A stretch of 64,000 bases of DNA from an uncultured Patescibacteria group bacterium. GTDB taxonomy: Bacteria; Patescibacteriota; Minisyncoccia; Phycocordibacterales; UBA918. Numbering within the stretch: position 1 is the stretch's first letter; every line of letters begins with the position of its first letter. Location of the stretch: NCBI GenBank assembly GCA_934699595.1, contig CAKUWT010000001.1, positions 289,033-353,032 on the forward strand. The letters run 5' to 3'. The notes beneath the pieces are model-generated. The model saw only the letters and a list, made by a program, of their open reading frames with translations. It had not been told where the DNA came from and did no database searches. Position numbers and translations under genes: made by a program. Shown piece by piece: positions 1 to 64,000 of this stretch.

Positions 1-348
1 CTCCTCTTCACTACCTAAAATATCCGTCAAGGCTGTTAGAAGTAAGTTACCAAAGTTGTGCCCATTTAAGCCCTCTCCTTTAGCAAAACGATACAAAAAT
101 AATTCTCGCAGTACGTCAGCATGCTCCCCTCTCTCACTCGCCAGTGCTACCAGAGCGTTCCGTACATCACCCACCGGCAAGTAGCCGAACTCATCCCGCA
201 ACCGGCCAGTGGAGCCGCCAGAATCCGCCATGGTGACAACAGCACTAATTTCCAACTGATCGCGATGCTTTTTCAACGCTCGTAACAAAGCATGGATTCC
301 TGTCCCCCCGCCCACAACGACAATATTTTTCTTTTGCTGTATCTGCAT
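1..348 (-). CDS. YvcK/CofD-family protein (UPF0052 gluconeogenesis factor-like). The start codon is at 348 and the gene runs off the window edge.
   Basis: The reverse-complement translation begins MQIQQKKNIVVVGGGTGIHALLRALKK...AVVTMADSGGSTGRLRDEFGYLPVGDVRNALVAL. The Gly-rich loop, the ADxGGSTG motif and the PPGDVRN motif are characteristic of the YvcK/CofD family. This partial ORF is not in the supplied track. Confidence 0.6.
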   Translation of the reverse strand, partial: MQIQQKKNIVVVGGGTGIHALLRALKKHRDQLEISAVVTMADSGGSTGRLRDEFGYLPVGDVRNALVALASERGEHADVLRELFLYRFAKGEGLNGHNFGNLLLTALTDILGSEEE

Positions 349-470
349 AATCTAGCTTTTAAAATTGGCCCTTAGTATAGCCCGACCTCTTCTAAAATAC
401 CAAAAACGCCCTAGGGTATCACCTCCTAGTAATTTTGCTATAATACGACAGTAAACTCTGCCATAAGAAG

Positions 471-1229
471 ATGTCTATTCCCATTTTTGTTATCAACCTC
501 AAGCGCAGTCCGGAACGGCGAGCTTTCATGGAAAAACAGCTTCAAGAATTAGGATTGAGTAGTGAGTTCCTCGTCGCCACTGATGGCCGAGAGCTTACCT
601 CTACCAAAGTGGAGGAACTTTACGACCAAACCGCTTCCTTAAAATATCTTAAGCAACCACTCTCCACCAACGAAGTGGCTTGTGCCGATTCTCACCTGCG
701 TATTTATGAGGAAATTATCAAAAGAAACCTACCCTACGCTTTGATACTGGAAGACGACGGGCTGCTTGATTCCAGAATTAAAGACGTTTTGCATGACAAA
801 TTCTTAAAGTCTAGTGATTTTGATTGGCTGCAAATCGGTTACAGCAGCGGCTGGCATTTTTTTACCACCTGGTGGCAAAGTAGCTGGTTGCAGATAAGTC
901 GCCGCCCGCTATTCTTTGCCTATTTCCTTGCCAAGCTACCCTATATATTTCCCCTTAGTCTTTATGAAGAATTACGAAACCGCCTTGATCAAAACCAACC
1001 CCAGATAAGAATATTTGCCCGGCCGCTTTATTTAACTAATGCCTACATCGTCACTAAGGCTGGTGCCGAAAAATTAGTTGCCTGCGGTCGTCCGATTCGC
1101 TTCGCCGCCGACATGCTGCCCAATAAAGCTCGCCTCCAGTCACCTCACTTTAAAATGCGTGGTTTAGTACCTTCTTTAGTGAAGCCTAGTCATTCTTTCC
1201 CTTCCGATATCTGGTCTAAGCCAAACTGA
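471..1229 (+). CDS. glycosyltransferase family 25 (LPS/glycan beta-glycosyltransferase-like)
   Basis: The N-terminus reads IFVINLKRSPERRAFMEKQL, the GT25 signature. A TATAAT at 437-442 lies upstream. Confidence 0.6.
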   Translation: MSIPIFVINLKRSPERRAFMEKQLQELGLSSEFLVATDGRELTSTKVEELYDQTASLKYLKQPLSTNEVACADSHLRIYEEIIKRNLPYALILEDDGLLDSRIKDVLHDKFLKSSDFDWLQIGYSSGWHFFTTWWQSSWLQISRRPLFFAYFLAKLPYIFPLSLYEELRNRLDQNQPQIRIFARPLYLTNAYIVTKAGAEKLVACGRPIRFAADMLPNKARLQSPHFKMRGLVPSLVKPSHSFPSDIWSKPN

Positions 1230-1239
1230 TTCCCAGCGG

Positions 1240-2049
1240 TCACAACCCTGGATAAATCGCCTGCTCCAACCTCTCCGCTGTATAGGTCGCCTCAATCCCC
1301 CTCCCGATATCTAAAGTTTGTACTCCCAGCTGACTGAGTTCGTAAGCCAGCACTTTACTCGCTGGACCAAGAGCCGCTAACACCACCACTTCTTTGATAC
1401 CTATTTTATTCGCCACAACTAGCACGAGCTCTTTTATCTCAGCATACACAGACATGGCTTCCGCCTCAGGCGTCTCAATAAAAGTGACGGCCGTAAAAGG
1501 AAAAGTTTGATTATTTTTTAGCCGGTCGATATTTTGTCGATTAGTAGCAATAATCAACTGCTTAGTCTTTAAATAGCTTTCTAAGTACTTAGCGATATGA
1601 CCAGGATAATAGAAAAAATGAGCATCAAAATAGGTGGCTTTTTTGTTGAAGTAGAGCTGCCAATAAACCTTAGTTGGCAACCAGCAATGCAGCAGGTTAT
1701 CTTGTCGCAGCTGCCTATTAGATTTACTGAGTGGCAACTCCGCCAGTCCGAGCACGTAGTTAGCGGAATCAGCATAACCACTAACCATTCGCTGCAAAGT
1801 CACTGACAAATGCTGATCATATTTCTGGTAACCAATACCACCTCCATTCATAATGTAAATCTCACCATCGCCAAGACGGATTAAAGACTTGCCTTGTCTT
1901 AAAAGATTTTCTAGCTCGGTTAGTTCATGATATTTAATCCTCGGTACATAGTTAGGATTAAAAAAATTTAAACTGTAAACCACTAAAAAGGCAGGGTTAC
2001 GAGTCAAATGAAATAGAAAGAATCGGATTCCTCTGTTTAGATACGACAT
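1240..2049 (-). CDS. DUF1792 (GT-D fold) glycosyltransferase
   Basis: The motif LIRLGDGEI and its surrounding context resemble the GtfC/dGT1 DUF1792 core. A paralog lies at 6238-7092. Confidence 0.5.
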   Translation of the reverse strand: MSYLNRGIRFFLFHLTRNPAFLVVYSLNFFNPNYVPRIKYHELTELENLLRQGKSLIRLGDGEIYIMNGGGIGYQKYDQHLSVTLQRMVSGYADSANYVLGLAELPLSKSNRQLRQDNLLHCWLPTKVYWQLYFNKKATYFDAHFFYYPGHIAKYLESYLKTKQLIIATNRQNIDRLKNNQTFPFTAVTFIETPEAEAMSVYAEIKELVLVVANKIGIKEVVVLAALGPASKVLAYELSQLGVQTLDIGRGIEATYTAERLEQAIYPGL

Positions 2050-2053
2050 AAGA

Positions 2054-2959
2054 TTACAAGTTTAAATAATCGCTTTTCTGTTTGGTGAAAAAATAATTTG
2101 AAGCAGTGTTTACAAAATGCTGACTTTGATAAACTCGCTTTTCCCGCTCGTCGATTGCATAGACATAGTAAGTATCTGATAGCAACTTAATAAAATTAGA
2201 AAAAGTTTCTTCATCCAACAATTCGGCGGTAAAAGAAATATTATATTTCTTCATAGTTTCTTGCATACCAACAAAGACCCTATCTTCAGCACCCTCGACA
2301 TCAATTTTACAAAGTATTTTTGTATTCACGTTAAGATTATGACTAGCCACAACCTCATCAATAGTGACCATCTCGCAAACCAACTCTGTAGCTTCGTCCG
2401 GTTTTGAAAACTTACGACTAAACTCTTTATTTACAGAAGCGACATCCACCCAACCCGATCGAGGGATATAAAGTGTCTCTTGACCAATCTTCTCTCCAAC
2501 CAATTTACCACTGACTATAATATTACCAAAATCATTGAGAGTAATATTTTCCTCTAACATCTCCCTCACTTTGGGTACCGGTTCAAAGGCCAGCACCTCG
2601 GCTTCTTTGTTGGTAGCAGCAATCAAGGTATAGACACCAATATTAGCGCCGACGTCTAGTATTACGTCCGCTTCCTTAATCAGCTGCGACCAAAGTCTCA
2701 GTTGTGTCGGTTCCCAAACGCCAAAAATACCATACCAAAAAATATAAATCTCAATAAAATTATTGTGTGACTGTAGTTTAATTTCTTGACCATTGATAGA
2801 AAAATCTACAACCCCTTGATAATTTAATTTTTCCGCAAAGTGTAAGTAAGGAAACCTAAAGCCGATTGTCCGCAGCAGCCGCTGAACCCAAGCTGGTTTT
2901 AATGGGTAATGAACAACATCAAAGATGATGATAAAAAATTTTTTAATTTTGGGATTCAT
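2054..2959 (-). CDS. FkbM-family SAM-dependent methyltransferase
   Basis: The motif VILDVGANIGVYTLIAA ... AFEP is typical of FkbM-family methyltransferases. Confidence 0.6.
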   Translation of the reverse strand: MNPKIKKFFIIIFDVVHYPLKPAWVQRLLRTIGFRFPYLHFAEKLNYQGVVDFSINGQEIKLQSHNNFIEIYIFWYGIFGVWEPTQLRLWSQLIKEADVILDVGANIGVYTLIAATNKEAEVLAFEPVPKVREMLEENITLNDFGNIIVSGKLVGEKIGQETLYIPRSGWVDVASVNKEFSRKFSKPDEATELVCEMVTIDEVVASHNLNVNTKILCKIDVEGAEDRVFVGMQETMKKYNISFTAELLDEETFSNFIKLLSDTYYVYAIDEREKRVYQSQHFVNTASNYFFTKQKSDYLNL

Positions 2960-2981
2960 ATTTCAATATCGGGGACAGGCA

Positions 2982-3845
2982 CTAACGACAAACAATGTCT
3001 TGCTGCTCGAGATCACTGGATAAAATTTGCTCAACACTCAACTCTTCGTTGGTCTTGGAATCATAAAAACGATAACCTAATGCGGTCAAAAAGCTAATCA
3101 AGTCCTTGGCCTTACCTTGGTAATCAGCCTCATAAATAGAGGGACTAAACTCCATCACAATGACAGGATGAAATTTTTCTAATAAGTGTCGGCCACCACG
3201 GAGCGCCTCCAGCTCTCTGCCTTCCACGTCGATCTTGACCACATCTAACCTACCGAATTGCTCTTGGTAACTATCTAAAGTGGTCACGGCCACTGGTATT
3301 TTAGCGGCCACCCTTTCTTCACTCAGGACAGAGCCTAACCTAGAAGCGCCGATATTGCCGTCGATAATAGATATTTCTGTCTTCTCATTGTGGTCTCCTA
3401 AAGCGTAATTCTCAATCTGCACATTGTCTAAATTATTAAGTTTCAGACTGGATCGCAGCTGAGTAACCAACCATGGAATCGGCTCAAATGCCCACACCTG
3501 ACCTTTTTCATTTAAATAACTAGCCGCGAACAAAGTATGGTAGCCAATGTTAGCACCAATATCTAAGAAGGTTCCCTCTCTGGGTAAATATCTTTTAATC
3601 ACGCGACTGATATGTGGCTCCCAGCCACCCTCGTGATAAATCACATAATCTACCCCGGCATTGGCAAAGGGTTCAAGATTGATTTGGTACCGAACATCCT
3701 CAACCAGCATTTCTTTAACGCGATACTTTTTATTTTTAGTAGAAAAGAAACTTTTGACCCGTAATTTTTTACGGTAATTTTTTAACCAACGCAAGACTGG
3801 TTTCGGCAGGATACTTTTTATAAAATTATTTATTTTTACAGACAT
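2982..3845 (-). CDS. FkbM-family SAM-dependent methyltransferase (second copy)
   Basis: The motif FLDIGANIGYHTLFAA ... WAFEP matches the FkbM family. Confidence 0.6.
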   Translation of the reverse strand: MSVKINNFIKSILPKPVLRWLKNYRKKLRVKSFFSTKNKKYRVKEMLVEDVRYQINLEPFANAGVDYVIYHEGGWEPHISRVIKRYLPREGTFLDIGANIGYHTLFAASYLNEKGQVWAFEPIPWLVTQLRSSLKLNNLDNVQIENYALGDHNEKTEISIIDGNIGASRLGSVLSEERVAAKIPVAVTTLDSYQEQFGRLDVVKIDVEGRELEALRGGRHLLEKFHPVIVMEFSPSIYEADYQGKAKDLISFLTALGYRFYDSKTNEELSVEQILSSDLEQQDIVCR

Positions 3846-3848
3846 ATT

Positions 3849-5102
3849 TTAAACTCGATACTTTCTTAACACCCACCAGGCCACCAAGTTCATAATTAAC
3901 GTTCGCGCCCCCAAAGCATACACCAAACCCCACACTCCCCAAAGCGGGATAAACAGCAGGTATAAACCGCACACCAGGAGCGGTTCTGCCATACTATAAA
4001 TATACAACTCTTTGACTTTCTTTTTGGCGGTAAAAATACTCCACACCACCACGTGTGGATTCACTGCAAAAGCAAACATCAAAGCCCCGGACATTAAATA
4101 AGCTCCCGCATAAACTGGCAAAAACCAAGCAAAGATAAATTTAGCTAGCAGTAAATATACAGTACTCAGAAGCAGGGTAAGGACAAGCATTAACCAAAAA
4201 ATCTTCTTTACCACGACCATCGTTTGCTCATTCTCCGTCTGGACAATTCTCGGGAAAAAAGTACCTCCCGCCGCCGAGACCAAGCGACTCACTTCTTGCG
4301 GCAGCACACTCGCAATCCAAAAAGTAGCTAAGGCCGCCGGACCAAAGAAAAAGAACAAGATGAACTTGTCTAGCTGTGAGGTTACTGCCGCAATTAGACT
4401 CATGCTGGTTAAGTGTTTGGCGTAGACAAACATGTGTTTATCTATTGGGGCGTTGACGGGCACTTGCCGTTTGGTGCAATAGTATAAAAATAATCTGACC
4501 ACCAAACTAGCTACCAGATAGGTGATGACTAAAGCTAGAAAGGTAGGCCAAAAGAAAGCGGTGATAATGAGAGCTCCAGCCAACACGGTTCGTTCTAAGA
4601 CTAAGGCTTGGGCATAATTCTTAAACCGCGACACCCCGGTTAAATACGAGCCATATAGACCACTAGCTTCAAGCCACGGGATTAATGCTCCACACACCAA
4701 TAACGCTTTGGCCAAATCGTTATTTGTCTGAACAAAGTAAAAATACCCAGCCGAGCCCCAACAAATTACCGTAGCAATCAGGCCATATTTTACTTTTACG
4801 GCAAATGCCACAGAGTAACTGCCCTCCTGACCGGCCGCGGTCGCCTGCTGCAAGGCACTGGATATACCACCGAGAGCAAAGACCGACACCGTTGCCAGGA
4901 GTGATAAAACAAACCGGTAATTACCCACCACCTCCTCCGTAACCCAGTTGGCAAGCGCTAAGGTGCTAAACAAGGTTACTACCGATACCAATACCTGTCC
5001 GCCCACTGTCCATAAGGAGTAGCTCCATTCTGGCTTGGAACGCAGGATAACCAACTGTGTTTTCAGATTGTCTTTGGTAAGAAGTTTTTTTAGCGAGAGC
5101 AT
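3849..5102 (-). CDS. polysaccharide-biosynthesis flippase (Wzx/MOP-superfamily-like polytopic membrane protein)
   Basis: About 12 hydrophobic helices. It sits in a glycan cluster between methyltransferases and glycosyltransferases. Confidence 0.5.
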   Translation of the reverse strand: MLSLKKLLTKDNLKTQLVILRSKPEWSYSLWTVGGQVLVSVVTLFSTLALANWVTEEVVGNYRFVLSLLATVSVFALGGISSALQQATAAGQEGSYSVAFAVKVKYGLIATVICWGSAGYFYFVQTNNDLAKALLVCGALIPWLEASGLYGSYLTGVSRFKNYAQALVLERTVLAGALIITAFFWPTFLALVITYLVASLVVRLFLYYCTKRQVPVNAPIDKHMFVYAKHLTSMSLIAAVTSQLDKFILFFFFGPAALATFWIASVLPQEVSRLVSAAGGTFFPRIVQTENEQTMVVVKKIFWLMLVLTLLLSTVYLLLAKFIFAWFLPVYAGAYLMSGALMFAFAVNPHVVVWSIFTAKKKVKELYIYSMAEPLLVCGLYLLFIPLWGVWGLVYALGARTLIMNLVAWWVLRKYRV

Positions 5103-5116
5103 ATCAGTCGGACTAA

Positions 5117-6241
5117 TTAGTCTAGTTTAGCAGACTCATCAGTAAAAAGATTGGTGAACTTATCACTCAAGGCAGTGACGGAAAAGTGTCGTACGATTTG
5201 CTGTCGTGCCGCCTGCCCCATCACGGTTAATCGAGCAGAGTCGTAACACTGTCGCAACTTACCTTCCAGATCTGCCACATTTCCAGTGGTGAAAATAAAA
5301 CCAGTCACATTTTCTTCAACATAGACATTCGCCCCCACCGTGTCGCTGGTAATGGTCGGCAGGCCACACGCCATCGCCTCCGGCACCACCATGCCCACTG
5401 CTTCGTTATAGCTGGGCAAAACCAAAACATCATAGTCTTGATAGAGCGCTGGTAATTCCGCCTGACTGACCGCTGGCAAGAAGCTCACCATAGACTCTAA
5501 TCTCCTCTCTTTAATCAAACCAACGATACGATCCTGTCCAGCCTTGTCACGACTCAGCAAGGCTAAGTGAAATAATTTACCCTGATCTCTTAATCTAACC
5601 AACGCGTCCAGTAAATCGACATGTTTTTTATAGGCAGCATACCGAGCGTTCATGACCAAACGCAAGACCTTGTCGGTTTTTCCTTTGCTGTTAACAGCTG
5701 GTTGAAACAGCCCGGTATCGATTGGTGCAGGCATAATTTCCACAACCTTGGTCGGTAACTCTCTTTGCCAAAAATGCTCTCCAGCCTCAGTAGGAACAAT
5801 GATTTTTGTTAGGTACCGCTCACGCTTCTGCAAATAGTACAAAAAAATTCTAAAGACTAACTTCGAGAAATAATTATGCGGCAACCGTTTCGATTCTGAA
5901 AGCAAGTACAATTTGGTCGCCGGGTTTTTTTGCAGATACTTGATCACCTGCCAGAAATACCAGTGATAGAAATCAGACACCACAATCACCTCCGGTTTTT
6001 CTTTAACTAAAATCTTCCCGAGCGCTGGGAGATAAACCGGCACGGTAATTTCCTTTTGCAAAACTTTATTAAATAACCAATCTAAGCCTACTGTAAAGAA
6101 TTTTGTTTTATAAGTCGTCACCCCCACCAAGGACTTACACTTCAAACCAATCTCAATCACTGTTACTGAGTTACCTCTAGCCAGCTTAGTAACTAAGCTG
6201 TCGTACAGATGATAACGATTGATAAAGACAATCTTTTTCAT
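5117..6241 (-). CDS. glycosyltransferase family 4
   Basis: The C-terminal motif EAMACGLPTITSD is the GT4/GT1 E-x7-E region. Confidence 0.6.
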   Translation of the reverse strand: MKKIVFINRYHLYDSLVTKLARGNSVTVIEIGLKCKSLVGVTTYKTKFFTVGLDWLFNKVLQKEITVPVYLPALGKILVKEKPEVIVVSDFYHWYFWQVIKYLQKNPATKLYLLSESKRLPHNYFSKLVFRIFLYYLQKRERYLTKIIVPTEAGEHFWQRELPTKVVEIMPAPIDTGLFQPAVNSKGKTDKVLRLVMNARYAAYKKHVDLLDALVRLRDQGKLFHLALLSRDKAGQDRIVGLIKERRLESMVSFLPAVSQAELPALYQDYDVLVLPSYNEAVGMVVPEAMACGLPTITSDTVGANVYVEENVTGFIFTTGNVADLEGKLRQCYDSARLTVMGQAARQQIVRHFSVTALSDKFTNLFTDESAKLD

Positions 6242-7092
6242 AATGATTTTATTTTTTCCATAGCAAAACGAAAAATGTGACCAGTATCCCAGGCCAGGTA
6301 ATTCCTTTTACTAAGATGTTCTACTATAACACCTGAAGTACAGCCTAAAGAAATCATAAAAAAGGTTTCTTTAGGTACGAGTAATTCCTTGGCAATTAAA
6401 TTATCAATCTGATTAATTATTTCCGACTTTCTCTGAAAAGCATTATGTTTACCGCACTCCAAAAAAATTGTCCTGATACCGATTTTAACGTCACCTAACT
6501 TTCCTATTCCCCCAGTCATAATCACTACCGTTTTATGCTTAAGAAAATCACTTAATTTTTGCCAATCCAGATCTGGGTTGATGTGGGGCAAAAAAATTGA
6601 CCAATCTCCATATAATACGTCTTGATGGTTAATCTTACCCAGAATCATTCTGGCCTCGGTATGCATGCTGGAAATAATTTCTGGCTCTAAATTTAACCCC
6701 TCTCTATAAGCCAAATGCCGCTTAGGTGGAATAGCAATCAAAATTTTTTTATTCCTCGAGGTAAGCTGTCTAAGCAAAGTCTTTTTTAATTTAGCCGCGT
6801 AGCGCTGCGACCAATCTGAATCTGGTGGATAAATACCAGCTCCAGTCATCATACCAAATTCACCATCACCAAACCTGATCATCGAACTCTCACTCTCTAT
6901 TAGGTAGGTCAAGGTCTCATTAGCGGTTAACTGCTTAATATTCTTAATGTTTTCAACGTACTGAAAAGAGGATTGCTTATAAATAAAATACCGCTTTAAC
7001 CAAAACCAAATATAAGCTGGATTTGTGGAGAACTGCTTTAATCGTACCAGAGGAAATTTTTTGTAGTGGAGTTCCATATTATTCATGCTCAA
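6238..7092 (-). CDS. DUF1792 (GT-D fold) glycosyltransferase, paralog of 1240-2049
   Basis: The motif MIRFGDGEFGMMTGAGIYPP is shared with the 1240-2049 ORF. Confidence 0.5.
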   Translation of the reverse strand: MSMNNMELHYKKFPLVRLKQFSTNPAYIWFWLKRYFIYKQSSFQYVENIKNIKQLTANETLTYLIESESSMIRFGDGEFGMMTGAGIYPPDSDWSQRYAAKLKKTLLRQLTSRNKKILIAIPPKRHLAYREGLNLEPEIISSMHTEARMILGKINHQDVLYGDWSIFLPHINPDLDWQKLSDFLKHKTVVIMTGGIGKLGDVKIGIRTIFLECGKHNAFQRKSEIINQIDNLIAKELLVPKETFFMISLGCTSGVIVEHLSKRNYLAWDTGHIFRFAMEKIKSL

Positions 7093-8230
7093 TTAAGGTG
7101 TCGATCAAAGCTAATAAAGGAGTAGCTTGTTTTTCTACCGAGAAGAACTGGGCTCGTTCTCTCATTTTAGTTTTACTAAAAGTATTATTTTTAACTTTAT
7201 TCAGAGCAATGCTGAAGTGTTGGTAAAAATTATCTTTACCATTCTCAGTGAAAGACGTCAGCAGATAGCCATAATTATTTCGATATGGATATACCAAAAC
7301 TTTGTCTCTAGTTACATTCATGATTTCTCTCGGGCCATAGGGAACATCAGTCGCAACTAACGGCACCTCTCTAGCCATAGCCTCCAATAAAGAAAGACCG
7401 AAGGATTCACTAGGGGCCAGCGATAAGTAGGCTACGGCTCTATCTAAATAAGGTCGCACATTATCAATCGCACCAAGAAAAACTATTCTCTCCCCTAATC
7501 CAGAAGCTTTAACCTTCTCTTGTAAATCCTTTTCTAAACTACCAGAACCCAGTATTAATAAAGTGCCACTATTTTCTTTAGCATAGCGAATAAAATTACT
7601 AACCAAAATATCTACCCCTTTGATTCTTTCTAATCTTGAAGCGGTAACAAAGACTGGTTCTTGATATTCACCCGAGACAGGGTTCCTTATCGCCGTTAGG
7701 TACGCAGGTGGAATAGAATTATAGACCAGAATTGACCGACCTTTTTCTATCTTCAATTCGCTCTCTAGCTCATCCTTAATACCTTGTGAGACACTGATAA
7801 AACCATCAGCTTTCCGATAGAGCAACTTTATCAGAGTATAATACATCTTGCCTGAGACATTGAGATTCTCATGCACGTACACAATTACTGGGATTTTAAT
7901 CAATCCTAATTTTTTACCAAGCAAAACTAGAACAGCGATACCTTGAGCAGAAACGATTAAGACCTCTGACTTCGTCTTAGAGACGAAGTTCCTTAACTTC
8001 ATTATTCTAGCAACAGATTTGATTGCCTTATGAAGAAGACCTCGGCTCTGACCCTCTTTTAGAGTACTGACATTTTGCCAAAATTTTTGCTCGGCGGGAA
8101 TTTCTCCGTATAGCACAAAAGCATTTACCACTAACTCATTATCATTAAGAAAACTTGATACTTCAGGCACCACTTTCTCGATTCCCCCCACTCCCTCTAA
8201 TTTTGGTTGTACAAAAAGTATTTTTTTCAT
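7079..8230 (-). CDS. glycosyltransferase family 4
   Basis: The motif LLEAMAREVPLVATDVPYGPREI and the GT-B architecture support a GT4 call. Confidence 0.6.
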   Translation of the reverse strand: MKKILFVQPKLEGVGGIEKVVPEVSSFLNDNELVVNAFVLYGEIPAEQKFWQNVSTLKEGQSRGLLHKAIKSVARIMKLRNFVSKTKSEVLIVSAQGIAVLVLLGKKLGLIKIPVIVYVHENLNVSGKMYYTLIKLLYRKADGFISVSQGIKDELESELKIEKGRSILVYNSIPPAYLTAIRNPVSGEYQEPVFVTASRLERIKGVDILVSNFIRYAKENSGTLLILGSGSLEKDLQEKVKASGLGERIVFLGAIDNVRPYLDRAVAYLSLAPSESFGLSLLEAMAREVPLVATDVPYGPREIMNVTRDKVLVYPYRNNYGYLLTSFTENGKDNFYQHFSIALNKVKNNTFSKTKMRERAQFFSVEKQATPLLALIDTLIEHE

Positions 8231-8234
8231 ACTT

Positions 8235-8963
8235 CTAATTTTTCTTTAACCAACTTTTTACTTTCCTAATCACACCTATCAAACCCACCCGACGCAAGAC
8301 CTTCCGTAGACGGCGATATGGTACCCAGCTCTCCGCCCAGTGATTTTTTGTGTAAGCCAAAGATAGTTTTTCTGGTAGACATCGTTCGCCGTCGTCACAA
8401 GGGTTGAAATAGCGGTAATCAAAAACTTTCACCTCGGGGAAATTCTTGGTAGCCAGAACCTCAGTCACAATCATTGGTGAAGTACGCACAGTGTCTTTAG
8501 TAACTCCCCGTTCATATTCTGCCAACATGGCCTTAATGGCCGGGTGTTGCGACACCGCGCCGATCACTCCCGCGGCCGTCACGCCATCTTTAGTTTGTCC
8601 AAAAAAAGCTCGACTGGAAAGTAATGGTGATAGACTCTTTAAAACTTCGGTATCAGTATCCAAATAAATTCCACCATATTCTGCCAAGGCCCAAAAGCGG
8701 ACGTAATCGGAGACGAACGCCCAGCGCTTTTTAGCATACATCGCTCGCACGTAAGGATGATTTATCACCTCACTAGGAATAGTCTCCTCATTCCACAACC
8801 TTAATTCGTAGTCTGGCAAAAACTGTCGCCAGCTGGCCACACACCGTTCGGCTAGCGGCGTAAGCGGCTGACCACCCACCCAGACGTAGTGAATGATTTT
8901 AGGGATCAAAACTTTTTCCTGCTTATTTTCAATAGTCATTGTTATTTTTGATACACCTGCCAA
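8235..8963 (-). CDS. GT32-like glycosyltransferase (DXD sugar-binding region)
   Basis: The motifs IPKIIHYVWVGG ... YLDTDTEV match the Gly_transf_sug / Och1-like pattern. Confidence 0.5.
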   Translation of the reverse strand: MAGVSKITMTIENKQEKVLIPKIIHYVWVGGQPLTPLAERCVASWRQFLPDYELRLWNEETIPSEVINHPYVRAMYAKKRWAFVSDYVRFWALAEYGGIYLDTDTEVLKSLSPLLSSRAFFGQTKDGVTAAGVIGAVSQHPAIKAMLAEYERGVTKDTVRTSPMIVTEVLATKNFPEVKVFDYRYFNPCDDGERCLPEKLSLAYTKNHWAESWVPYRRLRKVLRRVGLIGVIRKVKSWLKKN

Positions 8964-9895
8964 GTATCCTCCACCATCTCCGTCAGGGTTTTCTTTGGCT
9001 GCCAGCCCAGCTCATTCTTGGCTTTAGTGGCATCAGCCACCACGGTATCTGGGTCGCCAGCGCGGCGAGGTGCTTCGTGAGTAATCACTACCTCCCCTGT
9101 CACCAAACTAAAAGTATTAACTAAATCCAGTACTGAATAGCCAGTGCCAGTACCCAGGTTGTAGGTATCACTCTTCTCACTCTCTAGTGCCAGTAAGTGA
9201 GCCTCAGCCAAATCCGCCAAGTGAATGTAGTCACGCACACCAGTACCATCTTTAGTAGTGTAATCATTGCCAAAGACCAGGAAGGGTAACTGCTCCTCTA
9301 CACTCTTGGCCAAAATCGGAAAAACGTTTTGGGCGTTGTCCTCGCGATAACTTAAGCCCGCATCTCCCGCCACGTTAAAGTAGCGCAAGGTAGTGAACTG
9401 CCTGATTTTACCTAGCCTGGCATAGGTCTGAATAGCTTCTTCGGTCATTAACTTGGTGAGACCGTACACACTCATAGGTGAAAGTGGTGAAGCTTCAGTG
9501 AGTGAGTCACCAAGAGGACTGGAGGCATACACGGCTGCCGTGGAGGAAAAAACTAGCTGCGGCACCGAAGCAGCTGACATCGCTTCTAATAAATTAAGCG
9601 AACCAACTACGTTATTATAAAAATATTGAGCCGGATCAGCTTCACTTTCGCCCACGGCTTTTTTGGCAGCGAAGTGCATGACGGCGTCAAAATGATGCTC
9701 GGCAAAAACTTTTTGCAGACAGACACGGTCGGTGAGGTCGCCAGTGATAACCTCAGCGCCAGCCGATACCTTATCTCGCTGACCAGTAGAAAAATTATCC
9801 AGCACCACCGCCTGATGCCCGGCCGCTATCAAAGCCTGCACGCACGCCGAGCCAATGTATCCTGCCCCACCAGTCACCAACACTTTTTTGTTCAT
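8942..9895 (-). CDS. galE: UDP-glucose 4-epimerase
   Basis: The N-terminus reads MNKKVLVTGGAGYIGS. The length, the YxxxK region and the SDR fold fit GalE. Confidence 0.75.
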   Translation of the reverse strand: MNKKVLVTGGAGYIGSACVQALIAAGHQAVVLDNFSTGQRDKVSAGAEVITGDLTDRVCLQKVFAEHHFDAVMHFAAKKAVGESEADPAQYFYNNVVGSLNLLEAMSAASVPQLVFSSTAAVYASSPLGDSLTEASPLSPMSVYGLTKLMTEEAIQTYARLGKIRQFTTLRYFNVAGDAGLSYREDNAQNVFPILAKSVEEQLPFLVFGNDYTTKDGTGVRDYIHLADLAEAHLLALESEKSDTYNLGTGTGYSVLDLVNTFSLVTGEVVITHEAPRRAGDPDTVVADATKAKNELGWQPKKTLTEMVEDTWQVYQK

Positions 9896-10036
9896 AAGTT
9901 CAGCCTATTCTAGCAAACTTTTAACTTGAATAAGTTATATTTGACAGTCCTATATTTTTATCTTCTAGAAGATAAAAGCGCCCGTCTGGTGCTATGGTAG
10001 CTACCAGAAGCAACTCTCTATGAGGAGGAGGAAGAA

Positions 10037-10602
10037 ATGAAACGTAGATATTTTCTTACTGGTCTCGGCGCAATCGTCTGCCTGCCTGAGGTTGCTGCGG
10101 CGGGACGGTACGTCCTCAGCCGCGACCGGAGCGGAAACTGGCCACAGGGCGACAGGAAGACACACTTATCAGTGTCGACTTCAACACCGCCATGCTGACC
10201 ATCGTCCGCAACGGACAGCTCCTGCATAGCACCAGGGTAGTGCTACCTCACAGTGCGCAGGCCTATCGTTTGCCGGTGCATGGCGTGGTGCAACAAGCCA
10301 TCTGGAAACCATCTTGGACACCAACCGCTGCCACTCGAAAGGCCCAGCCGCGCCTGAAGGCATATTACCGTGGGGGCGAATCCGGGAACGCTATGGGTGA
10401 CATCAAGTTGGTCATCCAGTACGAAGCCGGGAGTAACATTCCCAGCACCGTACGGATTCATGGAGCGGCGGCAGAGGTCGATCTGGGGACCAGGAAATCG
10501 CGTGGCTGTATCCGAGTACAGAACTCGTTCGCTCCCACGCTGCTGCAAGCAGTCAACGAGGGCCAGCGGCTGGGGGTGGTGAGGACATATTTCTACAACT
10601 GA
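10037..10602 (+). pseudogene. L,D-transpeptidase (YkuD) gene with a Tat-type signal; an apparent frameshift separates the signal-peptide frame (10037-10198) from the catalytic-domain frame (open from about 10090, M at 10192, to 10602)
   Basis: Frame 1 gives MKRRYFLTGLGAIVCLPEVAAAG, a twin-arginine signal. Frame 2 gives ...LISVDFNTAMLTIVRNGQ...RIHGAAAEVDLGTRKSRGCIRVQNS, the LDT catalytic HG...SxGCIR motif. The two frames overlap at 10090-10198. The segment is GC-rich (about 60%). A strong SD (GAGGAGGAGGAAGAA) precedes the ATG at 10037. Confidence 0.5.
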
Positions 10603-10656
10603 GAGCGGCGGTTAGCCGCTCTCAAGAGGGCGAACGCTAATTCGCCCTCTTTTTAA
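10603..10656 (+). terminator. tandem stem-loops ending in a T-run, downstream of the LDT gene
   Basis: Two hairpins are visible: gagcggcggttagccgctc, then agagggcgaacgctaattcgccctct followed by ttttaa. Confidence 0.5.
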
Positions 10657-10725
10657 TTCCTCATCACTTGCTAGCACTTGTTATATCAACTCTTTTTGAT
10701 CACGACAACTTCCAACCTCTACAGA

Positions 10726-12210
10726 CTAATCAGCAAAAAAGCTCTTGGTGTCATCCTTGTAGACATCTGATTCTAATACTTCTCTATCGTCATTCTCTTT
10801 TCGAGACACCACAAAGATTCCTCCAATAACCAGTACCAGCAAGCCGCCAAGAGCCCAGTAACTCCAAGCAGTATCTCGCCTAGCAATCTCTTCTTCATCT
10901 CTCTCCAGGTCCTCTGCTTGCAGCCAAATCTCTTCTTGGCCAACTGTCTCTAATTTGACTGGTACCACCTCCTCATCACCGGCAAATGAGAATCTTTTGC
11001 CGTCTGCCATTGGTGACGCTGCCTGATTGCTAACACTGCCCACCGGCGCCTTGGCGACGCTCGCCACTAGTGCCGCTGGGTTGGTCTCTTTAGCGGTAGC
11101 AGTAATCTGCTTGCCAGTATTATCCCGCAACCAAATAGCATCGCGATTACTCAATCCCAAAATCACCGCCGGTAAAGTAATGGAACCATGCGCGGTCATG
11201 ATGGTGTCACGCGGAAAAGTAAAAACTTTCCGCGGGGTGACAATTTGGTAGTTACTAATATCGACCTCGTAGGCAGTATCATTAAAAATGGTCAGCCGAC
11301 CGTCGACCTGCAGTTGCCAAGAAAGTTTAACTGGCAATACTAGGATTTCATGACGCGCGGCCGCTTCGTAATCAGCATATTTAGCTCGCAGGGTAACAAT
11401 GTATTTACCGGGTTCGGTGAAAGTGTGAGTAACTTTTTCCAATCCGTCAAGAACAGCGAAGCCATCCCCAAAATTCCAGGTATAGCGCATCGATTGTAGG
11501 ATGGTATTTGGCATGCCGCCGATCTCTCGCCGCAGTGTAATCGTCTGTCCCACGTACGCCGCCTCACTGACAACAATTTCTAGACTAAGCTCGTTGGCGG
11601 GTAAGGTCACATTTGGGATAATCTTTTTTACCAGCTCAGCTGGCTTGATAGTCGTTGTTGTCTTAGAGCCAGAGTTGCCGCCAGCACCACTTTCTTTTGG
11701 CACACACTGCGACGGTGGTCCTAAGTCTGGATTAATATTGGCTTGTCCCGGAGTGGCGACCGCAGTCATCCAGCTGGTACTGGTACGCTGAGCGGTAGTT
11801 TTAGCCTTGTTGTCGCCACCAATCAAACACCAATCTTTACCGCCCACCACCCTATCCACCTCATTATCTTCCGCATCAAACATGACAACGGTGGCACCAG
11901 TATCCACCATAGCACCGGTGTAATCATCAGTCCTTTTTAAGACCAAATATTGACCACCTGAGATCTCTCCCTTCAAGGACTTAGCGCCAACTGAAATAGT
12001 TTCGTCATCCTGCCCTGTTTTTATAAAGCCAATTTTCCAACCTTCCAGACTAACAGTTTGATCCCCGTCATTATAAAGCTCCAACCACTCCTTAGTGCTA
12101 GCACCCTCCTCACCCATCCATGCTACTTCAGTAATAGTCACCGCCGCCTGGCCAAACTGAGGACAGAGAAAACTAAATAAAATCACGTTTCCTACTACCC
12201 ACCGTTGCAT
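10726..12210 (-). CDS. lamin-tail-domain (LTD) surface protein with a signal peptide, a beta-rich middle region and a C-terminal TM anchor
   Basis: The motif ITEVAWMG...KEWLELYN is the LTD signature. An N-terminal signal peptide and a C-terminal TM segment (WALGGLLVLVIGGIFVV) are present. The gap from the upstream ATPase gene is 6 bp. Confidence 0.55.
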   Translation of the reverse strand: MQRWVVGNVILFSFLCPQFGQAAVTITEVAWMGEEGASTKEWLELYNDGDQTVSLEGWKIGFIKTGQDDETISVGAKSLKGEISGGQYLVLKRTDDYTGAMVDTGATVVMFDAEDNEVDRVVGGKDWCLIGGDNKAKTTAQRTSTSWMTAVATPGQANINPDLGPPSQCVPKESGAGGNSGSKTTTTIKPAELVKKIIPNVTLPANELSLEIVVSEAAYVGQTITLRREIGGMPNTILQSMRYTWNFGDGFAVLDGLEKVTHTFTEPGKYIVTLRAKYADYEAAARHEILVLPVKLSWQLQVDGRLTIFNDTAYEVDISNYQIVTPRKVFTFPRDTIMTAHGSITLPAVILGLSNRDAIWLRDNTGKQITATAKETNPAALVASVAKAPVGSVSNQAASPMADGKRFSFAGDEEVVPVKLETVGQEEIWLQAEDLERDEEEIARRDTAWSYWALGGLLVLVIGGIFVVSRKENDDREVLESDVYKDDTKSFFAD

Positions 12211-12216
12211 AGTACT

Positions 12217-14283
12217 TTAGATAGTCTCAGGATTTTGTCCACTAAGGATTTTCCGTACTGCCTGTTGAGACGGTGCCTTCGACTGTCTGGCTTCGCTATT
12301 ACGCTTCGCTACTTCGAGAGCCTCGAGAGCCTTTTCTGCTTCCTCCAGTAAAACCTCTAGCTTGGCCATACTGGCATGGTCAGTCATGGCTAAGTTGGTT
12401 GCTAAGCTAGCACCAGCGTCACGAGAGCCAGTTTTAGATCTGTTCTTTTCAACTTTCGTAACTCTCTCTGATTGTTTAGAGTTCTGAGCCTCACTATCAT
12501 CCCCAACCTCATTCTTGGTCTCATTACTTTTTTCGGTGGCCTGAAGCACAGCCAGCGCAGCCTGTAATGATTTGCTCTCAGCCGCTTTTTTAGTAGGTGC
12601 ACCAGGATTGCTTTTGCGCTGCTCGTCGGCAGTGAGCTGTCGCAAGATATTTTTTAAATCATCCGATTCGCGAGGCGACTCTGGTCGCTTTGTCTCCGAA
12701 CGAGAATTGTCTCGCTTAGCAGAATTACGCCACTCCGCTGATGGTTTTTTTGAATCCATGCCACTATCTTCACGAGCGGTGCGATTATTTTGCGGAGTCG
12801 TCGCTCTCTCATCACGAGCCGCACTACTTCGCTCATTTTTTTGTGGCCGCTCATTTCGTTGACTTAAACGTGTGTCTTTGTCTTGCGAATTCCCTGCTCG
12901 TGACGACTCCTCACGAGCTCCACTTTCTCGTGGACGATTATCCGGACGTCTCTTCTCGTCTGGTCGTTTATTATTACTCTTCTCTGGACGTTCTGGATTA
13001 TGCAGCAAATTTACCAATTCTTCCACGTACGCTCGTGGTCGGGTGTAATTTTTCCGACTTGCCAAAATCGCCATCTGCTTATAAGAAATGCTCGGTGGCG
13101 ACAGTGGCGGCAAAGTAGTGGCAGAAAATGGCGCTGAACCAATCCCGTCAATCATTAACGACAAATAAATCTGCGCAAAGCCGAGGTTGATTAAATCGGC
13201 CGCCAGGAAAGTGGGAGTAAAAACTGTCTCCAGCACTTCCGCATCAAAAGGACCAACCCTAAAAGCAATGGTGGTACCAACGTTACCAAACACCGCATCC
13301 CGTACCTCCTCTTCCATCTGCTCAATGTACTGGTGAGCGATGATGAGATTCAGGTGATACTTCCGTGCCTCAGACAAAATGTCGGCAAAAGTAGCGTTAG
13401 CAAACGACTGAAACTCATCCACGTAAAAATAGAAGTTGGGCATCTTCCGCATCTGTTCGACAGACAAATCAGCCCGACTCATAGCGGCTAGATAAATACG
13501 AGTGGTGAGCATCGAGCCCAGTAAGTTAGCGTTAGTTTCCCCGATCAAACCTTTGGACAGATTCATAATGAGAATCTTTTTATTATCCATGATGTCACGA
13601 ATATCGAAGCTTGATTTCGGCTGTCCGATAATGTTGCGGATCAAGGGGTTGCCAGTAAACTGACCAATCTTGTTTTGGATAGCAGGCAGCGCTTCAGCAG
13701 CAAAGCGATCAGTGTAGTTAGCAAACTCATCCACCCAAAAAGATTTTACTGCGGGATCGGTAATGTAATCCACTACTTCCTGTCGATATTTTTTATCAGT
13801 AAAGAGTCGATTGACAGAAAGCAGAGTAGTATCGGGATACTCAATCAATGCCAACAGCGCATTGGTAAGAATGTACTCCATTCGCGCACTCCAAGCATCG
13901 ACCCAAATCTTTTTGAAGGTAGACATAAGTCCTGAGACCACCAGATGGCGCTTGTCTGGACCAACGTCTTCCATAACGTTAAAAGAAATCGGATTGTTTA
14001 AATCAAAAGGCGCAAAGTAAATCACATCATTCACTCGCTCTTCCGGAATATACTCCAGCAAAGTCTCAGCGGCACTACCGTGCGGATCAATAAAAGCCAT
14101 CCCTTCGCCATTTTGAATATCCTGTGCCGCCATGTTTTCTAACAAGGTCGACTTACCCATACCCGTCTTGCCGATGACATACATGTGTCGCTGACGATCC
14201 TTAGCCTTAATTCCAAATGAGACGGGTTGTCCGCGGGCGTCGGTCTTCGCAAAATAAGTGATTTTTTCTGGATCAAAGGCCAT
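12217..14283 (-). CDS. TraD/TraG/VirD4-like (AAA_10 / TraG-D_C type) P-loop ATPase with a roughly 260-aa low-complexity, highly charged C-terminal tail
   Basis: A Walker A motif (YVIGKTGMGKST) is present. The motif FYVDEFQSFANATFADILSEARKYHLNLIIAHQ resembles the TraD/TraG C-terminal region. There are no N-terminal TM helices. The last roughly 260 residues are R/E/K/S/N/D-rich. Confidence 0.5.
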   Translation of the reverse strand: MAFDPEKITYFAKTDARGQPVSFGIKAKDRQRHMYVIGKTGMGKSTLLENMAAQDIQNGEGMAFIDPHGSAAETLLEYIPEERVNDVIYFAPFDLNNPISFNVMEDVGPDKRHLVVSGLMSTFKKIWVDAWSARMEYILTNALLALIEYPDTTLLSVNRLFTDKKYRQEVVDYITDPAVKSFWVDEFANYTDRFAAEALPAIQNKIGQFTGNPLIRNIIGQPKSSFDIRDIMDNKKILIMNLSKGLIGETNANLLGSMLTTRIYLAAMSRADLSVEQMRKMPNFYFYVDEFQSFANATFADILSEARKYHLNLIIAHQYIEQMEEEVRDAVFGNVGTTIAFRVGPFDAEVLETVFTPTFLAADLINLGFAQIYLSLMIDGIGSAPFSATTLPPLSPPSISYKQMAILASRKNYTRPRAYVEELVNLLHNPERPEKSNNKRPDEKRRPDNRPRESGAREESSRAGNSQDKDTRLSQRNERPQKNERSSAARDERATTPQNNRTAREDSGMDSKKPSAEWRNSAKRDNSRSETKRPESPRESDDLKNILRQLTADEQRKSNPGAPTKKAAESKSLQAALAVLQATEKSNETKNEVGDDSEAQNSKQSERVTKVEKNRSKTGSRDAGASLATNLAMTDHASMAKLEVLLEEAEKALEALEVAKRNSEARQSKAPSQQAVRKILSGQNPETI

Positions 14284-14353
14284 AACTTAGAATCTATTAT
14301 AGCAAACACTTTATCTTTATACGGGAGAGGTGGCGGGAAAGATACCAATATTT

Positions 14354-15244
14354 TTACTGATTTAGGATATCCTGTTCAGACTTCTTTTTAGAAAAATAAA
14401 TCAGAAGAAAAGCAAAATAATAAATTAACACTACCGCCATTAGATACCAGTACTGATAATCAGAATCATAGTAATTACGATCACTCCTACTGAAAACCTT
14501 AAACACAAAGCTGCCATAAAGCATTATCAGCGGTGAAGAATAGACGGTAAATTTATAAAGATACAAATAAATTACGTCTCCTAAGCGAAAAGACAATAGG
14601 AGCGGGATTAGCAAAATCAGTAATAGTAAAGCTACCTCTGACAGCCCTATAATAAAATAGTCACAATTATAGCCCGACGGGTCAATTATTGGACATAAAC
14701 CTGTCACAGATATCACCACACTGGGCACCTGCAGAAATATAGCAACTAAAAACCAAATAAATGCCTTTCTCTTTAACCTTTTAACTAACAGAGGTTTCTC
14801 AATAGGCCCGTCTTCTACTTTTATTTTACCGCGCTTAATCCCGTAAGCAGTATAAATGATAACTCCTAATGAAATAAGTATATATGCCAAGCAAGCAAAC
14901 AGGGCAAAAATCATTTTGTAATTTATTCCCAACCAATCAGTCTCCACTACCGTAATTGCATAATAGATATAAATTAATAGCAGCGGTATAGCCACTGAAG
15001 CAAATTTAAACCATCTGAGAAAAACTAACTTATCAAATGGTAAAGTTAATAAGAGTGGCAGACTTAATAGGGTAAAGCTTAGTATGAGAGTGTAAGCATT
15101 CTCAAATGTTACGTAACACCGAAAACTATAAGTGTTGTTTGTTGAGCACAGATTACCCACTTCATAAAAGTACATAAAAATAACTACGGGCACGCAAGTA
15201 AGAAAAATCATCAAAAATGTCCACTTGCTAAATAACTTACTCAT
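14354..15244 (-). CDS. polytopic membrane protein (about 8 TM), hypothetical
   Basis: The hydropathy pattern is strongly hydrophobic. The gene shares a 5' leader motif with the next gene upstream. Confidence 0.45.
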   Translation of the reverse strand: MSKLFSKWTFLMIFLTCVPVVIFMYFYEVGNLCSTNNTYSFRCYVTFENAYTLILSFTLLSLPLLLTLPFDKLVFLRWFKFASVAIPLLLIYIYYAITVVETDWLGINYKMIFALFACLAYILISLGVIIYTAYGIKRGKIKVEDGPIEKPLLVKRLKRKAFIWFLVAIFLQVPSVVISVTGLCPIIDPSGYNCDYFIIGLSEVALLLLILLIPLLLSFRLGDVIYLYLYKFTVYSSPLIMLYGSFVFKVFSRSDRNYYDSDYQYWYLMAVVLIYYFAFLLIYFSKKKSEQDILNQ

Positions 15245-15325
15245 ATCAAATTAATTACCTATTAATTAGCCTAGGCCTCAGATCTGATCATATTATTACT
15301 TGGCTTTAATATTTTAAAATAAGGA

Positions 15326-15724
15326 TTATTTAGTCTTATTTTTCCTAGAATTATAAGCTGTGTGCACAGCTACCGCCAAAAAAGCTATAAAGTATGCCAG
15401 ATAAATAAAAGGCAGGAAGGCACTTAAAATATTATATCCTGAAAAATAACCTCCACCAATACTCAAAGCGACGGTTGTATAAGTAAAAATAATGGGAACA
15501 GTCACTAGTGTGAAAAAAGAGCAATTATCAAAAAATTTCCTACTAGAAAAAATAGACATGACACTAAGCGGTAAAACCAAGAAAAAACTCCCCAACAATG
15601 ACCAGGCTATGCTGTTGAGAAATTTATAATTATAGACTTCTCCCAAATAACCAAACCCAATGAAACAGACCAAAAATGTAAAGTTTATTAAAAATACATT
15701 TTTTCTATTTAAAAAATTATTCAT
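15326..15724 (-). CDS. small 4-TM membrane protein immediately downstream of the secreted lipase (candidate immunity/partner protein)
   Basis: Four hydrophobic helices in 132 aa. The gap from the lipase stop codon is 6 bp. Confidence 0.5.
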   Translation of the reverse strand: MNNFLNRKNVFLINFTFLVCFIGFGYLGEVYNYKFLNSIAWSLLGSFFLVLPLSVMSIFSSRKFFDNCSFFTLVTVPIIFTYTTVALSIGGGYFSGYNILSAFLPFIYLAYFIAFLAVAVHTAYNSRKNKTK

Positions 15725-15730
15725 ACCAAA

Positions 15731-18160
15731 TTAATTACCTATTAATAACCTCAATTTCAATTCCAATAGTTGAACAATCAGTTTTAATAGTTCGAGGTAT
15801 TGGGAGTTTGCTTCTATTTCCATTTTACGATCCTCAAAGTGGGTGATATATCCAACAGCTGAGGACCCGGAACTTACTGCCGGCCCCTTACCACCTTCCT
15901 CAAACAACGGTAGAGAAACTGGTCCAAGAAGTGATAGAGCGAGTTCTAGATCAGTAGCACCGTCACCATCATAATCAATAATTAAATCACCAGCTGCGGT
16001 AAGGCTACCATCGGGAAAATCCATACGAGCAAGTGTATCAGGATTGCTAGGAATACCCGAGAAAACACTGTAGTTAATTTGCGTATCCGCTTCGTATTCT
16101 TCTATTTCTAAGGTAAAAGAACCCTCATCGTAACCCGTTAAATAAATTGTGGGATTTGCCTCTTTTGGTAAAGACAGCATCTGCACCTCACCGAAGCGCT
16201 CATACCAGGCTCCAGGAATTTGAGAAACGTTTTGACCTATCTCATTACCACTCTCATCCACAGCTGAGAGATGTAGGGGCGAATGCAATATAAACTGTAG
16301 GCGGTTATCTTTATCGATTACTGGTTGAGCGCCATAGATATACTGAGGTAACGGTGAATTATATTCAAAGATAATATTTTTAAAGATAAAATCATTTAAC
16401 TGTCTTAGGTCAAGAAGATTATGATGACCTTTCCTCAACAAGTCAGGGAGTTCAATTCCAAGAAATCTATTGTAACTATCCAAATCCACCCACCACCTAC
16501 TCACACCTTCACCGTCACCAATAGCCAAAGCGCTCGGCGCCACCACTGTTCCATCACCGTCGTAGACAATTCTTGGTTTGTACGACAGGACTTCTGAGGA
16601 ACAAATTTTAGTAAAGAAATTAACAACTTTTGTAACAAGTTCCCTACAGTCTTCAATGCCCTTATAATCAATACCCGCCAAAGTAGCTTCGCCCACGCCA
16701 GCAATTTGATGTATCTCTATTTCTGGAGGTGGCTCCCAGGCACCTATTTTATTTTGGGCAACTTGAGCGGCCTTAATCAATACTGAATTACCAACTACTG
16801 GTAATTTTAAGTTCGAGCTAGGGGGCTGAGTGCGTCCCTCTGTACCCACCAAAAAATCATGCAGCTCATTAGGAGTAATCGCATAGCCAAATTTATCAAT
16901 AAAAGCTTGAGTAGCGAGACGATCATCAAAAGTTACATAGGGAGTGTAAATACTACTGCCAACACTACCGTAATAATTAGCGAACGGTAATAACTGATAC
17001 ATCCCTGGCATATTGCGAGCAATGTCTCTCGCCCTCTCATCTTTTAATGTGCCTAAAATACCGACCTCATACCCATGCAATAAAGCACCAATAGTTTTAG
17101 GTGTCCCCAGCTGTGGTGTCCCTACCATTACTAATTTATCTACCAAATCTGCCGCCTCACTACCAAGCTCACTCAATAAATACTTGGCTAATAATCCCCC
17201 TTTAGAGTGAGCCACTATTGAAACCTTCCCCGTTGGTGATGAAGCCGCTAAATCACGTAAATTATTTTCAATACTGCCGTCACTTAAAATATCTGAAAAG
17301 GAAAGCCGCCAATCGTAAGGCATCGCCAGATAATCAGTAATCTTACTATTGTTTTTATAATTTTCTAAATCTGCCAAAAAAGATTTGTAAATGTCCACAT
17401 TAAGCAACCCGTGAAAAGTATCAACAACCTCCTTGGCAGTAATACTATTTAGACTTTGTCCTACTTCGTTCAGGTATAGTCTTTGGACATGAGAATCCCC
17501 ACCCTCCCAACGCTGAATTTCTCCTTCAAATAAACGGCTGCCCATAAACCCCGGCAAGAAAAGTACATTTGATACTAAGTCTGAGTTCTCAGTTACAGTA
17601 AATGTAATGGACCGAGTATGAATTGGTTCAGCCTCGTCTGCATAAGCTATAGGGAATAACTGGGTAAAAAGATTAAGGAAACGATTAGATTTATTGAGAG
17701 TTAGGTAACCCTCATAAGAAACTAGAGTATAAGTACCTGTAATAAACTCAGGTAGAGGCTCACCCTCCACTAATACATTTTGGTAGCTACCTCCTTCATG
17801 TCTAAATACCTCTATGTCTAGGTAATTGTAATCAAAATCAGGCGCTATTTTGTAATTGACATACTCACTTAGCCCACCAACAGGAACTTGGATAATAGCC
17901 CCCTGAGTAACTGTTTGTCCATTCAAAGTAATCTGGTGTGGGTAATGTGCATCATTAACTACCTCGACATTAAATGGATTGTTACAATCGAATACCGGAG
18001 TTGTGACTGGCCCCTGCACATAGGAACCGCCATGAACCCAGCTCCAAAAATCTGAACTAATGTTTCCACAGCCGGACTGAGCTCCTGCTAACTGCACCGA
18101 CAGTAGAAGAACTACTAGCAGAGAGCTTGTTAGCTTAATGAGACTTAAAATTCTATTCAT
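15731..18160 (-). CDS. secreted LCAT-like / PGAP1-like alpha/beta-hydrolase (phospholipase/acyltransferase family), about 809 aa
   Basis: A signal peptide (MNRILSLIKLTSSLLVVLLLSVQLAGAQS) is present. The motifs LFLPGFMGSRL and YLAMPYDWRLS (YDWR) and the nucleophile elbow VSIVAHSKGG (GHSxG-type) are present. DGDGTVVAPS is a candidate catalytic Asp. A paralog lies at 61410-63785. Confidence 0.65.
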   Translation of the reverse strand: MNRILSLIKLTSSLLVVLLLSVQLAGAQSGCGNISSDFWSWVHGGSYVQGPVTTPVFDCNNPFNVEVVNDAHYPHQITLNGQTVTQGAIIQVPVGGLSEYVNYKIAPDFDYNYLDIEVFRHEGGSYQNVLVEGEPLPEFITGTYTLVSYEGYLTLNKSNRFLNLFTQLFPIAYADEAEPIHTRSITFTVTENSDLVSNVLFLPGFMGSRLFEGEIQRWEGGDSHVQRLYLNEVGQSLNSITAKEVVDTFHGLLNVDIYKSFLADLENYKNNSKITDYLAMPYDWRLSFSDILSDGSIENNLRDLAASSPTGKVSIVAHSKGGLLAKYLLSELGSEAADLVDKLVMVGTPQLGTPKTIGALLHGYEVGILGTLKDERARDIARNMPGMYQLLPFANYYGSVGSSIYTPYVTFDDRLATQAFIDKFGYAITPNELHDFLVGTEGRTQPPSSNLKLPVVGNSVLIKAAQVAQNKIGAWEPPPEIEIHQIAGVGEATLAGIDYKGIEDCRELVTKVVNFFTKICSSEVLSYKPRIVYDGDGTVVAPSALAIGDGEGVSRWWVDLDSYNRFLGIELPDLLRKGHHNLLDLRQLNDFIFKNIIFEYNSPLPQYIYGAQPVIDKDNRLQFILHSPLHLSAVDESGNEIGQNVSQIPGAWYERFGEVQMLSLPKEANPTIYLTGYDEGSFTLEIEEYEADTQINYSVFSGIPSNPDTLARMDFPDGSLTAAGDLIIDYDGDGATDLELALSLLGPVSLPLFEEGGKGPAVSSGSSAVGYITHFEDRKMEIEANSQYLELLKLIVQLLELKLRLLIGN

Positions 18161-18234
18161 AATATTATAAGCGACAATAAATCTCTTTTTAAAACCAAGC
18201 GGCGGGCACCGAAGGTGTCCGCCGCTTAATCCCC

Positions 18235-19788
18235 CTATCTCCCGAAACGTTCCTCCGCGTAACGCAGTAAATCTTTCACATCTTGATTGCGGTGTTTGGA
18301 GTTGAGAATCACCACCGCCACTACTCGACTCTGGTCACCCACCCTTAAAGTATGGAGAGAGACTGAAGTTTGCCCGGCGGCCGTAGTCTCTCCGATCTTA
18401 CCTCCAAGGAAGTTTTCCAACGACTCTACTTTATTAAAGTTCAGCAACTTACCAAACTCACCGCTAGTGTAGATGGTTGGCAAATCTTGGTTGGCGGTTA
18501 AGTCTAAGATAAACCGGCGATGTTTGTAGATATATTGAGTCAGCTGAAATAGGTCTCGGACCGAAGATACATTACCATCACCAAGCCCAGACGGATCCAC
18601 AAAATGGGTGTCGCTCATTCCCAAGCGCTCAGCCATTTCATTCATTTTTTTGATAAAATCTTCTCTGCCGAGCTGGGCCGCGATCACTTCTGCTGATTCG
18701 TTTGACGATTCAATTAAAAGCAGCTGCATCAAACTAAACATTGACACTCGAGAACGATCGCCCAACCGGGGCACTAAGGATTGCACGAAGGTGGGCTGGG
18801 AGACCGTTACGGAACTGTCGAGGTTAATATACTCTGAAGCAATCAAAGCAGTCATCAGTTTAGTCAGTGAAGCAATTGGTACTGCGGCGTCTAGATCACT
18901 ACTAGCGAGAATGGTATTACTCTCAACATCGGCGATTAAGTAATGTGGGGTTTCGAGAGAAGGAATTTTCGGCTGATAAACAAAGGCGTCTGCCGGTGCC
19001 GCTTCTTCATGTACCAAAACTGGGGTGTTGATTGCTACTTGTTTATACAGAGCTTTAGCGTCGGCATCACTTAGGCGGATGCACCCCCCCTGATAATCAT
19101 CGGCCACTTTTTCTCCTGGAGACACCTCTGGCGTACCGTGAATCATGAAATTACCTTGAAAGCCCAGACTCCAAGGTTGGTAAATCTGACTAAAGTTAGA
19201 AAAATTACGCTCCTTTTTTGACTCCACCTGGTACAAGCCTGCTGGGGTCTCACACCAAGAGCTGATTGGAGCTTTAGTGAGGATCGGATACTGCACAGAG
19301 ATATTGCCACCCTCGTAATAACGCAGGCGCATTTTAGCCAAATCCACCTCTAAAAAAGTCCGACCCGCGTTGATAAAGCTGTCTCGCGTTTCGTTAAAAA
19401 AGTACGGCTCGGCAAAGATACCCTGAATACCGTAATTTAACGGGGTTTGCTCACCGGTATAGGGGTTTTCAATCACTAATGGAGTATCAGCTTTAGCTGT
19501 CAGCCACTCACTACCAATGGCTGCCAGCATCCCTCCGCTAGGTAGCGAGAGCGGTGTGAAGCTTAAAATGACCGCCAACATTAATCCTGGAATCAAAAAT
19601 AGTAGCGGCGTTAGTGCCGCTAGTTTTAAGCTGGCTGCTTTATTATCTAAAGAGACTGACTGTGGTGAAAAACGCTTTGGTAGCGAAATTAAGCGACCCT
19701 GATCAACCGTGGTCTCACTATCACTCTGATAACTCACCGCCTGAAAGCGTTTAGAGCCTTTCTCGCTACTGTCCATGCTCCTTATCAT
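18235..19788 (-). CDS. membrane-anchored fusion of an L,D-transpeptidase (YkuD) domain and an S11-like serine DD-peptidase / beta-lactamase-fold domain
   Basis: The LDT motif is IHGTPEVSPGEKVADDYQGGCIRLSDADAKALY. Downstream are SLTK (SxxK), SSN (SxN) and KIGET (a degenerate KTG). An N-terminal TM segment is present. The likely start is MIRSMDSS at 19788; the track ORF extends to 19860. Confidence 0.55.
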   Translation of the reverse strand: MIRSMDSSEKGSKRFQAVSYQSDSETTVDQGRLISLPKRFSPQSVSLDNKAASLKLAALTPLLFLIPGLMLAVILSFTPLSLPSGGMLAAIGSEWLTAKADTPLVIENPYTGEQTPLNYGIQGIFAEPYFFNETRDSFINAGRTFLEVDLAKMRLRYYEGGNISVQYPILTKAPISSWCETPAGLYQVESKKERNFSNFSQIYQPWSLGFQGNFMIHGTPEVSPGEKVADDYQGGCIRLSDADAKALYKQVAINTPVLVHEEAAPADAFVYQPKIPSLETPHYLIADVESNTILASSDLDAAVPIASLTKLMTALIASEYINLDSSVTVSQPTFVQSLVPRLGDRSRVSMFSLMQLLLIESSNESAEVIAAQLGREDFIKKMNEMAERLGMSDTHFVDPSGLGDGNVSSVRDLFQLTQYIYKHRRFILDLTANQDLPTIYTSGEFGKLLNFNKVESLENFLGGKIGETTAAGQTSVSLHTLRVGDQSRVVAVVILNSKHRNQDVKDLLRYAEERFGR

Positions 19789-19849
19789 ACCGTATTTATT
19801 AATTTTTTTCCGAGACTTTTGTACAGGTGACTTGTGTATAAAACTGAGC

Positions 19850-19895
19850 CTAATAAACAAAAAAGACGCCGGGGAGCCCTGGCGTCTTGGTTTTT
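19850..19895. terminator. bidirectional rho-independent terminator
   Basis: The hairpin agacgccgggg-agc-cctggcgtct is flanked by A-run/T-run on both strands. Confidence 0.5.
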
Positions 19896-19925
19896 GACTG
19901 TTTACAAAAACAGGCTAAGAAGTGG

Positions 19926-20135
19926 CTAGAGGTCGACAACAATCCCCCGTCGGCTCAGCTCCTTTCGAGCTGCCACCACAAATTCGTGCTGATTCACGAA
20001 TTTACGATGCCGATTTCGATTCAGATAATTGGATAATCGCACATACAAATCCTCATCGGTACACTGACATAAGCAATTCCTGGCCGAATCGATCAGCTCT
20101 GATTTTTCCTGGCGGTCCTTATGAAGTTCAAGCAT
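19926..20135 (-). CDS. small hypothetical protein (69 aa)
   Basis: The ORF composition is charged and mixed. A terminator lies 39 nt downstream on the same strand. Its status is uncertain. Confidence 0.25.
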   Translation of the reverse strand: MLELHKDRQEKSELIDSARNCLCQCTDEDLYVRLSNYLNRNRHRKFVNQHEFVVAARKELSRRGIVVDL

Positions 20136-20229
20136 CTTCCTCTCCCTCTGCTAAGCATGTCAAGAACACATTGGTTCCATATATTTTTATAGCACAAAAG
20201 ATAACCTCTGCCTAGTAACTGATTACTCC

Positions 20230-21576
20230 CTACTCCACTTCGTAGACGCCTGGTGCTTTTAGGGCAGCTTTGGTGTAGCGATTACCAGGATCCCAAATCA
20301 TCCAATCCATTACGCCCGCGTCGTAACTAGCCTGGATTTGGGTACGCACTTCAGCTGGACCATAAATACCGCCGTAGTTAAAATCCTGAATCCAGGTACG
20401 AAGTTTACGATGATCGTAGCCAGGCTTCTCATATATGGCCGGAGTCGAGGTACCTACTCGCTGATAGGCAAAACTCTCTAAAGCAGTAGTGGTGGCTTTA
20501 GTCCTAGTCAGGGCAGCGCTCATAGAGTGTTCAACAATCCGGTACGGAATAGTGTTGGGATTATCCACCCCCAAGAAACCGCGTGGATAATGAGACGGAT
20601 ACACCATTGGCGCCACCGCATCGAAGTATGGCAACGCCCGTTCAAGAACCTGTCCAATTGATAGATCATCATGATTAGTGGCAGTCATACCAAACAAATC
20701 CACCGAGGTGTACGGGGTGGCCAATTCACGACCGGTATTTTCGTGTCGATAAGCGGTAAACTTCTCCGGCTTAGATAACTCTTCATGTAGATAACGGAAA
20801 AAAGCCTCCAGATTAGCCTGCTTATCGCCCGGCCACTCCGACTGCTCTGTGTAGGTAAAGGCGATATCTGTCATATTACCGTCAGAAGGATAGCGAACGT
20901 AGTCGTAGTTCAGTTCATCAAAACCGACGTTGTAGGCATCTACACTCAAGCTGACAACTTTCTCCCAGTAGGGCTTAGCCGCTACATCAATAAAGGCCAA
21001 GCCTTTATGGTCGCGCCAAACTGTCTGTCGATCACTTTGCTTCACGGCTAGCTCCGGATGCTTATTAGTGAAGAAGGGATCTTGAAAGACAGTCACACGA
21101 CCAATCACATAGATTCCCAGCTTGTGTAAACTAGCGATGAATTCGCGCATGTCGCGTGCGCCACACTCAGCCGCCTGCCAGGCTCCTTCCCACTCAGGAT
21201 TCTCAGGCGCAAAAGAAATATGTCCAGAGTAGTCTTTGATATCAATTACGATACTATTAACCTCAGTTGAAGTTACTAAATCCACCACCTGCTGCCGAAA
21301 GGTAGGCGTACCTACCACACAAGCGGTCATATAGACTGCCTTCACCTGCTTTGGTAATGGTTGATGTGCTACTACCGTGCGCTCATCTGTCTGATTATCC
21401 CGGTCTAATTCTCTCTGACTAGACTCTGTCAAGGCAGTGGCTTCATCAGTTTGTAAAGAGGCTGATTCATAGGTCACCTTGTTACCGAGCCCACCACCCC
21501 ACCAGCCGTAAGCTACTAGAGCAAAGCCAAAGGCCGCCATCATCGCTAACCCTAAAATACCATAACGCTGTTTCAT
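20230..21576 (-). CDS. membrane-anchored putative glycoside hydrolase (TIM-barrel, DUF4015/GHL-like)
   Basis: An N-terminal TM segment is present. Overall similarity to DUF4015-type putative glycosyl hydrolases (VIGRVTVFQDP...FDELNYDYVRYP). Confidence 0.35.
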   Translation of the reverse strand: MKQRYGILGLAMMAAFGFALVAYGWWGGGLGNKVTYESASLQTDEATALTESSQRELDRDNQTDERTVVAHQPLPKQVKAVYMTACVVGTPTFRQQVVDLVTSTEVNSIVIDIKDYSGHISFAPENPEWEGAWQAAECGARDMREFIASLHKLGIYVIGRVTVFQDPFFTNKHPELAVKQSDRQTVWRDHKGLAFIDVAAKPYWEKVVSLSVDAYNVGFDELNYDYVRYPSDGNMTDIAFTYTEQSEWPGDKQANLEAFFRYLHEELSKPEKFTAYRHENTGRELATPYTSVDLFGMTATNHDDLSIGQVLERALPYFDAVAPMVYPSHYPRGFLGVDNPNTIPYRIVEHSMSAALTRTKATTTALESFAYQRVGTSTPAIYEKPGYDHRKLRTWIQDFNYGGIYGPAEVRTQIQASYDAGVMDWMIWDPGNRYTKAALKAPGVYEVE

Positions 21577-21578
21577 AA

Positions 21579-21854
21579 CTATCCCTCTTTAGCAGTGAAC
21601 AAATCACCAGTAGTCTCCATAAAAGTATCCTCCTCAGAATACTTTCTGATTTCAGCTAAGTATTGCTGACGTCTAATCAAGTAACCGCACAGCGCGAGCA
21701 GACCGCCTAAGCTAACAGTGGCATACAATTTCCACGGAGCTGGTATGCCGAGAAACGGCAATACTACTAATAAAAGTCCACTTAAAAAAACTACTGTACC
21801 TTTTGTCATTATTAAAGCAGTATAACTTAATTCACCCTCGAGAACAAAAACCAA
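21579..21854 (-). CDS. small membrane protein, hypothetical
   Basis: Two hydrophobic helices. The gene is tightly packed between neighbours. Confidence 0.35.
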   Translation of the reverse strand: MVFVLEGELSYTALIMTKGTVVFLSGLLLVVLPFLGIPAPWKLYATVSLGGLLALCGYLIRRQQYLAEIRKYSEEDTFMETTGDLFTAKEG

Positions 21855-21872
21855 CCTGGATAATTAAAGAAT

Positions 21873-22565
21873 TCATGAGCTTAATGCTGGAGGCACCACC
21901 AACACAAACTCCCCTTTTTGCTTCACTGGGGTTGTGGTCAGAGCAGCTAATAAGTCCGCTGGCGTGCCTGTCAATACCTCTTCGTGTAGCTTGGTTAACT
22001 CACGCATCAAGAGCAGCGGCCGGAGAGCTAGCTCAGGCACGGCAGCCATCTCTGTCAACATTTTGACGATGCGGTGTGTGGACTCAAAAAAAATCACTGG
22101 CCTCGAGTAGCTGGTCAACTCCTTCAAAAAAGTCTGCCGCCCTTTTTTAAGAGGGGCGAAACCCAAGAAAGTAAACTGATTCCCTACTAGCCCCGCCAAG
22201 GAAAAGGCGGCCGTAACGGCAGAAGCTCCGGGCACCACCTCTACTCGCAGCCCCTGCTCGCGCGCCGCCTGCACCAGGAGTACGCCAGGGTCGCTGACTC
22301 CGGGAGTGCCAGCGTCTGAGACTAGTGCCAAATTTTTCCCAGCGGCTAAATCAGCCAGAATATTATCCGCCACTAGCTGGCTGGCATGTGCATCATATCG
22401 CCGCAGCGACTGTTTAATTTCATAGTGGGCCAGCAATTTCCCTGTCACCCGCGTATCCTCACAAAGCACATAATCAACCTCACCCAAGATACGCAACGCT
22501 CGCAAAGTAATGTCTTCCAAATTACCAATCGGGGTGGCTACTAAATATAAAATTCCTGTTTCCAT
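21873..22565 (-). CDS. rsmI: 16S rRNA (cytidine1402-2'-O)-methyltransferase
   Basis: The sequence METGILYLVATPIGNLEDITLRALRILGEVDYVLCEDTR is the tetrapyrrole-methylase-fold RsmI N-terminus. The start is taken at the conserved Met; the track ORF begins 21 codons earlier. Confidence 0.7.
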   Translation of the reverse strand: METGILYLVATPIGNLEDITLRALRILGEVDYVLCEDTRVTGKLLAHYEIKQSLRRYDAHASQLVADNILADLAAGKNLALVSDAGTPGVSDPGVLLVQAAREQGLRVEVVPGASAVTAAFSLAGLVGNQFTFLGFAPLKKGRQTFLKELTSYSRPVIFFESTHRIVKMLTEMAAVPELALRPLLLMRELTKLHEEVLTGTPADLLAALTTTPVKQKGEFVLVVPPALSS

Positions 22566-22662
22566 AGCTAATTTTGATATTGGTTTAAGCATAGCAGGTT
22601 CAGCGTAAATAAAAAGAAAAATCGGCACTCTCCAAGAGAGCGCCGATCAAGGTGAGCCTGAT

Positions 22663-23256
22663 TCAGTACGAGGTCCGCTGGCTGACGCGCCGCTTATAGA
22701 AACGCACCAAGCGATCCTGCCACGTTAAAGGCAGGGCGGCATTGATGAATTTGAGGGGCTCCATCGCCAGGGCGAAGAGCGGGATTGGGTCCCGCACCTT
22801 CGCGTATTTTAACGACTTCGCAAAGCGTCCACCGATATGGCGATGGACGAGGAACCAGACTCGCGGTATATGCCACGAGAAAGCTCGCACCCGGATTCTC
22901 ACCGGGTGCAATTTGCCCGATCTCCCCCTCGCCGCCAGTTCCTGATACCTCTCGTTCAGATACTCCTCGAAGGTGAGGAGTTCACCGATAGTGTTGAATC
23001 GCCGGGACGACAGGACAACGACCTCGGTACGAGGCACTCCTACCTCGTACAAGTACTCAGCCATCAATTCGGCCAAGGTCTGTCTGAGTCGCGGCAAATC
23101 AGGATTATACCCTGCGGCCACCACCAGTCTTCGACCAGTGCTGCCACGTTCGAACGCCGCCTCATCGAGTAGTCTCTTGGTTCGCAGACCAAGCTCCCCC
23201 TCCTTGGTCATATCATTCCCGAGTATCAGTTCATATTCGTAAGGAACCAGAAACAT
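22663..23256 (-). CDS. DUF218 (YdcF/SanA/ElyC-like) domain protein in a GC-rich segment
   Basis: The motif EVGVPRTEVVVLSSRRFNTIGELLTFEEYL resembles the DUF218 core. Local GC is about 58% versus about 45% in the flanks. Confidence 0.4.
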   Translation of the reverse strand: MFLVPYEYELILGNDMTKEGELGLRTKRLLDEAAFERGSTGRRLVVAAGYNPDLPRLRQTLAELMAEYLYEVGVPRTEVVVLSSRRFNTIGELLTFEEYLNERYQELAARGRSGKLHPVRIRVRAFSWHIPRVWFLVHRHIGGRFAKSLKYAKVRDPIPLFALAMEPLKFINAALPLTWQDRLVRFYKRRVSQRTSY

Positions 23257-23310
23257 CCCTCATCTCCCTAAAATCTGGGGTTGTTTGACTGCTTTAAAAA
23301 ATACTACGGT

Positions 23311-24654
23311 TTACAATTTTGTCAAGTTGGTAGCTACTTTGGTGATCGGCCCTGCCCCCATTACCAAAATTACATTGTCGTCACCTGCTTCTTCACGGAG
23401 GGTTTTGGTTAGACTTTCTAGATCAGAGACGGACTGAGCTGAAGTGCCTGTGTCGACAACAGCAGCTGCCAATTGTTCACTACTAATCTCTCCTAAATCC
23501 TCCTCACGGGCGGCATAAATCGGTGCCAGATAAACCCGGTCTGCTTTGGCTAGCGCTTCCACAAAATCGGCAAATAGCTCTCTGGTACGAGAAAAAGTAT
23601 GGGGTTGAAAAGCCACTACTATTTGCCGCTCTGGATACAGCTCTCTCGCCGCCAGAATGGTAGCGGTAATTTCGGTTGGATGATGACCGTAGTCGTCGTA
23701 AACCGGCACCCCGCCCACTCCCCCAGTCAACTCACCCTTATATTCAAAACGGCGCCAAGTGCCACTAAAGTTTTCTAACGCGGTGCTGGCAATAGTTTCA
23801 GGAATACCGATAGTAACTGCGGTGGCTTTGGCCGCCGCCGCATTCTGGCGGTTATGCATCCCTGGCTGCTTTAATGCTAGCTGCAGGTCTAGATATTCCT
23901 CATAATCAATCACTGTCGCTTTAGCTGCCGTCAGCACCGGTGCCACTTGAGGGTTTTTCGTTGGCGCAATAATAAAGCCTGTTTCTGACACCTTAGCAAC
24001 CAGTTCTGCAAAGGCAGCCTGTACATCAGCTAGGTCATGATAGTAGTCAACATGTTCAAACTCCAGGTTGGTAATCACTAACACATCCGGCTCAAGGTGA
24101 AGAAAATCTCGCTTGTATTCGCAAGCCTCTACTACCGCATACTTACTTTTGCCTGGCCGATAATTACTTCCAGTTTCAGTCCGCAAACTACCCACAATGG
24201 CAGTCGGGTCGTAATCGGCTTCTTCAAGAATGTCGGTCAACATGGCGGTAGTAGTAGTTTTACCATGACTACCAGCGACGGCTACTAGATAGTAGTCATT
24301 AAAAGCGAGAGCCAGGCCAGAAAAATAATTCACCATCGGCACCCGCAAAGCCTTAGCCGCGACCATCTCTTCCTGATCCGCACTCATGGCCTCAGTGTAA
24401 ATAACTAGTTCAATATCATCAGTAATATTTGTTGCTATCTGGCTAGGAAAAATATGAACACCGAGCTTTCTTAGATCTTCAGTAATTTGTGACTCGCTGC
24501 GGTCACTCCCCGATACTACCTTACCTTCGTGAGCCAAATGTCGAGCCAGGGCACTCATGCCAATACCGCCCACACCTATCATATGAATACGTTTTATAGC
24601 AGACAAATCTAGTCGGTTTGTTGTTGCGGAAACTGAAGTTCTTGACGTTTGCAT
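23311..24654 (-). CDS. murC: UDP-N-acetylmuramate--L-alanine ligase
   Basis: The motifs IHMIGVGGIGMSALA and VAVAGSHGKTTTTAML are present, with Mur ligase architecture. Confidence 0.8.
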   Translation of the reverse strand: MQTSRTSVSATTNRLDLSAIKRIHMIGVGGIGMSALARHLAHEGKVVSGSDRSESQITEDLRKLGVHIFPSQIATNITDDIELVIYTEAMSADQEEMVAAKALRVPMVNYFSGLALAFNDYYLVAVAGSHGKTTTTAMLTDILEEADYDPTAIVGSLRTETGSNYRPGKSKYAVVEACEYKRDFLHLEPDVLVITNLEFEHVDYYHDLADVQAAFAELVAKVSETGFIIAPTKNPQVAPVLTAAKATVIDYEEYLDLQLALKQPGMHNRQNAAAAKATAVTIGIPETIASTALENFSGTWRRFEYKGELTGGVGGVPVYDDYGHHPTEITATILAARELYPERQIVVAFQPHTFSRTRELFADFVEALAKADRVYLAPIYAAREEDLGEISSEQLAAAVVDTGTSAQSVSDLESLTKTLREEAGDDNVILVMGAGPITKVATNLTKL

Positions 24655-24710
24655 AGATTTTAATATTATCAGATATAGATTGATCTGTCATAAAAAATGG
24701 AGCCGTAGCC

Positions 24711-25445
24711 ATGGAGACGATCCTGACGCTAAAAACACTGAACTGGAAGCTCTCCGTTTTCGGACAAGCGCTTCAAGCTGAGAACAGCAGTGAGGAAGAC
24801 TACCGAATTATGTTGGCCCTACAGCCAGATCACTGCCAGAAAGCCGTGATTACTCAGCGAGGCGTCCCCTTACCCTACGGGGTCGTAGATCATGCTGATG
24901 AAAATGGTCTCGTCAGAGCTCAGGGTCTCTGGCTAAAGCGATCTGGTAGCAGTGTCGCCATAGCCACCAGAGACTGTGGCGTAACGATTTTTTCTGGCAC
25001 CCACGATCAGCCTGTCGCCCTCGTACATACCGGGCGAGACCAACTACTGCGAACTCCGGACATCAGAACTGAGTGCCGCGCCTCGGTCATTCAGAGTGCA
25101 ACGAGCTGGTTCAGAAACCGCTTCCCCATTGCCGATCTGGAAGCTTACAGCATTGGCCATATCCACGCTGGGGATTTTCCGCACAGCACTCATCCTCGAA
25201 AAGAACAAATCCAAAATGAGTTAGCAGGTTGGACTCAAGACAATTCCGATTTGACAATAGTCAAAAATCAGGAACAGCTGACCATCTGCCTGCAGACCCT
25301 GATTAAGGTACAGCTGCGTCACTATAAAGTCCTGGAAAAAAATATCCAAAGCGATGACTGTCTGGATCCTTTCCGTGATCCACGACTAGGCTCCACCCGA
25401 GCCAAACGCCCAGGAAGTAATGTTTTTGTCCTTGAGCGACTCTAG
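24711..25445 (+). CDS. divergent YfiH/PgeF-like (DUF152) protein, possibly a peptidoglycan editing factor
   Basis: The motif AIATRDCGVTIF...ALVHTGRDQL resembles the ADCxP...HAGWRG core of the family. The length (244 aa) fits. It is divergently adjacent to murC. Confidence 0.3.
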   Translation: METILTLKTLNWKLSVFGQALQAENSSEEDYRIMLALQPDHCQKAVITQRGVPLPYGVVDHADENGLVRAQGLWLKRSGSSVAIATRDCGVTIFSGTHDQPVALVHTGRDQLLRTPDIRTECRASVIQSATSWFRNRFPIADLEAYSIGHIHAGDFPHSTHPRKEQIQNELAGWTQDNSDLTIVKNQEQLTICLQTLIKVQLRHYKVLEKNIQSDDCLDPFRDPRLGSTRAKRPGSNVFVLERL

Positions 25446-25518
25446 CGTCGCTCGAGGAGATAACCACAGACCCGCTCTTCGAGCGGGTCTTCCTTTTTAG
25501 AGACTAACCAAAGCAAGG

Positions 25519-26895
25519 CTACTCCACATCCAAGCTGTCCCTGACCAGCTGCAAAAATTCATCATTCCGTTCATACTCATTTTTATATTGAGAAAATGAG
25601 GCAAAACCTGGAGAAAATAAAATTGTATCTCCAATTACCGCTATCTGTAGTGCCGCTTGGTAAGCCGTGCGCAAATCAGCCAGAACCGCCACCGGAATCT
25701 GGTTATCATGTAAATAACCAAGTAACTCCTCAGTGCCACTACCAGGAATTAGGAACACTTGGCGACAAGTTTGACCAATCTCATAAGCCAACTCAGCAGC
25801 TGATAATCCTTTTGAGGCCCCGCCAGCGATTAAAATCAATCCCTGATCCTTGTCCTTACTAGCCAAGGCTTTAAGCGCCATAATGGTGGCAGTGGGGGTA
25901 GTGGCGTTATTGTCGTTGAAAATCTTTACCCCTTGTCGGGTAGTAACTTGCTGTAAGCGTCCTTCTACTCCAGAAAAACTGGCTAGAGCTGGAAAAATTT
26001 CTTCCCTTGTAAGCCCTAAGGCCTCTAAGGCAGCGGTGGCCAACGCGGCATTAAAACGATTATGTACTCCAGGCATGACGAGCTCCAGCTCTACAGGCAA
26101 GAGCGAATCATCTACCAAAACTACCTCCTGTCCCAGAGTTAGCTCTGGACAATATTGCTTAATCAGATCAAAAACAGCAGTTGTAGTGACTAAAGTACTG
26201 AACTCATCTTGATAGCGGAAAATATTAGCCTTGTCTAAAAAATATCTCTCTAAAGCCTTCGCTTCTGAAAAACCACCCTTCTGATAATAGTCAAGATGAT
26301 CAGACATAAAGTTGGTAAAAACCGCTACTTGAGGAGACATTTTAGCCCAACCCCAGCCCTGTAACTGCCAAGAATCTAACTCCATGACCGCAAGTGAATC
26401 CTCATGAACCTCTTTGAGCAGCTGTAAATTTGAGATGCCGCGAATATTTCCACCTCGAATCACTTCTTCACTAGTCACCATTTCAATTACGTGACTAATC
26501 ATAGCAGTCACGGTACTTTTTCCGCGAGTACCAGTAATACCCACGACAGGGGTTTGTGAAATTGAGGCAAACAATGCGGCGCTTTGATAGAGGGGCACAT
26601 CCATCCTTCTTGCCACCTCTAAATATTCAGAATTCAATGGCACACCAGCCGCTACCAGAATCAGGTCTCGGTTTTGAAAATCCTCCCGCCGGTGTTCACC
26701 AAGAACTAGCTTTACGTCCGGGTAACGCTCTAAAACCTTCACAGAAGTGGCTAGAGCAGCCGCATCTTTTAAATCAGTCACAATTACTTCAGTCGCTCCG
26801 GATTCGGCAATATAAGCCGCGTCGCCCACCCCTCGCCCCAGCAGTCCGAGACCCATCACTGTCACTCGCTTATCTCGAAAAAAGTCAGTTTCCAT
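25519..26895 (-). CDS. murD: UDP-N-acetylmuramoylalanine--D-glutamate ligase
   Basis: The motifs VTVMGLGLLGRG and GITGTRGKSTVTAM are present, with Mur ligase C-terminal domain features. Confidence 0.8.
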   Translation of the reverse strand: METDFFRDKRVTVMGLGLLGRGVGDAAYIAESGATEVIVTDLKDAAALATSVKVLERYPDVKLVLGEHRREDFQNRDLILVAAGVPLNSEYLEVARRMDVPLYQSAALFASISQTPVVGITGTRGKSTVTAMISHVIEMVTSEEVIRGGNIRGISNLQLLKEVHEDSLAVMELDSWQLQGWGWAKMSPQVAVFTNFMSDHLDYYQKGGFSEAKALERYFLDKANIFRYQDEFSTLVTTTAVFDLIKQYCPELTLGQEVVLVDDSLLPVELELVMPGVHNRFNAALATAALEALGLTREEIFPALASFSGVEGRLQQVTTRQGVKIFNDNNATTPTATIMALKALASKDKDQGLILIAGGASKGLSAAELAYEIGQTCRQVFLIPGSGTEELLGYLHDNQIPVAVLADLRTAYQAALQIAVIGDTILFSPGFASFSQYKNEYERNDEFLQLVRDSLDVE

Positions 26896-26958
26896 ATACC
26901 CAGTATCATAAACATAAAGACTTGGAAAAGCTAGTACAATGTTACAATAAAGATCTTA

Positions 26959-27140
26959 TGAATCAAAAGCGTGCTCTGGAGCAATATCGAGTTTTTCCTT
27001 TCTTGGCCTGGTTTGCGATTATTATCGCCTCTTTATCTCTTGGTCACTTGCTTATCTCTCTGAACCACTCACTAGCAGATCTGGATCATCGGACTAGTCA
27101 CTTGGAACAAATTATTCAATCCCACCAACTAGATCTTTAG
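26959..27140 (+). CDS. small TM protein (60 aa), hypothetical
   Basis: The ATG at 26959 lies after the murD start. There is one TM helix and a short ORF. The call is weak. Confidence 0.2.
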
Positions 27141-27196
27141 TACCCTCTATGTTTCTTACTAAACCATGGCGCCACGACCGTCTTTAGAGCGGTTTA

Positions 27197-27736
27197 ATGC
27201 TATTTCTACTAACGGCCGTTTTTATCTTCTTTTTATGGCAACTGGCACACAGTATTACTCCAGGTTCTCGAGCAGAATCTTTTGTTCATGATTACGGCTA
27301 TTTAGCAATTTTTTTAATCAGCTTCTTATCTGGGTTAAATTTTATCATCCCTCTGCCCACAATGGCATTTACTCCCATTTTTCTTGCTGGAGGAATTTCT
27401 CCCTTGAAGATAATTATTTTCTTAAGTGCCGGAACCATATTAGCTAACCTGATTGCTTATTATCTCGGTCGCTTTGGTAAGAAATATGCCGACAATCATT
27501 ATCCTACTTGGCAAAAACGAATAAACCACTTTGTTATAAAATACACAAACTTCCTTCCTTGGATATTATTAATCACGGCTTCGTTTATACCTATTTCCGA
27601 AAAATTCTACCTGATTCCTCTCGGCCTCACTAAAATCTCAGCTTGGAAAATTTTACCTCCAGTTATTATTGGCAATATTGTTTACCACACTCTGACTACA
27701 ACCATAATTAGTTTACTCTTTCTTCATTATAGTTAG
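27197..27736 (+). CDS. DedA/VTT-family membrane protein
   Basis: The motif YGYLAIFLISFLSG...IPLP is the DedA signature. Polytopic. Confidence 0.5.
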   Translation: MLFLLTAVFIFFLWQLAHSITPGSRAESFVHDYGYLAIFLISFLSGLNFIIPLPTMAFTPIFLAGGISPLKIIIFLSAGTILANLIAYYLGRFGKKYADNHYPTWQKRINHFVIKYTNFLPWILLITASFIPISEKFYLIPLGLTKISAWKILPPVIIGNIVYHTLTTTIISLLFLHYS

Positions 27737-27882
27737 TGCCACAAAACCCAAACCGATACCTCCAGCTAAAAACAAGCGGGTAATAAATCCCACGCCTGCG
27801 CTGTGCCCAGCGCAGGCTATACCTAAGAATCACTATAGTGCCTTACTGGATACGTGGTTAAAAAACAAAATCCCGTTCTTAG

Positions 27883-27956
27883 TGCGCGCTCTAGGGGTCG
27901 AACCTAGGACCTTTCGAGTATCAGTCGAATGCTCTAGCCAACTGAGCTAAGCGCGC
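27883..27956 (-). tRNA. tRNA-Ile (anticodon GAU)
   Basis: The reverse complement folds as a cloverleaf: acceptor GCGCGCT/AGCGCGC, D-stem GCTC/GAGC, anticodon stem TTCGA/TCGAA with loop CTGATAC, T-arm CTAGG-TTCGACC-CCTAG, and discriminator A. Confidence 0.8.
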
Positions 27957-28214
27957 ACTAAGCACAGGATTAATGTGTCCGCGCATTATAACAAATAATA
28001 AAAAAGTTACCAGGTTTTTGATTAGGACACATAACATCCTTATAAGATTACTCAGACCAAGCTATTTTTCAAACAAAAATCTTGTCAGGGTTACTTAAAA
28101 TATTCCGGCTCTCATTCACTTTTTATTTATTCACAGTGTGCAGAAATATCCTTCAAGATAATTTTTTACGCTAGAATAGACTTAACTGTTTATCATTTTG
28201 TACGTATCTATATT

Positions 28215-29306
28215 ATGTCTAAGTTCTTACTCACTCTCCTACTGCTTTTTCCAGGAATATCTCTAGCCCAATCCGGAGTCACCTCTCTACAAAACATTCT
28301 GACTAATCTTACTGTTTTTATTAATAACTTGTTACTGCCTACGGTATTAGCAATCGCTTTTTTAATCTTTGTCATTAATGTCTTTCGCTACTTTGTAGTA
28401 CAAAGCCACACTGAGGAGGGGCAAAAAAAAGCACGGGCTTTGGCTCTCTGGAGTGTGCTAGCCTTCGTAGCTGTCCTTCTTTTCTGGGGATTAACTAGCT
28501 TAATTGTTTCCGGTATCGGACTTACTGATAAATGTATCGATGGTTATGACCGCACTCTTTCAGACTATATAGCCAGGACCCCACTCTGCAGTTCTGTCCC
28601 CCCTAAACCAAAACCAACTCCTCCAGTTCCTCCAACCCCTCCGACCCCACCAACTCCTCCTACCCCACCTACCACGCCTGACCCAGGTGGAATAGGTAGT
28701 GGTGGAACTCCATCTGACACAACGGTTACCATTGCCACCGTCAGGGATAAAACCAAGACTTATTTTGATTCAGTCATGAGCGCCACTTTTGGTCACAACA
28801 CCAACGCCGTAGCAAGTGCCCTACTCGCGGACCTCTACACAGCTCCAAGCAGCCTTACCAGCAACCACGATCGGTCAGTGGCTGCCTACCGACTACAACA
28901 ACTTGGCGTACTATCAAACAAAGAGTTTAATGATTATCTCGCTGCTTTAAATGCTGAAGAAGTTGCTAAAGGATCAATTGTTCGTTTTACGCCAACTACT
29001 GCTAAAGCTGCAGCCATCACCTCCCCCAACGCTGCTCTTAAAGTCAACGCCGACCGCACTTTTACCGCCATGGCTGATATCGGCATTGGTAAAGAGGATT
29101 TGGAAATACTCACCGCCCTCAGAGACTCTCCACTGAAGACCACCGAGAAGATACAGGAGTTTGATTGGATCTATAATTCAGGAACCAGACTTGATGGCAC
29201 CTGGATACCCGCCGATCACGATCCAAACGGAAAAGTTAGGAAAGATTACGTAGCCGATACCAATGCCGCCGCCTTTTTCGCCGGCAGCACAGACTTTATA
29301 GAATAA
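28215..29306 (+). CDS. secreted/membrane protein with a signal peptide, two hydrophobic helices, a Pro/Thr-rich (PTPP)n linker and a roughly 230-aa C-terminal domain
   Basis: The N-terminus reads MSKFLLTLLLLFPGISLAQS. Two TM-like segments are followed by PKPKPTPPVPPTPPTPPTPPTPPTTPDP. Confidence 0.45.
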   Translation: MSKFLLTLLLLFPGISLAQSGVTSLQNILTNLTVFINNLLLPTVLAIAFLIFVINVFRYFVVQSHTEEGQKKARALALWSVLAFVAVLLFWGLTSLIVSGIGLTDKCIDGYDRTLSDYIARTPLCSSVPPKPKPTPPVPPTPPTPPTPPTPPTTPDPGGIGSGGTPSDTTVTIATVRDKTKTYFDSVMSATFGHNTNAVASALLADLYTAPSSLTSNHDRSVAAYRLQQLGVLSNKEFNDYLAALNAEEVAKGSIVRFTPTTAKAAAITSPNAALKVNADRTFTAMADIGIGKEDLEILTALRDSPLKTTEKIQEFDWIYNSGTRLDGTWIPADHDPNGKVRKDYVADTNAAAFFAGSTDFIE

Positions 29307-29387
29307 AATTATTTACTTATCAGGAAGCCTGACTCAGAAGTACAATTAGACTACGCTCAGCAAAAAATCTCCCTGTCAGGGACCAAA

Positions 29388-29435
29388 TAAAATGACCTAT
29401 CGCAAGATAGGTCATTTTATTTGGTTCTTTTTGTT
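29388..29435. terminator. bidirectional rho-independent terminator between the convergent 28215 gene and the 16S rRNA
   Basis: The hairpin aaaatgacctatc-gcaa-gataggtcatttt is followed by atttggttcttttt. An A-run on the 5' side serves the opposite strand. Confidence 0.55.
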
Positions 29436-29619
29436 ATAAAAAATCTCATACTATTCAAACTCATCACGGCAACAAACTCTCTTTTGTCTTATCCTTTTTG
29501 GCCTGGTCTTTCCCAGGAGTCTGATACCACTTCAGAGTGTTCTGTATCTTCTACTCATTATCTGCTCAATTGAGGCAGATAATATCGACCAATTAGCCGT
29601 TTGTGATTTGGGTCACCCC

Positions 29620-31098
<1,479 letters not shown>

Positions 31099-31572
31099 AC
31101 AGGTACTGAAAAAGTAAACTTTTTCGTGTATCTGCGTTTCTGAGCATATGGTGTATCTGTACTGATTGATACTCCGCTCGAAGAAACATTTTTCCAATTA
31201 AGGATAAGACAAAAGAAAGAACCAAAAGAAATTTTAGTTTTCTTTTGCCTATGTGCTGTGATGCATACTACATCATTTTACTTTTAACAAAATAAAAAAG
31301 ATGTCGTACATCATATCTAATCTGCATTAGATATGTTTAGTATGAAATTTTCAAATAACAGCCATTCTCTTTTGAGTATTTCCTGGTCATAAATAAGGCA
31401 AATAAATAGAGCAACGAAGTCTCGTTCCCCTTTCTCCTCGACCAGTCAACAATCAAACGAACAGTGGGAGCATTATACAGAGTCTGAAAAATAATGCAAG
31501 CTTTTTAACTTACTCACCGACTTGAAAAAGTCTAGCTACGCAACCGAGACCGCGAACTATCAAAACACCCTG

Positions 31573-31612
31573 TTTTTGGTGGGGGTTTCTATACAGAAAC
31601 CCCCACCAAAAA
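31573..31612. repeat. perfect 17-bp inverted repeat with a 6-nt loop upstream of the 16S
   Basis: The sequence is tttttggtgggggtttc-tataca-gaaacccccaccaaaaa. Confidence 0.6.
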
Positions 31613-32019
31613 CCATCAAAAAACCCGCTCTGACAAATCAGGCGGGTGGATTAATTAGGCGGAGCTAAAGTACAGACAACTGATCGCTGAGGAATACCAT
31701 CATGGATACCCTCCCGCCAGTAGTCGTCAATAACTCTCCTAAGAAACCTTCTTCAAGGGTGACCCAGTCACTCACTAACGGTCAAGCCGCAGTGGTGCGA
31801 GTCCTCCAGGAAGTTAACCCGGCAAAGATCAGAACTGAGCGCTAGCACGAAGCTAGGCTCGCTCGATCAAGTCGGGACTAGGTCGAAGACTGACAGTGTC
31901 AGCCCCCACCCTTAGTAAGGTCGACTAGATTTAATCGAACTGACAAAGGGTGGATGAACAAAGTAGAAAGGAAATGGTTTGGAGTGGGCAACCAGAATCA
32001 ATGGTTGCCCACTCCTTCC

Positions 32020-33390
32020 TTACGCCGCCGCAGAAGTCGGCCTGGCCGGAGCCATAACCCCAGTCAGGCGACCATCGCTCCAGGCACGGGCAATCACCCT
32101 GTTCAAACTCATCGCTTTGATGGCTTGGGTCTGATCAAGGATACCAACCAGTTTCAACTGGCCAGCTTCCGTGGCCGTGGCCTTGAGCCAGAACTCCTCT
32201 CCAGCCACCGTAAAGTGGAGGAAGGATTCCTTGCCAGGCTCTTGGAGCATCGCCTCGACCACTTCAGGATTCAAGTAGGTGATATTCACCCGCTCTTCCT
32301 GTGTGGCCGCATTAAGTTCTTCGCGGATTCCTCGCGCGTAGCGGCGAGTTGTCCGCGAATAAGCCTTGGCTGTGTCGGCTGCTTCCATTGCCTGTCCAGC
32401 TTTATCATCAGCTGTGTCGGCAGTGGTCTTCGCCGTCATTGCCGCCGCTTGCGCGCTGGCAACTAGGTCGCTCATCCTTGTGAACGCTTCGGTCTGGTCG
32501 CCGATTTTCTTCTGGAGATCTTTTTGTGTGAGGAAGACGATAATCGTCCCCACCAAGGCCAGCAGAGCCAGAATCGCAGCTCCTAATGCCCACCAGAGAG
32601 ACTTGCCAGCAGTGGTCGCAGCGTCAGTCGCTTTGGCGTCAGCCACCGCCACGTCGGTCTTCAGCTGACCGACATCGGCCTCAACAGCATCAAGCCGAAG
32701 CTCAATGCCCGCCAAGTGCGCAGCGATATCAGCCATGGTCGCCCGATTCTCGCGAATCTGCTCCACGACCTCCGCAGTCGGCACGCCGAGGTTTTCCAAC
32801 CCCGCCGTCACCAACCTCTCCACCTCACCGCGAGTCATGGACTCGGTCGGTGCGACGGTGATCTTGGGGAAGGTCTCCTTCACCAGAGCAATCACTTGCT
32901 CTGGTGTGAGCATGGTCGACTCGACCTTGCTCGCCCAGTCCTCGAACGCGGCTTGAAGCTCGGAAGCTTCCGTAGCCGCGATCGCCGGCTCAGGGGTTCC
33001 TGCCTTCGCTGGCAGAACCATTCCTTCTGTCGTCGGGAAAAAGTAACTTTTCCCCTTCATCAGATAGTAATGGCTCTCCTGCGAGGGCTGCTTCGGAAAC
33101 AATTCCCTGTTCCCGAAAAAGACTGCTTTCATGCAGTCAACAGTGACTGCTTTCGCCAGACCGGCTGGCCTGACAAAGTCAAGGTAGCAGCCATTCCAGA
33201 GCGAGTCGCGCCCCGTCATGGCTGTCCGACTTTCCCACACCTTCACCATTGGCAAGTAGGGCGAGGTAACCTCGATTTTCTTGCCAGTGGAAGTGAAGGT
33301 AGTTTGGTACGCCCAGGTGGGTGCACCAAATCCTATCCCTAGGATGAAGACGGTCACCAAGGTGGCCGCCCGCTTCAGAATATGTCGCAT
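32020..33390 (-). CDS. secreted hypothetical protein with an Ala-rich coiled region and a central TM segment (GC-rich island)
   Basis: A signal peptide (MRHILKRAATLVTVFILGIGFGAPTWA) is present. A strong SD (AAAGGGAGG) lies 7 nt upstream. A terminator hairpin (ggagtgggcaacc...ggttgcccactcc) follows the stop. Confidence 0.45.
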   Translation of the reverse strand: MRHILKRAATLVTVFILGIGFGAPTWAYQTTFTSTGKKIEVTSPYLPMVKVWESRTAMTGRDSLWNGCYLDFVRPAGLAKAVTVDCMKAVFFGNRELFPKQPSQESHYYLMKGKSYFFPTTEGMVLPAKAGTPEPAIAATEASELQAAFEDWASKVESTMLTPEQVIALVKETFPKITVAPTESMTRGEVERLVTAGLENLGVPTAEVVEQIRENRATMADIAAHLAGIELRLDAVEADVGQLKTDVAVADAKATDAATTAGKSLWWALGAAILALLALVGTIIVFLTQKDLQKKIGDQTEAFTRMSDLVASAQAAAMTAKTTADTADDKAGQAMEAADTAKAYSRTTRRYARGIREELNAATQEERVNITYLNPEVVEAMLQEPGKESFLHFTVAGEEFWLKATATEAGQLKLVGILDQTQAIKAMSLNRVIARAWSDGRLTGVMAPARPTSAAA

Positions 33391-33447
33391 AGCGACCTCC
33401 CTTTTTTCAGGTTATTTTTATCAGGCGGTCTGGCGACCGCCTGATAA

Positions 33448-34023
33448 TCACTGCATCAGCACGCATGTCGGACAACCACTCAAAGTCGAATTGACCTGGG
33501 TGGCATTGCTCGAACTTGAGCCGGCAGCGGCGTTGGAGTTACCTCCTTGTCCACCCTGGCCACCTTGTCCGCCTTGACCACCAGACGCTTTGACTGTTGT
33601 CTCGGAGCTGTTCTGGTTGGCGTTTTCGTTGGACGCCCCCGCGACAGCGGTGGCGCCCTCAATCGCGATCTGCGTACCACAATTACCTTTGCACCGTCCG
33701 GCCAATGCGCCAGCGGTTTGGATAGCCGCAGCACCCATGCCGCTCGTCATTCCGACGACGACTTGACCAGCCACCGTCGGTCCGATTTGGACTTCGCCAG
33801 CGGTCTGCACCACCCGGCCGTCAGCCGTGCGGGCGTACATGCCTGCCACCGTTGCCTGTCCGTTGATGCTGTTTGAGCCACTGGCGACAGCCAGGTATTG
33901 GCCGTCCGGCATCAACGTGATGTCTGGGGCCTTCGGTTTTTCCATCGTCCCCTGCGGTCCACAGGCGGCGAGAAACAAAGTTGCCACCAAGGACAACCTT
34001 ACCAGAACTTTCTGTTTCATTTT
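33448..34023 (-). CDS. lipoprotein with a GGQ repeat and a C-terminal CPTC motif (GC-rich island)
   Basis: The start MKQKVLVRLSLVATLFLAACG carries a lipobox (LAAC). The repeat GGQGGQGGQGGQGG is present. The protein ends SGCPTCVLMQ. Confidence 0.45.
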   Translation of the reverse strand, partial: KMKQKVLVRLSLVATLFLAACGPQGTMEKPKAPDITLMPDGQYLAVASGSNSINGQATVAGMYARTADGRVVQTAGEVQIGPTVAGQVVVGMTSGMGAAAIQTAGALAGRCKGNCGTQIAIEGATAVAGASNENANQNSSETTVKASGGQGGQGGQGGQGGNSNAAAGSSSSNATQVNSTLSGCPTCVLMQ

Positions 34024-34048
34024 TTGTTCCTTTCTGGATGAGCTGGTT

Positions 34049-34714
34049 TCAGCGGATACCGAAGCCCTGGCCCGAGGTGCCAAAGCCGCTTTGGTGTCTT
34101 GTGGAGTACGTCTGCCCGAGGACAGTCACCCCCGGAATATACACGCCGCATAGGTAGAGACCATTCGTCACTACCGATGGCGTGCTGTGATACTCAGTCC
34201 AGCTCCGCGACGCCGGTTTCATCGGCGGCGGTGCTGGAGTGATCACTTTCCAGACCAAGTTCAAACAACCAAGCGACACGGCGGTCACCCAGCTACCGTC
34301 CGGTCTTTCGACCTGGATCAGCTGCTCTTTGTTGTAACACCTCCGAGAGAACCAGCTGATCGTGCCATCCGCACGAAGACCGCTGGTCTCGATAGTGTCG
34401 CCATTGCAAGCAACGGTGCGCAGCTTTCCCTGCTGGGAAAGCTGCTGAAAAACAGCCTCCGTATTCGGAATGCCAGCAGCCATCGCCAACTGCTTCCGCA
34501 CGGCCGCATAGGCAGCATTGGAAGCAAAGTAGTGGCGAGGATTGGCCACTAATTCGTTAAGAGTCGGCGGTGTTCCGCCTTTACCCAGATAGTATTCCGT
34601 TTTTGCAAACGGAGCCAGAGTGGCAGCGCTGGCAAAAGTTGCCAGCGTCAAAGTCATCGCCGCGACCAACGCGGTGATGATTGCTCCCGCGCGGGCGCGC
34701 GACGAAGTCAACAT
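34049..34714 (-). CDS. secreted hypothetical protein (GC-rich island)
   Basis: The start MLTSSRARAGAIITALVAAMTLTLATFASA is signal-like. An SD (AAAGGAAA) lies upstream. The gap to the next gene is 25 bp. Confidence 0.4.
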   Translation of the reverse strand: MLTSSRARAGAIITALVAAMTLTLATFASAATLAPFAKTEYYLGKGGTPPTLNELVANPRHYFASNAAYAAVRKQLAMAAGIPNTEAVFQQLSQQGKLRTVACNGDTIETSGLRADGTISWFSRRCYNKEQLIQVERPDGSWVTAVSLGCLNLVWKVITPAPPPMKPASRSWTEYHSTPSVVTNGLYLCGVYIPGVTVLGQTYSTRHQSGFGTSGQGFGIR

Positions 34715-35103
34715 TTTTATTTCCTTTCTTGTCAAGGAACAGTCGGAACTGTCCTCTTGGTTAAACCTCAGCCGTTTCCTAGTTTGCACCACAGAGACGG
34801 CTGGGGTAGTTCCCTTTTCCTAGCGAGAACCGTAGCATACTTTAAAGAAAAAATCAAGTCTGGAGACACCATTCTGGTAATTAAAAAAGCTCACCGAAAA
34901 ATAAAACTGGCGAGCAACAAAAAACCCCGCCGAAGTGAAAAGTCACATTCATACGGGGTTATCTTTTTCTCTCGACCAGCGAGAGGAATTCTTGGGGAGT
35001 AACTATCTACCTTAGACAGCCGCTCGGGTGATGGATGTGGCTCGTGGACACACTCATCGTGGATAGGTGTGGGAAGGCGACAAGTCGCCCTCCCACCAAA
35101 AGC

Positions 35104-35544
35104 TCATTTGGTCGAAAAATCGAGCTTGGAACCGAAGGTGAACTCGCCCATGGCGGCCGAGCCCGACTGTGCAGTCACACCACCCGTGCCGACGCTCTTC
35201 GCGTAGGTATTGCCCTTCGCCAACTGGTTGGCGTCAAAGCCGGAGAAGAGCACCTGGTCGCCACACCCGGCGCCGCAGTTCGGGTCGACCTTGATCGACC
35301 CGCCGCCCCAGGCGTTGTAGGAATCCACGGTGGAGGATTCCACCACTCCTTCCTTGTCGCCGAAAGCAAAGCCTTGGCCTTGGACCTGTCCGGTCCAATT
35401 CATCTTGAGGTCCATCTGCAGCACCGGCTGTTGCGGGGTCTGCTGCTGCCCACCACTGCAGCCCCAGCAGCCCGCGGCCGCAAAGCCGGCAGTGCCGAGA
35501 GTCAGGGCGGCGGTCGCGATCGCGATCTTAAAGAACTTGTTCAT
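35104..35544 (-). CDS. small secreted Gly/Cys-rich protein (GC-rich island)
   Basis: The start MNKFFKIAIATAALTLGTAGFAAAGCWGCSGG is signal-like. An SD (AAGGAAAA) lies upstream. Confidence 0.4.
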   Translation of the reverse strand: MNKFFKIAIATAALTLGTAGFAAAGCWGCSGGQQQTPQQPVLQMDLKMNWTGQVQGQGFAFGDKEGVVESSTVDSYNAWGGGSIKVDPNCGAGCGDQVLFSGFDANQLAKGNTYAKSVGTGGVTAQSGSAAMGEFTFGSKLDFSTK

Positions 35545-35786
35545 GGCGGTTTTCCTTTTCAAAACCGGTTGAGATTTTGGAGCCGAAGCTCCAGTGAACG
35601 CTCTGCCAAAAACGGCAGACGTCCGAGGAAAGGGGTGACCACTCGCAAAAATGATCCGCACGCCTTATCCGTTCTCAACAGAACTGCCCACGAGTATACA
35701 GACATCCACAAGTTTGTCAAGAGCTCCCGTCTGTATTACCAAGCAAACCTTCAAAAAGAAACCTCGGCCTCATCATGAGGGCTAGT

Positions 35787-35839
35787 ATCAACAAAAAAGC
35801 TGGACGTTGCTTGGTTCTTTAAACCAAGCAACGTCCAGC
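35787..35839 (-). terminator. strong rho-independent terminator (19-bp perfect stem) after the 35852-36193 gene
   Basis: The hairpin agctggacgttgcttggtt-cttta-aaccaagcaacgtccagct is followed on the minus strand by TTTTTTGTTG. Confidence 0.6.
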
Positions 35840-35851
35840 TAGTAAACTCCC

Positions 35852-36193
35852 TCATATCTCAGCATCCGGTCGAGTTTTTTTAGATATTGGTGGGGCCGGA
35901 TACTTTTCAAAAGAACAAGAAAAACTCCCAGTGATTATTTCTTCCTTGGTACAGGTAATCATGTAATCCTTCTGTCCCACCACAATATCATAGTGAGCAT
36001 TGGGATAAATATCACCATAGAGAATCACCCTTGATGAGCTCTGAAGTTCAAACAACAATTCTTGAATGGATAACTGAACACGGAGGTTAAAGTTCTCTTT
36101 AGCCAACTTATCAGTGAAGCTGTTCAAAAAACGAACTTCCTCACTGCGGGCTCGGTAACTATTTTCTATTGAGATTAAGCTCGTCGTAACCAC
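35852..36193 (-). CDS. hypothetical protein (AT-rich gene inside the GC-rich island); the start is uncertain (GTG, or a frameshifted upstream ATG)
   Basis: An ORF of about 113 codons with a strong downstream terminator. An SD-preceded ATG at 36236 is in another frame. Confidence 0.35.
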   Translation of the reverse strand: MVTTSLISIENSYRARSEEVRFLNSFTDKLAKENFNLRVQLSIQELLFELQSSSRVILYGDIYPNAHYDIVVGQKDYMITCTKEEIITGSFSCSFEKYPAPPISKKTRPDAEI

Positions 36194-36352
36194 GGCGGCA
36201 CTGACACCAGTGCACGACCAGTCTGAGAATTTTTCCAGTCTTACGCATCGTCGCTTCCCTCCTCACCTTACTCAGATTACTAGAAGTCTTCTATGTAAAA
36301 ACCCGGGCAAGAATCCTTGCCCGGGTTGGTGATTCGCGAAGCGAATCCTGTC

Positions 36353-36847
36353 TTACTTGCTGATGACACCAGCGCCGGCCTGAGCGCCCGCGATCGCGGT
36401 CGTATCCTGAACGGCAATGGCGACCGCGCCGCCGCTGTCGCCGGCACCATAGACCTTGGTGACCCCGAACTGGGCCATAGGCTCGGTGTGCCCGGCATAC
36501 ACGATCTGCGAAGTCCCGCAGGCCTTGATCAACCCTTGGTTGGCCAGGGAAAGATCGCGGTTGTCGCCGGTCGGCGACGTCGCCGGATTCTCCGACACCA
36601 GGATATAGCCAGGGGCGAACAGTCCGCCGCCGCGCGCGACTTTCGTCGCTCCGCAGCGGAACTCCGTGTCCTCGGCGACCACCTTGCCGCCGGCCAGCCT
36701 GGTGCCGGCCGGCAGCGGGATCACCTTCTCGAAGGTGTCCACCCCAGTCACAATACCGGGTGCCGTCGTCGGCACAGTGCCACAGGCGCCGAGGCCCATG
36801 ATCGTGGCGGCGGTGATGATCAAACCAAATTTGCCGTGTACCTTCAT
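36353..36847 (-). CDS. lipoprotein, hypothetical (GC-rich island)
   Basis: The start MKVHGKFGLIITAATIMGLGACG carries a lipobox. An SD (GGGAGAAG) lies upstream. Confidence 0.4.
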   Translation of the reverse strand: MKVHGKFGLIITAATIMGLGACGTVPTTAPGIVTGVDTFEKVIPLPAGTRLAGGKVVAEDTEFRCGATKVARGGGLFAPGYILVSENPATSPTGDNRDLSLANQGLIKACGTSQIVYAGHTEPMAQFGVTKVYGAGDSGGAVAIAVQDTTAIAGAQAGAGVISK

Positions 36848-37013
36848 CTTCACTTCTCCCGTTTCAAAGAAGATTGACAACTTCCCGCAGACACACCATT
36901 GTCTCTGCCAGTTTGTCAATTCTGCGCCTGAGGTTAGCAAACAATTATTGTTTTGTCAAGAGGAGCATAGAAGCGAGTGGCTGGGACTTTACCTTAACTG
37001 CTACTCACCGTTA

Positions 37014-37098
37014 AAAATAACCGCCGCCGACAAAGTCGGTGGCGGTTATTTTCACTAACTCAAATATAAAAATAGCCCCCGCATTTGCATGCGAGGGC
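37014..37098 (-). terminator. two tandem stem-loop terminators downstream of the 37144-37587 gene
   Basis: The hairpins are aaaataaccgccgccgac-aaag-tcggtggcggttatttt and gcccccgcat-ttgc-atgcgagggc. Each is followed by a T-run on the minus strand. Confidence 0.5.
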
Positions 37099-37143
37099 TG
37101 AGGGTCACTGACAGTTTTTGCCAACAACCGATGCTTGAGCCCG

Positions 37144-37587
37144 TTACCGGGGGGGGCCGTAGCCGCCGGTGGACGGCTCGATGATGCCGCCGGCGTTGAC
37201 ATAGCCGGAGTTCGTCCCATTTTCCTGGGTCATGACACGGGCCGGGGCCCTGATGCCGAAACTCGCGGCCGCCGCCTTGCCACGGGTGCCGCTGGCAGCA
37301 TCCGAGAAGGAAACGACTTGGCCCTGGCTGGCGCCGTTCGGCCCCGTGATCAGGATGTCGGCGGATGCGTTGCCCTCGAGCTGTTTGTAGCTTTCGCTCT
37401 CGGCCTTGGTGAGGTCACCCTTGGCCAGCCCGACGTTGTTGGTGTTCGTGAACCCGTCGTACCAGCCGGAGGCCTGCAGCGAGGTCACGTTCAGCCGGGG
37501 ATGCTTGATCCCGCCAGCAAAGACGGGGGCAGCGACGAGAGACATGATCGCAGTGGTGATGGCAATCGTTTTGGCTTTGTTGAACAT
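37144..37587 (-). CDS. secreted hypothetical protein (GC-rich island)
   Basis: The start MFNKAKTIAITTAIMSLVAAPVFAGG is signal-like. An SD (AAGGAG) lies 6 nt upstream. Confidence 0.4.
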   Translation of the reverse strand: MFNKAKTIAITTAIMSLVAAPVFAGGIKHPRLNVTSLQASGWYDGFTNTNNVGLAKGDLTKAESESYKQLEGNASADILITGPNGASQGQVVSFSDAASGTRGKAAAASFGIRAPARVMTQENGTNSGYVNAGGIIEPSTGGYGPPR

Positions 37588-37690
37588 CGTCAACTCCTTG
37601 TAAAAAGATCTCCCTAACACCCCCTTGGTGCTGGGGCGTTCCTCTGTGGAACAGCAGACGTAAGTTAACACAAGTAGAAAAAAATACAAT

Positions 37691-37718
37691 ATTGACAATA
37701 TGCCAAAAATATATACTA
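37691..37718 (+). promoter_or_regulatory. candidate sigma70-like promoter for the 37824 gene
   Basis: A TTGACA is followed 14-16 nt later by TATACT / TACTAA. The spacing is suboptimal. Confidence 0.25.
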
Positions 37719-37823
37719 ATTTAAGAGCCCCATCCCCTTCTTTAGCCGGGACCTTTTGATCCTTCTGATCCTCTTCCCCAGCGACCACCCGAGACCAACA
37801 AAATCTGTTACAATGGTAGCCGT

Positions 37824-38528
37824 ATGTCTTCAGAAAAACCAGAAACTATCGTGATGTCAGTCGGCGGCTCGCTGATTGTGCCCGACCAAATCGACACCGG
37901 CTTCCTTACCAATCTTAAAAATTTTATTAATGAGCAACTAGCGACGAGTCATCGTCGTTTTATTATTATTGCCGGCGGCGGCCGTACCGCTAGACGCTAT
38001 CAGGATGCGGCCGCGGCTGTTTCGGAGCTGGCTCGCGACGACCTTGATTGGCTAGGCATTCATGCTACCCAGCTGAATGGCCACCTCTTGCGCACCGTAA
38101 TGCGGGAGCACGCCTACCCGATCATGATTAATAACCCTGACGATATTCTTGACGTTCCCGCTCGAGAACGGCTCATCATCGCCGCTGGCTATCGACCCGG
38201 TTGTTCGACTGATTTGCGCGCTATTCAAATTGCCGAACGCACTCATGCCAAGAAAATCGTCAACTTGTCCAACACCGATTACGTCTACGACAGCGACCCC
38301 CGCACCAATCCAGAGGCAAAAAGAATTGAGACCACCACCTGGCCGGAGTTCCGCAAGTTGATTCCTGAGGAGTGGGACCCAGGACTATCAGTCCCCTTCG
38401 ATCCAATTGCGGCTAAGGCCGCAGAACGCCTACACCTAGAGGTCGCCCATATCAATGGAACCAACCTCTCGGAGCTAAGTCTCTACCTTAATGATCAAAA
38501 CTTTGTGGGAACCAGAATTACTTCTTAG
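37824..38528 (+). CDS. pyrH: UMP kinase-like amino-acid-kinase-family protein
   Basis: The motifs MSVGGSLIVP and IIIAGGGRTARRY fit the carbamate/UMP kinase fold. The gene symbol is tentative. Confidence 0.5.
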   Translation: MSSEKPETIVMSVGGSLIVPDQIDTGFLTNLKNFINEQLATSHRRFIIIAGGGRTARRYQDAAAAVSELARDDLDWLGIHATQLNGHLLRTVMREHAYPIMINNPDDILDVPARERLIIAAGYRPGCSTDLRAIQIAERTHAKKIVNLSNTDYVYDSDPRTNPEAKRIETTTWPEFRKLIPEEWDPGLSVPFDPIAAKAAERLHLEVAHINGTNLSELSLYLNDQNFVGTRITS

Positions 38529-38542
38529 GTTTGCCGAGAGTA

Positions 38543-38590
38543 AAAATCACCCATTTTGGCAGCAGCCAAAATGGGTGATTTTTCTTATTT
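38543..38590. terminator. bidirectional terminator between convergent genes
   Basis: The hairpin aaaaatcacccattttggc-agcagcc-aaaatgggtgattttt is flanked by A- and T-runs. Confidence 0.6.
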
Positions 38591-38622
38591 CTTTCTAGCA
38601 CACAAACTTCTGTACTGTATTC

Positions 38623-39192
38623 CTAATTTTGCTTAGTAATTCCCAGCTTCGCCATCACCGCATCCGTCTCTCGCTGCAGATCTTTAATGCTTCTGGTATT
38701 AAAAACCGTATAATCAGCCGCTGCCATAACGGCTCCTTTCTGCATCCCATGCGGGTCTGGATCATTCTTTTCTAATTCTTCATGAGCCAAGAATTCGTCA
38801 TAAGTTACTTGGTCGGAAGAAGATTGGCGTCTTCTGATGCGCTCATAACGCACCCGTGGGTCAGCGTCTACCGCCAACAAGATACCGCTCTCAGCCCGTA
38901 AAGCTTCCACCTCCGCCAGCGCTCTAATCGACTCAATAATTATCCGAGACTGTTTATTTATCGATGCTTTATTAAGTGCCGTAGTAACGATGACAGCATT
39001 ACCGTACTTGGCTCTCATCTCGTTAGCTACTGTCCGCATCGTACTGCGATCGGGGGTCAGACCTTGTCGAGTAATTTCTTCCAAAATTAATTCCCGAGAA
39101 GAATGGTGTACGAAGCCGTAGGTTTCAACAAGGTACTTCACCAAAGTCCCCTTGCCAGCCCCGTCCGTTCCTGTTACTCCAAAAATAATCAC
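38623..39192 (-). CDS. P-loop nucleoside/nucleotide kinase-family protein
   Basis: A Walker A motif (GVTGTDGAGKGT) and a lid-like Arg-rich segment (RYERIRRR) are present. Confidence 0.4.
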   Translation of the reverse strand: MIIFGVTGTDGAGKGTLVKYLVETYGFVHHSSRELILEEITRQGLTPDRSTMRTVANEMRAKYGNAVIVTTALNKASINKQSRIIIESIRALAEVEALRAESGILLAVDADPRVRYERIRRRQSSSDQVTYDEFLAHEELEKNDPDPHGMQKGAVMAAADYTVFNTRSIKDLQRETDAVMAKLGITKQN

Positions 39193-39211
39193 TTGTCTGA
39201 CTTTGGTTTAA

Positions 39212-40192
39212 TTAGTTCTTTGTGACACCCTTTTTCTGAGACCATTGGTAATATTCTACCAAAAGTGGTGCTGCCACAAACAGTGACGAGTAAGCACCAG
39301 CCGCTACTCCAACAAATAGTACCAGGGCAAAGATTTGGGTGACACTGCCGCCAAAGAAGTAGAGACACGCCAAAGCAATCATGGTAGTCATCGAAGTATT
39401 GATAGAGCGAGCTACTGACTGTGAGACTGCTTGGCCGACAACATCCTCAAATGGTGTGGTTAATTCATGGGTAACCTCTTCTTTAGTCACGCCACCACTA
39501 TCCTTCACACGGATCTTTTTCTCCACACGATGTAATTGCAAATTTTCTCGCACTCGGTCAAAAACTACAATCGTGTCATTCACTGAATATCCCAGCACCG
39601 CCAAGATCGCAGTAATAAAGAGCACATCAACCTCCAGCCCCAGCAGGTGTCCGAGCAAGCTCATCATTGCCGCTGGCAGCAACACGTCGTGCGCTAAAGA
39701 TACTAAAGTAATACCACCAAAAACCCAAGAGCTTACCGGTCGGCCCACACCCATAAAAGCGTAAGCAATGTACAAAATAATAATCAACGCCACTGCACCC
39801 ATCGCCCAGTAAGACTTCTGGGCTAGTTCCGAACCAATTGACGGCCCAATAGAGGTAAAGCGCTCAACTTCACCGTCACCAAGGCTGGTGACTGATGCTT
39901 CCAGCTGAGTACGCTCAGCATCATTCAGGTGACGAGTGCTAATCTGCACCGCCTGTCGCCCGGAAGCCGTCTCGCCAGCCCGACGCAGCGAGAAGGCGCC
40001 ATAGTCCAGCTTGCCCACCTCGCTTTCTAATTCATGATTGTCTGGAGCGGTCACGTAGCTCACCTCCAACATTGATCCTCCGGTAAACTCAATCCCCGGC
40101 TTCAATCCGTAACGCATCAACACCACGATGGCGAACAGTGAAATTAGTCCTGAGAGGATGAGAAATAAATTTTTGTGTTTAACTGCAAACAT
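39212..40192 (-). CDS. secF: protein translocase subunit SecF
   Basis: SecD/SecF family TM architecture. The motifs GGSMLEVSY and the C-terminal region are conserved. The gene lies directly downstream of secD. Confidence 0.75.
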   Translation of the reverse strand: MFAVKHKNLFLILSGLISLFAIVVLMRYGLKPGIEFTGGSMLEVSYVTAPDNHELESEVGKLDYGAFSLRRAGETASGRQAVQISTRHLNDAERTQLEASVTSLGDGEVERFTSIGPSIGSELAQKSYWAMGAVALIIILYIAYAFMGVGRPVSSWVFGGITLVSLAHDVLLPAAMMSLLGHLLGLEVDVLFITAILAVLGYSVNDTIVVFDRVRENLQLHRVEKKIRVKDSGGVTKEEVTHELTTPFEDVVGQAVSQSVARSINTSMTTMIALACLYFFGGSVTQIFALVLFVGVAAGAYSSLFVAAPLLVEYYQWSQKKGVTKN

Positions 40193-40196
40193 AAGA

Positions 40197-41615
40197 CTAT
40201 TTGTGTGTTATTCCTGCTCCTAATAACCATGACAGCAACCCGCCATCTGCTCGCTTCCGTTCCGGCAAAGTCATCATTAAAGTTCTGGTTAGAGTGATAG
40301 CGGTAAACATCGACACCAGCACCCCAAGACCAAACACTAAGGCAAACCCTTTTACCATGGCTGTACCAAACCAGAACAGGACAATAGCAGTCAGAATACT
40401 GGTAAGGTTACCGTCGCGAATCGCGCTCCAGGCTCGAGAGAAACCTTCGCGAGCCGCTTCACGACTATTTTTACCAGCTCGAAACTCTTCTTTAAAGCGC
40501 TCAAAAATGAGTACGTTCGCGTCCACCGCCATACCAAGCGACAGAATCAACCCAGCTAGACCGGCCGCGGTAATGGTGACCGGAATATACTGAAACAGAG
40601 CTAAAGTAATCACGGCATACACTACCAACATCAAGGAAGCCAAGACCCCTAACAGGCGATACCAGAAAACCATAAACAGTGACACCATCGCTAAACCAAT
40701 CATGGCCGCCATCATACCCTTGGTTAGAATCTCGGTACCTAAAGTAGCACCAATGGTTTGAGTACTGACCAAATCAATCGGTACCGGTAAAGCACCCAAG
40801 TTGAGGCTTTGCGCCAATTCTTTAGCCTCGGTCGGAGTAAAGCCACCAGAAATCATGGCCGTGCCACCAGTAATAGCCTCGTTAATATTTGGTGCTGACA
40901 ACACCTCGCCATCGAGGAAGATGGCTAGTTGCCGGCCAATATTGGCTCGAGTAATTTCAGCAAACAAATCTCCGCCCTCTTTATTAAACTTAATTGACAC
41001 CACCGGTTCACCGGCCATTCCTTGTCCAGAGCTGGTAAATTCCAAGGCGGCGCTTTCCAAATAGCGTCCAGTGAGGCCGGTATCAACGTATGGGTTAGGC
41101 AAATTAAGCTGGGAAAAATCTAACTGCCCATCTTCATTTAGGGTCACAGCCTGAGTATCAATCTTTTGCAGAGCGGCGGCCGCTTCTGGATCTACCAGCT
41201 TAAATTCCAACAACGGTGTACGACCGATTTCAGCCACCGCTTCGTCGACGTCAGTAATACCTGGCAACTCCACCACTAAACGATACGTGCCCTCGCTCGC
41301 CACAAAACTGGCTTGCTCCACTCGCACCACTGGCTCAGACACACCAAAGACATTGATTCGGGTTTCGATAACACTGCGAAGCGTGTTCATCAACTCTGGC
41401 ACATCTTTCTCGGGTACCCCTGAGGTATCAGCTTCGTAAGTAAGCTGACTACCACCGGCCAGATCAAGTCCGAGTCGAAAAGGGTGTGCAGAATCAACCC
41501 CAACAGCATTTTGATAAACTAACCAGCCCAGTGCCAGCGGTATAATCAGCACCAACAAGGCCTTGATAAAATCTAGTGGTGTACGACCTTTATGAGTGGT
41601 TTTTGTATTGTTCAT
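40197..41615 (-). CDS. secD: protein translocase subunit SecD
   Basis: The motif LGLDLAGGSQLTYEAD, a large periplasmic domain and a 6-TM core are present. Confidence 0.75.
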   Translation of the reverse strand: MNNTKTTHKGRTPLDFIKALLVLIIPLALGWLVYQNAVGVDSAHPFRLGLDLAGGSQLTYEADTSGVPEKDVPELMNTLRSVIETRINVFGVSEPVVRVEQASFVASEGTYRLVVELPGITDVDEAVAEIGRTPLLEFKLVDPEAAAALQKIDTQAVTLNEDGQLDFSQLNLPNPYVDTGLTGRYLESAALEFTSSGQGMAGEPVVSIKFNKEGGDLFAEITRANIGRQLAIFLDGEVLSAPNINEAITGGTAMISGGFTPTEAKELAQSLNLGALPVPIDLVSTQTIGATLGTEILTKGMMAAMIGLAMVSLFMVFWYRLLGVLASLMLVVYAVITLALFQYIPVTITAAGLAGLILSLGMAVDANVLIFERFKEEFRAGKNSREAAREGFSRAWSAIRDGNLTSILTAIVLFWFGTAMVKGFALVFGLGVLVSMFTAITLTRTLMMTLPERKRADGGLLSWLLGAGITHK

Positions 41616-41668
41616 AATTATTCAGTCACTAATAACAGCGGTAATATCAGATTATATACCACAAATCC

Positions 41669-42478
41669 TTACTTTTTCCTATGCTCCAAAGCTAGTTGCA
41701 ACACATTTTTTAACAAAATGGAAATAGTCAGAGGCCCAATACCGCCCGGCACAGGAGTGAATAAACTAGTTACAAAGGCCGCTTCGGCATCCAAATCACC
41801 ACGCAAACTCCCTTGACTATCTGAGGTACCAGCATCAAACACCACCACCCCCGGCTTCAGATCCGAAGCCTGCAACAAGCCTGGCACGCCAGCACCAGAG
41901 ATAATAATATCAGCCGCTCTGATGTCCCCATCTTTATCCTTACTATCACGATCAATAACGGTGAGTTCACCACCTTGACTAGTCACGTATCGGGCCGCTG
42001 GTTCGCCCACTAACCGTCCCCGACCAATCACTACTACTTTTTTGTCAGTAAAACTGACCTGATACGCCCGGCTAATTAAATCAATTGCTCCGACCACCGG
42101 TGGTAAAATTTGTGCCACTGGAGTCTGTCCCGACAACACATCAGCGTCGTGACTGGCGGGCACGGTCTTTAAAATAGTATCACTGTCAAATCGTACTGGC
42201 AGTGGCAGCTGCACAATGACCGCATCACAATTGGGCAAGCTCTCAGTTATCACCCGCTGTACCGCGGTGGTATCCCGACAAGCGGCGACGTCGACCACCT
42301 CAACAACAATCCCCGCTTCTAGGGCTCGTAGTTTTTTGTAGTAGACAAATTTTTCAGTAGCCTCATCAGGCTCCGCTAGAATGACCACCAGCTTAGGTGC
42401 TGGTGTTAAATCCCTAGCTTCCTGAGCGACAGCTAGCAACAACTCCGCTGCTAATTTTTTTCCGTCGACAGCAATCAT
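41669..42478 (-). CDS. folD: bifunctional methylenetetrahydrofolate dehydrogenase/cyclohydrolase
   Basis: The sequence IDGKKLAAEL...VVVIGRGRLVG...ISGAGVPGLL fits FolD throughout. Confidence 0.75.
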   Translation of the reverse strand: MIAVDGKKLAAELLLAVAQEARDLTPAPKLVVILAEPDEATEKFVYYKKLRALEAGIVVEVVDVAACRDTTAVQRVITESLPNCDAVIVQLPLPVRFDSDTILKTVPASHDADVLSGQTPVAQILPPVVGAIDLISRAYQVSFTDKKVVVIGRGRLVGEPAARYVTSQGGELTVIDRDSKDKDGDIRAADIIISGAGVPGLLQASDLKPGVVVFDAGTSDSQGSLRGDLDAEAAFVTSLFTPVPGGIGPLTISILLKNVLQLALEHRKK

Positions 42479-43599
42479 GATACTTGATGACTCTTATCTT
42501 CAGTCGGTGTCTCCTCCGCAATTTTTACTGGCCGAGCTTTCTTTAAGTCATCTGCTAAATATTTTTCGTAGCGACCGTCTGTGTAAGACAATGCTTCCTG
42601 ACTAGAATACTGGCAAGTATAAACGGTGGCCAATTTATCACCGCTTATCACGAGTGGGTAGGAATAGAAGCGCCAACTTCCCGGCGCTGTCGGTACCTTA
42701 CCTCGTGTACCATGCCAAAAAATAAAGAAAGCTAAGCGAACCATCCATGGGTAAATCGGCAGGACTTTTTTACCTACCGCCGCTGCCATATCAGCCGCTG
42801 AAACTGGCTCACCAGTAGGAGTGATATTAAAAATCTGATACTTTTGACTGAAGTTTTCAAACACAAACATACTGATAATATCCACCACGTCGTCCTCGTG
42901 AATAAACTGACGCACCCAGTGTGCCGTCGCGGGCATAAAAGCTGTTAATGCAGTAACCAAGCGGAAAACTCCGCCGCCTTTCAGATTACCCTGCAGTGCT
43001 GTTTGTAAACCAAAGCGATCTCGCAAATAGCGCCCCCGAGGTCCGGTTATGGCGGCTGGACGCACAACGAATATTTGTGGCGTATGCGTATTAGCCATTT
43101 CAGCCGCCGTAAATTTAGCAAGCAAATTCTCTTCCACTTGCTTTTTCTCTTCCGCATACAAATACTCATCATCGCGAAAATCTTCCTGCTCAGTAAAAGC
43201 GTGCTCTAAAGTGTTGTCTTTTCTGGCACTGTAGGCTGAAGCAGTCGAGAAGTAAATTAATTTACGCACACTGCTAAGCTGAAAGGCGAAATCAAACACC
43301 CGCTCCGAGCCATCCACATTCCAGCGCCATTGCTCATCCTCACGCCCGTACATCGTACGAATTTGCCAGGCGGTATGAATGACAGTATCTGGTTCGTACT
43401 GAGCTGCCTCCTCCTGCCAACCATCGTCAGCAACGTTGGATTTTAAGTAAATTACTTTCTCTAGGTTTTTGGTACTTTCTCCCTGTGACTCTTTATCGAT
43501 GGCAATAATCTGCTTCACATCTTCTCGAGCCGCCAGCTGTTCCACCAACATCTCCCCTACGTAACCAGCGCCACCGGTTATTAAAATAGTCCTGCCCAT
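42475..43599 (-). CDS. NAD-dependent epimerase/dehydratase (extended SDR) family protein
   Basis: The N-terminus reads ILITGGAGYVGEMLVEQL, a Rossmann fold. Confidence 0.55.
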   Translation of the reverse strand: MGRTILITGGAGYVGEMLVEQLAAREDVKQIIAIDKESQGESTKNLEKVIYLKSNVADDGWQEEAAQYEPDTVIHTAWQIRTMYGREDEQWRWNVDGSERVFDFAFQLSSVRKLIYFSTASAYSARKDNTLEHAFTEQEDFRDDEYLYAEEKKQVEENLLAKFTAAEMANTHTPQIFVVRPAAITGPRGRYLRDRFGLQTALQGNLKGGGVFRLVTALTAFMPATAHWVRQFIHEDDVVDIISMFVFENFSQKYQIFNITPTGEPVSAADMAAAVGKKVLPIYPWMVRLAFFIFWHGTRGKVPTAPGSWRFYSYPLVISGDKLATVYTCQYSSQEALSYTDGRYEKYLADDLKKARPVKIAEETPTEDKSHQVS

Positions 43600-43688
43600 A
43601 AATAATCTTGCTCCAAAATTGAAAAGTAAAGCTAATAATCACCCTTAATTACCCGCCAGTATAACACTAATCTGTAACCGTTGCGGCA

Positions 43689-45089
43689 TTATTTTTTAAC
43701 CCTCAACCGCCAGGTCGTACCCCCGAGTCGTACCAAAATAGTCTTGATAGTCTTGATTGCGATGGTCATATCGAGGAAAAAGGACCGGTTTTTAATATAA
43801 TAAAGATCATAAGCTAGCCTCATTCTGGTTTCAGCAATTGACTGAGGACTAATATTTTCTCCCATGTAGCGCTGATTGACTTGAGCCCAGCCTGTCACTC
43901 CCGGCTTAACTAAATTACGAATGTAATAATACGGAATATTTGCGGCCGCTCGCTCCGCCAGACCCACGATGTCATTGCGAGGGCCAATCAGCGACATCTG
44001 TCCTCGCAAAATCGCCAGCACTTGTGGCAGCTCATCAACAGATAACTTGCGTAAAAGCGCCCCAACTTGCGTCACCCGATTACCGCTCTTACCATCCTCA
44101 GTGGTCCAGGTTGCACTCGCGCTCTGATTTTTCTCCATAGTACGGAGTTTGTAAACTCGCAGAGGCAGGTTGTATCTCCCCAGTCGTTCCTGATAAATAA
44201 ACAGTGGTCCCCTACCCTCCAAACGAACTGCCACGTAAATAAAAGGTAGTAGTAGCAATAGCAATACTCCCAGCGCCAAACTAACCACAATATCAAAGAC
44301 TCTTTTACCAAACTCATAAAGTGGGTTTCGCATCTGGGAAATGTTGTCCAAAAACCAGCTGTATTTCAGCGAAGATAGCGGCACTCGATCAAAAATATCT
44401 TCATAGACTTGATAAAAATCAACGAAGGTAATTTTATGATCTAAAAACGCCAGTTGAAACACTTTAGGTAAAATATTTTCTAAGTAGGTCGCGTAGGGAT
44501 TAGCAACAATAATCTCAATACGATCGCGTTTGATAATCTCCAGAAGCTTCTGTTCAAAATCTGGACATTTTGCTGCGGTACTTTTATCAACCAGACGCAC
44601 AAAGCGGTAGTTGTAACGATCGTTATTATTAACCTCATCAGCCAACTCAATTGCCTCCACTCCATCCGCCAACAGAATTGCCCGTCTGGTCGTCTTGCTA
44701 GAAAAAAAGCTGAACAAATACAGCCGCCAGACGGTTAGAAAAATTGTCGATACCAGTAGGTAAATAACTAAATTTGTCTTGGGAGTAATGCCGAGTGGAA
44801 AAGTAGCAAAAATCAATAACGCCACCCCGGCATTAACAATCTGAATACTGATAATCCTCCCTAGCAACAGCGACTTGAGGATGTTAGTGTGTTTATCGTA
44901 AAGTCCGCCCAGATAAAAAAGACCGATCCAAATAATTGTGAGGAGCAAAAAAGGATTGAGATGAAGCTCAATCAAATCCCGATTCGGCCAGGACAAATAC
45001 CGCACTCCTAAAGTAACCCATAAAGCGGAAATAAATAGCAGAACATCTCCGACCACCAATAATAATAATTCCCGACGTCTTTCTCCCAT
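43689..45089 (-). CDS. initiating polyprenyl-phosphate sugar phosphotransferase (bacterial sugar transferase, WbaP/CpsE-like)
   Basis: N-terminal TM helices are present. The C-terminal domain carries PLFIYQERLGRYNLPLRVYKLRTM ... DELPQ. Confidence 0.65.
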   Translation of the reverse strand: MGERRRELLLLVVGDVLLFISALWVTLGVRYLSWPNRDLIELHLNPFLLLTIIWIGLFYLGGLYDKHTNILKSLLLGRIISIQIVNAGVALLIFATFPLGITPKTNLVIYLLVSTIFLTVWRLYLFSFFSSKTTRRAILLADGVEAIELADEVNNNDRYNYRFVRLVDKSTAAKCPDFEQKLLEIIKRDRIEIIVANPYATYLENILPKVFQLAFLDHKITFVDFYQVYEDIFDRVPLSSLKYSWFLDNISQMRNPLYEFGKRVFDIVVSLALGVLLLLLLPFIYVAVRLEGRGPLFIYQERLGRYNLPLRVYKLRTMEKNQSASATWTTEDGKSGNRVTQVGALLRKLSVDELPQVLAILRGQMSLIGPRNDIVGLAERAAANIPYYYIRNLVKPGVTGWAQVNQRYMGENISPQSIAETRMRLAYDLYYIKNRSFFLDMTIAIKTIKTILVRLGGTTWRLRVKK

Positions 45090-45222
45090 AAGTAATTACT
45101 CCTAAGCATAACCTGTTTAAGGTAGTAAAATCAACCTTATTTTTTAACTCTATTCCGCTGCTCTGGCACTAGAGAAAAACTACTTTATAAGCTATGCTTG
45201 GTAAATAAACCGTCTCTACATT

Positions 45223-46362
45223 ATGACTATCAAACTCAAAACTGTACTCTTAGTAATTACCAAAGGCAATGACGGTGGCGCCCAAAAATATGTCTACGAT
45301 TTGGCCACCAATCTGGACCGGTCTGAGTTTCGAGTAATGGTGGCAGTTGGCGAAACTGGTGTCCTAGTTGACAAACTCAAGAATGCTGGTATTTCAGTTT
45401 ACCTACTTCCCGACCTCAGTAACTCACTGTCCCTGAAAAAAAATTGGCAGGCTGGTCTAGAGCTCCGTCGTCTAGTAAAGAGTATTCAGCCAGATATTAT
45501 TCACCTCAATAGCTCAGTAGCCGGGGTGATCGGTACCATTGTTGGCCGCCTCACACGTACCCCCAAAATAATTTTTACCGCTCACGGCTTTGCCTTTAAT
45601 GAAGACCGTCCGTTTTGGCAAAAACTTTGCTTTCGCTATCTCTATTGGCAAACCATGGTGCTCTCGACCTGGTCAATTCTGGTCGCCACTCCCCTGATCA
45701 AGCAAGTTTCTACTCTTGGTATTAAGCACAAGCTAAAAGTAATCAGACCCGGGCGCAACTTGGGGGCTGTCTTTTCTCGTGAAGAAGCTCGTGCCACCTT
45801 GACCAATTTTTACCCCGTATTAGCACCCTACCAAACAGACACCTGGCTAGTCTGCCTCGCCGAACTCCATCCTATTAAAGGCCACCGTTATTTACTTGAG
45901 GCCTTTCGAGAACTAGCTCCAACCTTTCCCCGGGCTCGACTCTGCCTAATTGGTGCCGGACAAGAAGCCGAACGTCTAGCCGATACTGTCGAGGAATACT
46001 CTCTGAGTAACCAGGTCCTTCTCCTTGGTCATCTCACGGAAGCGGCTCGCTTTTTAAAAGCTTTCGACATCTTGATTCTACCCTCTATTTCTGAGGCACA
46101 CCCATATGTCCTACTGGAAGCCGGGCTTTCTGGATTACCGGTCATCGCTACCGATGTAGGTGGCGTTACCGATATTGTGACCAATCAAAAAACCGGACTC
46201 CTGGTGCCGCCCCGGGATCCGACAGACTTACAAAAGGCCTTAGCCACGCTGCTGACAGACACCTCCCTGGCGAAGACTTACGGTACTTCACTAAAAGAGT
46301 CGTTGTCTGCCCGCACAGTAGAGTCGATGGTTAGCCAAACCGCCGCCCTTTACCGTCGCTAA
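45223..46362 (+). CDS. glycosyltransferase family 4
   Basis: The motif EAHPYVLLEAGLSGLPVIATDVGG is present. Confidence 0.6.
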   Translation: MTIKLKTVLLVITKGNDGGAQKYVYDLATNLDRSEFRVMVAVGETGVLVDKLKNAGISVYLLPDLSNSLSLKKNWQAGLELRRLVKSIQPDIIHLNSSVAGVIGTIVGRLTRTPKIIFTAHGFAFNEDRPFWQKLCFRYLYWQTMVLSTWSILVATPLIKQVSTLGIKHKLKVIRPGRNLGAVFSREEARATLTNFYPVLAPYQTDTWLVCLAELHPIKGHRYLLEAFRELAPTFPRARLCLIGAGQEAERLADTVEEYSLSNQVLLLGHLTEAARFLKAFDILILPSISEAHPYVLLEAGLSGLPVIATDVGGVTDIVTNQKTGLLVPPRDPTDLQKALATLLTDTSLAKTYGTSLKESLSARTVESMVSQTAALYRR

Positions 46363-46378
46363 ACTTAATTACCAGCCT

Positions 46379-47500
46379 TTAGTCAAACGGGAGGTTTTTA
46401 GCGGTCACCCGAGTGTGAGCATAACGACTCATCGCCATCACCATACCCAGAGCAAAAAACTCCATCACTAAATGCGAGCCGCCATAACTCAAGAAGGGAA
46501 TGGTAGTACCAGTGACGGGAAGAACACCAATATTAATCCCCACATGAATGATGAACTGAGTAATCAACAGAATAGCTACCCCAGCAATAAACAAAGTCTC
46601 GAAATTGCTAGCGGCCAAAACTGCATGTCGGAGGAGTCGCCAAATCAAAACTAGAAAAATACCGAACAACGTGAACGAGCCCACTAAGCCCCACTCCTCC
46701 GCGAAGGCGGCAAATATAAAATCTGTTTCCGGATACGGTAAATACAACAACTTTGACTGAGTGCCATAGCCCACCCCTTTTCCTAACAACTGGCCCGAAC
46801 CCACCGCCACAATAGACTGGTAGGCGTTATAACCGTCACCCTGAATATCTGAAAGTGGATCAAGAAAAGTATAAATACGGGTTTTTTGATAATCTGCTAG
46901 ACCAAAGTTCCAAGCCAAAACCGCTGCCACCAAACATATTGCCCCAAATGACAAAAAATGCTTCACACGTATACCTGCTACCAAAACCATGCACAACCAG
47001 ATAAAGAAGACAATAATGGCAGTACCCAAGTCTGGTTGTAAATACAACAGAACAAAATAAATCGCGGCATAAATACCCGAAGCAAAAATATGTCGCAGGC
47101 TGCCAATCTGCTCGTGTCGTTTAGCAAAATATTTAGCTAAGACAATTACCAGCACCAGCCGTGCTAGATCTGATGGCTGAAAAGCAAAGAAAGCAAAGTG
47201 TAAACGTTGAGTAGCCCCTAAAGTCTCCGAACCAAAAATCGGAATCAGCAACAACAAAAAAATACTAGCTAAGAAAATATAGAAGGTGCTGTTCCCTACC
47301 CGCAAGAAACGATAGTCGGGAATCATGGCTACAAAAAAAGCAGCGATGGCAACCCCCAGCCATATTAGCTGCTTTTCAAAATAGTGATTATCCCCCTGAA
47401 AGGAGTACATTGTCATCAGCCCGAGAGTCGTCAGTAAAACCGCGGCTCCAAACATGAGCCAATCAAATGACTGCCAAAAATTACGCCAGCGCTCAATCAT
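46379..47500 (-). CDS. SEDS-family peptidoglycan glycosyltransferase (FtsW/RodA)
   Basis: The motif GVGYGTQSKLLYLPYPETDFIFAAFAEEWGLVGS is present, with 10 TM helices. Confidence 0.7.
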   Translation of the reverse strand: MIERWRNFWQSFDWLMFGAAVLLTTLGLMTMYSFQGDNHYFEKQLIWLGVAIAAFFVAMIPDYRFLRVGNSTFYIFLASIFLLLLIPIFGSETLGATQRLHFAFFAFQPSDLARLVLVIVLAKYFAKRHEQIGSLRHIFASGIYAAIYFVLLYLQPDLGTAIIVFFIWLCMVLVAGIRVKHFLSFGAICLVAAVLAWNFGLADYQKTRIYTFLDPLSDIQGDGYNAYQSIVAVGSGQLLGKGVGYGTQSKLLYLPYPETDFIFAAFAEEWGLVGSFTLFGIFLVLIWRLLRHAVLAASNFETLFIAGVAILLITQFIIHVGINIGVLPVTGTTIPFLSYGGSHLVMEFFALGMVMAMSRYAHTRVTAKNLPFD

Positions 47501-47503
47501 AAT

Positions 47504-48949
47504 CTAATATCCGGCCGGAAACACAACTTTGGGCTTGGCCAAAATATCAATCCGAGCTGGACCGTCCTCACAAATATCTCTGGCGATTTCTGAATAAACA
47601 CGTTCTAAATCTGTGATAGTAGGTGCCAGATACGACTTCTTAGCATCCGTAGCGAGGTCTTTGATTAACTTCGTGTCCCGATCGATACTATGCTCATCAT
47701 TAGCAATAAAAAAGTCCCCGAAGCCAATAGTGTAGACTATAATCTCTTGGTCTTTAGCTTCTTGCGCCTTTTCTCGAGCATAGTTAGCTGCATACTCCAC
47801 ATCACGCTCCCCTTGCGAATTTAACGGACGAGTAACATCACCATCAGTCACCAGCACCAACACTTTTCTGGCGTCATCACGATGGCGAACACTCAAAAGC
47901 TCGTTCTTGGCGGCCGTAAAAGCAGCGCCCATATTAGTGTACTGGACACCGTCGGTACCCATCTTGGTCTGATTAATTGCCTGTAGTACTTTGTTGCGAT
48001 CTCCACTGAGCAACTGCTCCAACGGACTGGAAGGAGTGGTGGCATAGGACAAAAAGCCAACCTGATCACTATCTCGCAGCTGGCGCACAAAAGCCATAGC
48101 CGCTTTCTTGGCACTTTCGAGTGGCTCCGGCGGATTACCGCCGTCAGCCGCCATCGATCCCGAACGATCCAACAGCACCATTACATCGGTCGGAATCTCG
48201 CAGCTACGAACTGTCTTAGCGATCGGTCTCGGCCAAGTAAAAGTCACGTCGGCTTGAGTTTGAGGTAAAAAGTTTTCAATAACAGTATACGAGGAAGTTA
48301 GTGCGGTTCCTTGAGAATCAAAGATAGTAGCAACCACCTCGACATCTTCTGCTCCGCGGACGCTATCGTTTTCTAAACGCGCAGAGAGGGACGGTCTCGC
48401 GTCTGCATTATGTAAACTAAAGTCTACGACTTTAAACTGACTTCGAATTTCTAACACTGGCAACCAATTCTCTACTGGTTTCAATTCCACAGTAGTTTTA
48501 GTAGGAACCCGGCTTCCAGTATCAATACGACCCTCAAAAATAGGAGTACGGCTGTTAGGATACAGCGGTACCGAGCCAGATCGCTCTGTAATCAAGCCCT
48601 CATCATCATGAAGTTGTAATTTATATTCTTGCTTGGGAGTGCCGGCAATTTTATCTTTGTTACTGATATAGGCCACGGCGTTATACTGCCCCTCAACGAC
48701 CGGAAAACTATTCACCCAATCCACCTCCGGAGGCTGCACAGCAAAGGCACAGATACGAGCACAGGCACCACCGCAGTCGATACCGAGCTCGTCACCATTT
48801 TGCACACCATCAAAACAGGCAGCTGGCGTGTAAAAAGCTAAGAAATAAACTCCTATTACGAGAAAAGATAGGGTGGTGAGATAATAAAATCCGTATTCCA
48901 AACGACGTCTGAACGCCCACCATCGCCAAGCTGATTTCATCTTTGCCAT
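47504..48949 (-). CDS. membrane-anchored von Willebrand factor type A (VWA) domain protein
   Basis: An N-terminal TM segment is present. The MIDAS motif reads VLLDRSGSMAADGG. Confidence 0.5.
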   Translation of the reverse strand: MAKMKSAWRWWAFRRRLEYGFYYLTTLSFLVIGVYFLAFYTPAACFDGVQNGDELGIDCGGACARICAFAVQPPEVDWVNSFPVVEGQYNAVAYISNKDKIAGTPKQEYKLQLHDDEGLITERSGSVPLYPNSRTPIFEGRIDTGSRVPTKTTVELKPVENWLPVLEIRSQFKVVDFSLHNADARPSLSARLENDSVRGAEDVEVVATIFDSQGTALTSSYTVIENFLPQTQADVTFTWPRPIAKTVRSCEIPTDVMVLLDRSGSMAADGGNPPEPLESAKKAAMAFVRQLRDSDQVGFLSYATTPSSPLEQLLSGDRNKVLQAINQTKMGTDGVQYTNMGAAFTAAKNELLSVRHRDDARKVLVLVTDGDVTRPLNSQGERDVEYAANYAREKAQEAKDQEIIVYTIGFGDFFIANDEHSIDRDTKLIKDLATDAKKSYLAPTITDLERVYSEIARDICEDGPARIDILAKPKVVFPAGY

Positions 48950-49144
48950 AAAGTGTCCCTATTGTAACAAATAAAACTGAAGACGTAATTACGCTTAACG
49001 TATAAATCTCACAGTGTAACCACTTGCAATAAGGCGCAATAACTCAGCCCTCCTAAATGCCGTTACTCAGCCTTTTAATAAACTTGACTTTAGCGGGACA
49101 AAATAGTTAACTTATAATAGTCTGTACATGAATGGAGTCTGCAA

Positions 49145-49453
49145 GTGAATTCGCCCTCGGTCAAGAATACTGACTTGCTGTTGAACAAGAGCAATCTTTT
49201 AATTGCCATCGGTAGAGAGTTTAAAAATACACCATTTACCCCAGAATCACTCCTCGACCGACTGAACAACTGTTCGGCATACTACTTCCAGAGCGGTGCC
49301 TCAAGACAGTTCACCAGTCGCGACTTCCTGACCCAGGTCTTGCCCCTACTACTTGCCCTAGAAACCAGAGGTCTTGTCGAGAAAATCGACCCCGAGAACT
49401 ATCGCGTTTCTCAAAGCGGTCTGGCGGCCCTCCGGTCAGTTTCCGAATACTGA
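49145..49453 (+). CDS. hypothetical small protein (possible winged helix)
   Basis: The ORF has a GTG/ATG start region and is followed by a strong terminator. Confidence 0.3.
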   Translation: MNSPSVKNTDLLLNKSNLLIAIGREFKNTPFTPESLLDRLNNCSAYYFQSGASRQFTSRDFLTQVLPLLLALETRGLVEKIDPENYRVSQSGLAALRSVSEY

Positions 49454-49470
49454 GTCAAAACCTCGAGCCT

Positions 49471-49514
49471 GGCTCCAACTTTTTTAGACAGAAAAAAGTT
49501 GGAGCCTTTTAAAT
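49471..49514 (+). terminator. rho-independent terminator
   Basis: The hairpin ggctccaactttttt-agacag-aaaaaagttggagcc is followed by ttttaaat. Confidence 0.55.
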
Positions 49515-49568
49515 AACCCTTATTAACCCTGCCCAAACTGAGCTCATACAGAAGTAAAAATATAGATA

Positions 49569-49593
49569 AAACCACCCTAATTAGGGGTGGTTT
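49569..49593 (-). terminator. terminator hairpin after the duplicated 5S 3'-end fragment
   Basis: The hairpin aaaccaccc-taatta-ggggtggttt is followed by a T-run on the minus strand. Confidence 0.4.
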
Positions 49594-49601
49594 ATCTTAA
49601 T

Positions 49602-49647
49602 CTTCAAAACTTTAAGTTGGCGCCTACCTACTCTTCCCCAATTAAGG
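49602..49647 (-). repeat. 46-bp direct repeat copying the 5S rRNA 3' end plus its trailer (a 5S pseudo-fragment)
   Basis: The sequence cttcaaaactttaagttggcgcctacctactcttccccaattaagg at 49602-49647 is identical to 49723-49768. Confidence 0.6.
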
Positions 49648-49689
49648 GGGCGTACAGTCTGGGGGACTGTAGAGCCGGCGATGTATAAC

Positions 49690-49716
49690 AAAAGACCACC
49701 TTGGTGGTGGTCTTTT
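49690..49716 (-). terminator. terminator immediately after the 5S rRNA 3' end
   Basis: The hairpin aaaagaccacc-ttgg-tggtggtctttt is followed by a T-run on the minus strand. Confidence 0.45.
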
Positions 49717-49736
49717 GTCTATCTTCAAAACTTTAA

Positions 49737-49845
49737 GTTGGCGCCTACCTACTCTTCCCCAATTAAGGAGTACCATCGGCGATGGAGGGCTTAACTGCCG
49801 TGTTCGGAATGGGAACGGGTGTACCCCCTCCGCTGAAGCACCAAC
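49737..49845 (-). rRNA. 5S rRNA
   Basis: The reverse complement reads GTTGGTGCTTCAGCGGAGGGGGTACACCCGTTCCCATTCCGAACACGGCAGTTAAGCCCTCCATCGCCGATGGTACT...GGCGCCAAC, a conserved 5S core. Confidence 0.8.
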
Positions 49846-50377
49846 TTAAAGCTTTCAAGAAGCTTTCGTTATTTGTGTTTAAATAACGGAAAGTGGTCGG
49901 GAGGTGGTTTAGCATGTTGTTGCTACCTGCCTCCCTGTGGATTTGTCCAGGAATCCCATCTAGCTCTGCCCGGGGGGGGACACGAACTATACAGACAGGT
50001 CCGTAAAGGACTCACCACTTTCCGTTATTCAAACCTGCATATTCTCAAGGTAAACTTTTTTCACACTCCTACAAAATTGTCTCTACCAGGAATCCAATGT
50101 GGATTTCTAGCTTTACTGAGAGGGTGAGAAATTGTTCAAAGAGCGAGGCGTGAGACAAAAATTTTTGAAGCGGGACCTAAATGTCCAGCGACTAAAATTT
50201 TTGCCGTAGCAACAAAGCTATTTGACAATTTATCTCCTCTCAGGCCATGTACAATATTCCTTGCAGGAAATAACGTCCTATTAGTACACCTCCGCTCCGT
50301 ATGTTACCACACTTCCACGTAGTGCCTATCAACCTGATCATCTCTCAGGGGACTTAATGAAACCTAATCTTAAAGTT

Positions 50378-50410
<33 letters not shown>

Positions 50411-50551
50411 ATTCCGAACATAGCTACTCGGCGGTGCCACGGGCGTGACAGCCGACAGACCAGAGGTTCGTTCATCCCGGTCCTCTCGTACTAGGGACAA
50501 CTCTCTTCAAGTTTCGACGCCTGCAGTAGATAGTAACCAACCTGTCTCACG

Positions 50552-51296
50552 CATCCCAGGTCCCGTATTACTACGGGGATTGGACTATATGTTCTCCATT
50601 TCAGGAGGTTGACGTTTAGTCTCTACGGGGTCAATATCGTGTTTTTCGTCGTTTAGAGTAATTCAATTCTCTGAAGTAATCAATTTTCTTCAACATTTTA
50701 GTAAAATCCTGCTGAGAACTCAGCTTCTTCTTATCTTCTAAAATCTCAAGCAGTAAATCTGCTTGGAGTCTCTTAAGGAATAAGAAAGGTTTTACTTTGT
50801 CAAGAAAATCAACAAGCTCAGCCTGTTTATTGATTGTAAATTCATACATCTCATCATTTCTTATGCGCAATCTACCGTAACCGATCCTTTCCATCAACTT
50901 TGAAAAGTTGGTATCGGTCGCCTTCTGAAAAAAGGCAACGTAAGGTGCAATTTGGTAACCATATCGATAACTCGAATTTGGTTTTGCGCGCACATAGATA
51001 CTTCCGTCTCCATCTAAGAGACCCGCTAAGTATGCGTAGAAATTTTCTTGATTTGTCGACATAACACTGACTTCCCTCGGTATTATCCTATTTTAACTTA
51101 GGACTCCACCGATATAGTCAACTTCTCTCCACAATATTTCTATTGTGGGCCGCCGTGAATGATGTCTTTTTGAATACTTTTTGGTTAAACCAGTATTCAC
51201 CTCGGGTTTAGATTGGTCGAGCACCTTTTATAACTAAACAGCTACAAAGGTTTCTTTGTCCTTTAAACATTATTAAATAATGGAAAAAGGTGCTCG
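50552..51296 (-). mobile_element. group I intron in the 23S rRNA at the I-CreI-type site (E. coli about 2593, ...TTTAGACCGT^CGTGAGACAG...)
   Basis: The exon junction can be reconstructed from the conserved flanking 23S sequence. The intron ends in G after an exon U. It contains the LAGLIDADG ORF. Confidence 0.6.
50631..51062 (-). CDS. single-motif LAGLIDADG homing endonuclease (143 aa, I-CreI-like)
   Basis: The motif YLAGLLDGDGSI is near the N-terminus. The ORF lies wholly within the 23S intron. Confidence 0.7.
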   Translation of the reverse strand: MSTNQENFYAYLAGLLDGDGSIYVRAKPNSSYRYGYQIAPYVAFFQKATDTNFSKLMERIGYGRLRIRNDEMYEFTINKQAELVDFLDKVKPFLFLKRLQADLLLEILEDKKKLSSQQDFTKMLKKIDYFRELNYSKRRKTRY

Positions 51297-51323
51297 ACGG
51301 TCTAAACCCAGCTCGCGTGACTT

Positions 51324-51356
<33 letters not shown>

Positions 51357-51910
51357 GCTCCAGCCCCAGGATAAGTCGAGCCGACATCGAGGTGCCGAAC
51401 CGTGCCGTCGCTATGGACGCTTAGGCACGACTAGCCTGTTATCCCCAGGGTAACTTTTATCGGGTAATCTCCGGCAGCATCTAAAGCCCACCGTCGGTTC
51501 ACTATGCTCCACTTTCGTGTCTGTTTGACTCCTAAGTCTTACAGTCAAGCTGGTTTATGCCATTACACTATCAGCACGGTTTCCATTCGCGCCTAACCAA
51601 CCTTGAGACCCCTCCGTTACTTTTTAGGAGGGTAGCGCCCCACTAAAACTGCCTGCCACACACTGTCCCTGCCAGGTTTTTCCTAAGCGGGTTAGAGACT
51701 ACCGAATTAAAGAGAGGTATTTCACTGGCGACTCCACGGTACCCGAAAGCCCGCTTCAAAGTCTCCCTCCTATGCTGCGCATTAAGTCAATAGCCCCAAT
51801 ATGAAGCTACAGTAAAGCTCCTGGGGTCTTTCCGTCTAACTGCAGGTAACCGGCATCTTTACCGGTATTGTATTTTCACCGAGCTAGTCCTCGAGACAGT
51901 TTCCCAGTCG

Positions 51911-51950
<40 letters not shown>

Positions 51951-52950
51951 ATACGCTCTATTTTTCCTTCTCCTAAACATCTTGCAAGCAAGATATTTAG
52001 ACATTTCACAATAGGACTCTATCTTAGCCCACGAACCTAAATAAATTTAGTCGTTACGGGCCAGCAACATTTGGTCTCTTGTTGGTTGCTGTTGGACAAA
52101 CTGCACCTTTCAGTACAGTAGGTAACTATGGCTAGGCTATTTAACCTATAATCGTTCCAGTCCTGGAACGTACTTTCAAGAAAAATACGCTCCACCTTAG
52201 AACGATTATAGTTATCGCTGACATTTACCGGGGCTTATACAGCCCAGCAAAGCAATCCGAAGATCACTTCACCATCCGTATTTAACCTTCCGGCATAGGT
52301 CAGGCGTCACCCCCTATACATCCTCTTACGAGTTCGCAGGGAGCTGTGTTTTTGTTAAACAGTCGCCAGGAAATCTTTCGCTGCGGCCTTTCTATCGCTA
52401 GAAAGGCAGGCCTTATCCCTAAGTTACGGCCGCTTTTTTGCCGAGTTCCTTGAGGACCAATCACTCGTTCGCCTTAGTCTTCTCGACCCTACCACCTGTG
52501 TCGGTTTGCGGTACGGAACCATCACGTTTATGCTTAGAAGTTTTTCTTGGAAGCGTGCTCCCTGACATCGGATCGGCCGAAGCCTCACCTTTAGACTGAA
52601 CTCGGAGTATTGCTAGACGGATTTGCCTATCTAGCCTCCTCGAACCTCCAACGGCAATCCAGTAAGCCGCGTCAGGTACAACCCTCCGTCCCTCCATCGC
52701 AACGTAACAGTGTGCAGGAATATTAACCTGCTATCCATCGAGTCCCCCTTTCGGGATTCCCTTAGGACCGACTAACCCTTCGCTGATCAACATAGCGAAG
52801 GAAACCTTGGTATTTCGGCGGGCAGGGGTCTCACCTGCCTTGCGGTTACTTGTGCCGGCATTCTCACTTCTGTACGCTCCAGATGAGGTCTCCCTCACCA
52901 TTCATCGCAGAACAGAACGCTCTCCTACCACTCGTACACTTCATTGAGGA

Positions 52951-53170
52951 TTCAATCATAAACTGATTGAAAAAAGGAAAACTGTTGAGGGAATTCCTTT
53001 AAGGAGCTCCTTAGCACCCCAGTGTAACTGGCCACTCGAGTTTATCTAGAAAACTCTCTTGGATATTATTATATGTGCTTACCTGTGAAGATCAGGAGAG
53101 GTCTCGCGAACCTGGTCCTGCATCAACTGGGTGTTTCCCTCAACAATCTCAGAGACTAGCTCTGAAGTAT
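52951..53170 (-). other. 220-nt insertion (IVS-like) in 23S helix 45, flanked by a perfect 17-bp inverted repeat
   Basis: The arm GTACACTTCATTGAGGA at 52934-52950 is the reverse complement of the arm at 53171-53187. The equivalent E. coli helix is a short hairpin. Confidence 0.5.
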
Positions 53171-53888
53171 TCCTCAATGAAGTGTACGAATTCGCAGTTT
53201 CGGTAATATGCTTGAGCCCCGATCATCTTCGGCGCAAGGACTCTCGATCAGTGAGCTGTTACGCTATCTTTAAAGGATGGCTGCTTCTAAGCCAACCTCC
53301 TGACTGTTTGTGAATCCTCACCTCCTCGTTTGCACTGAGCATATATTTAGGGACCTTAACTGGCGATCTGGGCTGTTTCCCTTTTGACCAATGGAGCTTC
53401 TCCCCCATAGTCTAACTGCCGAGCTATAACCAACTGGTATTCGGAGTTTGATAAGAGTAACGAGATTTCTCCCTGTTTACCCTTTCCAGTGCTCTACCCC
53501 CAGTGGGATCACTCGACGCCAACCCAAAAGCTGTTTCGGAGAGAACCAGCTATTACGGAAATCGATAAGCTTTTCACTCCTTACCACAAGTCATCCCCGC
53601 GTGTTGCACGGCGCGTGGGTTCGGGCCTCCACGACCTTTTACAGTCGCTTCACCCTGCTCATGGCAAGCTCTTTCCGCTTCGGGTCGTACCCCTACCCTC
53701 GAATTGTAAACAATTCATTCGCACTATTCATGCTCGCTTTCACTATGCCTCCGTGGGGTTACCACTTAAACAAAGGATAAAGGTACACTCGCCGGCTCAT
53801 TCTTCAATAGGCACGCCGTCACCCGGATAAATCCAGGCTCCGACTCCTTGTAGGTGTATGGTTTCAGATCTATTTCACTCCCCTCTCC

Positions 53889-53933
<45 letters not shown>

Positions 53934-54909
53934 TTTTAAGGATATTTAGCCTTACCAGTTAGTACTGGTGGATTCATTCAAGCTATTCATGTCTCGAACT
54001 ACTCAGGAGCAAAAACCAAGGAGATGTATAAATTTCAAATACAGGACTATTACCTTCTGTGGTCGAACTTTCCAGATCGTTTTTCTATCTATACATTTTG
54101 TAACTCCTCGCAACTAAATGCTGTCTTTGTCCTACAACCCCATTATTGTAAACAACAATGGTTTGGGCTCTTCCCGTTTCGCTCGCCGCTATTCAGGGAA
54201 TCGCGAGAACCTTCTTCCTGAACATAATGGCGCTCGCGCACCAATGTTCAGAATAAATCCTGAACATGATGCCAAGCATCTGTTCAGAAAGAAAATTCTC
54301 TTTATTGCTTTCTTTTCCTATAGGTACTGAGATGTTTCACTTCCCTACGTTCGCTCTCTCATACAAGAGTACCTGCCGATGGCAGGTGGGTTTCCCCATT
54401 CGGAAATTTCCGGGTCAAAAGTTATTTGGCACCTCGCCGAAACTTATCGCAGCCATATCACGTCCTTCATCGCTCCTTAAAACCTAGGCATCCGCCATAC
54501 ACCCTTACATTCCTGCAAGGAATGCTGTACACCGCTGTACAATTTTATTTGAGTGTTTGTGATCATGAGACCCTACAATAAAATCTCATGACCCTTCTTT
54601 TGTGTGCTGGGGACGAAAAGACCCGTATCGGATAATTGATACTTTATTGGGTCAAACCCAACACACATTTTTACCTGCCACATATTTTAATAAATTAAAA
54701 TATGTGGATGCCAGTGTGCGTCGAACACACTGGACTTGTCGAACCACCCCTTATCAAAGGTGGTTCTGAGAATATGCAGTTTTCAAATAACTGCGTACTA
54801 TTCATTGAAATCTTAGAAAGAAAAATCCGCGTTCTCGCGGCACAAAAAACGAAAGTTATCTGAGCGCGCTGCGTTACTTTTTTCCCAATCCCATAAGTAC
54901 GTGAGTGCT

Positions 54910-54937
54910 AGTATATACAAACGAAAATATTTGTCAA
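54910..54937 (-). promoter_or_regulatory. candidate rRNA promoter (TTGACA-16-TATACT) about 400 nt upstream of the 23S 5' end
   Basis: The minus strand reads TTGACAaatattttcgtttgtaTATACT. Confidence 0.3.
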
Positions 54938-55031
54938 ATATTCAGACAGGCTGGAGGAATCGTCTTCACTCAAGTTATAAAGTGACGGAAAATAGCAAAA
55001 TTTTCTGAATAAAACTCAGCCAAATTTACTA

Positions 55032-55059
55032 TTGACATTTTATGTATATATTATATTAT
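55032..55059 (+). promoter_or_regulatory. candidate promoter (TTGACA-16-TATTAT) for the 55100 gene
   Basis: The sequence is attgacattttatgtatatattatattat. Confidence 0.3.
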
Positions 55060-55099
55060 CTGAATTTAGAAGAGACCTGATGTTCGGGACTCAAGGACC

Positions 55100-55711
55100 T
55101 TGAAAGTGGAGATAAATAAAATGTGGAATATCAAGGCTGTCACCATCGCCGCGACACTCCTACTGCTTCCGACAGTTGGCTCTGCTGGGAGTCTTTATGA
55201 GGACGCTCCGGTCTTTCCTCTTACCCCCTTGGGGTGTGAAGGATTTTTTTACGACGCGCCCGGATTCCCTACCAACAAAACGCACCCTATCACAATGACA
55301 GACCGTCCAGGAGTTCGCTACGCGCCCTTTGAAAGCACAACTGATGTGCGCTTCTTGAAGGAAGGACCTGCGGACGAGATAACCGGTGTTGAAATCCACT
55401 TTAACAAAAGTGGCAGTTACTCCATCGGCCTGGAGGGTTTTGGGAGGTATGCTCAATCAAAGGGCTTCCCTCCTGAAGAAGATATCCCGTACGTCTTCCT
55501 GAAGAATCAAAGCCTGCCATTCGTCGACCTCCTTACCCAACTCGGGGATCGGGCGACGATCTACGGCTTCATGGGCCCGGACTTCATCGTCTGGGGACTA
55601 CAAGACGTTAAGAGGGATGGTCGTACCCAAAAATGCACCTGGTATCGCACGAACTTCATCGATATAAACTTCTTCGACAAGATCGAGAATCGTCCCTACC
55701 TCGGCTCTTGA
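55100..55711 (+). CDS. secreted hypothetical protein
   Basis: A signal peptide (MWNIKAVTIAATLLLLPTVGSAGS) is present. A terminator follows. Confidence 0.4.
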   Translation: MKVEINKMWNIKAVTIAATLLLLPTVGSAGSLYEDAPVFPLTPLGCEGFFYDAPGFPTNKTHPITMTDRPGVRYAPFESTTDVRFLKEGPADEITGVEIHFNKSGSYSIGLEGFGRYAQSKGFPPEEDIPYVFLKNQSLPFVDLLTQLGDRATIYGFMGPDFIVWGLQDVKRDGRTQKCTWYRTNFIDINFFDKIENRPYLGS

Positions 55712-55826
55712 CTGACTGGACCCGACGCCTTATTGGTGCCGGGTCCTCTTTTATTAAAACTATCACTCGACAACCTATAACACTTGGCCCGGCGACACTC
55801 CCATGTGGTGAATTTTTCTTTAGAAC

Positions 55827-55874
55827 AAACTACCCCGCGAACCAAAGGTTCGCGGGGTAGTTTGTTTCATTTTC
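55827..55874 (+). terminator. rho-independent terminator
   Basis: The hairpin aaactaccccgcgaacc-aaa-ggttcgcggggtagttt is followed by gtttcatttt. Confidence 0.6.
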
Positions 55875-55917
55875 ACCCCTAATCAAGTTGGATGAGTTAC
55901 TTACGAATGTTCAGCAC

Positions 55918-56589
55918 TTAATTCTTTCGCAAAGAGTCCAGATAGCGGGCCGCCGTCTCTTTCCCTCCCAAACCAAACGCTAAACCTATCGCTAACGAGA
56001 TAGCAAATACCAAACCACCGAAGAACATCTGCACTAGTTCAGAGGCAATCTGTAGTTGATTAAGGGCTGCGAGGACAGTGAAGATAATAACTACCACCCG
56101 AGCAAACTTCGCCAGTATTTCCGGTGAGGAAAACTTAGCAGTCCGCGCCGTACCCACTACCACATCATGAACTACTTGAGCCAGAGTGATACCAATAAAG
56201 AGAATCGCTGTCGCTACAATTACGCGCGGCAAGTACCAGATGATCTCGTACAAAAAAGCCGAAGCCTGGTTAAGACCGACAACGTCCAACGCCACAATAA
56301 AGAAGACGGTCAGTACAAACCACTTCACTAGCGTTCCAAATACCTTACCGACATTAAGAGTGTAGCCAGAGCGCTCCACCAAAGGAGTTACGCCAGCTGA
56401 TTGCAAAAGATTATTGACTGGAAAACTATTAATAATTTTTTGTACTATCCCTCGTAGAATTGAGGCGATGATATAGCCAGCTAGAATAATTAGTAGGGCT
56501 ATTAATAGCTTCGGCAAAAAGTTCATTGCGTACGCACCCAGTGACATAAAAGTGCTATCGAGTGAACCATACCATTCGTATTGATACAT
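55918..56589 (-). CDS. membrane protein with conserved TM-helix repeats (MscS-N-terminal-like)
   Basis: Three similar helices (LPKLLIALLIILAGYII / LPRVIVATAILFIGITL / FGGLVFAISLAIGLAF) are present. Confidence 0.3.
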   Translation of the reverse strand: MYQYEWYGSLDSTFMSLGAYAMNFLPKLLIALLIILAGYIIASILRGIVQKIINSFPVNNLLQSAGVTPLVERSGYTLNVGKVFGTLVKWFVLTVFFIVALDVVGLNQASAFLYEIIWYLPRVIVATAILFIGITLAQVVHDVVVGTARTAKFSSPEILAKFARVVVIIFTVLAALNQLQIASELVQMFFGGLVFAISLAIGLAFGLGGKETAARYLDSLRKN

Positions 56590-56725
56590 AAATAAAATTA
56601 GATTAATACTAGCAAATAATTATTCGTTTGATACCAGAGCGATTTTACAATAATCACTCCACCACATTAACCATCTTAACATGTTCTGATTGGCTGTTTT
56701 CCAAATCCCCACCACCAATACCAAA

Positions 56726-57352
56726 TTAAAACTGGGAACGAAAACTATCTTCAGCGTCAATTCTGTCTAAAATCAAATGATGACGTCCATCAAACAGTTC
56801 CCGTACCAATCGATCGTGCAGACCAATACGGTAAAACAATTCCTCACTAGTCATTAACACAAAGCGGATCTCCATGCCAATCTCCCCCTCTAAGTTACGA
56901 ATAGCAGTTTCCATTTTTTTCTGATCTACTTTTTTCATCGTGATAAACAGGTCTAACTCATGTTCAAAATCATGAATCAACGCTCCAGCGGTAGCTACAA
57001 AGTCTAAGGTACCAGCCTTACGCAGATGACGCAGGATATTCTTATCATCTATTGGCGCAGTATCGTATAAAAAAGTTTGCAGGGCCCTTGCGTGGATAAA
57101 TTTTTTGTCTAGGGCATAACCTAAAACTTTCATTTTTTTAGTTTGCCCTTCCACCGGCACAAAGATATTTTTCTTGGTAATGACACCGGCTTTTTCTAAG
57201 TCATCAACTTCAGTGCGGGCAGTGCGGCGCACCAGACGGGCTCGCCGAGAAATATCGTCAAAGGTAAACTCTTTGTTAGGATTAAATAAAAAGAAACGCA
57301 ATAATTTTACACGGGCAGGACTGCCAAACAGAATTGCTAACGGATCAGACAT
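56726..57352 (-). CDS. hypothetical protein with an N-terminal wHTH-like segment
   Basis: The only evidence is the ORF itself. The N-terminus (FTFDDISRRARLVRRTARTEVDDLEKAGVI) is wHTH-like. Confidence 0.3.
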   Translation of the reverse strand: MSDPLAILFGSPARVKLLRFFLFNPNKEFTFDDISRRARLVRRTARTEVDDLEKAGVITKKNIFVPVEGQTKKMKVLGYALDKKFIHARALQTFLYDTAPIDDKNILRHLRKAGTLDFVATAGALIHDFEHELDLFITMKKVDQKKMETAIRNLEGEIGMEIRFVLMTSEELFYRIGLHDRLVRELFDGRHHLILDRIDAEDSFRSQF

Positions 57353-57543
57353 AACGGGGACATTATAGCACTGAAACTAAATTCTCTAAAGAAATCTTAG
57401 AAGTAAAAAATAGAAACCAAAATTGACAAGACTAGTCTTTATTAAAAACCCACGATTCTTAATAAAGTCAAGATAGTTAACTAAACCACTCTAGACTTGT
57501 GATAAAAAAATGAGCGCCTTCCCGGGGGAAAGCGCTCCTTCTG

Positions 57544-57993
57544 TCAGTAAGCAAGGTCTTCTTGACCTTGCTTATAGCATTCGAGAATCCGTTTGAGATT
57601 CCGCCGATGCTGGGACATCGCGAGGGCCAAACTCGCCATGACTTCGGCAGACAGACTGGCAGACGGCGTCGTGAGCAGCTCCTCAAACCAGCTCATCTCG
57701 ACCTGCTGCGAATCCTCTGGTGCTGGGTGAACGGCACCCGAAGCCAGGTTAATGCGGCTAGCAAAAGCCCGCCGTATCAAGGCCACCCCGACCACCAACT
57801 CCTCCCGGAAGGATATGTCTTCCGAATCACTCCCGACACCCTCACTCCAGAGAGTGGCGATGAACCTCAGTTCCGCCTGATACCAAACTAGTATCAGGTC
57901 AAGTCTGGCCTGCTGGGTGACAGTGGTGAAAAGCTTCTCCACCAGCCGGGTAACGGCCTCCACCCTCTCCGGATTCTTAAAAAGAACCGTCAT
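57544..57993 (-). CDS. hypothetical protein
   Basis: The only evidence is the ORF itself, which has moderately higher GC. Confidence 0.25.
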   Translation of the reverse strand: MTVLFKNPERVEAVTRLVEKLFTTVTQQARLDLILVWYQAELRFIATLWSEGVGSDSEDISFREELVVGVALIRRAFASRINLASGAVHPAPEDSQQVEMSWFEELLTTPSASLSAEVMASLALAMSQHRRNLKRILECYKQGQEDLAY

Positions 57994-58375
57994 TCCCCCC
58001 CCTCTTGGTTAGGTGACCACAATTAAGGTCTCCACAAATAATCTTAGTGGAAGCTACTTAAAATAGCAACCGCCACCCCTCATTATGACGGGGTGGCGAT
58101 GATGAACAGTAGCAGGTAAATGACCTGGTCTGGTCGACTAAAACTCCGCAACACCTCCACACCGATGAGAGGCACTGCTGAACTAGGTCGACTCAACTCA
58201 TACAGAAAGTAACTGCCGCCAGCGAGATACAGACTGATGATTATCAAACAGATTGGTGGTGGTTTCTGAAAGAACTTTCGCCAGTTGCACATGACTTCCT
58301 CCCTCTCTCATCTAATTGAAGCTTATTAGCTCTGCGGTAAATGTCAACTTTACCAAAACAAACTTTGAAGGTTTT

Positions 58376-58414
58376 TTGCCAAATTAAAAACGCCTGCGCT
58401 GGGGCGCGGGCGTT
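58376..58414 (-). terminator. rho-independent terminator after rplL
   Basis: The hairpin aacgcctgcgc-tgggg-cgcgggcgtt is followed on the minus strand by TTTTTAATTTGG. Confidence 0.55.
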
Positions 58415-58434
58415 CTTATTTTGGACTAAAAAAC

Positions 58435-58908
58435 TTACTTCAAAGTTACCTTAGCTCCAGCTTCCTCTAGCTTGGCTTTCAAGCTTTCGGCATCCTCCTT
58501 CTTCATTCCTTCCTTCAGTACGTCAGGAGCACCATCGACTAGCTCCTTAGCTTCCTTCAAGCCCAGGCCAAGTGCTTCTTTAACAGCCTTGATAACAGCA
58601 ATCTTCTGGCCACCTACTTCGGTCAACTCCACAGCAAATTCGCTTTGCTCCTCGCCACCACCGTCACCTGCTCCCGGAGCAGCCACGGCTACTGCTTGAG
58701 CAGACACACCAAAGTGTGCCTCTAGCACCTTCACAAATGAGTGCAGTTCGAGCACAGTCATTTTCTCTACCTTCTCTACTAACTCCTTAAACTCTGCTGG
58801 TACTTCAGCCTTTACCTCCTCCTTAGCTTCCTCCACTGGAGCTGCTGTAGCTTCCTCAACTACCGCCGTCTCTACTACTTCTGGAGTAGTGTTATTTTCT
58901 TCAGACAT
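58435..58908 (-). CDS. rplL: 50S ribosomal protein L7/L12 with an acidic N-terminal extension
   Basis: The sequence [31 protein letters not shown] ... [27 protein letters not shown] matches L7/L12. Confidence 0.8.
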
Positions 58909-58958
58909 AATAATTATCTATTTAGTAAATTTAATAAAATCTTCTTTCTGAGCCTTGC

Positions 58959-59447
58959 TTACGCTTCTTTTTGTTCAGCGATTTGTGCTAATGCCACTGC
59001 CAATCCTTGGATTGGTGAGTTAATTACATTCACAAACATACCACGCAAAGTATCAATACCAGGGATAGAGGCAATCTCTACCATCTCATGCTGATTTTTG
59101 AATACTCCCTGAAAGATACCACCCACAATAGACACTTGGTCTTTATGCTGCTTAGCAAAAGCCTGGATAGACTGAGCTGGAGCCATCGGATCGGCACTAT
59201 AGGCAATCGCTATCTCGCCATCCAAAGTAGGCCACTCACCTTCGTAGCCAGTTCCAAAAGCTCGCTTCAGCAAATTCTTTTTTGCCACATAGTACCCCAC
59301 GCCGTCTTCACGCAGAGAGCGTCGCATCTCCGTTCCCTCAGTCACTGGTAGACGTTCAAAGTGTACGAATACCACCGTTTCTGAATTCTTTTTTACCTCA
59401 TCTAACTTGGTGAGGATTTCCTCTTTTTTGGTTCTAGTAATAGCCAC
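58959..59447 (-). CDS. rplJ: 50S ribosomal protein L10 (GTG start)
   Basis: The L10 fold is recognisable. The gene lies directly upstream of rplL. Confidence 0.75.
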   Translation of the reverse strand: MAITRTKKEEILTKLDEVKKNSETVVFVHFERLPVTEGTEMRRSLREDGVGYYVAKKNLLKRAFGTGYEGEWPTLDGEIAIAYSADPMAPAQSIQAFAKQHKDQVSIVGGIFQGVFKNQHEMVEIASIPGIDTLRGMFVNVINSPIQGLAVALAQIAEQKEA

Positions 59448-59736
59448 AAAAAATATTGGAATTACTTCTTTGATAAATTATCAGACCAAGGTCAGTAGCG
59501 TCATAGATATTTTTCTACTGACAAAGGCTCGACCCCAACCGCTGTCTCTCACTGATACCAGCGCGAGACTGAGTAATGGACCTCGGTCGGTTAATGAATG
59601 GCGATTCATTACTTAAAAGAGAACGCTTCTCTTACCAACTGTCTTTAGTCTGACGTCGGTCATTATAGCAGAAAACGGACAAAAGAAAAGAGGCGGCTGC
59701 CGGACTGGCTGCCACCTCTGATACCAAGTCATAGTC

Positions 59737-60060
59737 TCAGACCCGAAAATCTACTCGTGGAGAGACTTCCAAAATCTGTCTTGGCTTCATGGGCAAGTCG
59801 GGGCGGTCATGGTGAGTCACCACTACCGTGATAAGACGGCGACGACGCTCAGTCCCAACTCCTGGAGGATAGGTACTAAAGCGTTCTCGTCCAGAGAGGA
59901 AATCTTTTCCGGCCGCCCGAAGCTTCGCCTGCAAGTCTTCCCCCTCTTGCCAATCGACATACCCGCCACCTAAGCGGTGGTCAAGGTACTCCACCTCCAG
60001 CCCCGCTGAGGTGACCGCCGTGCAGTCACAGATTTTGTCGAAATAAATACGGTACCTCAT
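59737..60060 (-). CDS. hypothetical protein
   Basis: The only evidence is the ORF itself. Confidence 0.2.
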   Translation of the reverse strand: MRYRIYFDKICDCTAVTSAGLEVEYLDHRLGGGYVDWQEGEDLQAKLRAAGKDFLSGRERFSTYPPGVGTERRRRLITVVVTHHDRPDLPMKPRQILEVSPRVDFRV

Positions 60061-60284
60061 CTTGTCCCTCCATTTACTTCCCAGATTCTCTGCTTTGATT
60101 ATTCCTCAAACTAAGGGATTTGTCAATTTTTTGGCGAGCGTCTACCTGTTCCAGCAACTAGACGACCCTAGTTTTTTTAAAACGGTTTTGTATACTAAAG
60201 AACGGCAGTCCGATATCATCGACAGTTATCAAAAAGTAATGTCGCTGACAATAAAGTCAAAATCTGCCAAGTAAAAAGTTTAAT

Positions 60285-60355
60285 CGGGGTATAGTATAGT
60301 GGTAGTATCTGCCCATGGGGTGGGTAAGGCATCGGTTCGATTCCGGTTACCCCGA
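60285..60355 (+). tRNA. tRNA-Pro (anticodon GGG)
   Basis: The sequence folds as a cloverleaf. The acceptor stem CGGGGTA/TACCCCG is 7 bp. U8 is present. The D-loop AGTGGTA carries G18G19. The anticodon stem TGCCC/GGGTA has loop A-U33-GGG-G37-T. The T-arm is ATCGG-TTCGATT-CCGGT. The discriminator is A. Confidence 0.7.
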
Positions 60356-60360
60356 CTAGT

Positions 60361-60417
60361 AGAGCTAACCTAAAACACAACCGCCACTTGGCTTCTGCCA
60401 AGTGGCGGTTGTGCTCT
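60361..60417. terminator. bidirectional terminator between tRNA-Pro and the convergent membrane-protein gene
   Basis: The hairpin acaaccgccacttggc-ttct-gccaagtggcggttgt has an outer agagc/gctct extension and a T-run on the minus strand. Confidence 0.5.
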
Positions 60418-60438
60418 CCAAAAAATAATTAGCAAAAA

Positions 60439-60888
60439 CTACCTCCCCGCCAGTCTCTTCCACAGATATTTTACTACCAAAATTAGGTACGGGATTAAAA
60501 CAAACAGCACGGTGACCGCAATAAGAATCAGAGCACCGATAGCTAGAGAAAATTGGGAATCAGTAGGAATGGGAGAAAAACCGATCTGCTGCCGATTCGC
60601 CGTAAGAGTCAGAACAATATAAAGTGGTATATACCAAATTCCAAAATATTTCCACCACTGCTTATAGGTTACTGTTCGCACCAGCAGCAAGAGTGCTTGA
60701 GATATTAGTATAGCTACAGACAAGGCGTATACATAACTTAAATTTGAACCGACTCGAAGTGGGTACAAAGAAATATTATTCTTCTCTGGCAAAAGATATC
60801 TTATAAAAAGAAAGAACAAAAGTACGATAATAAAAATTACGTATTTATTAAGAACTGATTGGATAGTATTTTCTAGTAATTTTTTCAT
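60439..60888 (-). CDS. small 4-TM membrane protein, tandem paralog B (candidate immunity/partner of lipase 2)
   Basis: The start is taken at MKKLLENT, matching the paralog. Nucleotide identity to 60943-61389 is about 85-90%. Confidence 0.5.
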   Translation of the reverse strand: MKKLLENTIQSVLNKYVIFIIVLLFFLFIRYLLPEKNNISLYPLRVGSNLSYVYALSVAILISQALLLLVRTVTYKQWWKYFGIWYIPLYIVLTLTANRQQIGFSPIPTDSQFSLAIGALILIAVTVLFVLIPYLILVVKYLWKRLAGR

Positions 60889-60942
60889 AATAAAGTATTT
60901 AGTTTCTAATTGATTCAAATTTTAATATAAATAATCATTAAA

Positions 60943-61389
60943 TCACCCTACTCTCTTCCGCCACAAATACTTTACTACAAAAATTAAGTGTGGGATTAGG
61001 ACAAACATCGATGTGACCGCAATAAGAATCAGAGCACCGATAGCCAGAGAGAATTGGGGATCAGTAGGAATGGGAGAAAAACCAATCTGCTGTCTATTCG
61101 CCGTAAGAGTCAGGAAAATATAAAGTGGTACATACCAGGCTCCAAAATACCTCCACCACTGCTTATAGGTTACTGTTCGCACCAGTAACAAGAGTGCTTG
61201 GGATATTAGTATAGCTACTGATAGAGCGTATACATAATCCAAGGTGGTTCCTACCCGCAGTGGGTAAAGGGAGAGTACGTTTCCTTCCGGAAGTAGCCAT
61301 TTTATCAAAAGGAAGAACAAGAGTGTAATAATAAAGATCATATATTTATTAAGAGCCGATTGGATGGTATGTTCTAGTAATTTTTTCAT
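60943..61389 (-). CDS. small 4-TM membrane protein, tandem paralog A
   Basis: MKKLLEHTIQSALNKYMIFIITLLFFLL... Four hydrophobic helices. The gene lies 20 bp downstream of the lipase 2 stop. Confidence 0.5.
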   Translation of the reverse strand: MKKLLEHTIQSALNKYMIFIITLLFFLLIKWLLPEGNVLSLYPLRVGTTLDYVYALSVAILISQALLLLVRTVTYKQWWRYFGAWYVPLYIFLTLTANRQQIGFSPIPTDPQFSLAIGALILIAVTSMFVLIPHLIFVVKYLWRKRVG

Positions 61390-61409
61390 AAAATTTATTT
61401 ATTGCACGA

Positions 61410-63785
61410 TTAAATAAGCCTAGCTTCCAATAAAAGTTTTAGCTGTAGTAACAACTCAAAAAGCTGTTTATATAACTCTATTAGATTGTCTGATTCCAGA
61501 TCACTTTCAGCTACCAGAGGCAAATACCCTCCTCCTGAATTACGCGAGGTCGGTTCTTCAAGCAGATCACTCATAACAGACAAATCGTTCCAACTGTATA
61601 CCTCGTCAATAATGCTATCTCCATCAAAATCAGTTGCAATATCAGAAAACTGCTCTGTTGAAGAATAAGATAAAAATGCCTGTGTATTACTAGAAACTGG
61701 AGTGTAGCCTAAAATATTAACCAACTCCTGAAATCCGTCGTTAAGTGTATGAGCGGTGAGGGCATAATAACCATCATCGGTACCCTGAAGAGCCACCTCA
61801 TAATTACCATTGTCCGGTATTAGAAGGTACTTACTCTCACCTAATTCTAAATAGCGGGAACCAGGAATATCCTCAAGGATATTCCCCTCACTAATACCAG
61901 CCGTCCTGCCTTCCTCATCAGTAACGATAATCTCTACTGGAGAATGAGCGCCCAGTAGCAGCTGTGGCTGTTTTAAAACTAATGGAACCGTCGGCAATTC
62001 TGAATCACCTTTAAAAAGATGGTCAAGAATTTCTATGACCCCATCACTGGACATCATACTTGAGTGATTAACTTCATCCGGAGCAAGATCAACGGTGAAA
62101 CTATTCTTACTACCTAAATACCCCGTAGCCGACTTAACCGCCACAGTTCCATCTCCCCAAACATCAAAATACGGAATTACTTTGAGAGCGGCTAAATCTC
62201 CATTACTATCTGAACAAATTAATAGAGCTACTAGTGGATTACACGGTAGCCTGGTGTAATAAAGTCCAGACAAGGTCGGTAGGTCTCTACCCGCAATTTC
62301 ATAAACCTCGACCTCATCCGGAAAGATAAAGTCTTCCAGTAAGACCTGATCAGGGCCAGCTTGGTTTAATAATCCAATATTAACGTTAGTTGGTCGATTA
62401 AGGCTGACACTCTCGCTTGGAGATGGGCGAGAAGTGTTATTTAAAAAAGCTTCTAGTATGGTTCGGTTGTCTATAGCCGTATTACCGACATAACTATTAG
62501 TTAGCTCCGATCCGTCGGTCTTGATTAGGGCTGGGAATTGATAAGTAGCAAAATATTTCTGACTTGGTAGTAAACTATACGCTACCGGAAAATTTCTCAC
62601 CGCTTCTCGGTTGACACTTCTGCTAGAAAGCAAGTTCTTTAGCCAGTTACTCTCGTAACCATGTAACAACTTAGCCAAAGTTTCTGAAGCGCCATACTGT
62701 GGCGTACCCACCATAATAAAATTATCAACCTTACTTTTGAGACTCTCACCATATTCAGCAAACAGGGCCTTGCCCAGCAAGCCGCCATTAGAATGACCGA
62801 CGATAGTAACCTTGCCAGTTTTTGAAGAAGCCGCCAGTCTCTCTATTTCATCTACCAAATACTTAGTTTCATTCTGATACTGAGTACCATTTTTCACGAT
62901 GCTCGAGACATCATAACGCCAGTCGTAAGCATAGATACCGAAATCATTAATAAACTTTTCAGTATTTTTATACGTATCCAATTTATTGATAAAGGTGTCG
63001 TAAATATCAACCACGGAGTAGGCTTTACGTAAAACATCATTTGTCTTGGTATAAATATTATTTAAACTCTGACCAGTTTCATCCATCATTAATTGTCTTA
63101 CGTCAGTATTACCAAATGGTAGCCAGCGTTCAAACTCTTTTCCTTGCACGCCTTCATAAAGATAACTCCCTTGTATTCCCGGAATGAATAAAATATTGGA
63201 ACCTCCAACCTCTTTCTCCTCCCTAACTACAAACGTGACTCCGTAAAGCATATTCCCCCAATCAGCGTGTGCGGTCGGGATGATAGCGTTTTTTAACCAA
63301 TTCCAGTAGGGGTGACGGTAATTAACTACCACTCTTTGGTCGATTAAAAGTGTGTAAACTCCGGGAGTAAAAACATAGCGGTCAAGGTCATCAGTGGCTA
63401 CCTCATAAAAATCATCACCTCGGTGATGAAATAACCTAAAGTATCGCCATTGAAAAAAGTCTGGATCGGTAACAAAAAAGTAACTAGTATTAGTGTCTAG
63501 GAAAATCTCTGAATCAGCCTCTAAGATTTGATCGTTTAGGAAAACTGCATGGGGTAGATCCCATCCCTCATTATCGAGAAAAAAAGGATTAGCGCAATCA
63601 CTTTCAAGACCTTGGTATTCATTTTTACTAGAGTTAAATGTATAGACAGTACAAGCTTGAGCGGTTGGAGCAAAAAGAAAGAAGATTAATGAGAGGAGGG
63701 TTAAAATAAGTAATTTAATACCGAAAAATCTAGTCGGCTGAAAAACTCTGTTAACTGTTTTAGGAATACCGCTAGTTATTATCAT
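61410..63785 (-). CDS. secreted LCAT-like / PGAP1-like alpha/beta-hydrolase (phospholipase/acyltransferase family), paralog of 15731-18160, about 791 aa
   Basis: A signal anchor/peptide (...LILTLLSLIFFLFAPTAQA) is present. The motifs ILFIPGIQGSYLYEG, IYAYDWRYDV (YDWR), VTIVGHSNGGLLGKALF (GHSxG), WGDGTVAVKSA (Asp) and EVNHSSMMS (His candidate) are present. The C-terminal Leu-rich tail is shared with the other copy. Confidence 0.65.
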   Translation of the reverse strand: MIITSGIPKTVNRVFQPTRFFGIKLLILTLLSLIFFLFAPTAQACTVYTFNSSKNEYQGLESDCANPFFLDNEGWDLPHAVFLNDQILEADSEIFLDTNTSYFFVTDPDFFQWRYFRLFHHRGDDFYEVATDDLDRYVFTPGVYTLLIDQRVVVNYRHPYWNWLKNAIIPTAHADWGNMLYGVTFVVREEKEVGGSNILFIPGIQGSYLYEGVQGKEFERWLPFGNTDVRQLMMDETGQSLNNIYTKTNDVLRKAYSVVDIYDTFINKLDTYKNTEKFINDFGIYAYDWRYDVSSIVKNGTQYQNETKYLVDEIERLAASSKTGKVTIVGHSNGGLLGKALFAEYGESLKSKVDNFIMVGTPQYGASETLAKLLHGYESNWLKNLLSSRSVNREAVRNFPVAYSLLPSQKYFATYQFPALIKTDGSELTNSYVGNTAIDNRTILEAFLNNTSRPSPSESVSLNRPTNVNIGLLNQAGPDQVLLEDFIFPDEVEVYEIAGRDLPTLSGLYYTRLPCNPLVALLICSDSNGDLAALKVIPYFDVWGDGTVAVKSATGYLGSKNSFTVDLAPDEVNHSSMMSSDGVIEILDHLFKGDSELPTVPLVLKQPQLLLGAHSPVEIIVTDEEGRTAGISEGNILEDIPGSRYLELGESKYLLIPDNGNYEVALQGTDDGYYALTAHTLNDGFQELVNILGYTPVSSNTQAFLSYSSTEQFSDIATDFDGDSIIDEVYSWNDLSVMSDLLEEPTSRNSGGGYLPLVAESDLESDNLIELYKQLFELLLQLKLLLEARLI

Positions 63786-64000
63786 AATTATTACAATGGA
63801 AAATTTTCTAAACTAATTAAGTCTCTAGGTTCTTTAACTTTCAATTAAACTGCCTGGGATTTGGCACTGATGACTACTACTAGGAGCAAGACCACCGCAA
63901 TCACAGTAATAAAATTTAGGACAAAATTAAGAAAATCTTTGTTGAACATAATGAAGAATAAGTGTAGTGATTATAACACGGTGTTTTGTGGCGCGGCGAA

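Follow-up and report, generated by a model that had tools for sequence, protein, structure and literature searches.

TslA and TslM are lipase toxins of Staphylococcus aureus. Both are exported by the T7SS, via LXG-like domains and Lap partners, and both are encoded in variable genomic islands (PMC10730906, PMC13560087). Immunity to TslA is provided by TilA, a lipoprotein with a globular extracellular lipase-binding domain (PMC10730906). Immunity to TslM is provided by TilM, a single-pass protein comprising a signal anchor plus DUF1433, with a globular extracellular domain that likewise binds the lipase; here a membrane protein sets the precedent for conferring immunity to a lipase toxin (PMC13560087). 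In the T6SS Tle-Tli pairs (e.g. Tle4-Tli4, PDB 4r1d) an alpha/beta-hydrolase phospholipase gene adjoins its cognate partner gene, and the Tli proteins are soluble or lipoprotein periplasmic binders. In the LipA-Lif (LipB) systems of Pseudomonas, Burkholderia and Acinetobacter, a secreted lipase of family I.1/I.2 is followed by a small, co-transcribed, membrane-anchored foldase. The foldase has one transmembrane (TM) helix and a large periplasmic alpha-helical scaffold that embraces the lipase (e.g. LipA:LipB, 9g8u). Finally, the enzymes LCAT and LPLA2 (PLA2G15, PF02450) act at membrane or lipoprotein surfaces.

Here, we analysed 64,000 nucleotides of DNA (the window) from an uncultured Patescibacteria group bacterium. 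Two loci in the window each encode an LCAT-like secreted lipase and, behind it, small polytopic membrane proteins whose genes are locally duplicated, as the initial annotation had proposed. The features of both loci are listed in Table 1. Locus 2 resembles TslA-TilA and TslM-TilM in several respects. The producer is monoderm, the lipase is a predicted secreted phospholipase A with a predicted helical C-terminal region, and the adjoining gene encodes a small membrane-attached partner with variable paralogous copies. Self-protection would likewise be needed at the outer face of the producer's membrane. Conversely, the lipase here has a Sec signal peptide and a conserved core gene context without T7SS genes. 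The partner is a 4-TM bundle that exposes approximately 34 residues rather than a globular domain, and neither S. aureus system has sequence similarity to the pair described here.

Table 1. Features of the two lipase loci, with positions numbered from the first nucleotide of the window.
Feature	Position	Strand	Basis
Locus-2 lipase gene, 791 aa, LCAT/LPLA2-family alpha/beta hydrolase	61410..63785	-	ORF; Pfam LCAT 48.9 bits
Predicted Sec-type signal peptide, residues 1-44; predicted cleavage after TAQA, mature N-terminus Cys45	63654..63785	-	sequence features
N-terminal beta-sandwich domain, residues 45-190, conserved DC.NPF motif	63216..63653	-	model strands
Catalytic alpha/beta-hydrolase (LCAT/LPLA2-like) domain, residues 195-600	61986..63203	-	triad, LPLA2 alignment
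Triad codons Ser332; Asp545; His574	62790-62792; 62151-62153; 62064-62066	-	codons checked
C-terminal beta-sandwich domain, residues 608-730, DxDGDxxxD acidic motif at end	61596..61964	-	model strands, pLDDT about 90
Leu-rich amphipathic C-terminal helix, residues 766-791	61413..61490	-	model helix H766-790
4-TM partner gene a, 148 aa, N-in/C-in	60943..61389	-	ORF; four-helix model
4-TM partner gene b, 149 aa from ATG at 60888	60439..60888	-	tandem paralogue of gene a
Intrinsic terminator hairpin after partner b	60376..60413	-	predicted energy
tRNA-Pro(ggg), convergent with locus-2 operon	60285-60356	+	tRNA search
Locus-1 paralogous lipase, 809 aa	15731..18160	-	Pfam LCAT 74 bits; full-length alignment
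Locus-1 partner, 132 aa, 4 TM, divergent family member	15326..15724	-	leave-out profile
Locus-1 partner, 296 aa, about 7-8 TM	14354..15244	-	leave-out profile

Locus 2 is a three-gene operon in which the lipase gene is followed by partner genes a and b and then a terminator. All of its open reading frames were found where the initial annotation had placed them. Partner gene a begins 20 nt past the lipase stop codon. For partner b, the mechanical open reading frame (60439-60918) has a TTG start and encodes 159 aa. More likely, translation begins at the ATG at 60888, which lines up with the gene a start and gives the 149-aa product that the public assembly's gene caller reports as well. The terminator has a perfect 17-bp stem, an AGAA loop and a following UUUU tract (predicted energy -39.5 kcal/mol, z -9.75). 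The operon and the convergent tRNA gene share this one hairpin.

The N-terminus of the 791-aa lipase reads as a basic n-region, a 20-residue hydrophobic core and an AxA site; inspection of the sequence found no lipobox. An AlphaFold2 model of the protein (pLDDT 81.9) places a helix at residues 21-37 of this region, with low pLDDT. The pattern AQ(A/T)..CG recurs in most homologues, and signal-peptide-like N-termini are found throughout the family. We infer that the signal peptide is cleaved and the enzyme exported.

Pfam LCAT (PF02450, gathering cut-off 21 bits) matched both the 791-aa protein (48.9 bits) and the 809-aa protein of locus 1 (74.0 bits). The best Foldseek matches to the model were LPLA2 (4x97; E 7e-14, TM 0.70) and LCAT (6mvd; TM 0.67), and every one of the top eleven PDB matches was a chain of LPLA2 or LCAT (E 7e-14 to 3e-10, target TM 0.58-0.71). 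A profile of 30 homologues gave the same two families when compared with PDB sequences (LPLA2, 1.5e-5; LCAT, 1e-4). Residues S332 (GHSNGG), D545 (GDGTV) and H574 are invariant among 30 homologues; aligned to LPLA2, they correspond to its HSMG, GDGTV and EH segments, and the triad occupies HSxG, GDGTV and H motifs. By its Foldseek matches, the model also has an alpha/beta-hydrolase core of the LCAT-type fold, with cap and membrane-binding insertions. We class both proteins as predicted LCAT/LPLA2-family serine hydrolases with intact Ser-Asp-His triads and Sec signal peptides. Identity to LCAT and LPLA2 is only about 16%, and the host here is bacterial (Patescibacteria). The additional beta-sandwiches at both ends, the amphipathic C-terminal helix and the pairing with a 4-TM gene also set the locus-2 enzyme apart.

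Neither beta-sandwich domain was matched in Pfam searches. In the N-terminal domain, C64 and P67 are nearly invariant among 30 homologues; in the C-terminal domain, an alignment of homologues showed conservation of S615, P616, G626, D719 and D723. A disordered linker (residues 735-767, model pLDDT below 50) precedes the C-terminal helix. The 809-aa paralogue, homologues P0002 and P0003 and others end in similar short Leu-rich tails, and further homologues have a longer helical C-terminal domain in place of the tail. The family numbers more than 572 homologues, nearly all from Patescibacteria.

The lipases of the two loci had been called paralogues on the basis of motifs, namely LF(L/I)PG, YDWR, HS(N/K)GGLL, MVGTPQ(Y/L)G, GDGTV and the Leu-rich tail. 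All of these were present in both proteins, and pairwise alignment extended the relationship end to end, far beyond the motifs (30% identity, E 5e-71, 793 columns, query residues 63 to 787). In the 809-aa protein, HSKGG is at position 318 and GDGTV at 535. Its closest relatives are long Moranbacteria-type lipases (43-44% identity).

We next considered the partner proteins. Partners a and b share 82% protein identity (122/148) and 80% DNA identity, slightly below the 85-90% given in the initial annotation. The description of two tandem four-helix membrane proteins held. An AlphaFold2 model has helices H2-32, H49-67, H72-99 and H111-147 (pLDDT 79.7), and the charge distribution also fits four helices. 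The loops outside the cell average 21 and 13 residues, and neither the model nor the topology contains a globular extracytoplasmic domain able to bind the lipase. Members of the family are about 120-160 aa in length and have four TM helices, an N-in/C-in topology, an F/Y-x-x-W motif after TM2 and a basic C-terminal tail. Conservation is lowest in extracellular loop 1 (0.96 bits), which has a Cys pair in 33 of 52 members. The most conserved residues (F/Y75, W78 and W85) lie at the cytoplasmic side, away from the enzyme. No invariant polar or charged intramembrane residue was found in the family alignment, a pattern more in keeping with a binding or scaffolding role than with catalysis or transport.

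The membrane proteins of the two loci had been described as non-homologous. Pairwise BLASTP indeed finds no similarity between them (E at least 0.58), but this does not hold for profile and hhalign comparisons. A profile built only from other genomes matched the locus-2 partners (148 aa, E 1e-11; 149 aa, E 1e-14) and also those of locus 1 (296 aa, E 4e-8; 132 aa, E 9.5e-4, over a full-length alignment). The two partner clades were joined by hhalign with 90% probability (E 1.5e-6). The 296-aa and 132-aa proteins matched each other pairwise (E 1.4e-4), and the best pairwise match of the former was the partner of locus L071 (1.5e-7). On these comparisons, the membrane partners of both loci are divergent members of one unannotated family. 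The family has 1849 cluster representatives, none of which had a match in Pfam or NCBIfam.

At locus 1, the gene for the 132-aa partner lies 6 nt 3' of the lipase gene. In the 296-aa protein, the N-terminal half (residues 8-138) is a partner-family member by the leave-out profile. The C-terminal half is collinear, without significant similarity, and is probably a decayed second partner unit; proteins of 265-290 aa with two matched stretches occur elsewhere in the family. A VirD4-like ATPase encoded next to locus 1 is not conserved beside other family members. Both window loci have a G+C content below that of their surroundings.

The initial annotation had expected the small genes to be linked to the lipase in related genomes, and a synteny survey bore this out. 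Among 77 fetched Paceibacteria loci, counted at species level, 65 have a family member directly 3' of the lipase gene, with gaps of -17 to +33 nt. The partner is single in 56 loci and present in 2-3 copies in nine; fused partner doublets also exist. In seven loci an unrelated 3-TM ORF takes the partner's place, and four lack any small membrane gene. An iterated HMM search seeded by the 148-aa protein alone, run over 2198 ORFs, converged on 80, each encoded on the same strand as a lipase gene and immediately 3' of it. Reverse look-ups from partner proteins found an LCAT gene 1-18 nt upstream in 3/3 cases, and the roughly 80 loci contained no orphan partner arrays.

Lipase and partner also diverge together (Mantel r 0.56, reached by 0/999 permutations), with the partners diverging faster (median identity 23%, versus 38% for the lipases). 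For each partner in the window, similarity is highest to the partners that accompany the nearest relatives of its own lipase. These patterns suggest that lipase and partner are inherited as a unit that was co-duplicated in this genome. The module is conserved across Paceibacteria/Parcubacteria, tiny uncultivated bacteria, with two copies here. Its adjacency could still reflect conserved gene order without functional coupling. Given linkage in 65-73 of the 77 loci despite very different neighbourhoods, minimal intergenic distances or overlapping genes, co-divergence and co-duplication, we regard this as highly improbable.

The pair keeps company with housekeeping genes. In 18 species rplJ lies co-directionally downstream, and the pair often precedes rplJ-rplL; other neighbours encode tRNA synthetases, TruB, BipA and enolase. 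None of the neighbours at the family loci examined is a T6SS or T7SS gene. The tandem partner copies represent an old duplication that has evolved under purifying selection (dS 0.71, dN/dS 0.17).

These observations bear on the proposal of a polymorphic toxin-immunity locus. The lipase would then be antibacterial, the 4-TM proteins would be fast-evolving, duplicating immunity proteins and the whole would be an accessory island driven by an arms race. Consistent with this, small and faster-diverging membrane genes directly follow that of a secreted lipase, tandem copies and fused doublets occur, unrelated TM ORFs can take the same slot and both window loci are lower in G+C than their surroundings. 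TslM-TilM provides a precedent. Furthermore, the T6SS effector Tle4 is the next structural family after LPLA2 and LCAT (Foldseek E 2.8e-9, TM-score 0.42), although T6SS delivery is absent here, and a Pfam Tle3 match is far under threshold (11.3 versus 27 bits). Against the proposal, synteny with rplJ-rplL and housekeeping neighbours is kept over many species, the duplicates are old with a low dN/dS, all window partners belong to one family and orphan partner arrays did not turn up among the 80 or so loci. The lipase carries a Sec signal peptide rather than a T6SS, T7SS or CDI delivery domain, and its surroundings contain no genes for such secretion systems. We consider a toxin-immunity locus unlikely. 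The "rapidly evolving" label of the initial annotation does not fit the housekeeping contexts and purifying selection; nor is the arrangement a typical effector/immunity signature, with neither a specialised secretion system nor a globular lipase-binding domain in the partner.

The place of the small membrane gene immediately 3' of the lipase gene, an order shared with lipA-lif operons, could instead mark its product as an export or maturation helper rather than a partner of the mature enzyme. Its size, several TM helices and basic C-terminal tail recall holins. Against holin-type release, the lipase and its homologues have their own N-terminal signal peptides, so no holin is needed. Against a Lif-type foldase, the partner has four TM helices and no soluble domain with which to embrace a lipase. 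The lipases served by Lif are not of the LCAT type and match weakly (TM no higher than 0.5). A helper role of either kind is very unlikely.

A further explanation is lipid acquisition or membrane building. The enzyme would harvest host acyl chains or lysolipids, and the 4-TM protein would be the receiving end rather than a protective factor, presenting an acceptor lipid or taking up or flipping the product into the symbiont membrane. In a variant, the enzyme would make the cell's own lysolipids and so relieve membrane curvature stress. LCAT-family enzymes, including LCAT and LPLA2, are transacylases as well as hydrolases, and the fold and triad here match theirs. The module has a wide, core-like distribution and evolves under purifying selection, and the partner has a conserved aromatic belt at the inner membrane interface. 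CPR bacteria, which do not synthesise fatty acids or lipids, show enrichment in lysolipids (PMC7242380), and no mechanism of lipid uptake or breakdown has been identified in Patescibacteria (PMC11665869). Conversely, the partner lacks the invariant polar, charged or catalytic residues usual in a transporter or flippase. A transport component would not usually diverge so fast in sequence, nor give way to unrelated small TM ORFs in some lineages, as this partner does. We view this explanation as possible but doubtful. The stronger claim, that enzyme and partner jointly make up the lipid-acquisition system still missing for Paceibacteria, is a long shot. In such a system, an extracellular transacylase, independent of ATP and ACP, would strip acyl chains or lysolipids from host phospholipids, the 4-TM protein would supply a docking or acceptor site and the symbiont membrane would be built or remodelled. 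If true, this would explain both the absent lipid synthesis and the lysolipid-rich membranes of CPR bacteria.

The explanation that we prefer, tentatively and at a little short of an even chance, is an ancient, vertically inherited module of a secreted phospholipase/transacylase and a cognate partner in the producer's membrane that protects or docks. The lipase would leave the cell by the Sec route, with a cleavable signal peptide. Outside, it would act on phospholipid membranes, most likely those of a host or neighbour, as an LCAT/LPLA2-type serine phospholipase A or transacylase, and would either release lysolipids and fatty acids or transfer acyl chains. The 4-TM protein would sit in the producer's own membrane, co-evolving with its lipase. 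By physical contact, it may keep the enzyme off the cell's own exposed membrane, dock it there, or both; a role in self-protection is plausible.

Several observations count against this protecting or docking module. The exposed 34 or so residues are a very small surface with which to neutralise a 600-residue enzyme, and, by analogy, known lipase immunity proteins would lead one to expect a globular extracytoplasmic domain. The most conserved partner residues are predicted to lie at the cytoplasmic side, not facing the enzyme. The four loci without a small membrane gene, and the seven with an unrelated ORF, are further exceptions. In addition, some Paceibacteria are reported on archaeal hosts, and archaeal ether lipids are not cleavable by such an enzyme.

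A phospholipase A could generate the lysolipids in which CPR bacteria are enriched. The pair is an undescribed candidate for how bacteria unable to make lipids may work host membranes without harming themselves.

Two genes for small four-helix (4-TM) membrane proteins, partner a and partner b, follow the lipase gene of locus 2. The three open reading frames lie where the initial annotation had placed them, and are listed with the other features in the table below. The ATG of partner b at position 60888 lines up with the partner a start and gives a protein of 149 aa. Downstream of partner b, a hairpin faces a convergent tRNA-Pro. Hence, the transcription unit comprises the lipase gene, partner a, partner b and a terminator. 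Directly upstream of the locus-2-type lipase is a membrane gene of the Na+/Ca2+ exchanger family, both in the source genome (L001:8790-9707) and in its closest relative (L003:4392-5351).

Coordinates of features in the window, in the lipase model and at lipase loci fetched from other genomes (L0xx)
Feature	Position	Strand	Remarks
Lipase gene, 791 aa	window 61410-63785	-	ORF
Partner a, 148 aa	window 60943-61389	-	ORF, starts 20 nt past lipase end
Partner b	window 60439-60918	-	ORF from TTG
Codons 27-51 of the 4-TM genes	window 60736-60810 and 61237-61311		
Terminator hairpin	window 60376-60413		3' of partner b; 17-bp perfect stem; -39.5 kcal/mol, z -9.75
Lipase model: hydrophobic helix	N-terminal		AlphaFold2
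Lipase model: first beta-sandwich	residues 44-190		AlphaFold2
Lipase model: hydrolase domain	residues 195-600		AlphaFold2
Lipase model: second beta-sandwich	residues 608-730		AlphaFold2
Lipase model: disordered linker	between second beta-sandwich and terminal helix		AlphaFold2
Lipase model: amphipathic terminal helix	residues 766-790		AlphaFold2
Locus-1 3' neighbours: VirD4/TrwB-like coupling ATPase; Lamin-tail + PKD protein	window 10726-14283	-	
rRNA-region features	window 29638-31097, 51240-54518, 49736-49845, 50631-51062	all -	
3-TM ORFs in the partner slot	L053:6940-7299, L055:6911-7189, L056:6946-7227, L062:7004-7294, L067:6910-7194, L072:6917-7246 and 7272-7619, L086:5206-5502		
DUF1360 protein, examples	L010:6644-7123, L012:8649-9140, L013:7443-7925		also at 15 other loci

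The 791-aa lipase had been proposed to be a paralogue of the 809-aa lipase of locus 1 (15731-18160). This holds: the proteins align over 793 columns with 30% identity (E 5e-71), both pass Pfam LCAT (PF02450) and each motif quoted in support of the claim is present in both. An alignment of 30 homologues shows no variation at S332 (GHSNGG), D545 (GDGTV) or H574. Searched against PDB sequences, the corresponding profile matched human LPLA2 and LCAT, and the three motif segments align. The AlphaFold2 model of the 791-aa protein (pLDDT 81.9) has LPLA2 (E 7e-14, TM 0.70) and LCAT (TM 0.67) as its top structural matches; the T6SS effector Tle4 comes next, at a distance (TM 0.42). Neither beta-sandwich region, N-terminal or C-terminal, matched Pfam when searched by itself. 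The C-terminal domain closes with an acidic DxDGDxxxD motif that could bind Ca2+. Read from sequence, the N-termini of the family resemble Sec signal peptides that lack a lipobox and would be cleaved at AQ(A/T). The lipase is an LCAT/LPLA2-family hydrolase with an intact triad and a predicted Sec-type export route. Its homologues, at least 586 species-level matches, carry names such as Paceibacterota, Kaiserbacteria, Nomurabacteria and Moranbacteria. These names place the window in a Patescibacteria (CPR) genome of the Paceibacteria/Parcubacteria group. A metagenomic scaffold of 400-454 kb carries the identical lipase. The lipase adds a new bacterial branch to an enzyme family already known; literature searches combining LCAT, lipase or phospholipase with CPR, Patescibacteria or Parcubacteria returned no description of it.

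A word-indexed protein search with the 148-aa partner matched only the protein itself and its paralogue. This apparent lack of relatives is misleading, since positional orthologues and profile searches revealed a large family. The closest lipase homologues, P0002 (50% identity) and P0003 (42%), each have within 5-11 nt of their 3' end a gene for a 143-153-aa membrane protein visibly similar to the 148-aa protein. We fetched 80 loci from species-representative genomes, out of the at least 586 matches. With the 148-aa window protein as its sole seed, an iterated HMM search was then run against all of their ORFs of 70 aa or longer from either strand (2198 in total). It converged on 80 of these, each just downstream of a lipase gene and on the same strand as that gene. 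Among the 77 lipase genes with sufficient downstream sequence, 65 have an adjacent family member (gaps of -17 to +33 nt), so the linkage proposed for the window extends to related genomes. One further member, at L078, overlaps the lipase gene owing to a miscalled start. Most loci (56) carry a single copy downstream of the lipase; 6 loci carry two copies and 3 carry three. In 7 of the 77 loci the slot holds a 92-119-aa 3-TM ORF, with no relation to the 4-TM family detectable by HMM or hhalign; either non-orthologous displacement or divergence past recognition would account for these. No small membrane gene occupies the slot in 4 of the 77. Reverse look-ups from partner proteins led in three of three cases to an LCAT gene 1-18 nt upstream, in housekeeping surroundings. 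The 4-TM protein is a dedicated, co-inherited companion of the lipase, and the genes form an operon. We found no description of this strict pairing in the searchable literature.

Other genes occur near some of the lipases. At 18 fetched loci, a well conserved membrane protein of 159 aa that matches DUF1360 (Pfam E 1.5e-20) is encoded shortly 3' of the pair, often preceding rplJ. The 64-kb window lacks this protein, a possible third component of the pair's neighbourhood. The neighbours of locus 1 are a VirD4/TrwB-like ATPase (688 aa) whose long basic tail is of low complexity, and a secreted 494-aa protein with Lamin-tail (LTD) and PKD domains. Apart from one LTD-like match at L066, neither was found beside other family lipases. 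Hence, both were excluded from the module. Six loci (L076, L047, L052, L060, L049 and L027) are deposited as Micavibrio, Bdellovibrionales, Campylobacterales or Patiriisocius MAGs. Their G+C content (0.31-0.49) is CPR-like, as are the neighbouring genes of L076, the sole contig inspected for these. The names are probably binning or labelling errors and we therefore make no claim, from the Micavibrio, Bdellovibrionales and Campylobacterales labels, that the pair occurs in predatory bacteria.

The initial annotation had described the membrane partners of the two loci as unrelated. This is understandable, because pairwise BLASTP between locus-1 and locus-2 partners detects no similarity; it does not survive profile comparison. 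A profile from which all window sequences, L003 and L005 had been left out matched the 149-aa (1e-14) and 148-aa (1e-11) proteins of locus 2, residues 8-138 of the 296-aa protein of locus 1 (4e-8) and the full length of its 132-aa protein (9.5e-4). Just one additional ORF was matched at E <= 10. The 296-aa and 132-aa proteins also match each other pairwise (1.4e-4). Finally, hhalign of the locus-2 clade against a disjoint locus-1 clade alignment gave 90% probability (E 1.5e-6), collinear from TM2 to TM4. Taken together, these results place all of the partners in one family. We also asked whether the second half of the 296-aa protein represents another unit of the family. It aligns collinearly, at scores that are not significant (HMM E 36; half-versus-half BLAST E 0.055), and we offer only as a suggestion that it may be a decayed unit.

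An exhaustive HMMER search found 1849 partner cluster representatives, nearly all of 120-160 aa, with a few of 265-290 aa that contain two matched units. Pfam and NCBIfam searches of the window partners, and Pfam searches of 33 family members, gave nothing credible. Unannotated until now, the partners define a new family of small membrane proteins. For the 148-aa protein, the model (pLDDT 79.7) shows a bundle of four helices. Family members concentrate their Lys and Arg residues at both termini and in loop 2, which gives them an N-in/C-in topology and leaves about 21 and 13 residues in the outside loops. The best-conserved positions are aromatic (F/Y75, W78 and W85, at the inner end of TM2/TM3), and no conserved charged intramembrane residue was found. 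Loop 1 is the region of lowest conservation; 33 of 52 members have at least two Cys residues there. Lipase tail type was compared with this Cys pair as a hint of contact, and dropped, the tails being heterogeneous with no clear pattern.

Lipase and partner share their closest relatives. The locus-1 lipase is nearest to long Moranbacteria-type lipases (43-44% identity), and the 296-aa protein to the partners of those same enzymes; the locus-2 partner is nearest to partners of the nearest locus-2 lipases. Lipase identity is correlated with partner identity across 68 pairs (Mantel r 0.56, reached in 0 of 999 permutations). Shared vertical descent contributes to this correlation. One main rival explanation is that gene order alone is conserved, lipase and partner being functionally uncoupled. 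The partner diverges faster than the lipase (median identity 23% versus 38%). In 18 species, as in the window, rplJ is co-directional and 0.4-3.8 kb downstream of the lipase; hence the locus-2 arrangement is ancestral. Both lipase loci are lower in G+C (0.36-0.41 at 14001-18000; 0.39 at 60001-64000) than most of the window (about 0.45-0.58). They may have been acquired horizontally, or the bias may come with coding for membrane and secreted proteins. Elsewhere in the window, the 16S, 23S and 5S rRNA genes are unlinked, with 16S about 20 kb from 23S. The 23S match exceeds the Rfam model by ~350 nt, which suggests an insertion, and the interval between 23S and 5S contains an ORF for a LAGLIDADG homing endonuclease of 143 aa.

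The tandem partners had been described as 85-90% identical and read as part of a rapidly evolving locus. They do lie 3' of the lipase, with slightly lower identity (82% for protein, 80% for DNA), and they do not look like rapidly evolving genes: the test for positive selection gave an overall dN/dS of 0.17 with dS 0.71. Divergence peaks in codons 27-51, covering the end of TM1 and loop 1 (dN 0.35); no ratio is given here because dS is saturated. For codons 52-143, dN is 0.055 and dS 0.41. Gene conversion affecting the 3' part could explain this mosaic, as could change in loop 1 that is relaxed or diversifying.

Patescibacteria (CPR), which account for a large share of bacterial diversity, cannot synthesise fatty acids or phospholipids. 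Without lipid synthesis of their own, CPR cells show an enrichment of lysolipids, apparently taken from neighbouring cells according to lipidomics (PMC7242380). No mechanism of lipid uptake or breakdown is known in these cells (PMC11665869). A phospholipase A could generate the lysolipids. We rate the module as a secreted lipase with a cognate membrane partner, and what we say of the function of either protein we infer. The lipase would act extracellularly, with phospholipid membranes as its target. As a presumed monoderm, the producer has its own membrane exposed, so the partner would either shield that surface from the enzyme or dock the enzyme there. Two further main rivals give the partner another role, as the receiving end of a lipid-harvesting machine, in keeping with the lysolipids of CPR cells, or as an export or folding helper for the lipase.

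The remaining main rival is a true polymorphic toxin-immunity locus, close to the effector/immunity signature first read into locus 2. TilA and TilM, the lipase immunity proteins of monoderms, act via globular extracellular domains and are encoded in variable islands with T7SS export (PMC10730906, PMC13560087). The module described here has no globular extracellular partner domain and no T7SS export. As for a variable island, the conserved synteny with rplJ speaks against one, and the multi-copy loci and the unrelated 3-TM ORFs in the slot speak for one. The module may work somewhat like an effector-immunity pair, yet it departs from that class in several respects.

The module is conserved and widespread, and joins an exported LCAT/LPLA2-type enzyme to a dedicated, hitherto unannotated membrane protein. 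For annotation, one shared partner family replaces the impression of unrelated partners at the two loci. The pair is a clonable two-gene candidate for how CPR cells deal with or attack membranes and leave their own intact, and offers a testable handle on CPR lipid biology.

Follow-up and report, generated by a model that had tools for sequence, protein, structure and literature searches.

The locus described here can be compared with several known systems. In Pseudomonas, Burkholderia and Acinetobacter, the gene of the secreted α/β-hydrolase lipase LipA is followed by the gene of a cytoplasmic-membrane protein, LipB or Lif, which is needed by its lipase. Lif crosses the membrane with one transmembrane (TM) helix and wraps the lipase with a large helical domain in the periplasm. 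The same layout, a predicted secreted hydrolase and then a membrane protein gene, is found in the stretch of 64,000 nucleotides from an uncultured Patescibacteria bacterium that was analysed here (the window), and the fold matches of the hydrolase include lipases of this group, among them the LipA:LipB complex (9g8u). However, the small proteins of the window, copy B next to the hydrolase and copy A behind it, appear to be almost fully embedded in the membrane, with four helices and short loops, and have no match to the Pfam lipase-chaperone family. For these reasons an identity with Lif was rejected.

In effector-immunity pairs such as Tle-Tli (Tle4-Tli4), and in pore-forming colicins with their immunity proteins of three to four TM helices, a protein that targets lipids or membranes is likewise accompanied by one or more small genes directly downstream. 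Tandem immunity arrays are common in such pairs, and the hydrolase resembles Tle4 in fold. Tli proteins are periplasmic, not polytopic. The module in the window differs from these pairs in having no T6SS or polymorphic-toxin context, a conserved position at rplJ-rplL, purifying selection and a phylum-wide spread. The dual-topology families SMR/EmrE and Fluc/CrcB resemble the small proteins in size, in having four TM segments and in combining singleton, tandem and fused forms within one family. However, the proteins described here have a strong N-in/C-in bias of lysine and arginine (K+R) with parallel units, and no sequence match to either family. The comparison with LCAT and PLA2G15 concerns the upstream enzyme and not the duplicated genes. 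Among solved structures, the enzyme is closest to 4x92, 4x97 and 5bv7, with a TM-score of about 0.7 on the target, and the Ser, Asp and His residues of the hydrolase are invariant and follow the α/β-hydrolase order. In contrast, the bacterial hydrolase is twice as long, with extra N- and C-terminal β-sandwiches and an amphipathic helix, and is only about 16% identical to the solved structures. We know of no eukaryotic LCAT with a dedicated 4-TM partner.

The coordinates of the locus and of a second module in the window are collected in Table 1. The hydrolase, copy B and copy A are co-oriented, copy B starting 20 nt past the hydrolase stop codon, and the 54-nt spacer between the copies has a weak similarity to this 20-nt spacer. 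A scan of both spacers found no terminator-like site. The hairpin downstream of copy A contains a 17-nt perfect inverted repeat, with an RNA folding energy of -42.9 kcal/mol (z = -7.3). By its layout this is a predicted three-gene operon closed by a strong predicted terminator hairpin. The start of copy A was placed at the ATG at 60888 by homology with copy B; its open reading frame extends to a TTG at 60918. The module adjoins rplJ-rplL in the window and at the loci L002, L018, L046, L057, L063 and L068, and this position points to a vertical, housekeeping-like inheritance.

Table 1. Features of the hydrolase/4-TM operon and of the second module, in window positions
Feature	Position	Strand	Description
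tRNA-Pro(GGG)	60285-60356	+	convergent with the operon, faced by the hairpin
intrinsic-terminator-like hairpin	60372-60417	-	operon end; 21-bp stem, 4-nt loop, then GUUUU
copy A, downstream paralog	60439-60888	-	149 aa, small 4-TM membrane protein
homogeneous 3' segment, copy A	60460-60732	-	codons 53-143, TM2 to TM4; putative gene-conversion tract
divergent 5' segment, copy A	60733-60888	-	codons 1-52: cytoplasmic N-terminus, TM1, outer loop 1
AT-rich spacer between copies B and A	60889-60942	-	54 nt
copy B, upstream paralog	60943-61389	-	148 aa, small 4-TM membrane protein
counterpart of homogeneous 3' segment, copy B	60961-61233	-	
counterpart of divergent 5' segment, copy B	61234-61389	-	
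LCAT / lysosomal-PLA2-like hydrolase	61410-63785	-	first operon gene; 791 aa, predicted Sec-secreted
fused ORF of second module	14354-15244	-	296 aa, two-unit protein
4-TM ORF of second module	15326-15724	-	132 aa, marginal family match, E 0.015
second LCAT-like hydrolase	15731-18160	-	809 aa, Pfam LCAT 74 bits

The hydrolase has a signal peptide, read from the sequence, ending AQA|C, and conserved cysteines. It consists of an N-terminal β-sandwich, a catalytic domain, a C-terminal β-sandwich, a flexible linker and an amphipathic helix (residues 763-790). The Pfam model LCAT (PF02450) matches with 48.9 bits against a cut-off of 21, and PGAP1 with 39 bits. The candidate catalytic residues are S332, in the nucleophile elbow GHS332NGG, D545 and H574. 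All three are invariant in 18 homologs, and their order and invariance, taken without superposition, make them a putative triad. The AF2 model has a pLDDT of 77.8. Its best Foldseek matches are LPLA2 (4x92, E 1.8e-14, TMt 0.69), LCAT and Tle4 (4r1d), those to LPLA2 and LCAT lying at E 1e-14 to 1e-11. The protein is thus predicted, from sequence and model together, to be a Sec-secreted α/β hydrolase similar to LCAT and lysosomal PLA2.

Four TM helices were assigned to the small proteins from hydropathy and from the helices of an AF2 model, which is itself poor (pLDDT 58, from a two-sequence alignment) and has no meaningful structural neighbour in Foldseek. The K+R residues on the inner side (N-terminus, loop 2 and C-terminus) and on the outer side (loops 1 and 3) number 10 and 3 in copy A, and 10 and 2 in copy B. 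This distribution indicates an N-in/C-in topology for both copies. The loops are about 10-21 residues long, the external ones about 16-21. In the family alignment the top conserved motif, F75-x2-W78 ... W85-x2-P88, is at the predicted cytoplasmic face, and both copies carry the signature F75-x2-W78, W85-x2-P88 and T126. A secreted enzyme would be expected to meet the protein on its other side, and this placement, like the shortness of the external loops, counts against docking. The column of S40, in external loop 1, is occupied by Cys in 50 of 73 members, while loop 1 of both copies and of the ortholog at locus L002 has no Cys; by this character these proteins form a divergent subgroup.

The two genes constitute a direct repeat with a period of 501 bp, in which 60460-60759 matches 60961-61260 at 85% and 60785-60890 matches 61286-61391 at 80%. 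The period lies above the 500 limit of Tandem Repeats Finder, which reported nothing here. The proteins are 82% identical over 148 residues (BLASTP E about 1e-89). The original prediction of a tandem duplication of a small 4-TM gene with a period of about 500 bp is thus borne out, as are the two peptides that it quoted as common to both copies, YVYALSVAILISQALLLLVRTVTYKQWW and ANRQQIGFSPIPTD. It had also placed the two reading frames correctly, with their lengths interchanged. Its nucleotide identity of 85-90% applies to the 3' two-thirds only: the value is 87.9% (90% at the amino acid level) for codons 53-143, 71.2% (75%) for codons 1-52, and 81.8% for codons 1-143 together. The same figures agree with the statement that most differences fall in the first 60 codons.

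The same prediction described the duplication as recent and the genes as under selection, in the sense of diversification; neither is supported. For the whole comparison dN is 0.12, dS 0.70 and dN/dS 0.17 (NG86), and taken by segment dN/dS is 0.10 for codons 1-52 and 0.14 for the remaining two-thirds. The value of dS is about 1.9 in codons 1-52, against about 0.41 in codons 53-143, and the four-fold sites differ at 10 of 14 and 7 of 42 positions, respectively. Third-position differences are distributed in the same way (27 of 52 codons and 17 of 91; Fisher p = 6e-5). The best breakpoint is near codon 57, with p = 6e-6, which is the minimum over all breakpoints scanned and is uncorrected for the scan. 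Both copies are intact and full-length and are kept by purifying selection, and neither is a pseudogene. That both are functional follows from the low dN/dS, overall and in each segment, and from the different ancestral states that each copy has kept relative to the outgroup.

It is important to note that the synonymous differences cluster in the same first 55 or so codons as the replacements. For this reason the divergence of the 5' third was not attributed to positive selection, and a mosaic history, such as gene conversion, is the better explanation. Since the silent sites of codons 1-52 are saturated, the duplication is probably old, and the pattern suggests that codons from about 53 to 143 were homogenised later by gene conversion. 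The heterogeneity of silent sites argues for such conversion, and the length of identical tracts does so only weakly (longest identical run 34 nt; permutation P = 0.05).

The nearest relative, at locus L002, has the same gene order: a Na/Ca exchanger, a 793-aa hydrolase, one 143-aa small gene, then rplJ and rplL. The hydrolase is 50% identical to that of the window, and the product of the small gene is 43-44% identical to the two copies. A tblastn search of this locus detected no remnant of a second small gene. This relative carries a single-copy ortholog at the same syntenic position, and by this comparison the duplication is specific to the lineage of the window.

The window contains a second such module (14354-18160), whose hydrolase is 30% identical to the first over the full length. 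In its 296-aa product the N-terminal half belongs to the family (E 1.8e-8), and the C-terminal half forms a second, collinear 4-TM unit that falls below significance. A basic linker connects the two units, and it contains no additional TM helix. As both window copies, and the family on average, show a strong N-in/C-in K+R bias and the fusion lacks a linking helix, the units are predicted to be parallel and not antiparallel.

The distribution of the small proteins was followed with a synteny-guided family HMM, iterated over all 2,997 six-frame open reading frames of 89 loci, which gave 88 matches. These loci were reached only through hydrolase homologs, and within the species-representative loci all 75 matches are on the hydrolase strand and start within the 2.3 kb that follow the hydrolase stop codon, a zone that holds only 370 of their 2,604 reading frames. 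The first family gene starts a median of 3 nt past that stop (range -61 to +79; 67 modules), and stop and start codons often overlap. Of 75 usable Patescibacteria species loci, 64 have at least one family copy immediately behind the hydrolase gene, and a shorter 3-TM reading frame occupies the same place in seven of the 11 "empty" ones. Copy number is usually one, and two or three at eight loci. The module is spread over several classes, including Paceibacteria and genomes of the Kaiser-, Nomura- and Moranbacteria type. The idea of a partner gene, already contained in the original prediction, is therefore strongly supported.

The HMM scores of copy A (E 2.5e-21) and copy B (E 1.6e-20) are partly circular, both being among the 78 training sequences. 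Support from outside the HMM is given by BLASTP, with E 2.7e-41 to the single-copy L002 ortholog and 3e-14 to that of locus L004. For distant members the assignment depends on an iterated HMM made from hydrophobic sequences whose pairwise identities are only about 15-25%, though synteny validates it. A word-indexed search of 5.8 billion proteins returned copies A and B alone. Searched exhaustively with a profile, 1.84 billion representatives yielded one further true relative, P0004 (E 8.7e-29), which likewise supports the family from outside the HMM. Another candidate, P0005, was rejected, having 11 weak stretches in what appears to be the translation of a tandem DNA repeat. When the small-protein alignment was used to scan GTDB genomes and JGI metagenomes directly, no match was obtained.

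Neither copy matches a Pfam family at E ≤ 0.1, and for the other 76 members lipase-chaperone is absent at E ≤ 0.01. No match came from scans of both copies against NCBIfam and PADLOC or from searching the PDB sequences with a profile. A sub-threshold hit to ATP-synthase-A was judged meaningless. Apart from weak DUF202 matches, the family as defined here thus appears to be absent from Pfam and NCBIfam, and also from PDB sequences. A search of the literature on LCAT or PF02450 in Patescibacteria found no description of the module.

The best explanation, to which we would assign a probability of roughly 0.6, is that copies A and B are the lineage-specific tandem duplicate of a conserved operon partner, a protein of some 130-150 aa, of a Sec-secreted, LCAT/LPLA2-like phospholipase/acyltransferase in Patescibacteria (CPR). 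The small proteins would be located in the cytoplasmic membrane of the producer itself, where they would dock or serve the extracytoplasmic enzyme. They could do so as parallel homo- or hetero-oligomers, an idea that comes from the shared K+R bias of the two copies and of the family, and from the fused two-unit protein with no linking helix. After cleavage of the signal peptide the enzyme would have no membrane anchor of its own, and the small proteins might either retain it on the surface of the cell or accept the lipids that it produces. With TM1 and outer loop 1 differing between the two isoforms, the cell would have a second version of that interface. The role of the partner may be that of a docking or acceptor subunit or that of a self-protection protein.

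The last of these roles, taken by itself, constitutes the strongest alternative, although we consider it rather unlikely. The 4-TM proteins would shield the membrane of the producer from its own phospholipase or acyltransferase, and tandem copies would broaden or strengthen this immunity. [quoted passage not shown] The small gene lies directly downstream of a lipid-attacking enzyme whose fold also resembles that of the T6SS lipase effector Tle4 (E 7.5e-9), arrays of two or three divergent copies recur in a layout typical of immunity genes, and the small proteins have diverged more quickly than the enzyme (43% against 50% identity in the closest relative, about 25% against 42% in the next). However, dN/dS values of 0.10-0.17 give no sign of diversifying selection, and the module is syntenic beside rplJ-rplL and present in most species loci of several classes, whereas polymorphic toxin systems are usually patchy in distribution. 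In the named reading frames no PAAR, Rhs, LXG, VgrG or other delivery domain and no PADLOC match was found, and the enzyme carries only the LCAT, PGAP1 and general α/β-hydrolase families of Pfam together with a plain Sec signal. Genes for T6SS/T7SS, PAAR, Rhs, LXG or CdiA are likewise absent from the reading-frame maps of the window between 55.9 and 64 kb and of locus L001. The very short loops and the cytoplasmic position of the conserved motif would leave little surface for blocking an enzyme of 800 residues. A classical toxin-immunity pair, in particular, is difficult to reconcile with conserved synteny, phylum-wide spread and the lack of any polymorphic-toxin or secretion-system domain.

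The small proteins could also be independent of the enzyme, such as holin/LrgA-like proteins, small transporters or Lipocone/VanZ-like enzymes that merely share a transcript, with a copy number that drifts neutrally. The occurrence of singletons, tandem pairs and a fused form recalls small transporter or channel families, seven of 78 members match Pfam DUF202 weakly (best E 1e-5), and a lipid-active 4-TM superfamily, Lipocone, has been described (bioRxiv 10.1101/2025.01.14.632903). This explanation seems improbable in view of the nearly universal adjacency, with its very short gap or overlap and no exception among the 75 matches in species-representative loci, which is far stronger than casual co-transcription. 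In addition, no holin, LrgA, SMR or VanZ model of Pfam or NCBIfam picks up the window copies, none of the 78 members matches VanZ at E ≤ 0.01, and the family alignment has no conserved His, Asp or Glu that could be catalytic. A dual-topology, antiparallel pair was ruled out, since both copies have the same K+R bias and hence the same orientation. Finally, the sequence comes from a metagenome assembly, and the contigs carrying the locus are essentially identical (one mismatch in 13,562 bp between the window and an ENA scaffold of 399,901 bp) and may derive from the same reads; a second copy might then have arisen by mis-joining of a strain variant, where only one copy exists. We regard such an artefact as extremely improbable. 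Each of the three proteins, the hydrolase included, appears on three assembled contigs, up to 454 kb in length. Of 429 coding sites 78 separate the copies, synonymous changes being in excess, and the silent-site saturation of the 5' third is far above strain-level variation. The flanks also differ, with upstream spacers of unequal length and distinct 3' ends, and multi-copy arrays of the family recur in eight other genomes. A nucleotide divergence of about 18% with the signature of purifying selection is unlike a collapsed or mis-assembled repeat.

Returning to the conserved operon partner, the bare tandem duplication is ordinary genome evolution, and it has exposed a 4-TM family directly behind a secreted lipid hydrolase. 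The copy number of one to three, one fused form and the mosaic pair offer natural variation with which the important parts of the small proteins could be identified. Patescibacteria are unable to make their own lipids. A more far-reaching reading, which we put forward as speculative and on present evidence unlikely, is that the LCAT-like enzyme and its 4-TM partner(s) are the missing lipid-acquisition device of these organisms. The enzyme, held at the surface, would strip acyl chains or lysolipids from the host membrane; the 4-TM oligomer in the symbiont membrane would dock it and take up or insert the products, and extra copies would tune the interface or the specificity. A conserved enzyme that transfers acyl groups outside the cytoplasm and has a membrane partner dedicated to it would be a concrete, testable candidate for such a lipid role. 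Alternatively, the module may represent an enzyme that attacks host membranes and has a built-in self-protection subunit.

The small gene of the window is present in two adjacent copies, the downstream copy A and the upstream copy B, at the positions of the original prediction, which had interchanged their lengths. The tandem duplication is genuine: besides the listing of open reading frames, a repeat search of the window found two in-register direct-repeat blocks with 501-bp spacing (85% and 80% identity), and the proteins share 82% of their residues in an alignment free of internal gaps. Tandem Repeats Finder did not report the pair, as the 501-bp period exceeds its 500-bp limit. The two peptides quoted in the prediction are the same in both copies. 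At the nucleotide level the coding sequences are 81.8% identical in codons 1-143, 71.2% in codons 1-52 and 87.9% in codons 53-143. The predicted range of 85-90% holds for the last segment but not for the 5' segment or the whole, and the expected clustering of differences within the first 60 or so codons is borne out. Hydropathy and a low-confidence AF2 model (helices 2-32, 50-69, 75-99 and 111-147) concur with the prediction of four transmembrane (TM) helices. In both copies Lys and Arg number 10 inside and 2-3 outside, a distribution that places the predicted N-terminus, loop 2 and C-terminus in the cytoplasm. A tandem duplication is in itself ordinary.

Features of the two hydrolase modules and their surroundings (window coordinates)
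Feature	Position	Strand	Remarks
Copy A	60439-60888	-	ORF, 149 aa
Copy B	60943-61389	-	ORF, 148 aa
Hydrolase	61410-63785	-	791 aa; Pfam LCAT 48.9 bits (cut-off 21), PGAP1 match
Hairpin	60372-60417		21-bp stem, then U-run; starts 21 nt past copy A stop; -42.9 kcal/mol, z = -7.3
tRNA-Pro(GGG)	60285-60356		convergent; faced by the hairpin
107-aa ORF	59737-60060	-	between tRNA-Pro and rplJ
Second module	14354-18160	-	
Second LCAT-like hydrolase	15731-18160	-	809 aa; 30% identical to the first over full length; Pfam LCAT 74 bits
VirD4/TrwB-type homolog	12217-14283	-	
Lamin-tail + PKD protein	10726-12210	-	

The second copy could be a strain variant mis-joined during assembly. Three contigs, the largest of 454 kb, are on record for each of the small proteins and for the hydrolase, and an ENA scaffold of 399,901 bp shows one mismatch to the window in 13,562 bp. 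However, these records may share reads, and the stronger argument is therefore the internal divergence. The copies are distinguished by 78 of the 429 coding positions, 44 of them third codon positions, their flanking spacers are unlike each other, and the Nei-Gojobori values (dS = 0.70, dN = 0.12, dN/dS = 0.17) indicate purifying selection on both. This pattern is the signature of two diverged, selected genes, and makes an artefact very unlikely.

With a dS of 0.70 the duplication cannot aptly be called recent, as had been proposed. Selection for diversification, also proposed, disagrees with the dN/dS, which is low overall and about 0.10 and 0.14 in codons 1-52 and 53-143, respectively. Four-fold-degenerate sites differ at 10 of 14 positions in the first segment, which amounts to saturation, and at 7 of 42 in the other; third positions differ in 27 of 52 and 17 of 91 codons (Fisher p = 6e-5), and a breakpoint near codon 57 fits best. 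Non-synonymous differences are distributed likewise. The concentration of amino acid changes in the cytoplasmic N-terminus, TM1 and outer loop 1 does not argue for positive selection, because the silent differences are concentrated there as well. The most economical reading would be an old duplication, the 3' two-thirds of which was later homogenised by gene conversion, for which the longest identical run (34 nt, permutation P = 0.05) gives borderline tract-length support; alternatively, one 5' third may have been swapped by recombination. Compared with the outgroup, each copy retains different ancestral residues, and neither appears obviously derived. The pair is a mosaic that evolves conservatively and is not recent.

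The three co-oriented genes follow one another as hydrolase, copy B and copy A, the pair closing the unit. Copy B begins 20 nt after the hydrolase stop and is separated from copy A by a 54-nt AT-rich spacer; a consensus scan detected nothing terminator-like in either spacer. The hairpin past copy A is unusually long and perfect and could terminate transcription in both directions. The 107-aa ORF has no Pfam or NCBIfam match; L002, the locus of a single-copy syntenic relative, lacks it and the tRNA at that position, and no tRNA was found anywhere in L002. A Fic-domain gene with a CopG/ParE-type toxin-antitoxin cluster lies just upstream of the Na/Ca exchanger in the single-copy relative (L002 3999-6311, L006 1373-3685), where the organism's own scaffold, L001, carries other genes. 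The rRNA genes of the window are unlinked (29638-31097, 49736-49845, 50631-51062 and 51240-54518, all minus strand), with some 20 kb between the 16S and the 23S. At 3,279 nt, the 23S match is about 350 nt longer than the 2,925-nt model, and a LAGLIDADG homing-endonuclease ORF (143 aa, Pfam E 2.9e-7) is located between the 23S and 5S genes.

The hydrolase belongs to the LCAT/PGAP1-like group, as a divergent member with additional domains. In its AF2 model (18 homologs in the alignment, pLDDT 77.8), an N-terminal helix, the signal peptide ending AQA|C, is followed by a beta-sandwich, the alpha/beta-hydrolase core, a second beta-sandwich, a disordered linker and a 28-residue terminal helix. The best Foldseek matches in the PDB are lysosomal phospholipase A2 (4x92, E 1.8e-14, TM 0.69 on target) and LCAT, with the type VI secretion system lipase Tle4 and family-I lipases further down. 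GHS332NGG, D545 and H574 show no variation across the alignment, which fits an active Ser-Asp-His enzyme whose triad is assigned from residue order and invariance. The protein is thus extracytoplasmic and probably active, of phospholipase A/acyltransferase type, and cleavage of the signal peptide would leave it without an anchor in the membrane.

Direct searches of 1.84 billion representatives with the small protein gave only one further cluster, P0004 (143 aa, 43-44% identical). The gene order of its contig matches that of the window (Na/Ca exchanger, 793-aa hydrolase 50% identical, small gene, rplJ, rplL) and has a single small gene, 10 nt downstream of the hydrolase. A tblastn search of this contig found no remnant of a second copy, so the duplication arose in the window's lineage after its split from that of P0004. 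The names attached to hydrolase homologs are Paceibacteria, Kaiserbacteria and Patescibacteria, which together with the unlinked rRNA genes identifies the window as part of a Patescibacteria/CPR genome. Small 4-TM ORFs lie directly downstream in more remote hydrolase loci also. Via the hydrolase alignment 80 species-representative loci were collected; all ORFs of at least 60 aa in a total of 89 loci were translated in six frames (2,997 ORFs), and an HMM seeded with six small proteins converged at 88 matches. All 75 matches in species-representative loci are on the hydrolase strand and start within 2.3 kb past its stop, a zone containing only 370 of the 2,604 ORFs of these loci. The first family gene of a module starts a median of 3 nt past the hydrolase stop (range -61 to +79, n = 67). 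At least one member occurs in 64 of the 75 loci in which the hydrolase is complete and enough sequence follows it, and the linkage is near-obligatory. Copy number is variable: one in 56 loci, two in five and three in three. Some multi-copy sets represent ancient paralog classes and others are lineage-specific (55%, about 43% and 39% identity); the window pair is the youngest seen. Seven of the 11 empty loci (L054, L057, L058, L063, L068, L073 and L087) have a 92-119 aa ORF of about three TM helices directly after the hydrolase, where the family of about 135 aa was not detected; these ORFs may be unrelated replacements, or partners that are truncated or have diverged strongly. Module contigs that GTDB files under Micavibrio, Bdellovibrionales, Campylobacterales and Patiriisocius (L077, L048, L053, L050 and L029) are most likely mis-binned Patescibacteria; if the labels are genuine, the module would also be present in predatory bacteria.

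The family alignment (78 members, mean column identity 18%) has no match in Pfam, NCBIfam or PDB sequences besides a weak DUF202 similarity in seven members (best E 1e-5; none for the window copies), which may reflect either a distant relationship or noise from hydrophobic composition. The family signature comprises F75-x2-W78-[LW]-[KR] ... W85-x2-P88 where TM2/TM3 end on the cytoplasmic side, Thr/Ser at 126 in TM4, a basic residue before TM4 and, in most members, one or more cysteines in outer loop 1; neither these cysteines nor this basic residue is found in the window copies and their closest relative.

With the second LCAT-like hydrolase the genome has at least two such modules within 64 kb. 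Downstream of it are a 132-aa 4-TM ORF that matches the family marginally (E 0.015) and a 296-aa ORF. The latter consists of a clear family member in its first half (E 1.8e-8) and, in its second, a collinear 4-TM unit whose match is not significant. A basic linker without an extra helix connects the halves, and the protein looks like two units fused head to tail. This side-by-side arrangement in one orientation suggests that members of the family act as parallel oligomers, for which a tandem pair would be a natural route to a hetero-oligomer. Directly downstream of this module is the homolog of VirD4/TrwB-type coupling proteins, which has a long, charged tail of low complexity and is adjoined by the Lamin-tail-domain and PKD surface protein.

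The small proteins may be the cognate membrane component of the enzyme, to which we assign a probability of roughly 0.6. Co-transcription of an independent membrane protein with the hydrolase is quite improbable, such tight linkage being hard to reconcile with it. Immunity or self-protection proteins would fit the gene order, the multi-copy arrays and the resemblance of the hydrolase to Tle4, but this role is unlikely. Within the partner model, docking of the enzyme or an acceptor role is tentatively favoured because the module is vertically inherited beside rplJ-rplL, is present in most species loci, evolves under constraint and has no toxin-delivery context. Against such a role, the external loops are short and the best-conserved motif faces the cytoplasm.

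The small proteins appear to lie outside every described family tested. Lipase-foldase operons are alike in layout only, as Lif has one TM helix and a large domain in the periplasm and the proteins here have four TM helices. The same applies to Tle-Tli and colicin-immunity pairs, compared with which this module is conserved, syntenic, constrained and without a delivery system, and to small 4-TM families that occur singly, in pairs or fused, since the units here are parallel. A relationship to the recently proposed 4-TM 'Lipocone' superfamily (bioRxiv 10.1101/2025.01.14.632903) is conceivable; the family gave no VanZ match and shows no conserved acidic or histidine residues. An operon of an enzyme with a cognate membrane partner is of a known kind, here with an unclassified partner family. 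The means of lipid acquisition of these bacteria is explicitly unknown (PMC11665869), and the duplication is of value because it draws attention to a phylum-wide two-component module, so far undescribed, of a secreted LCAT-like enzyme and a small 4-TM partner.
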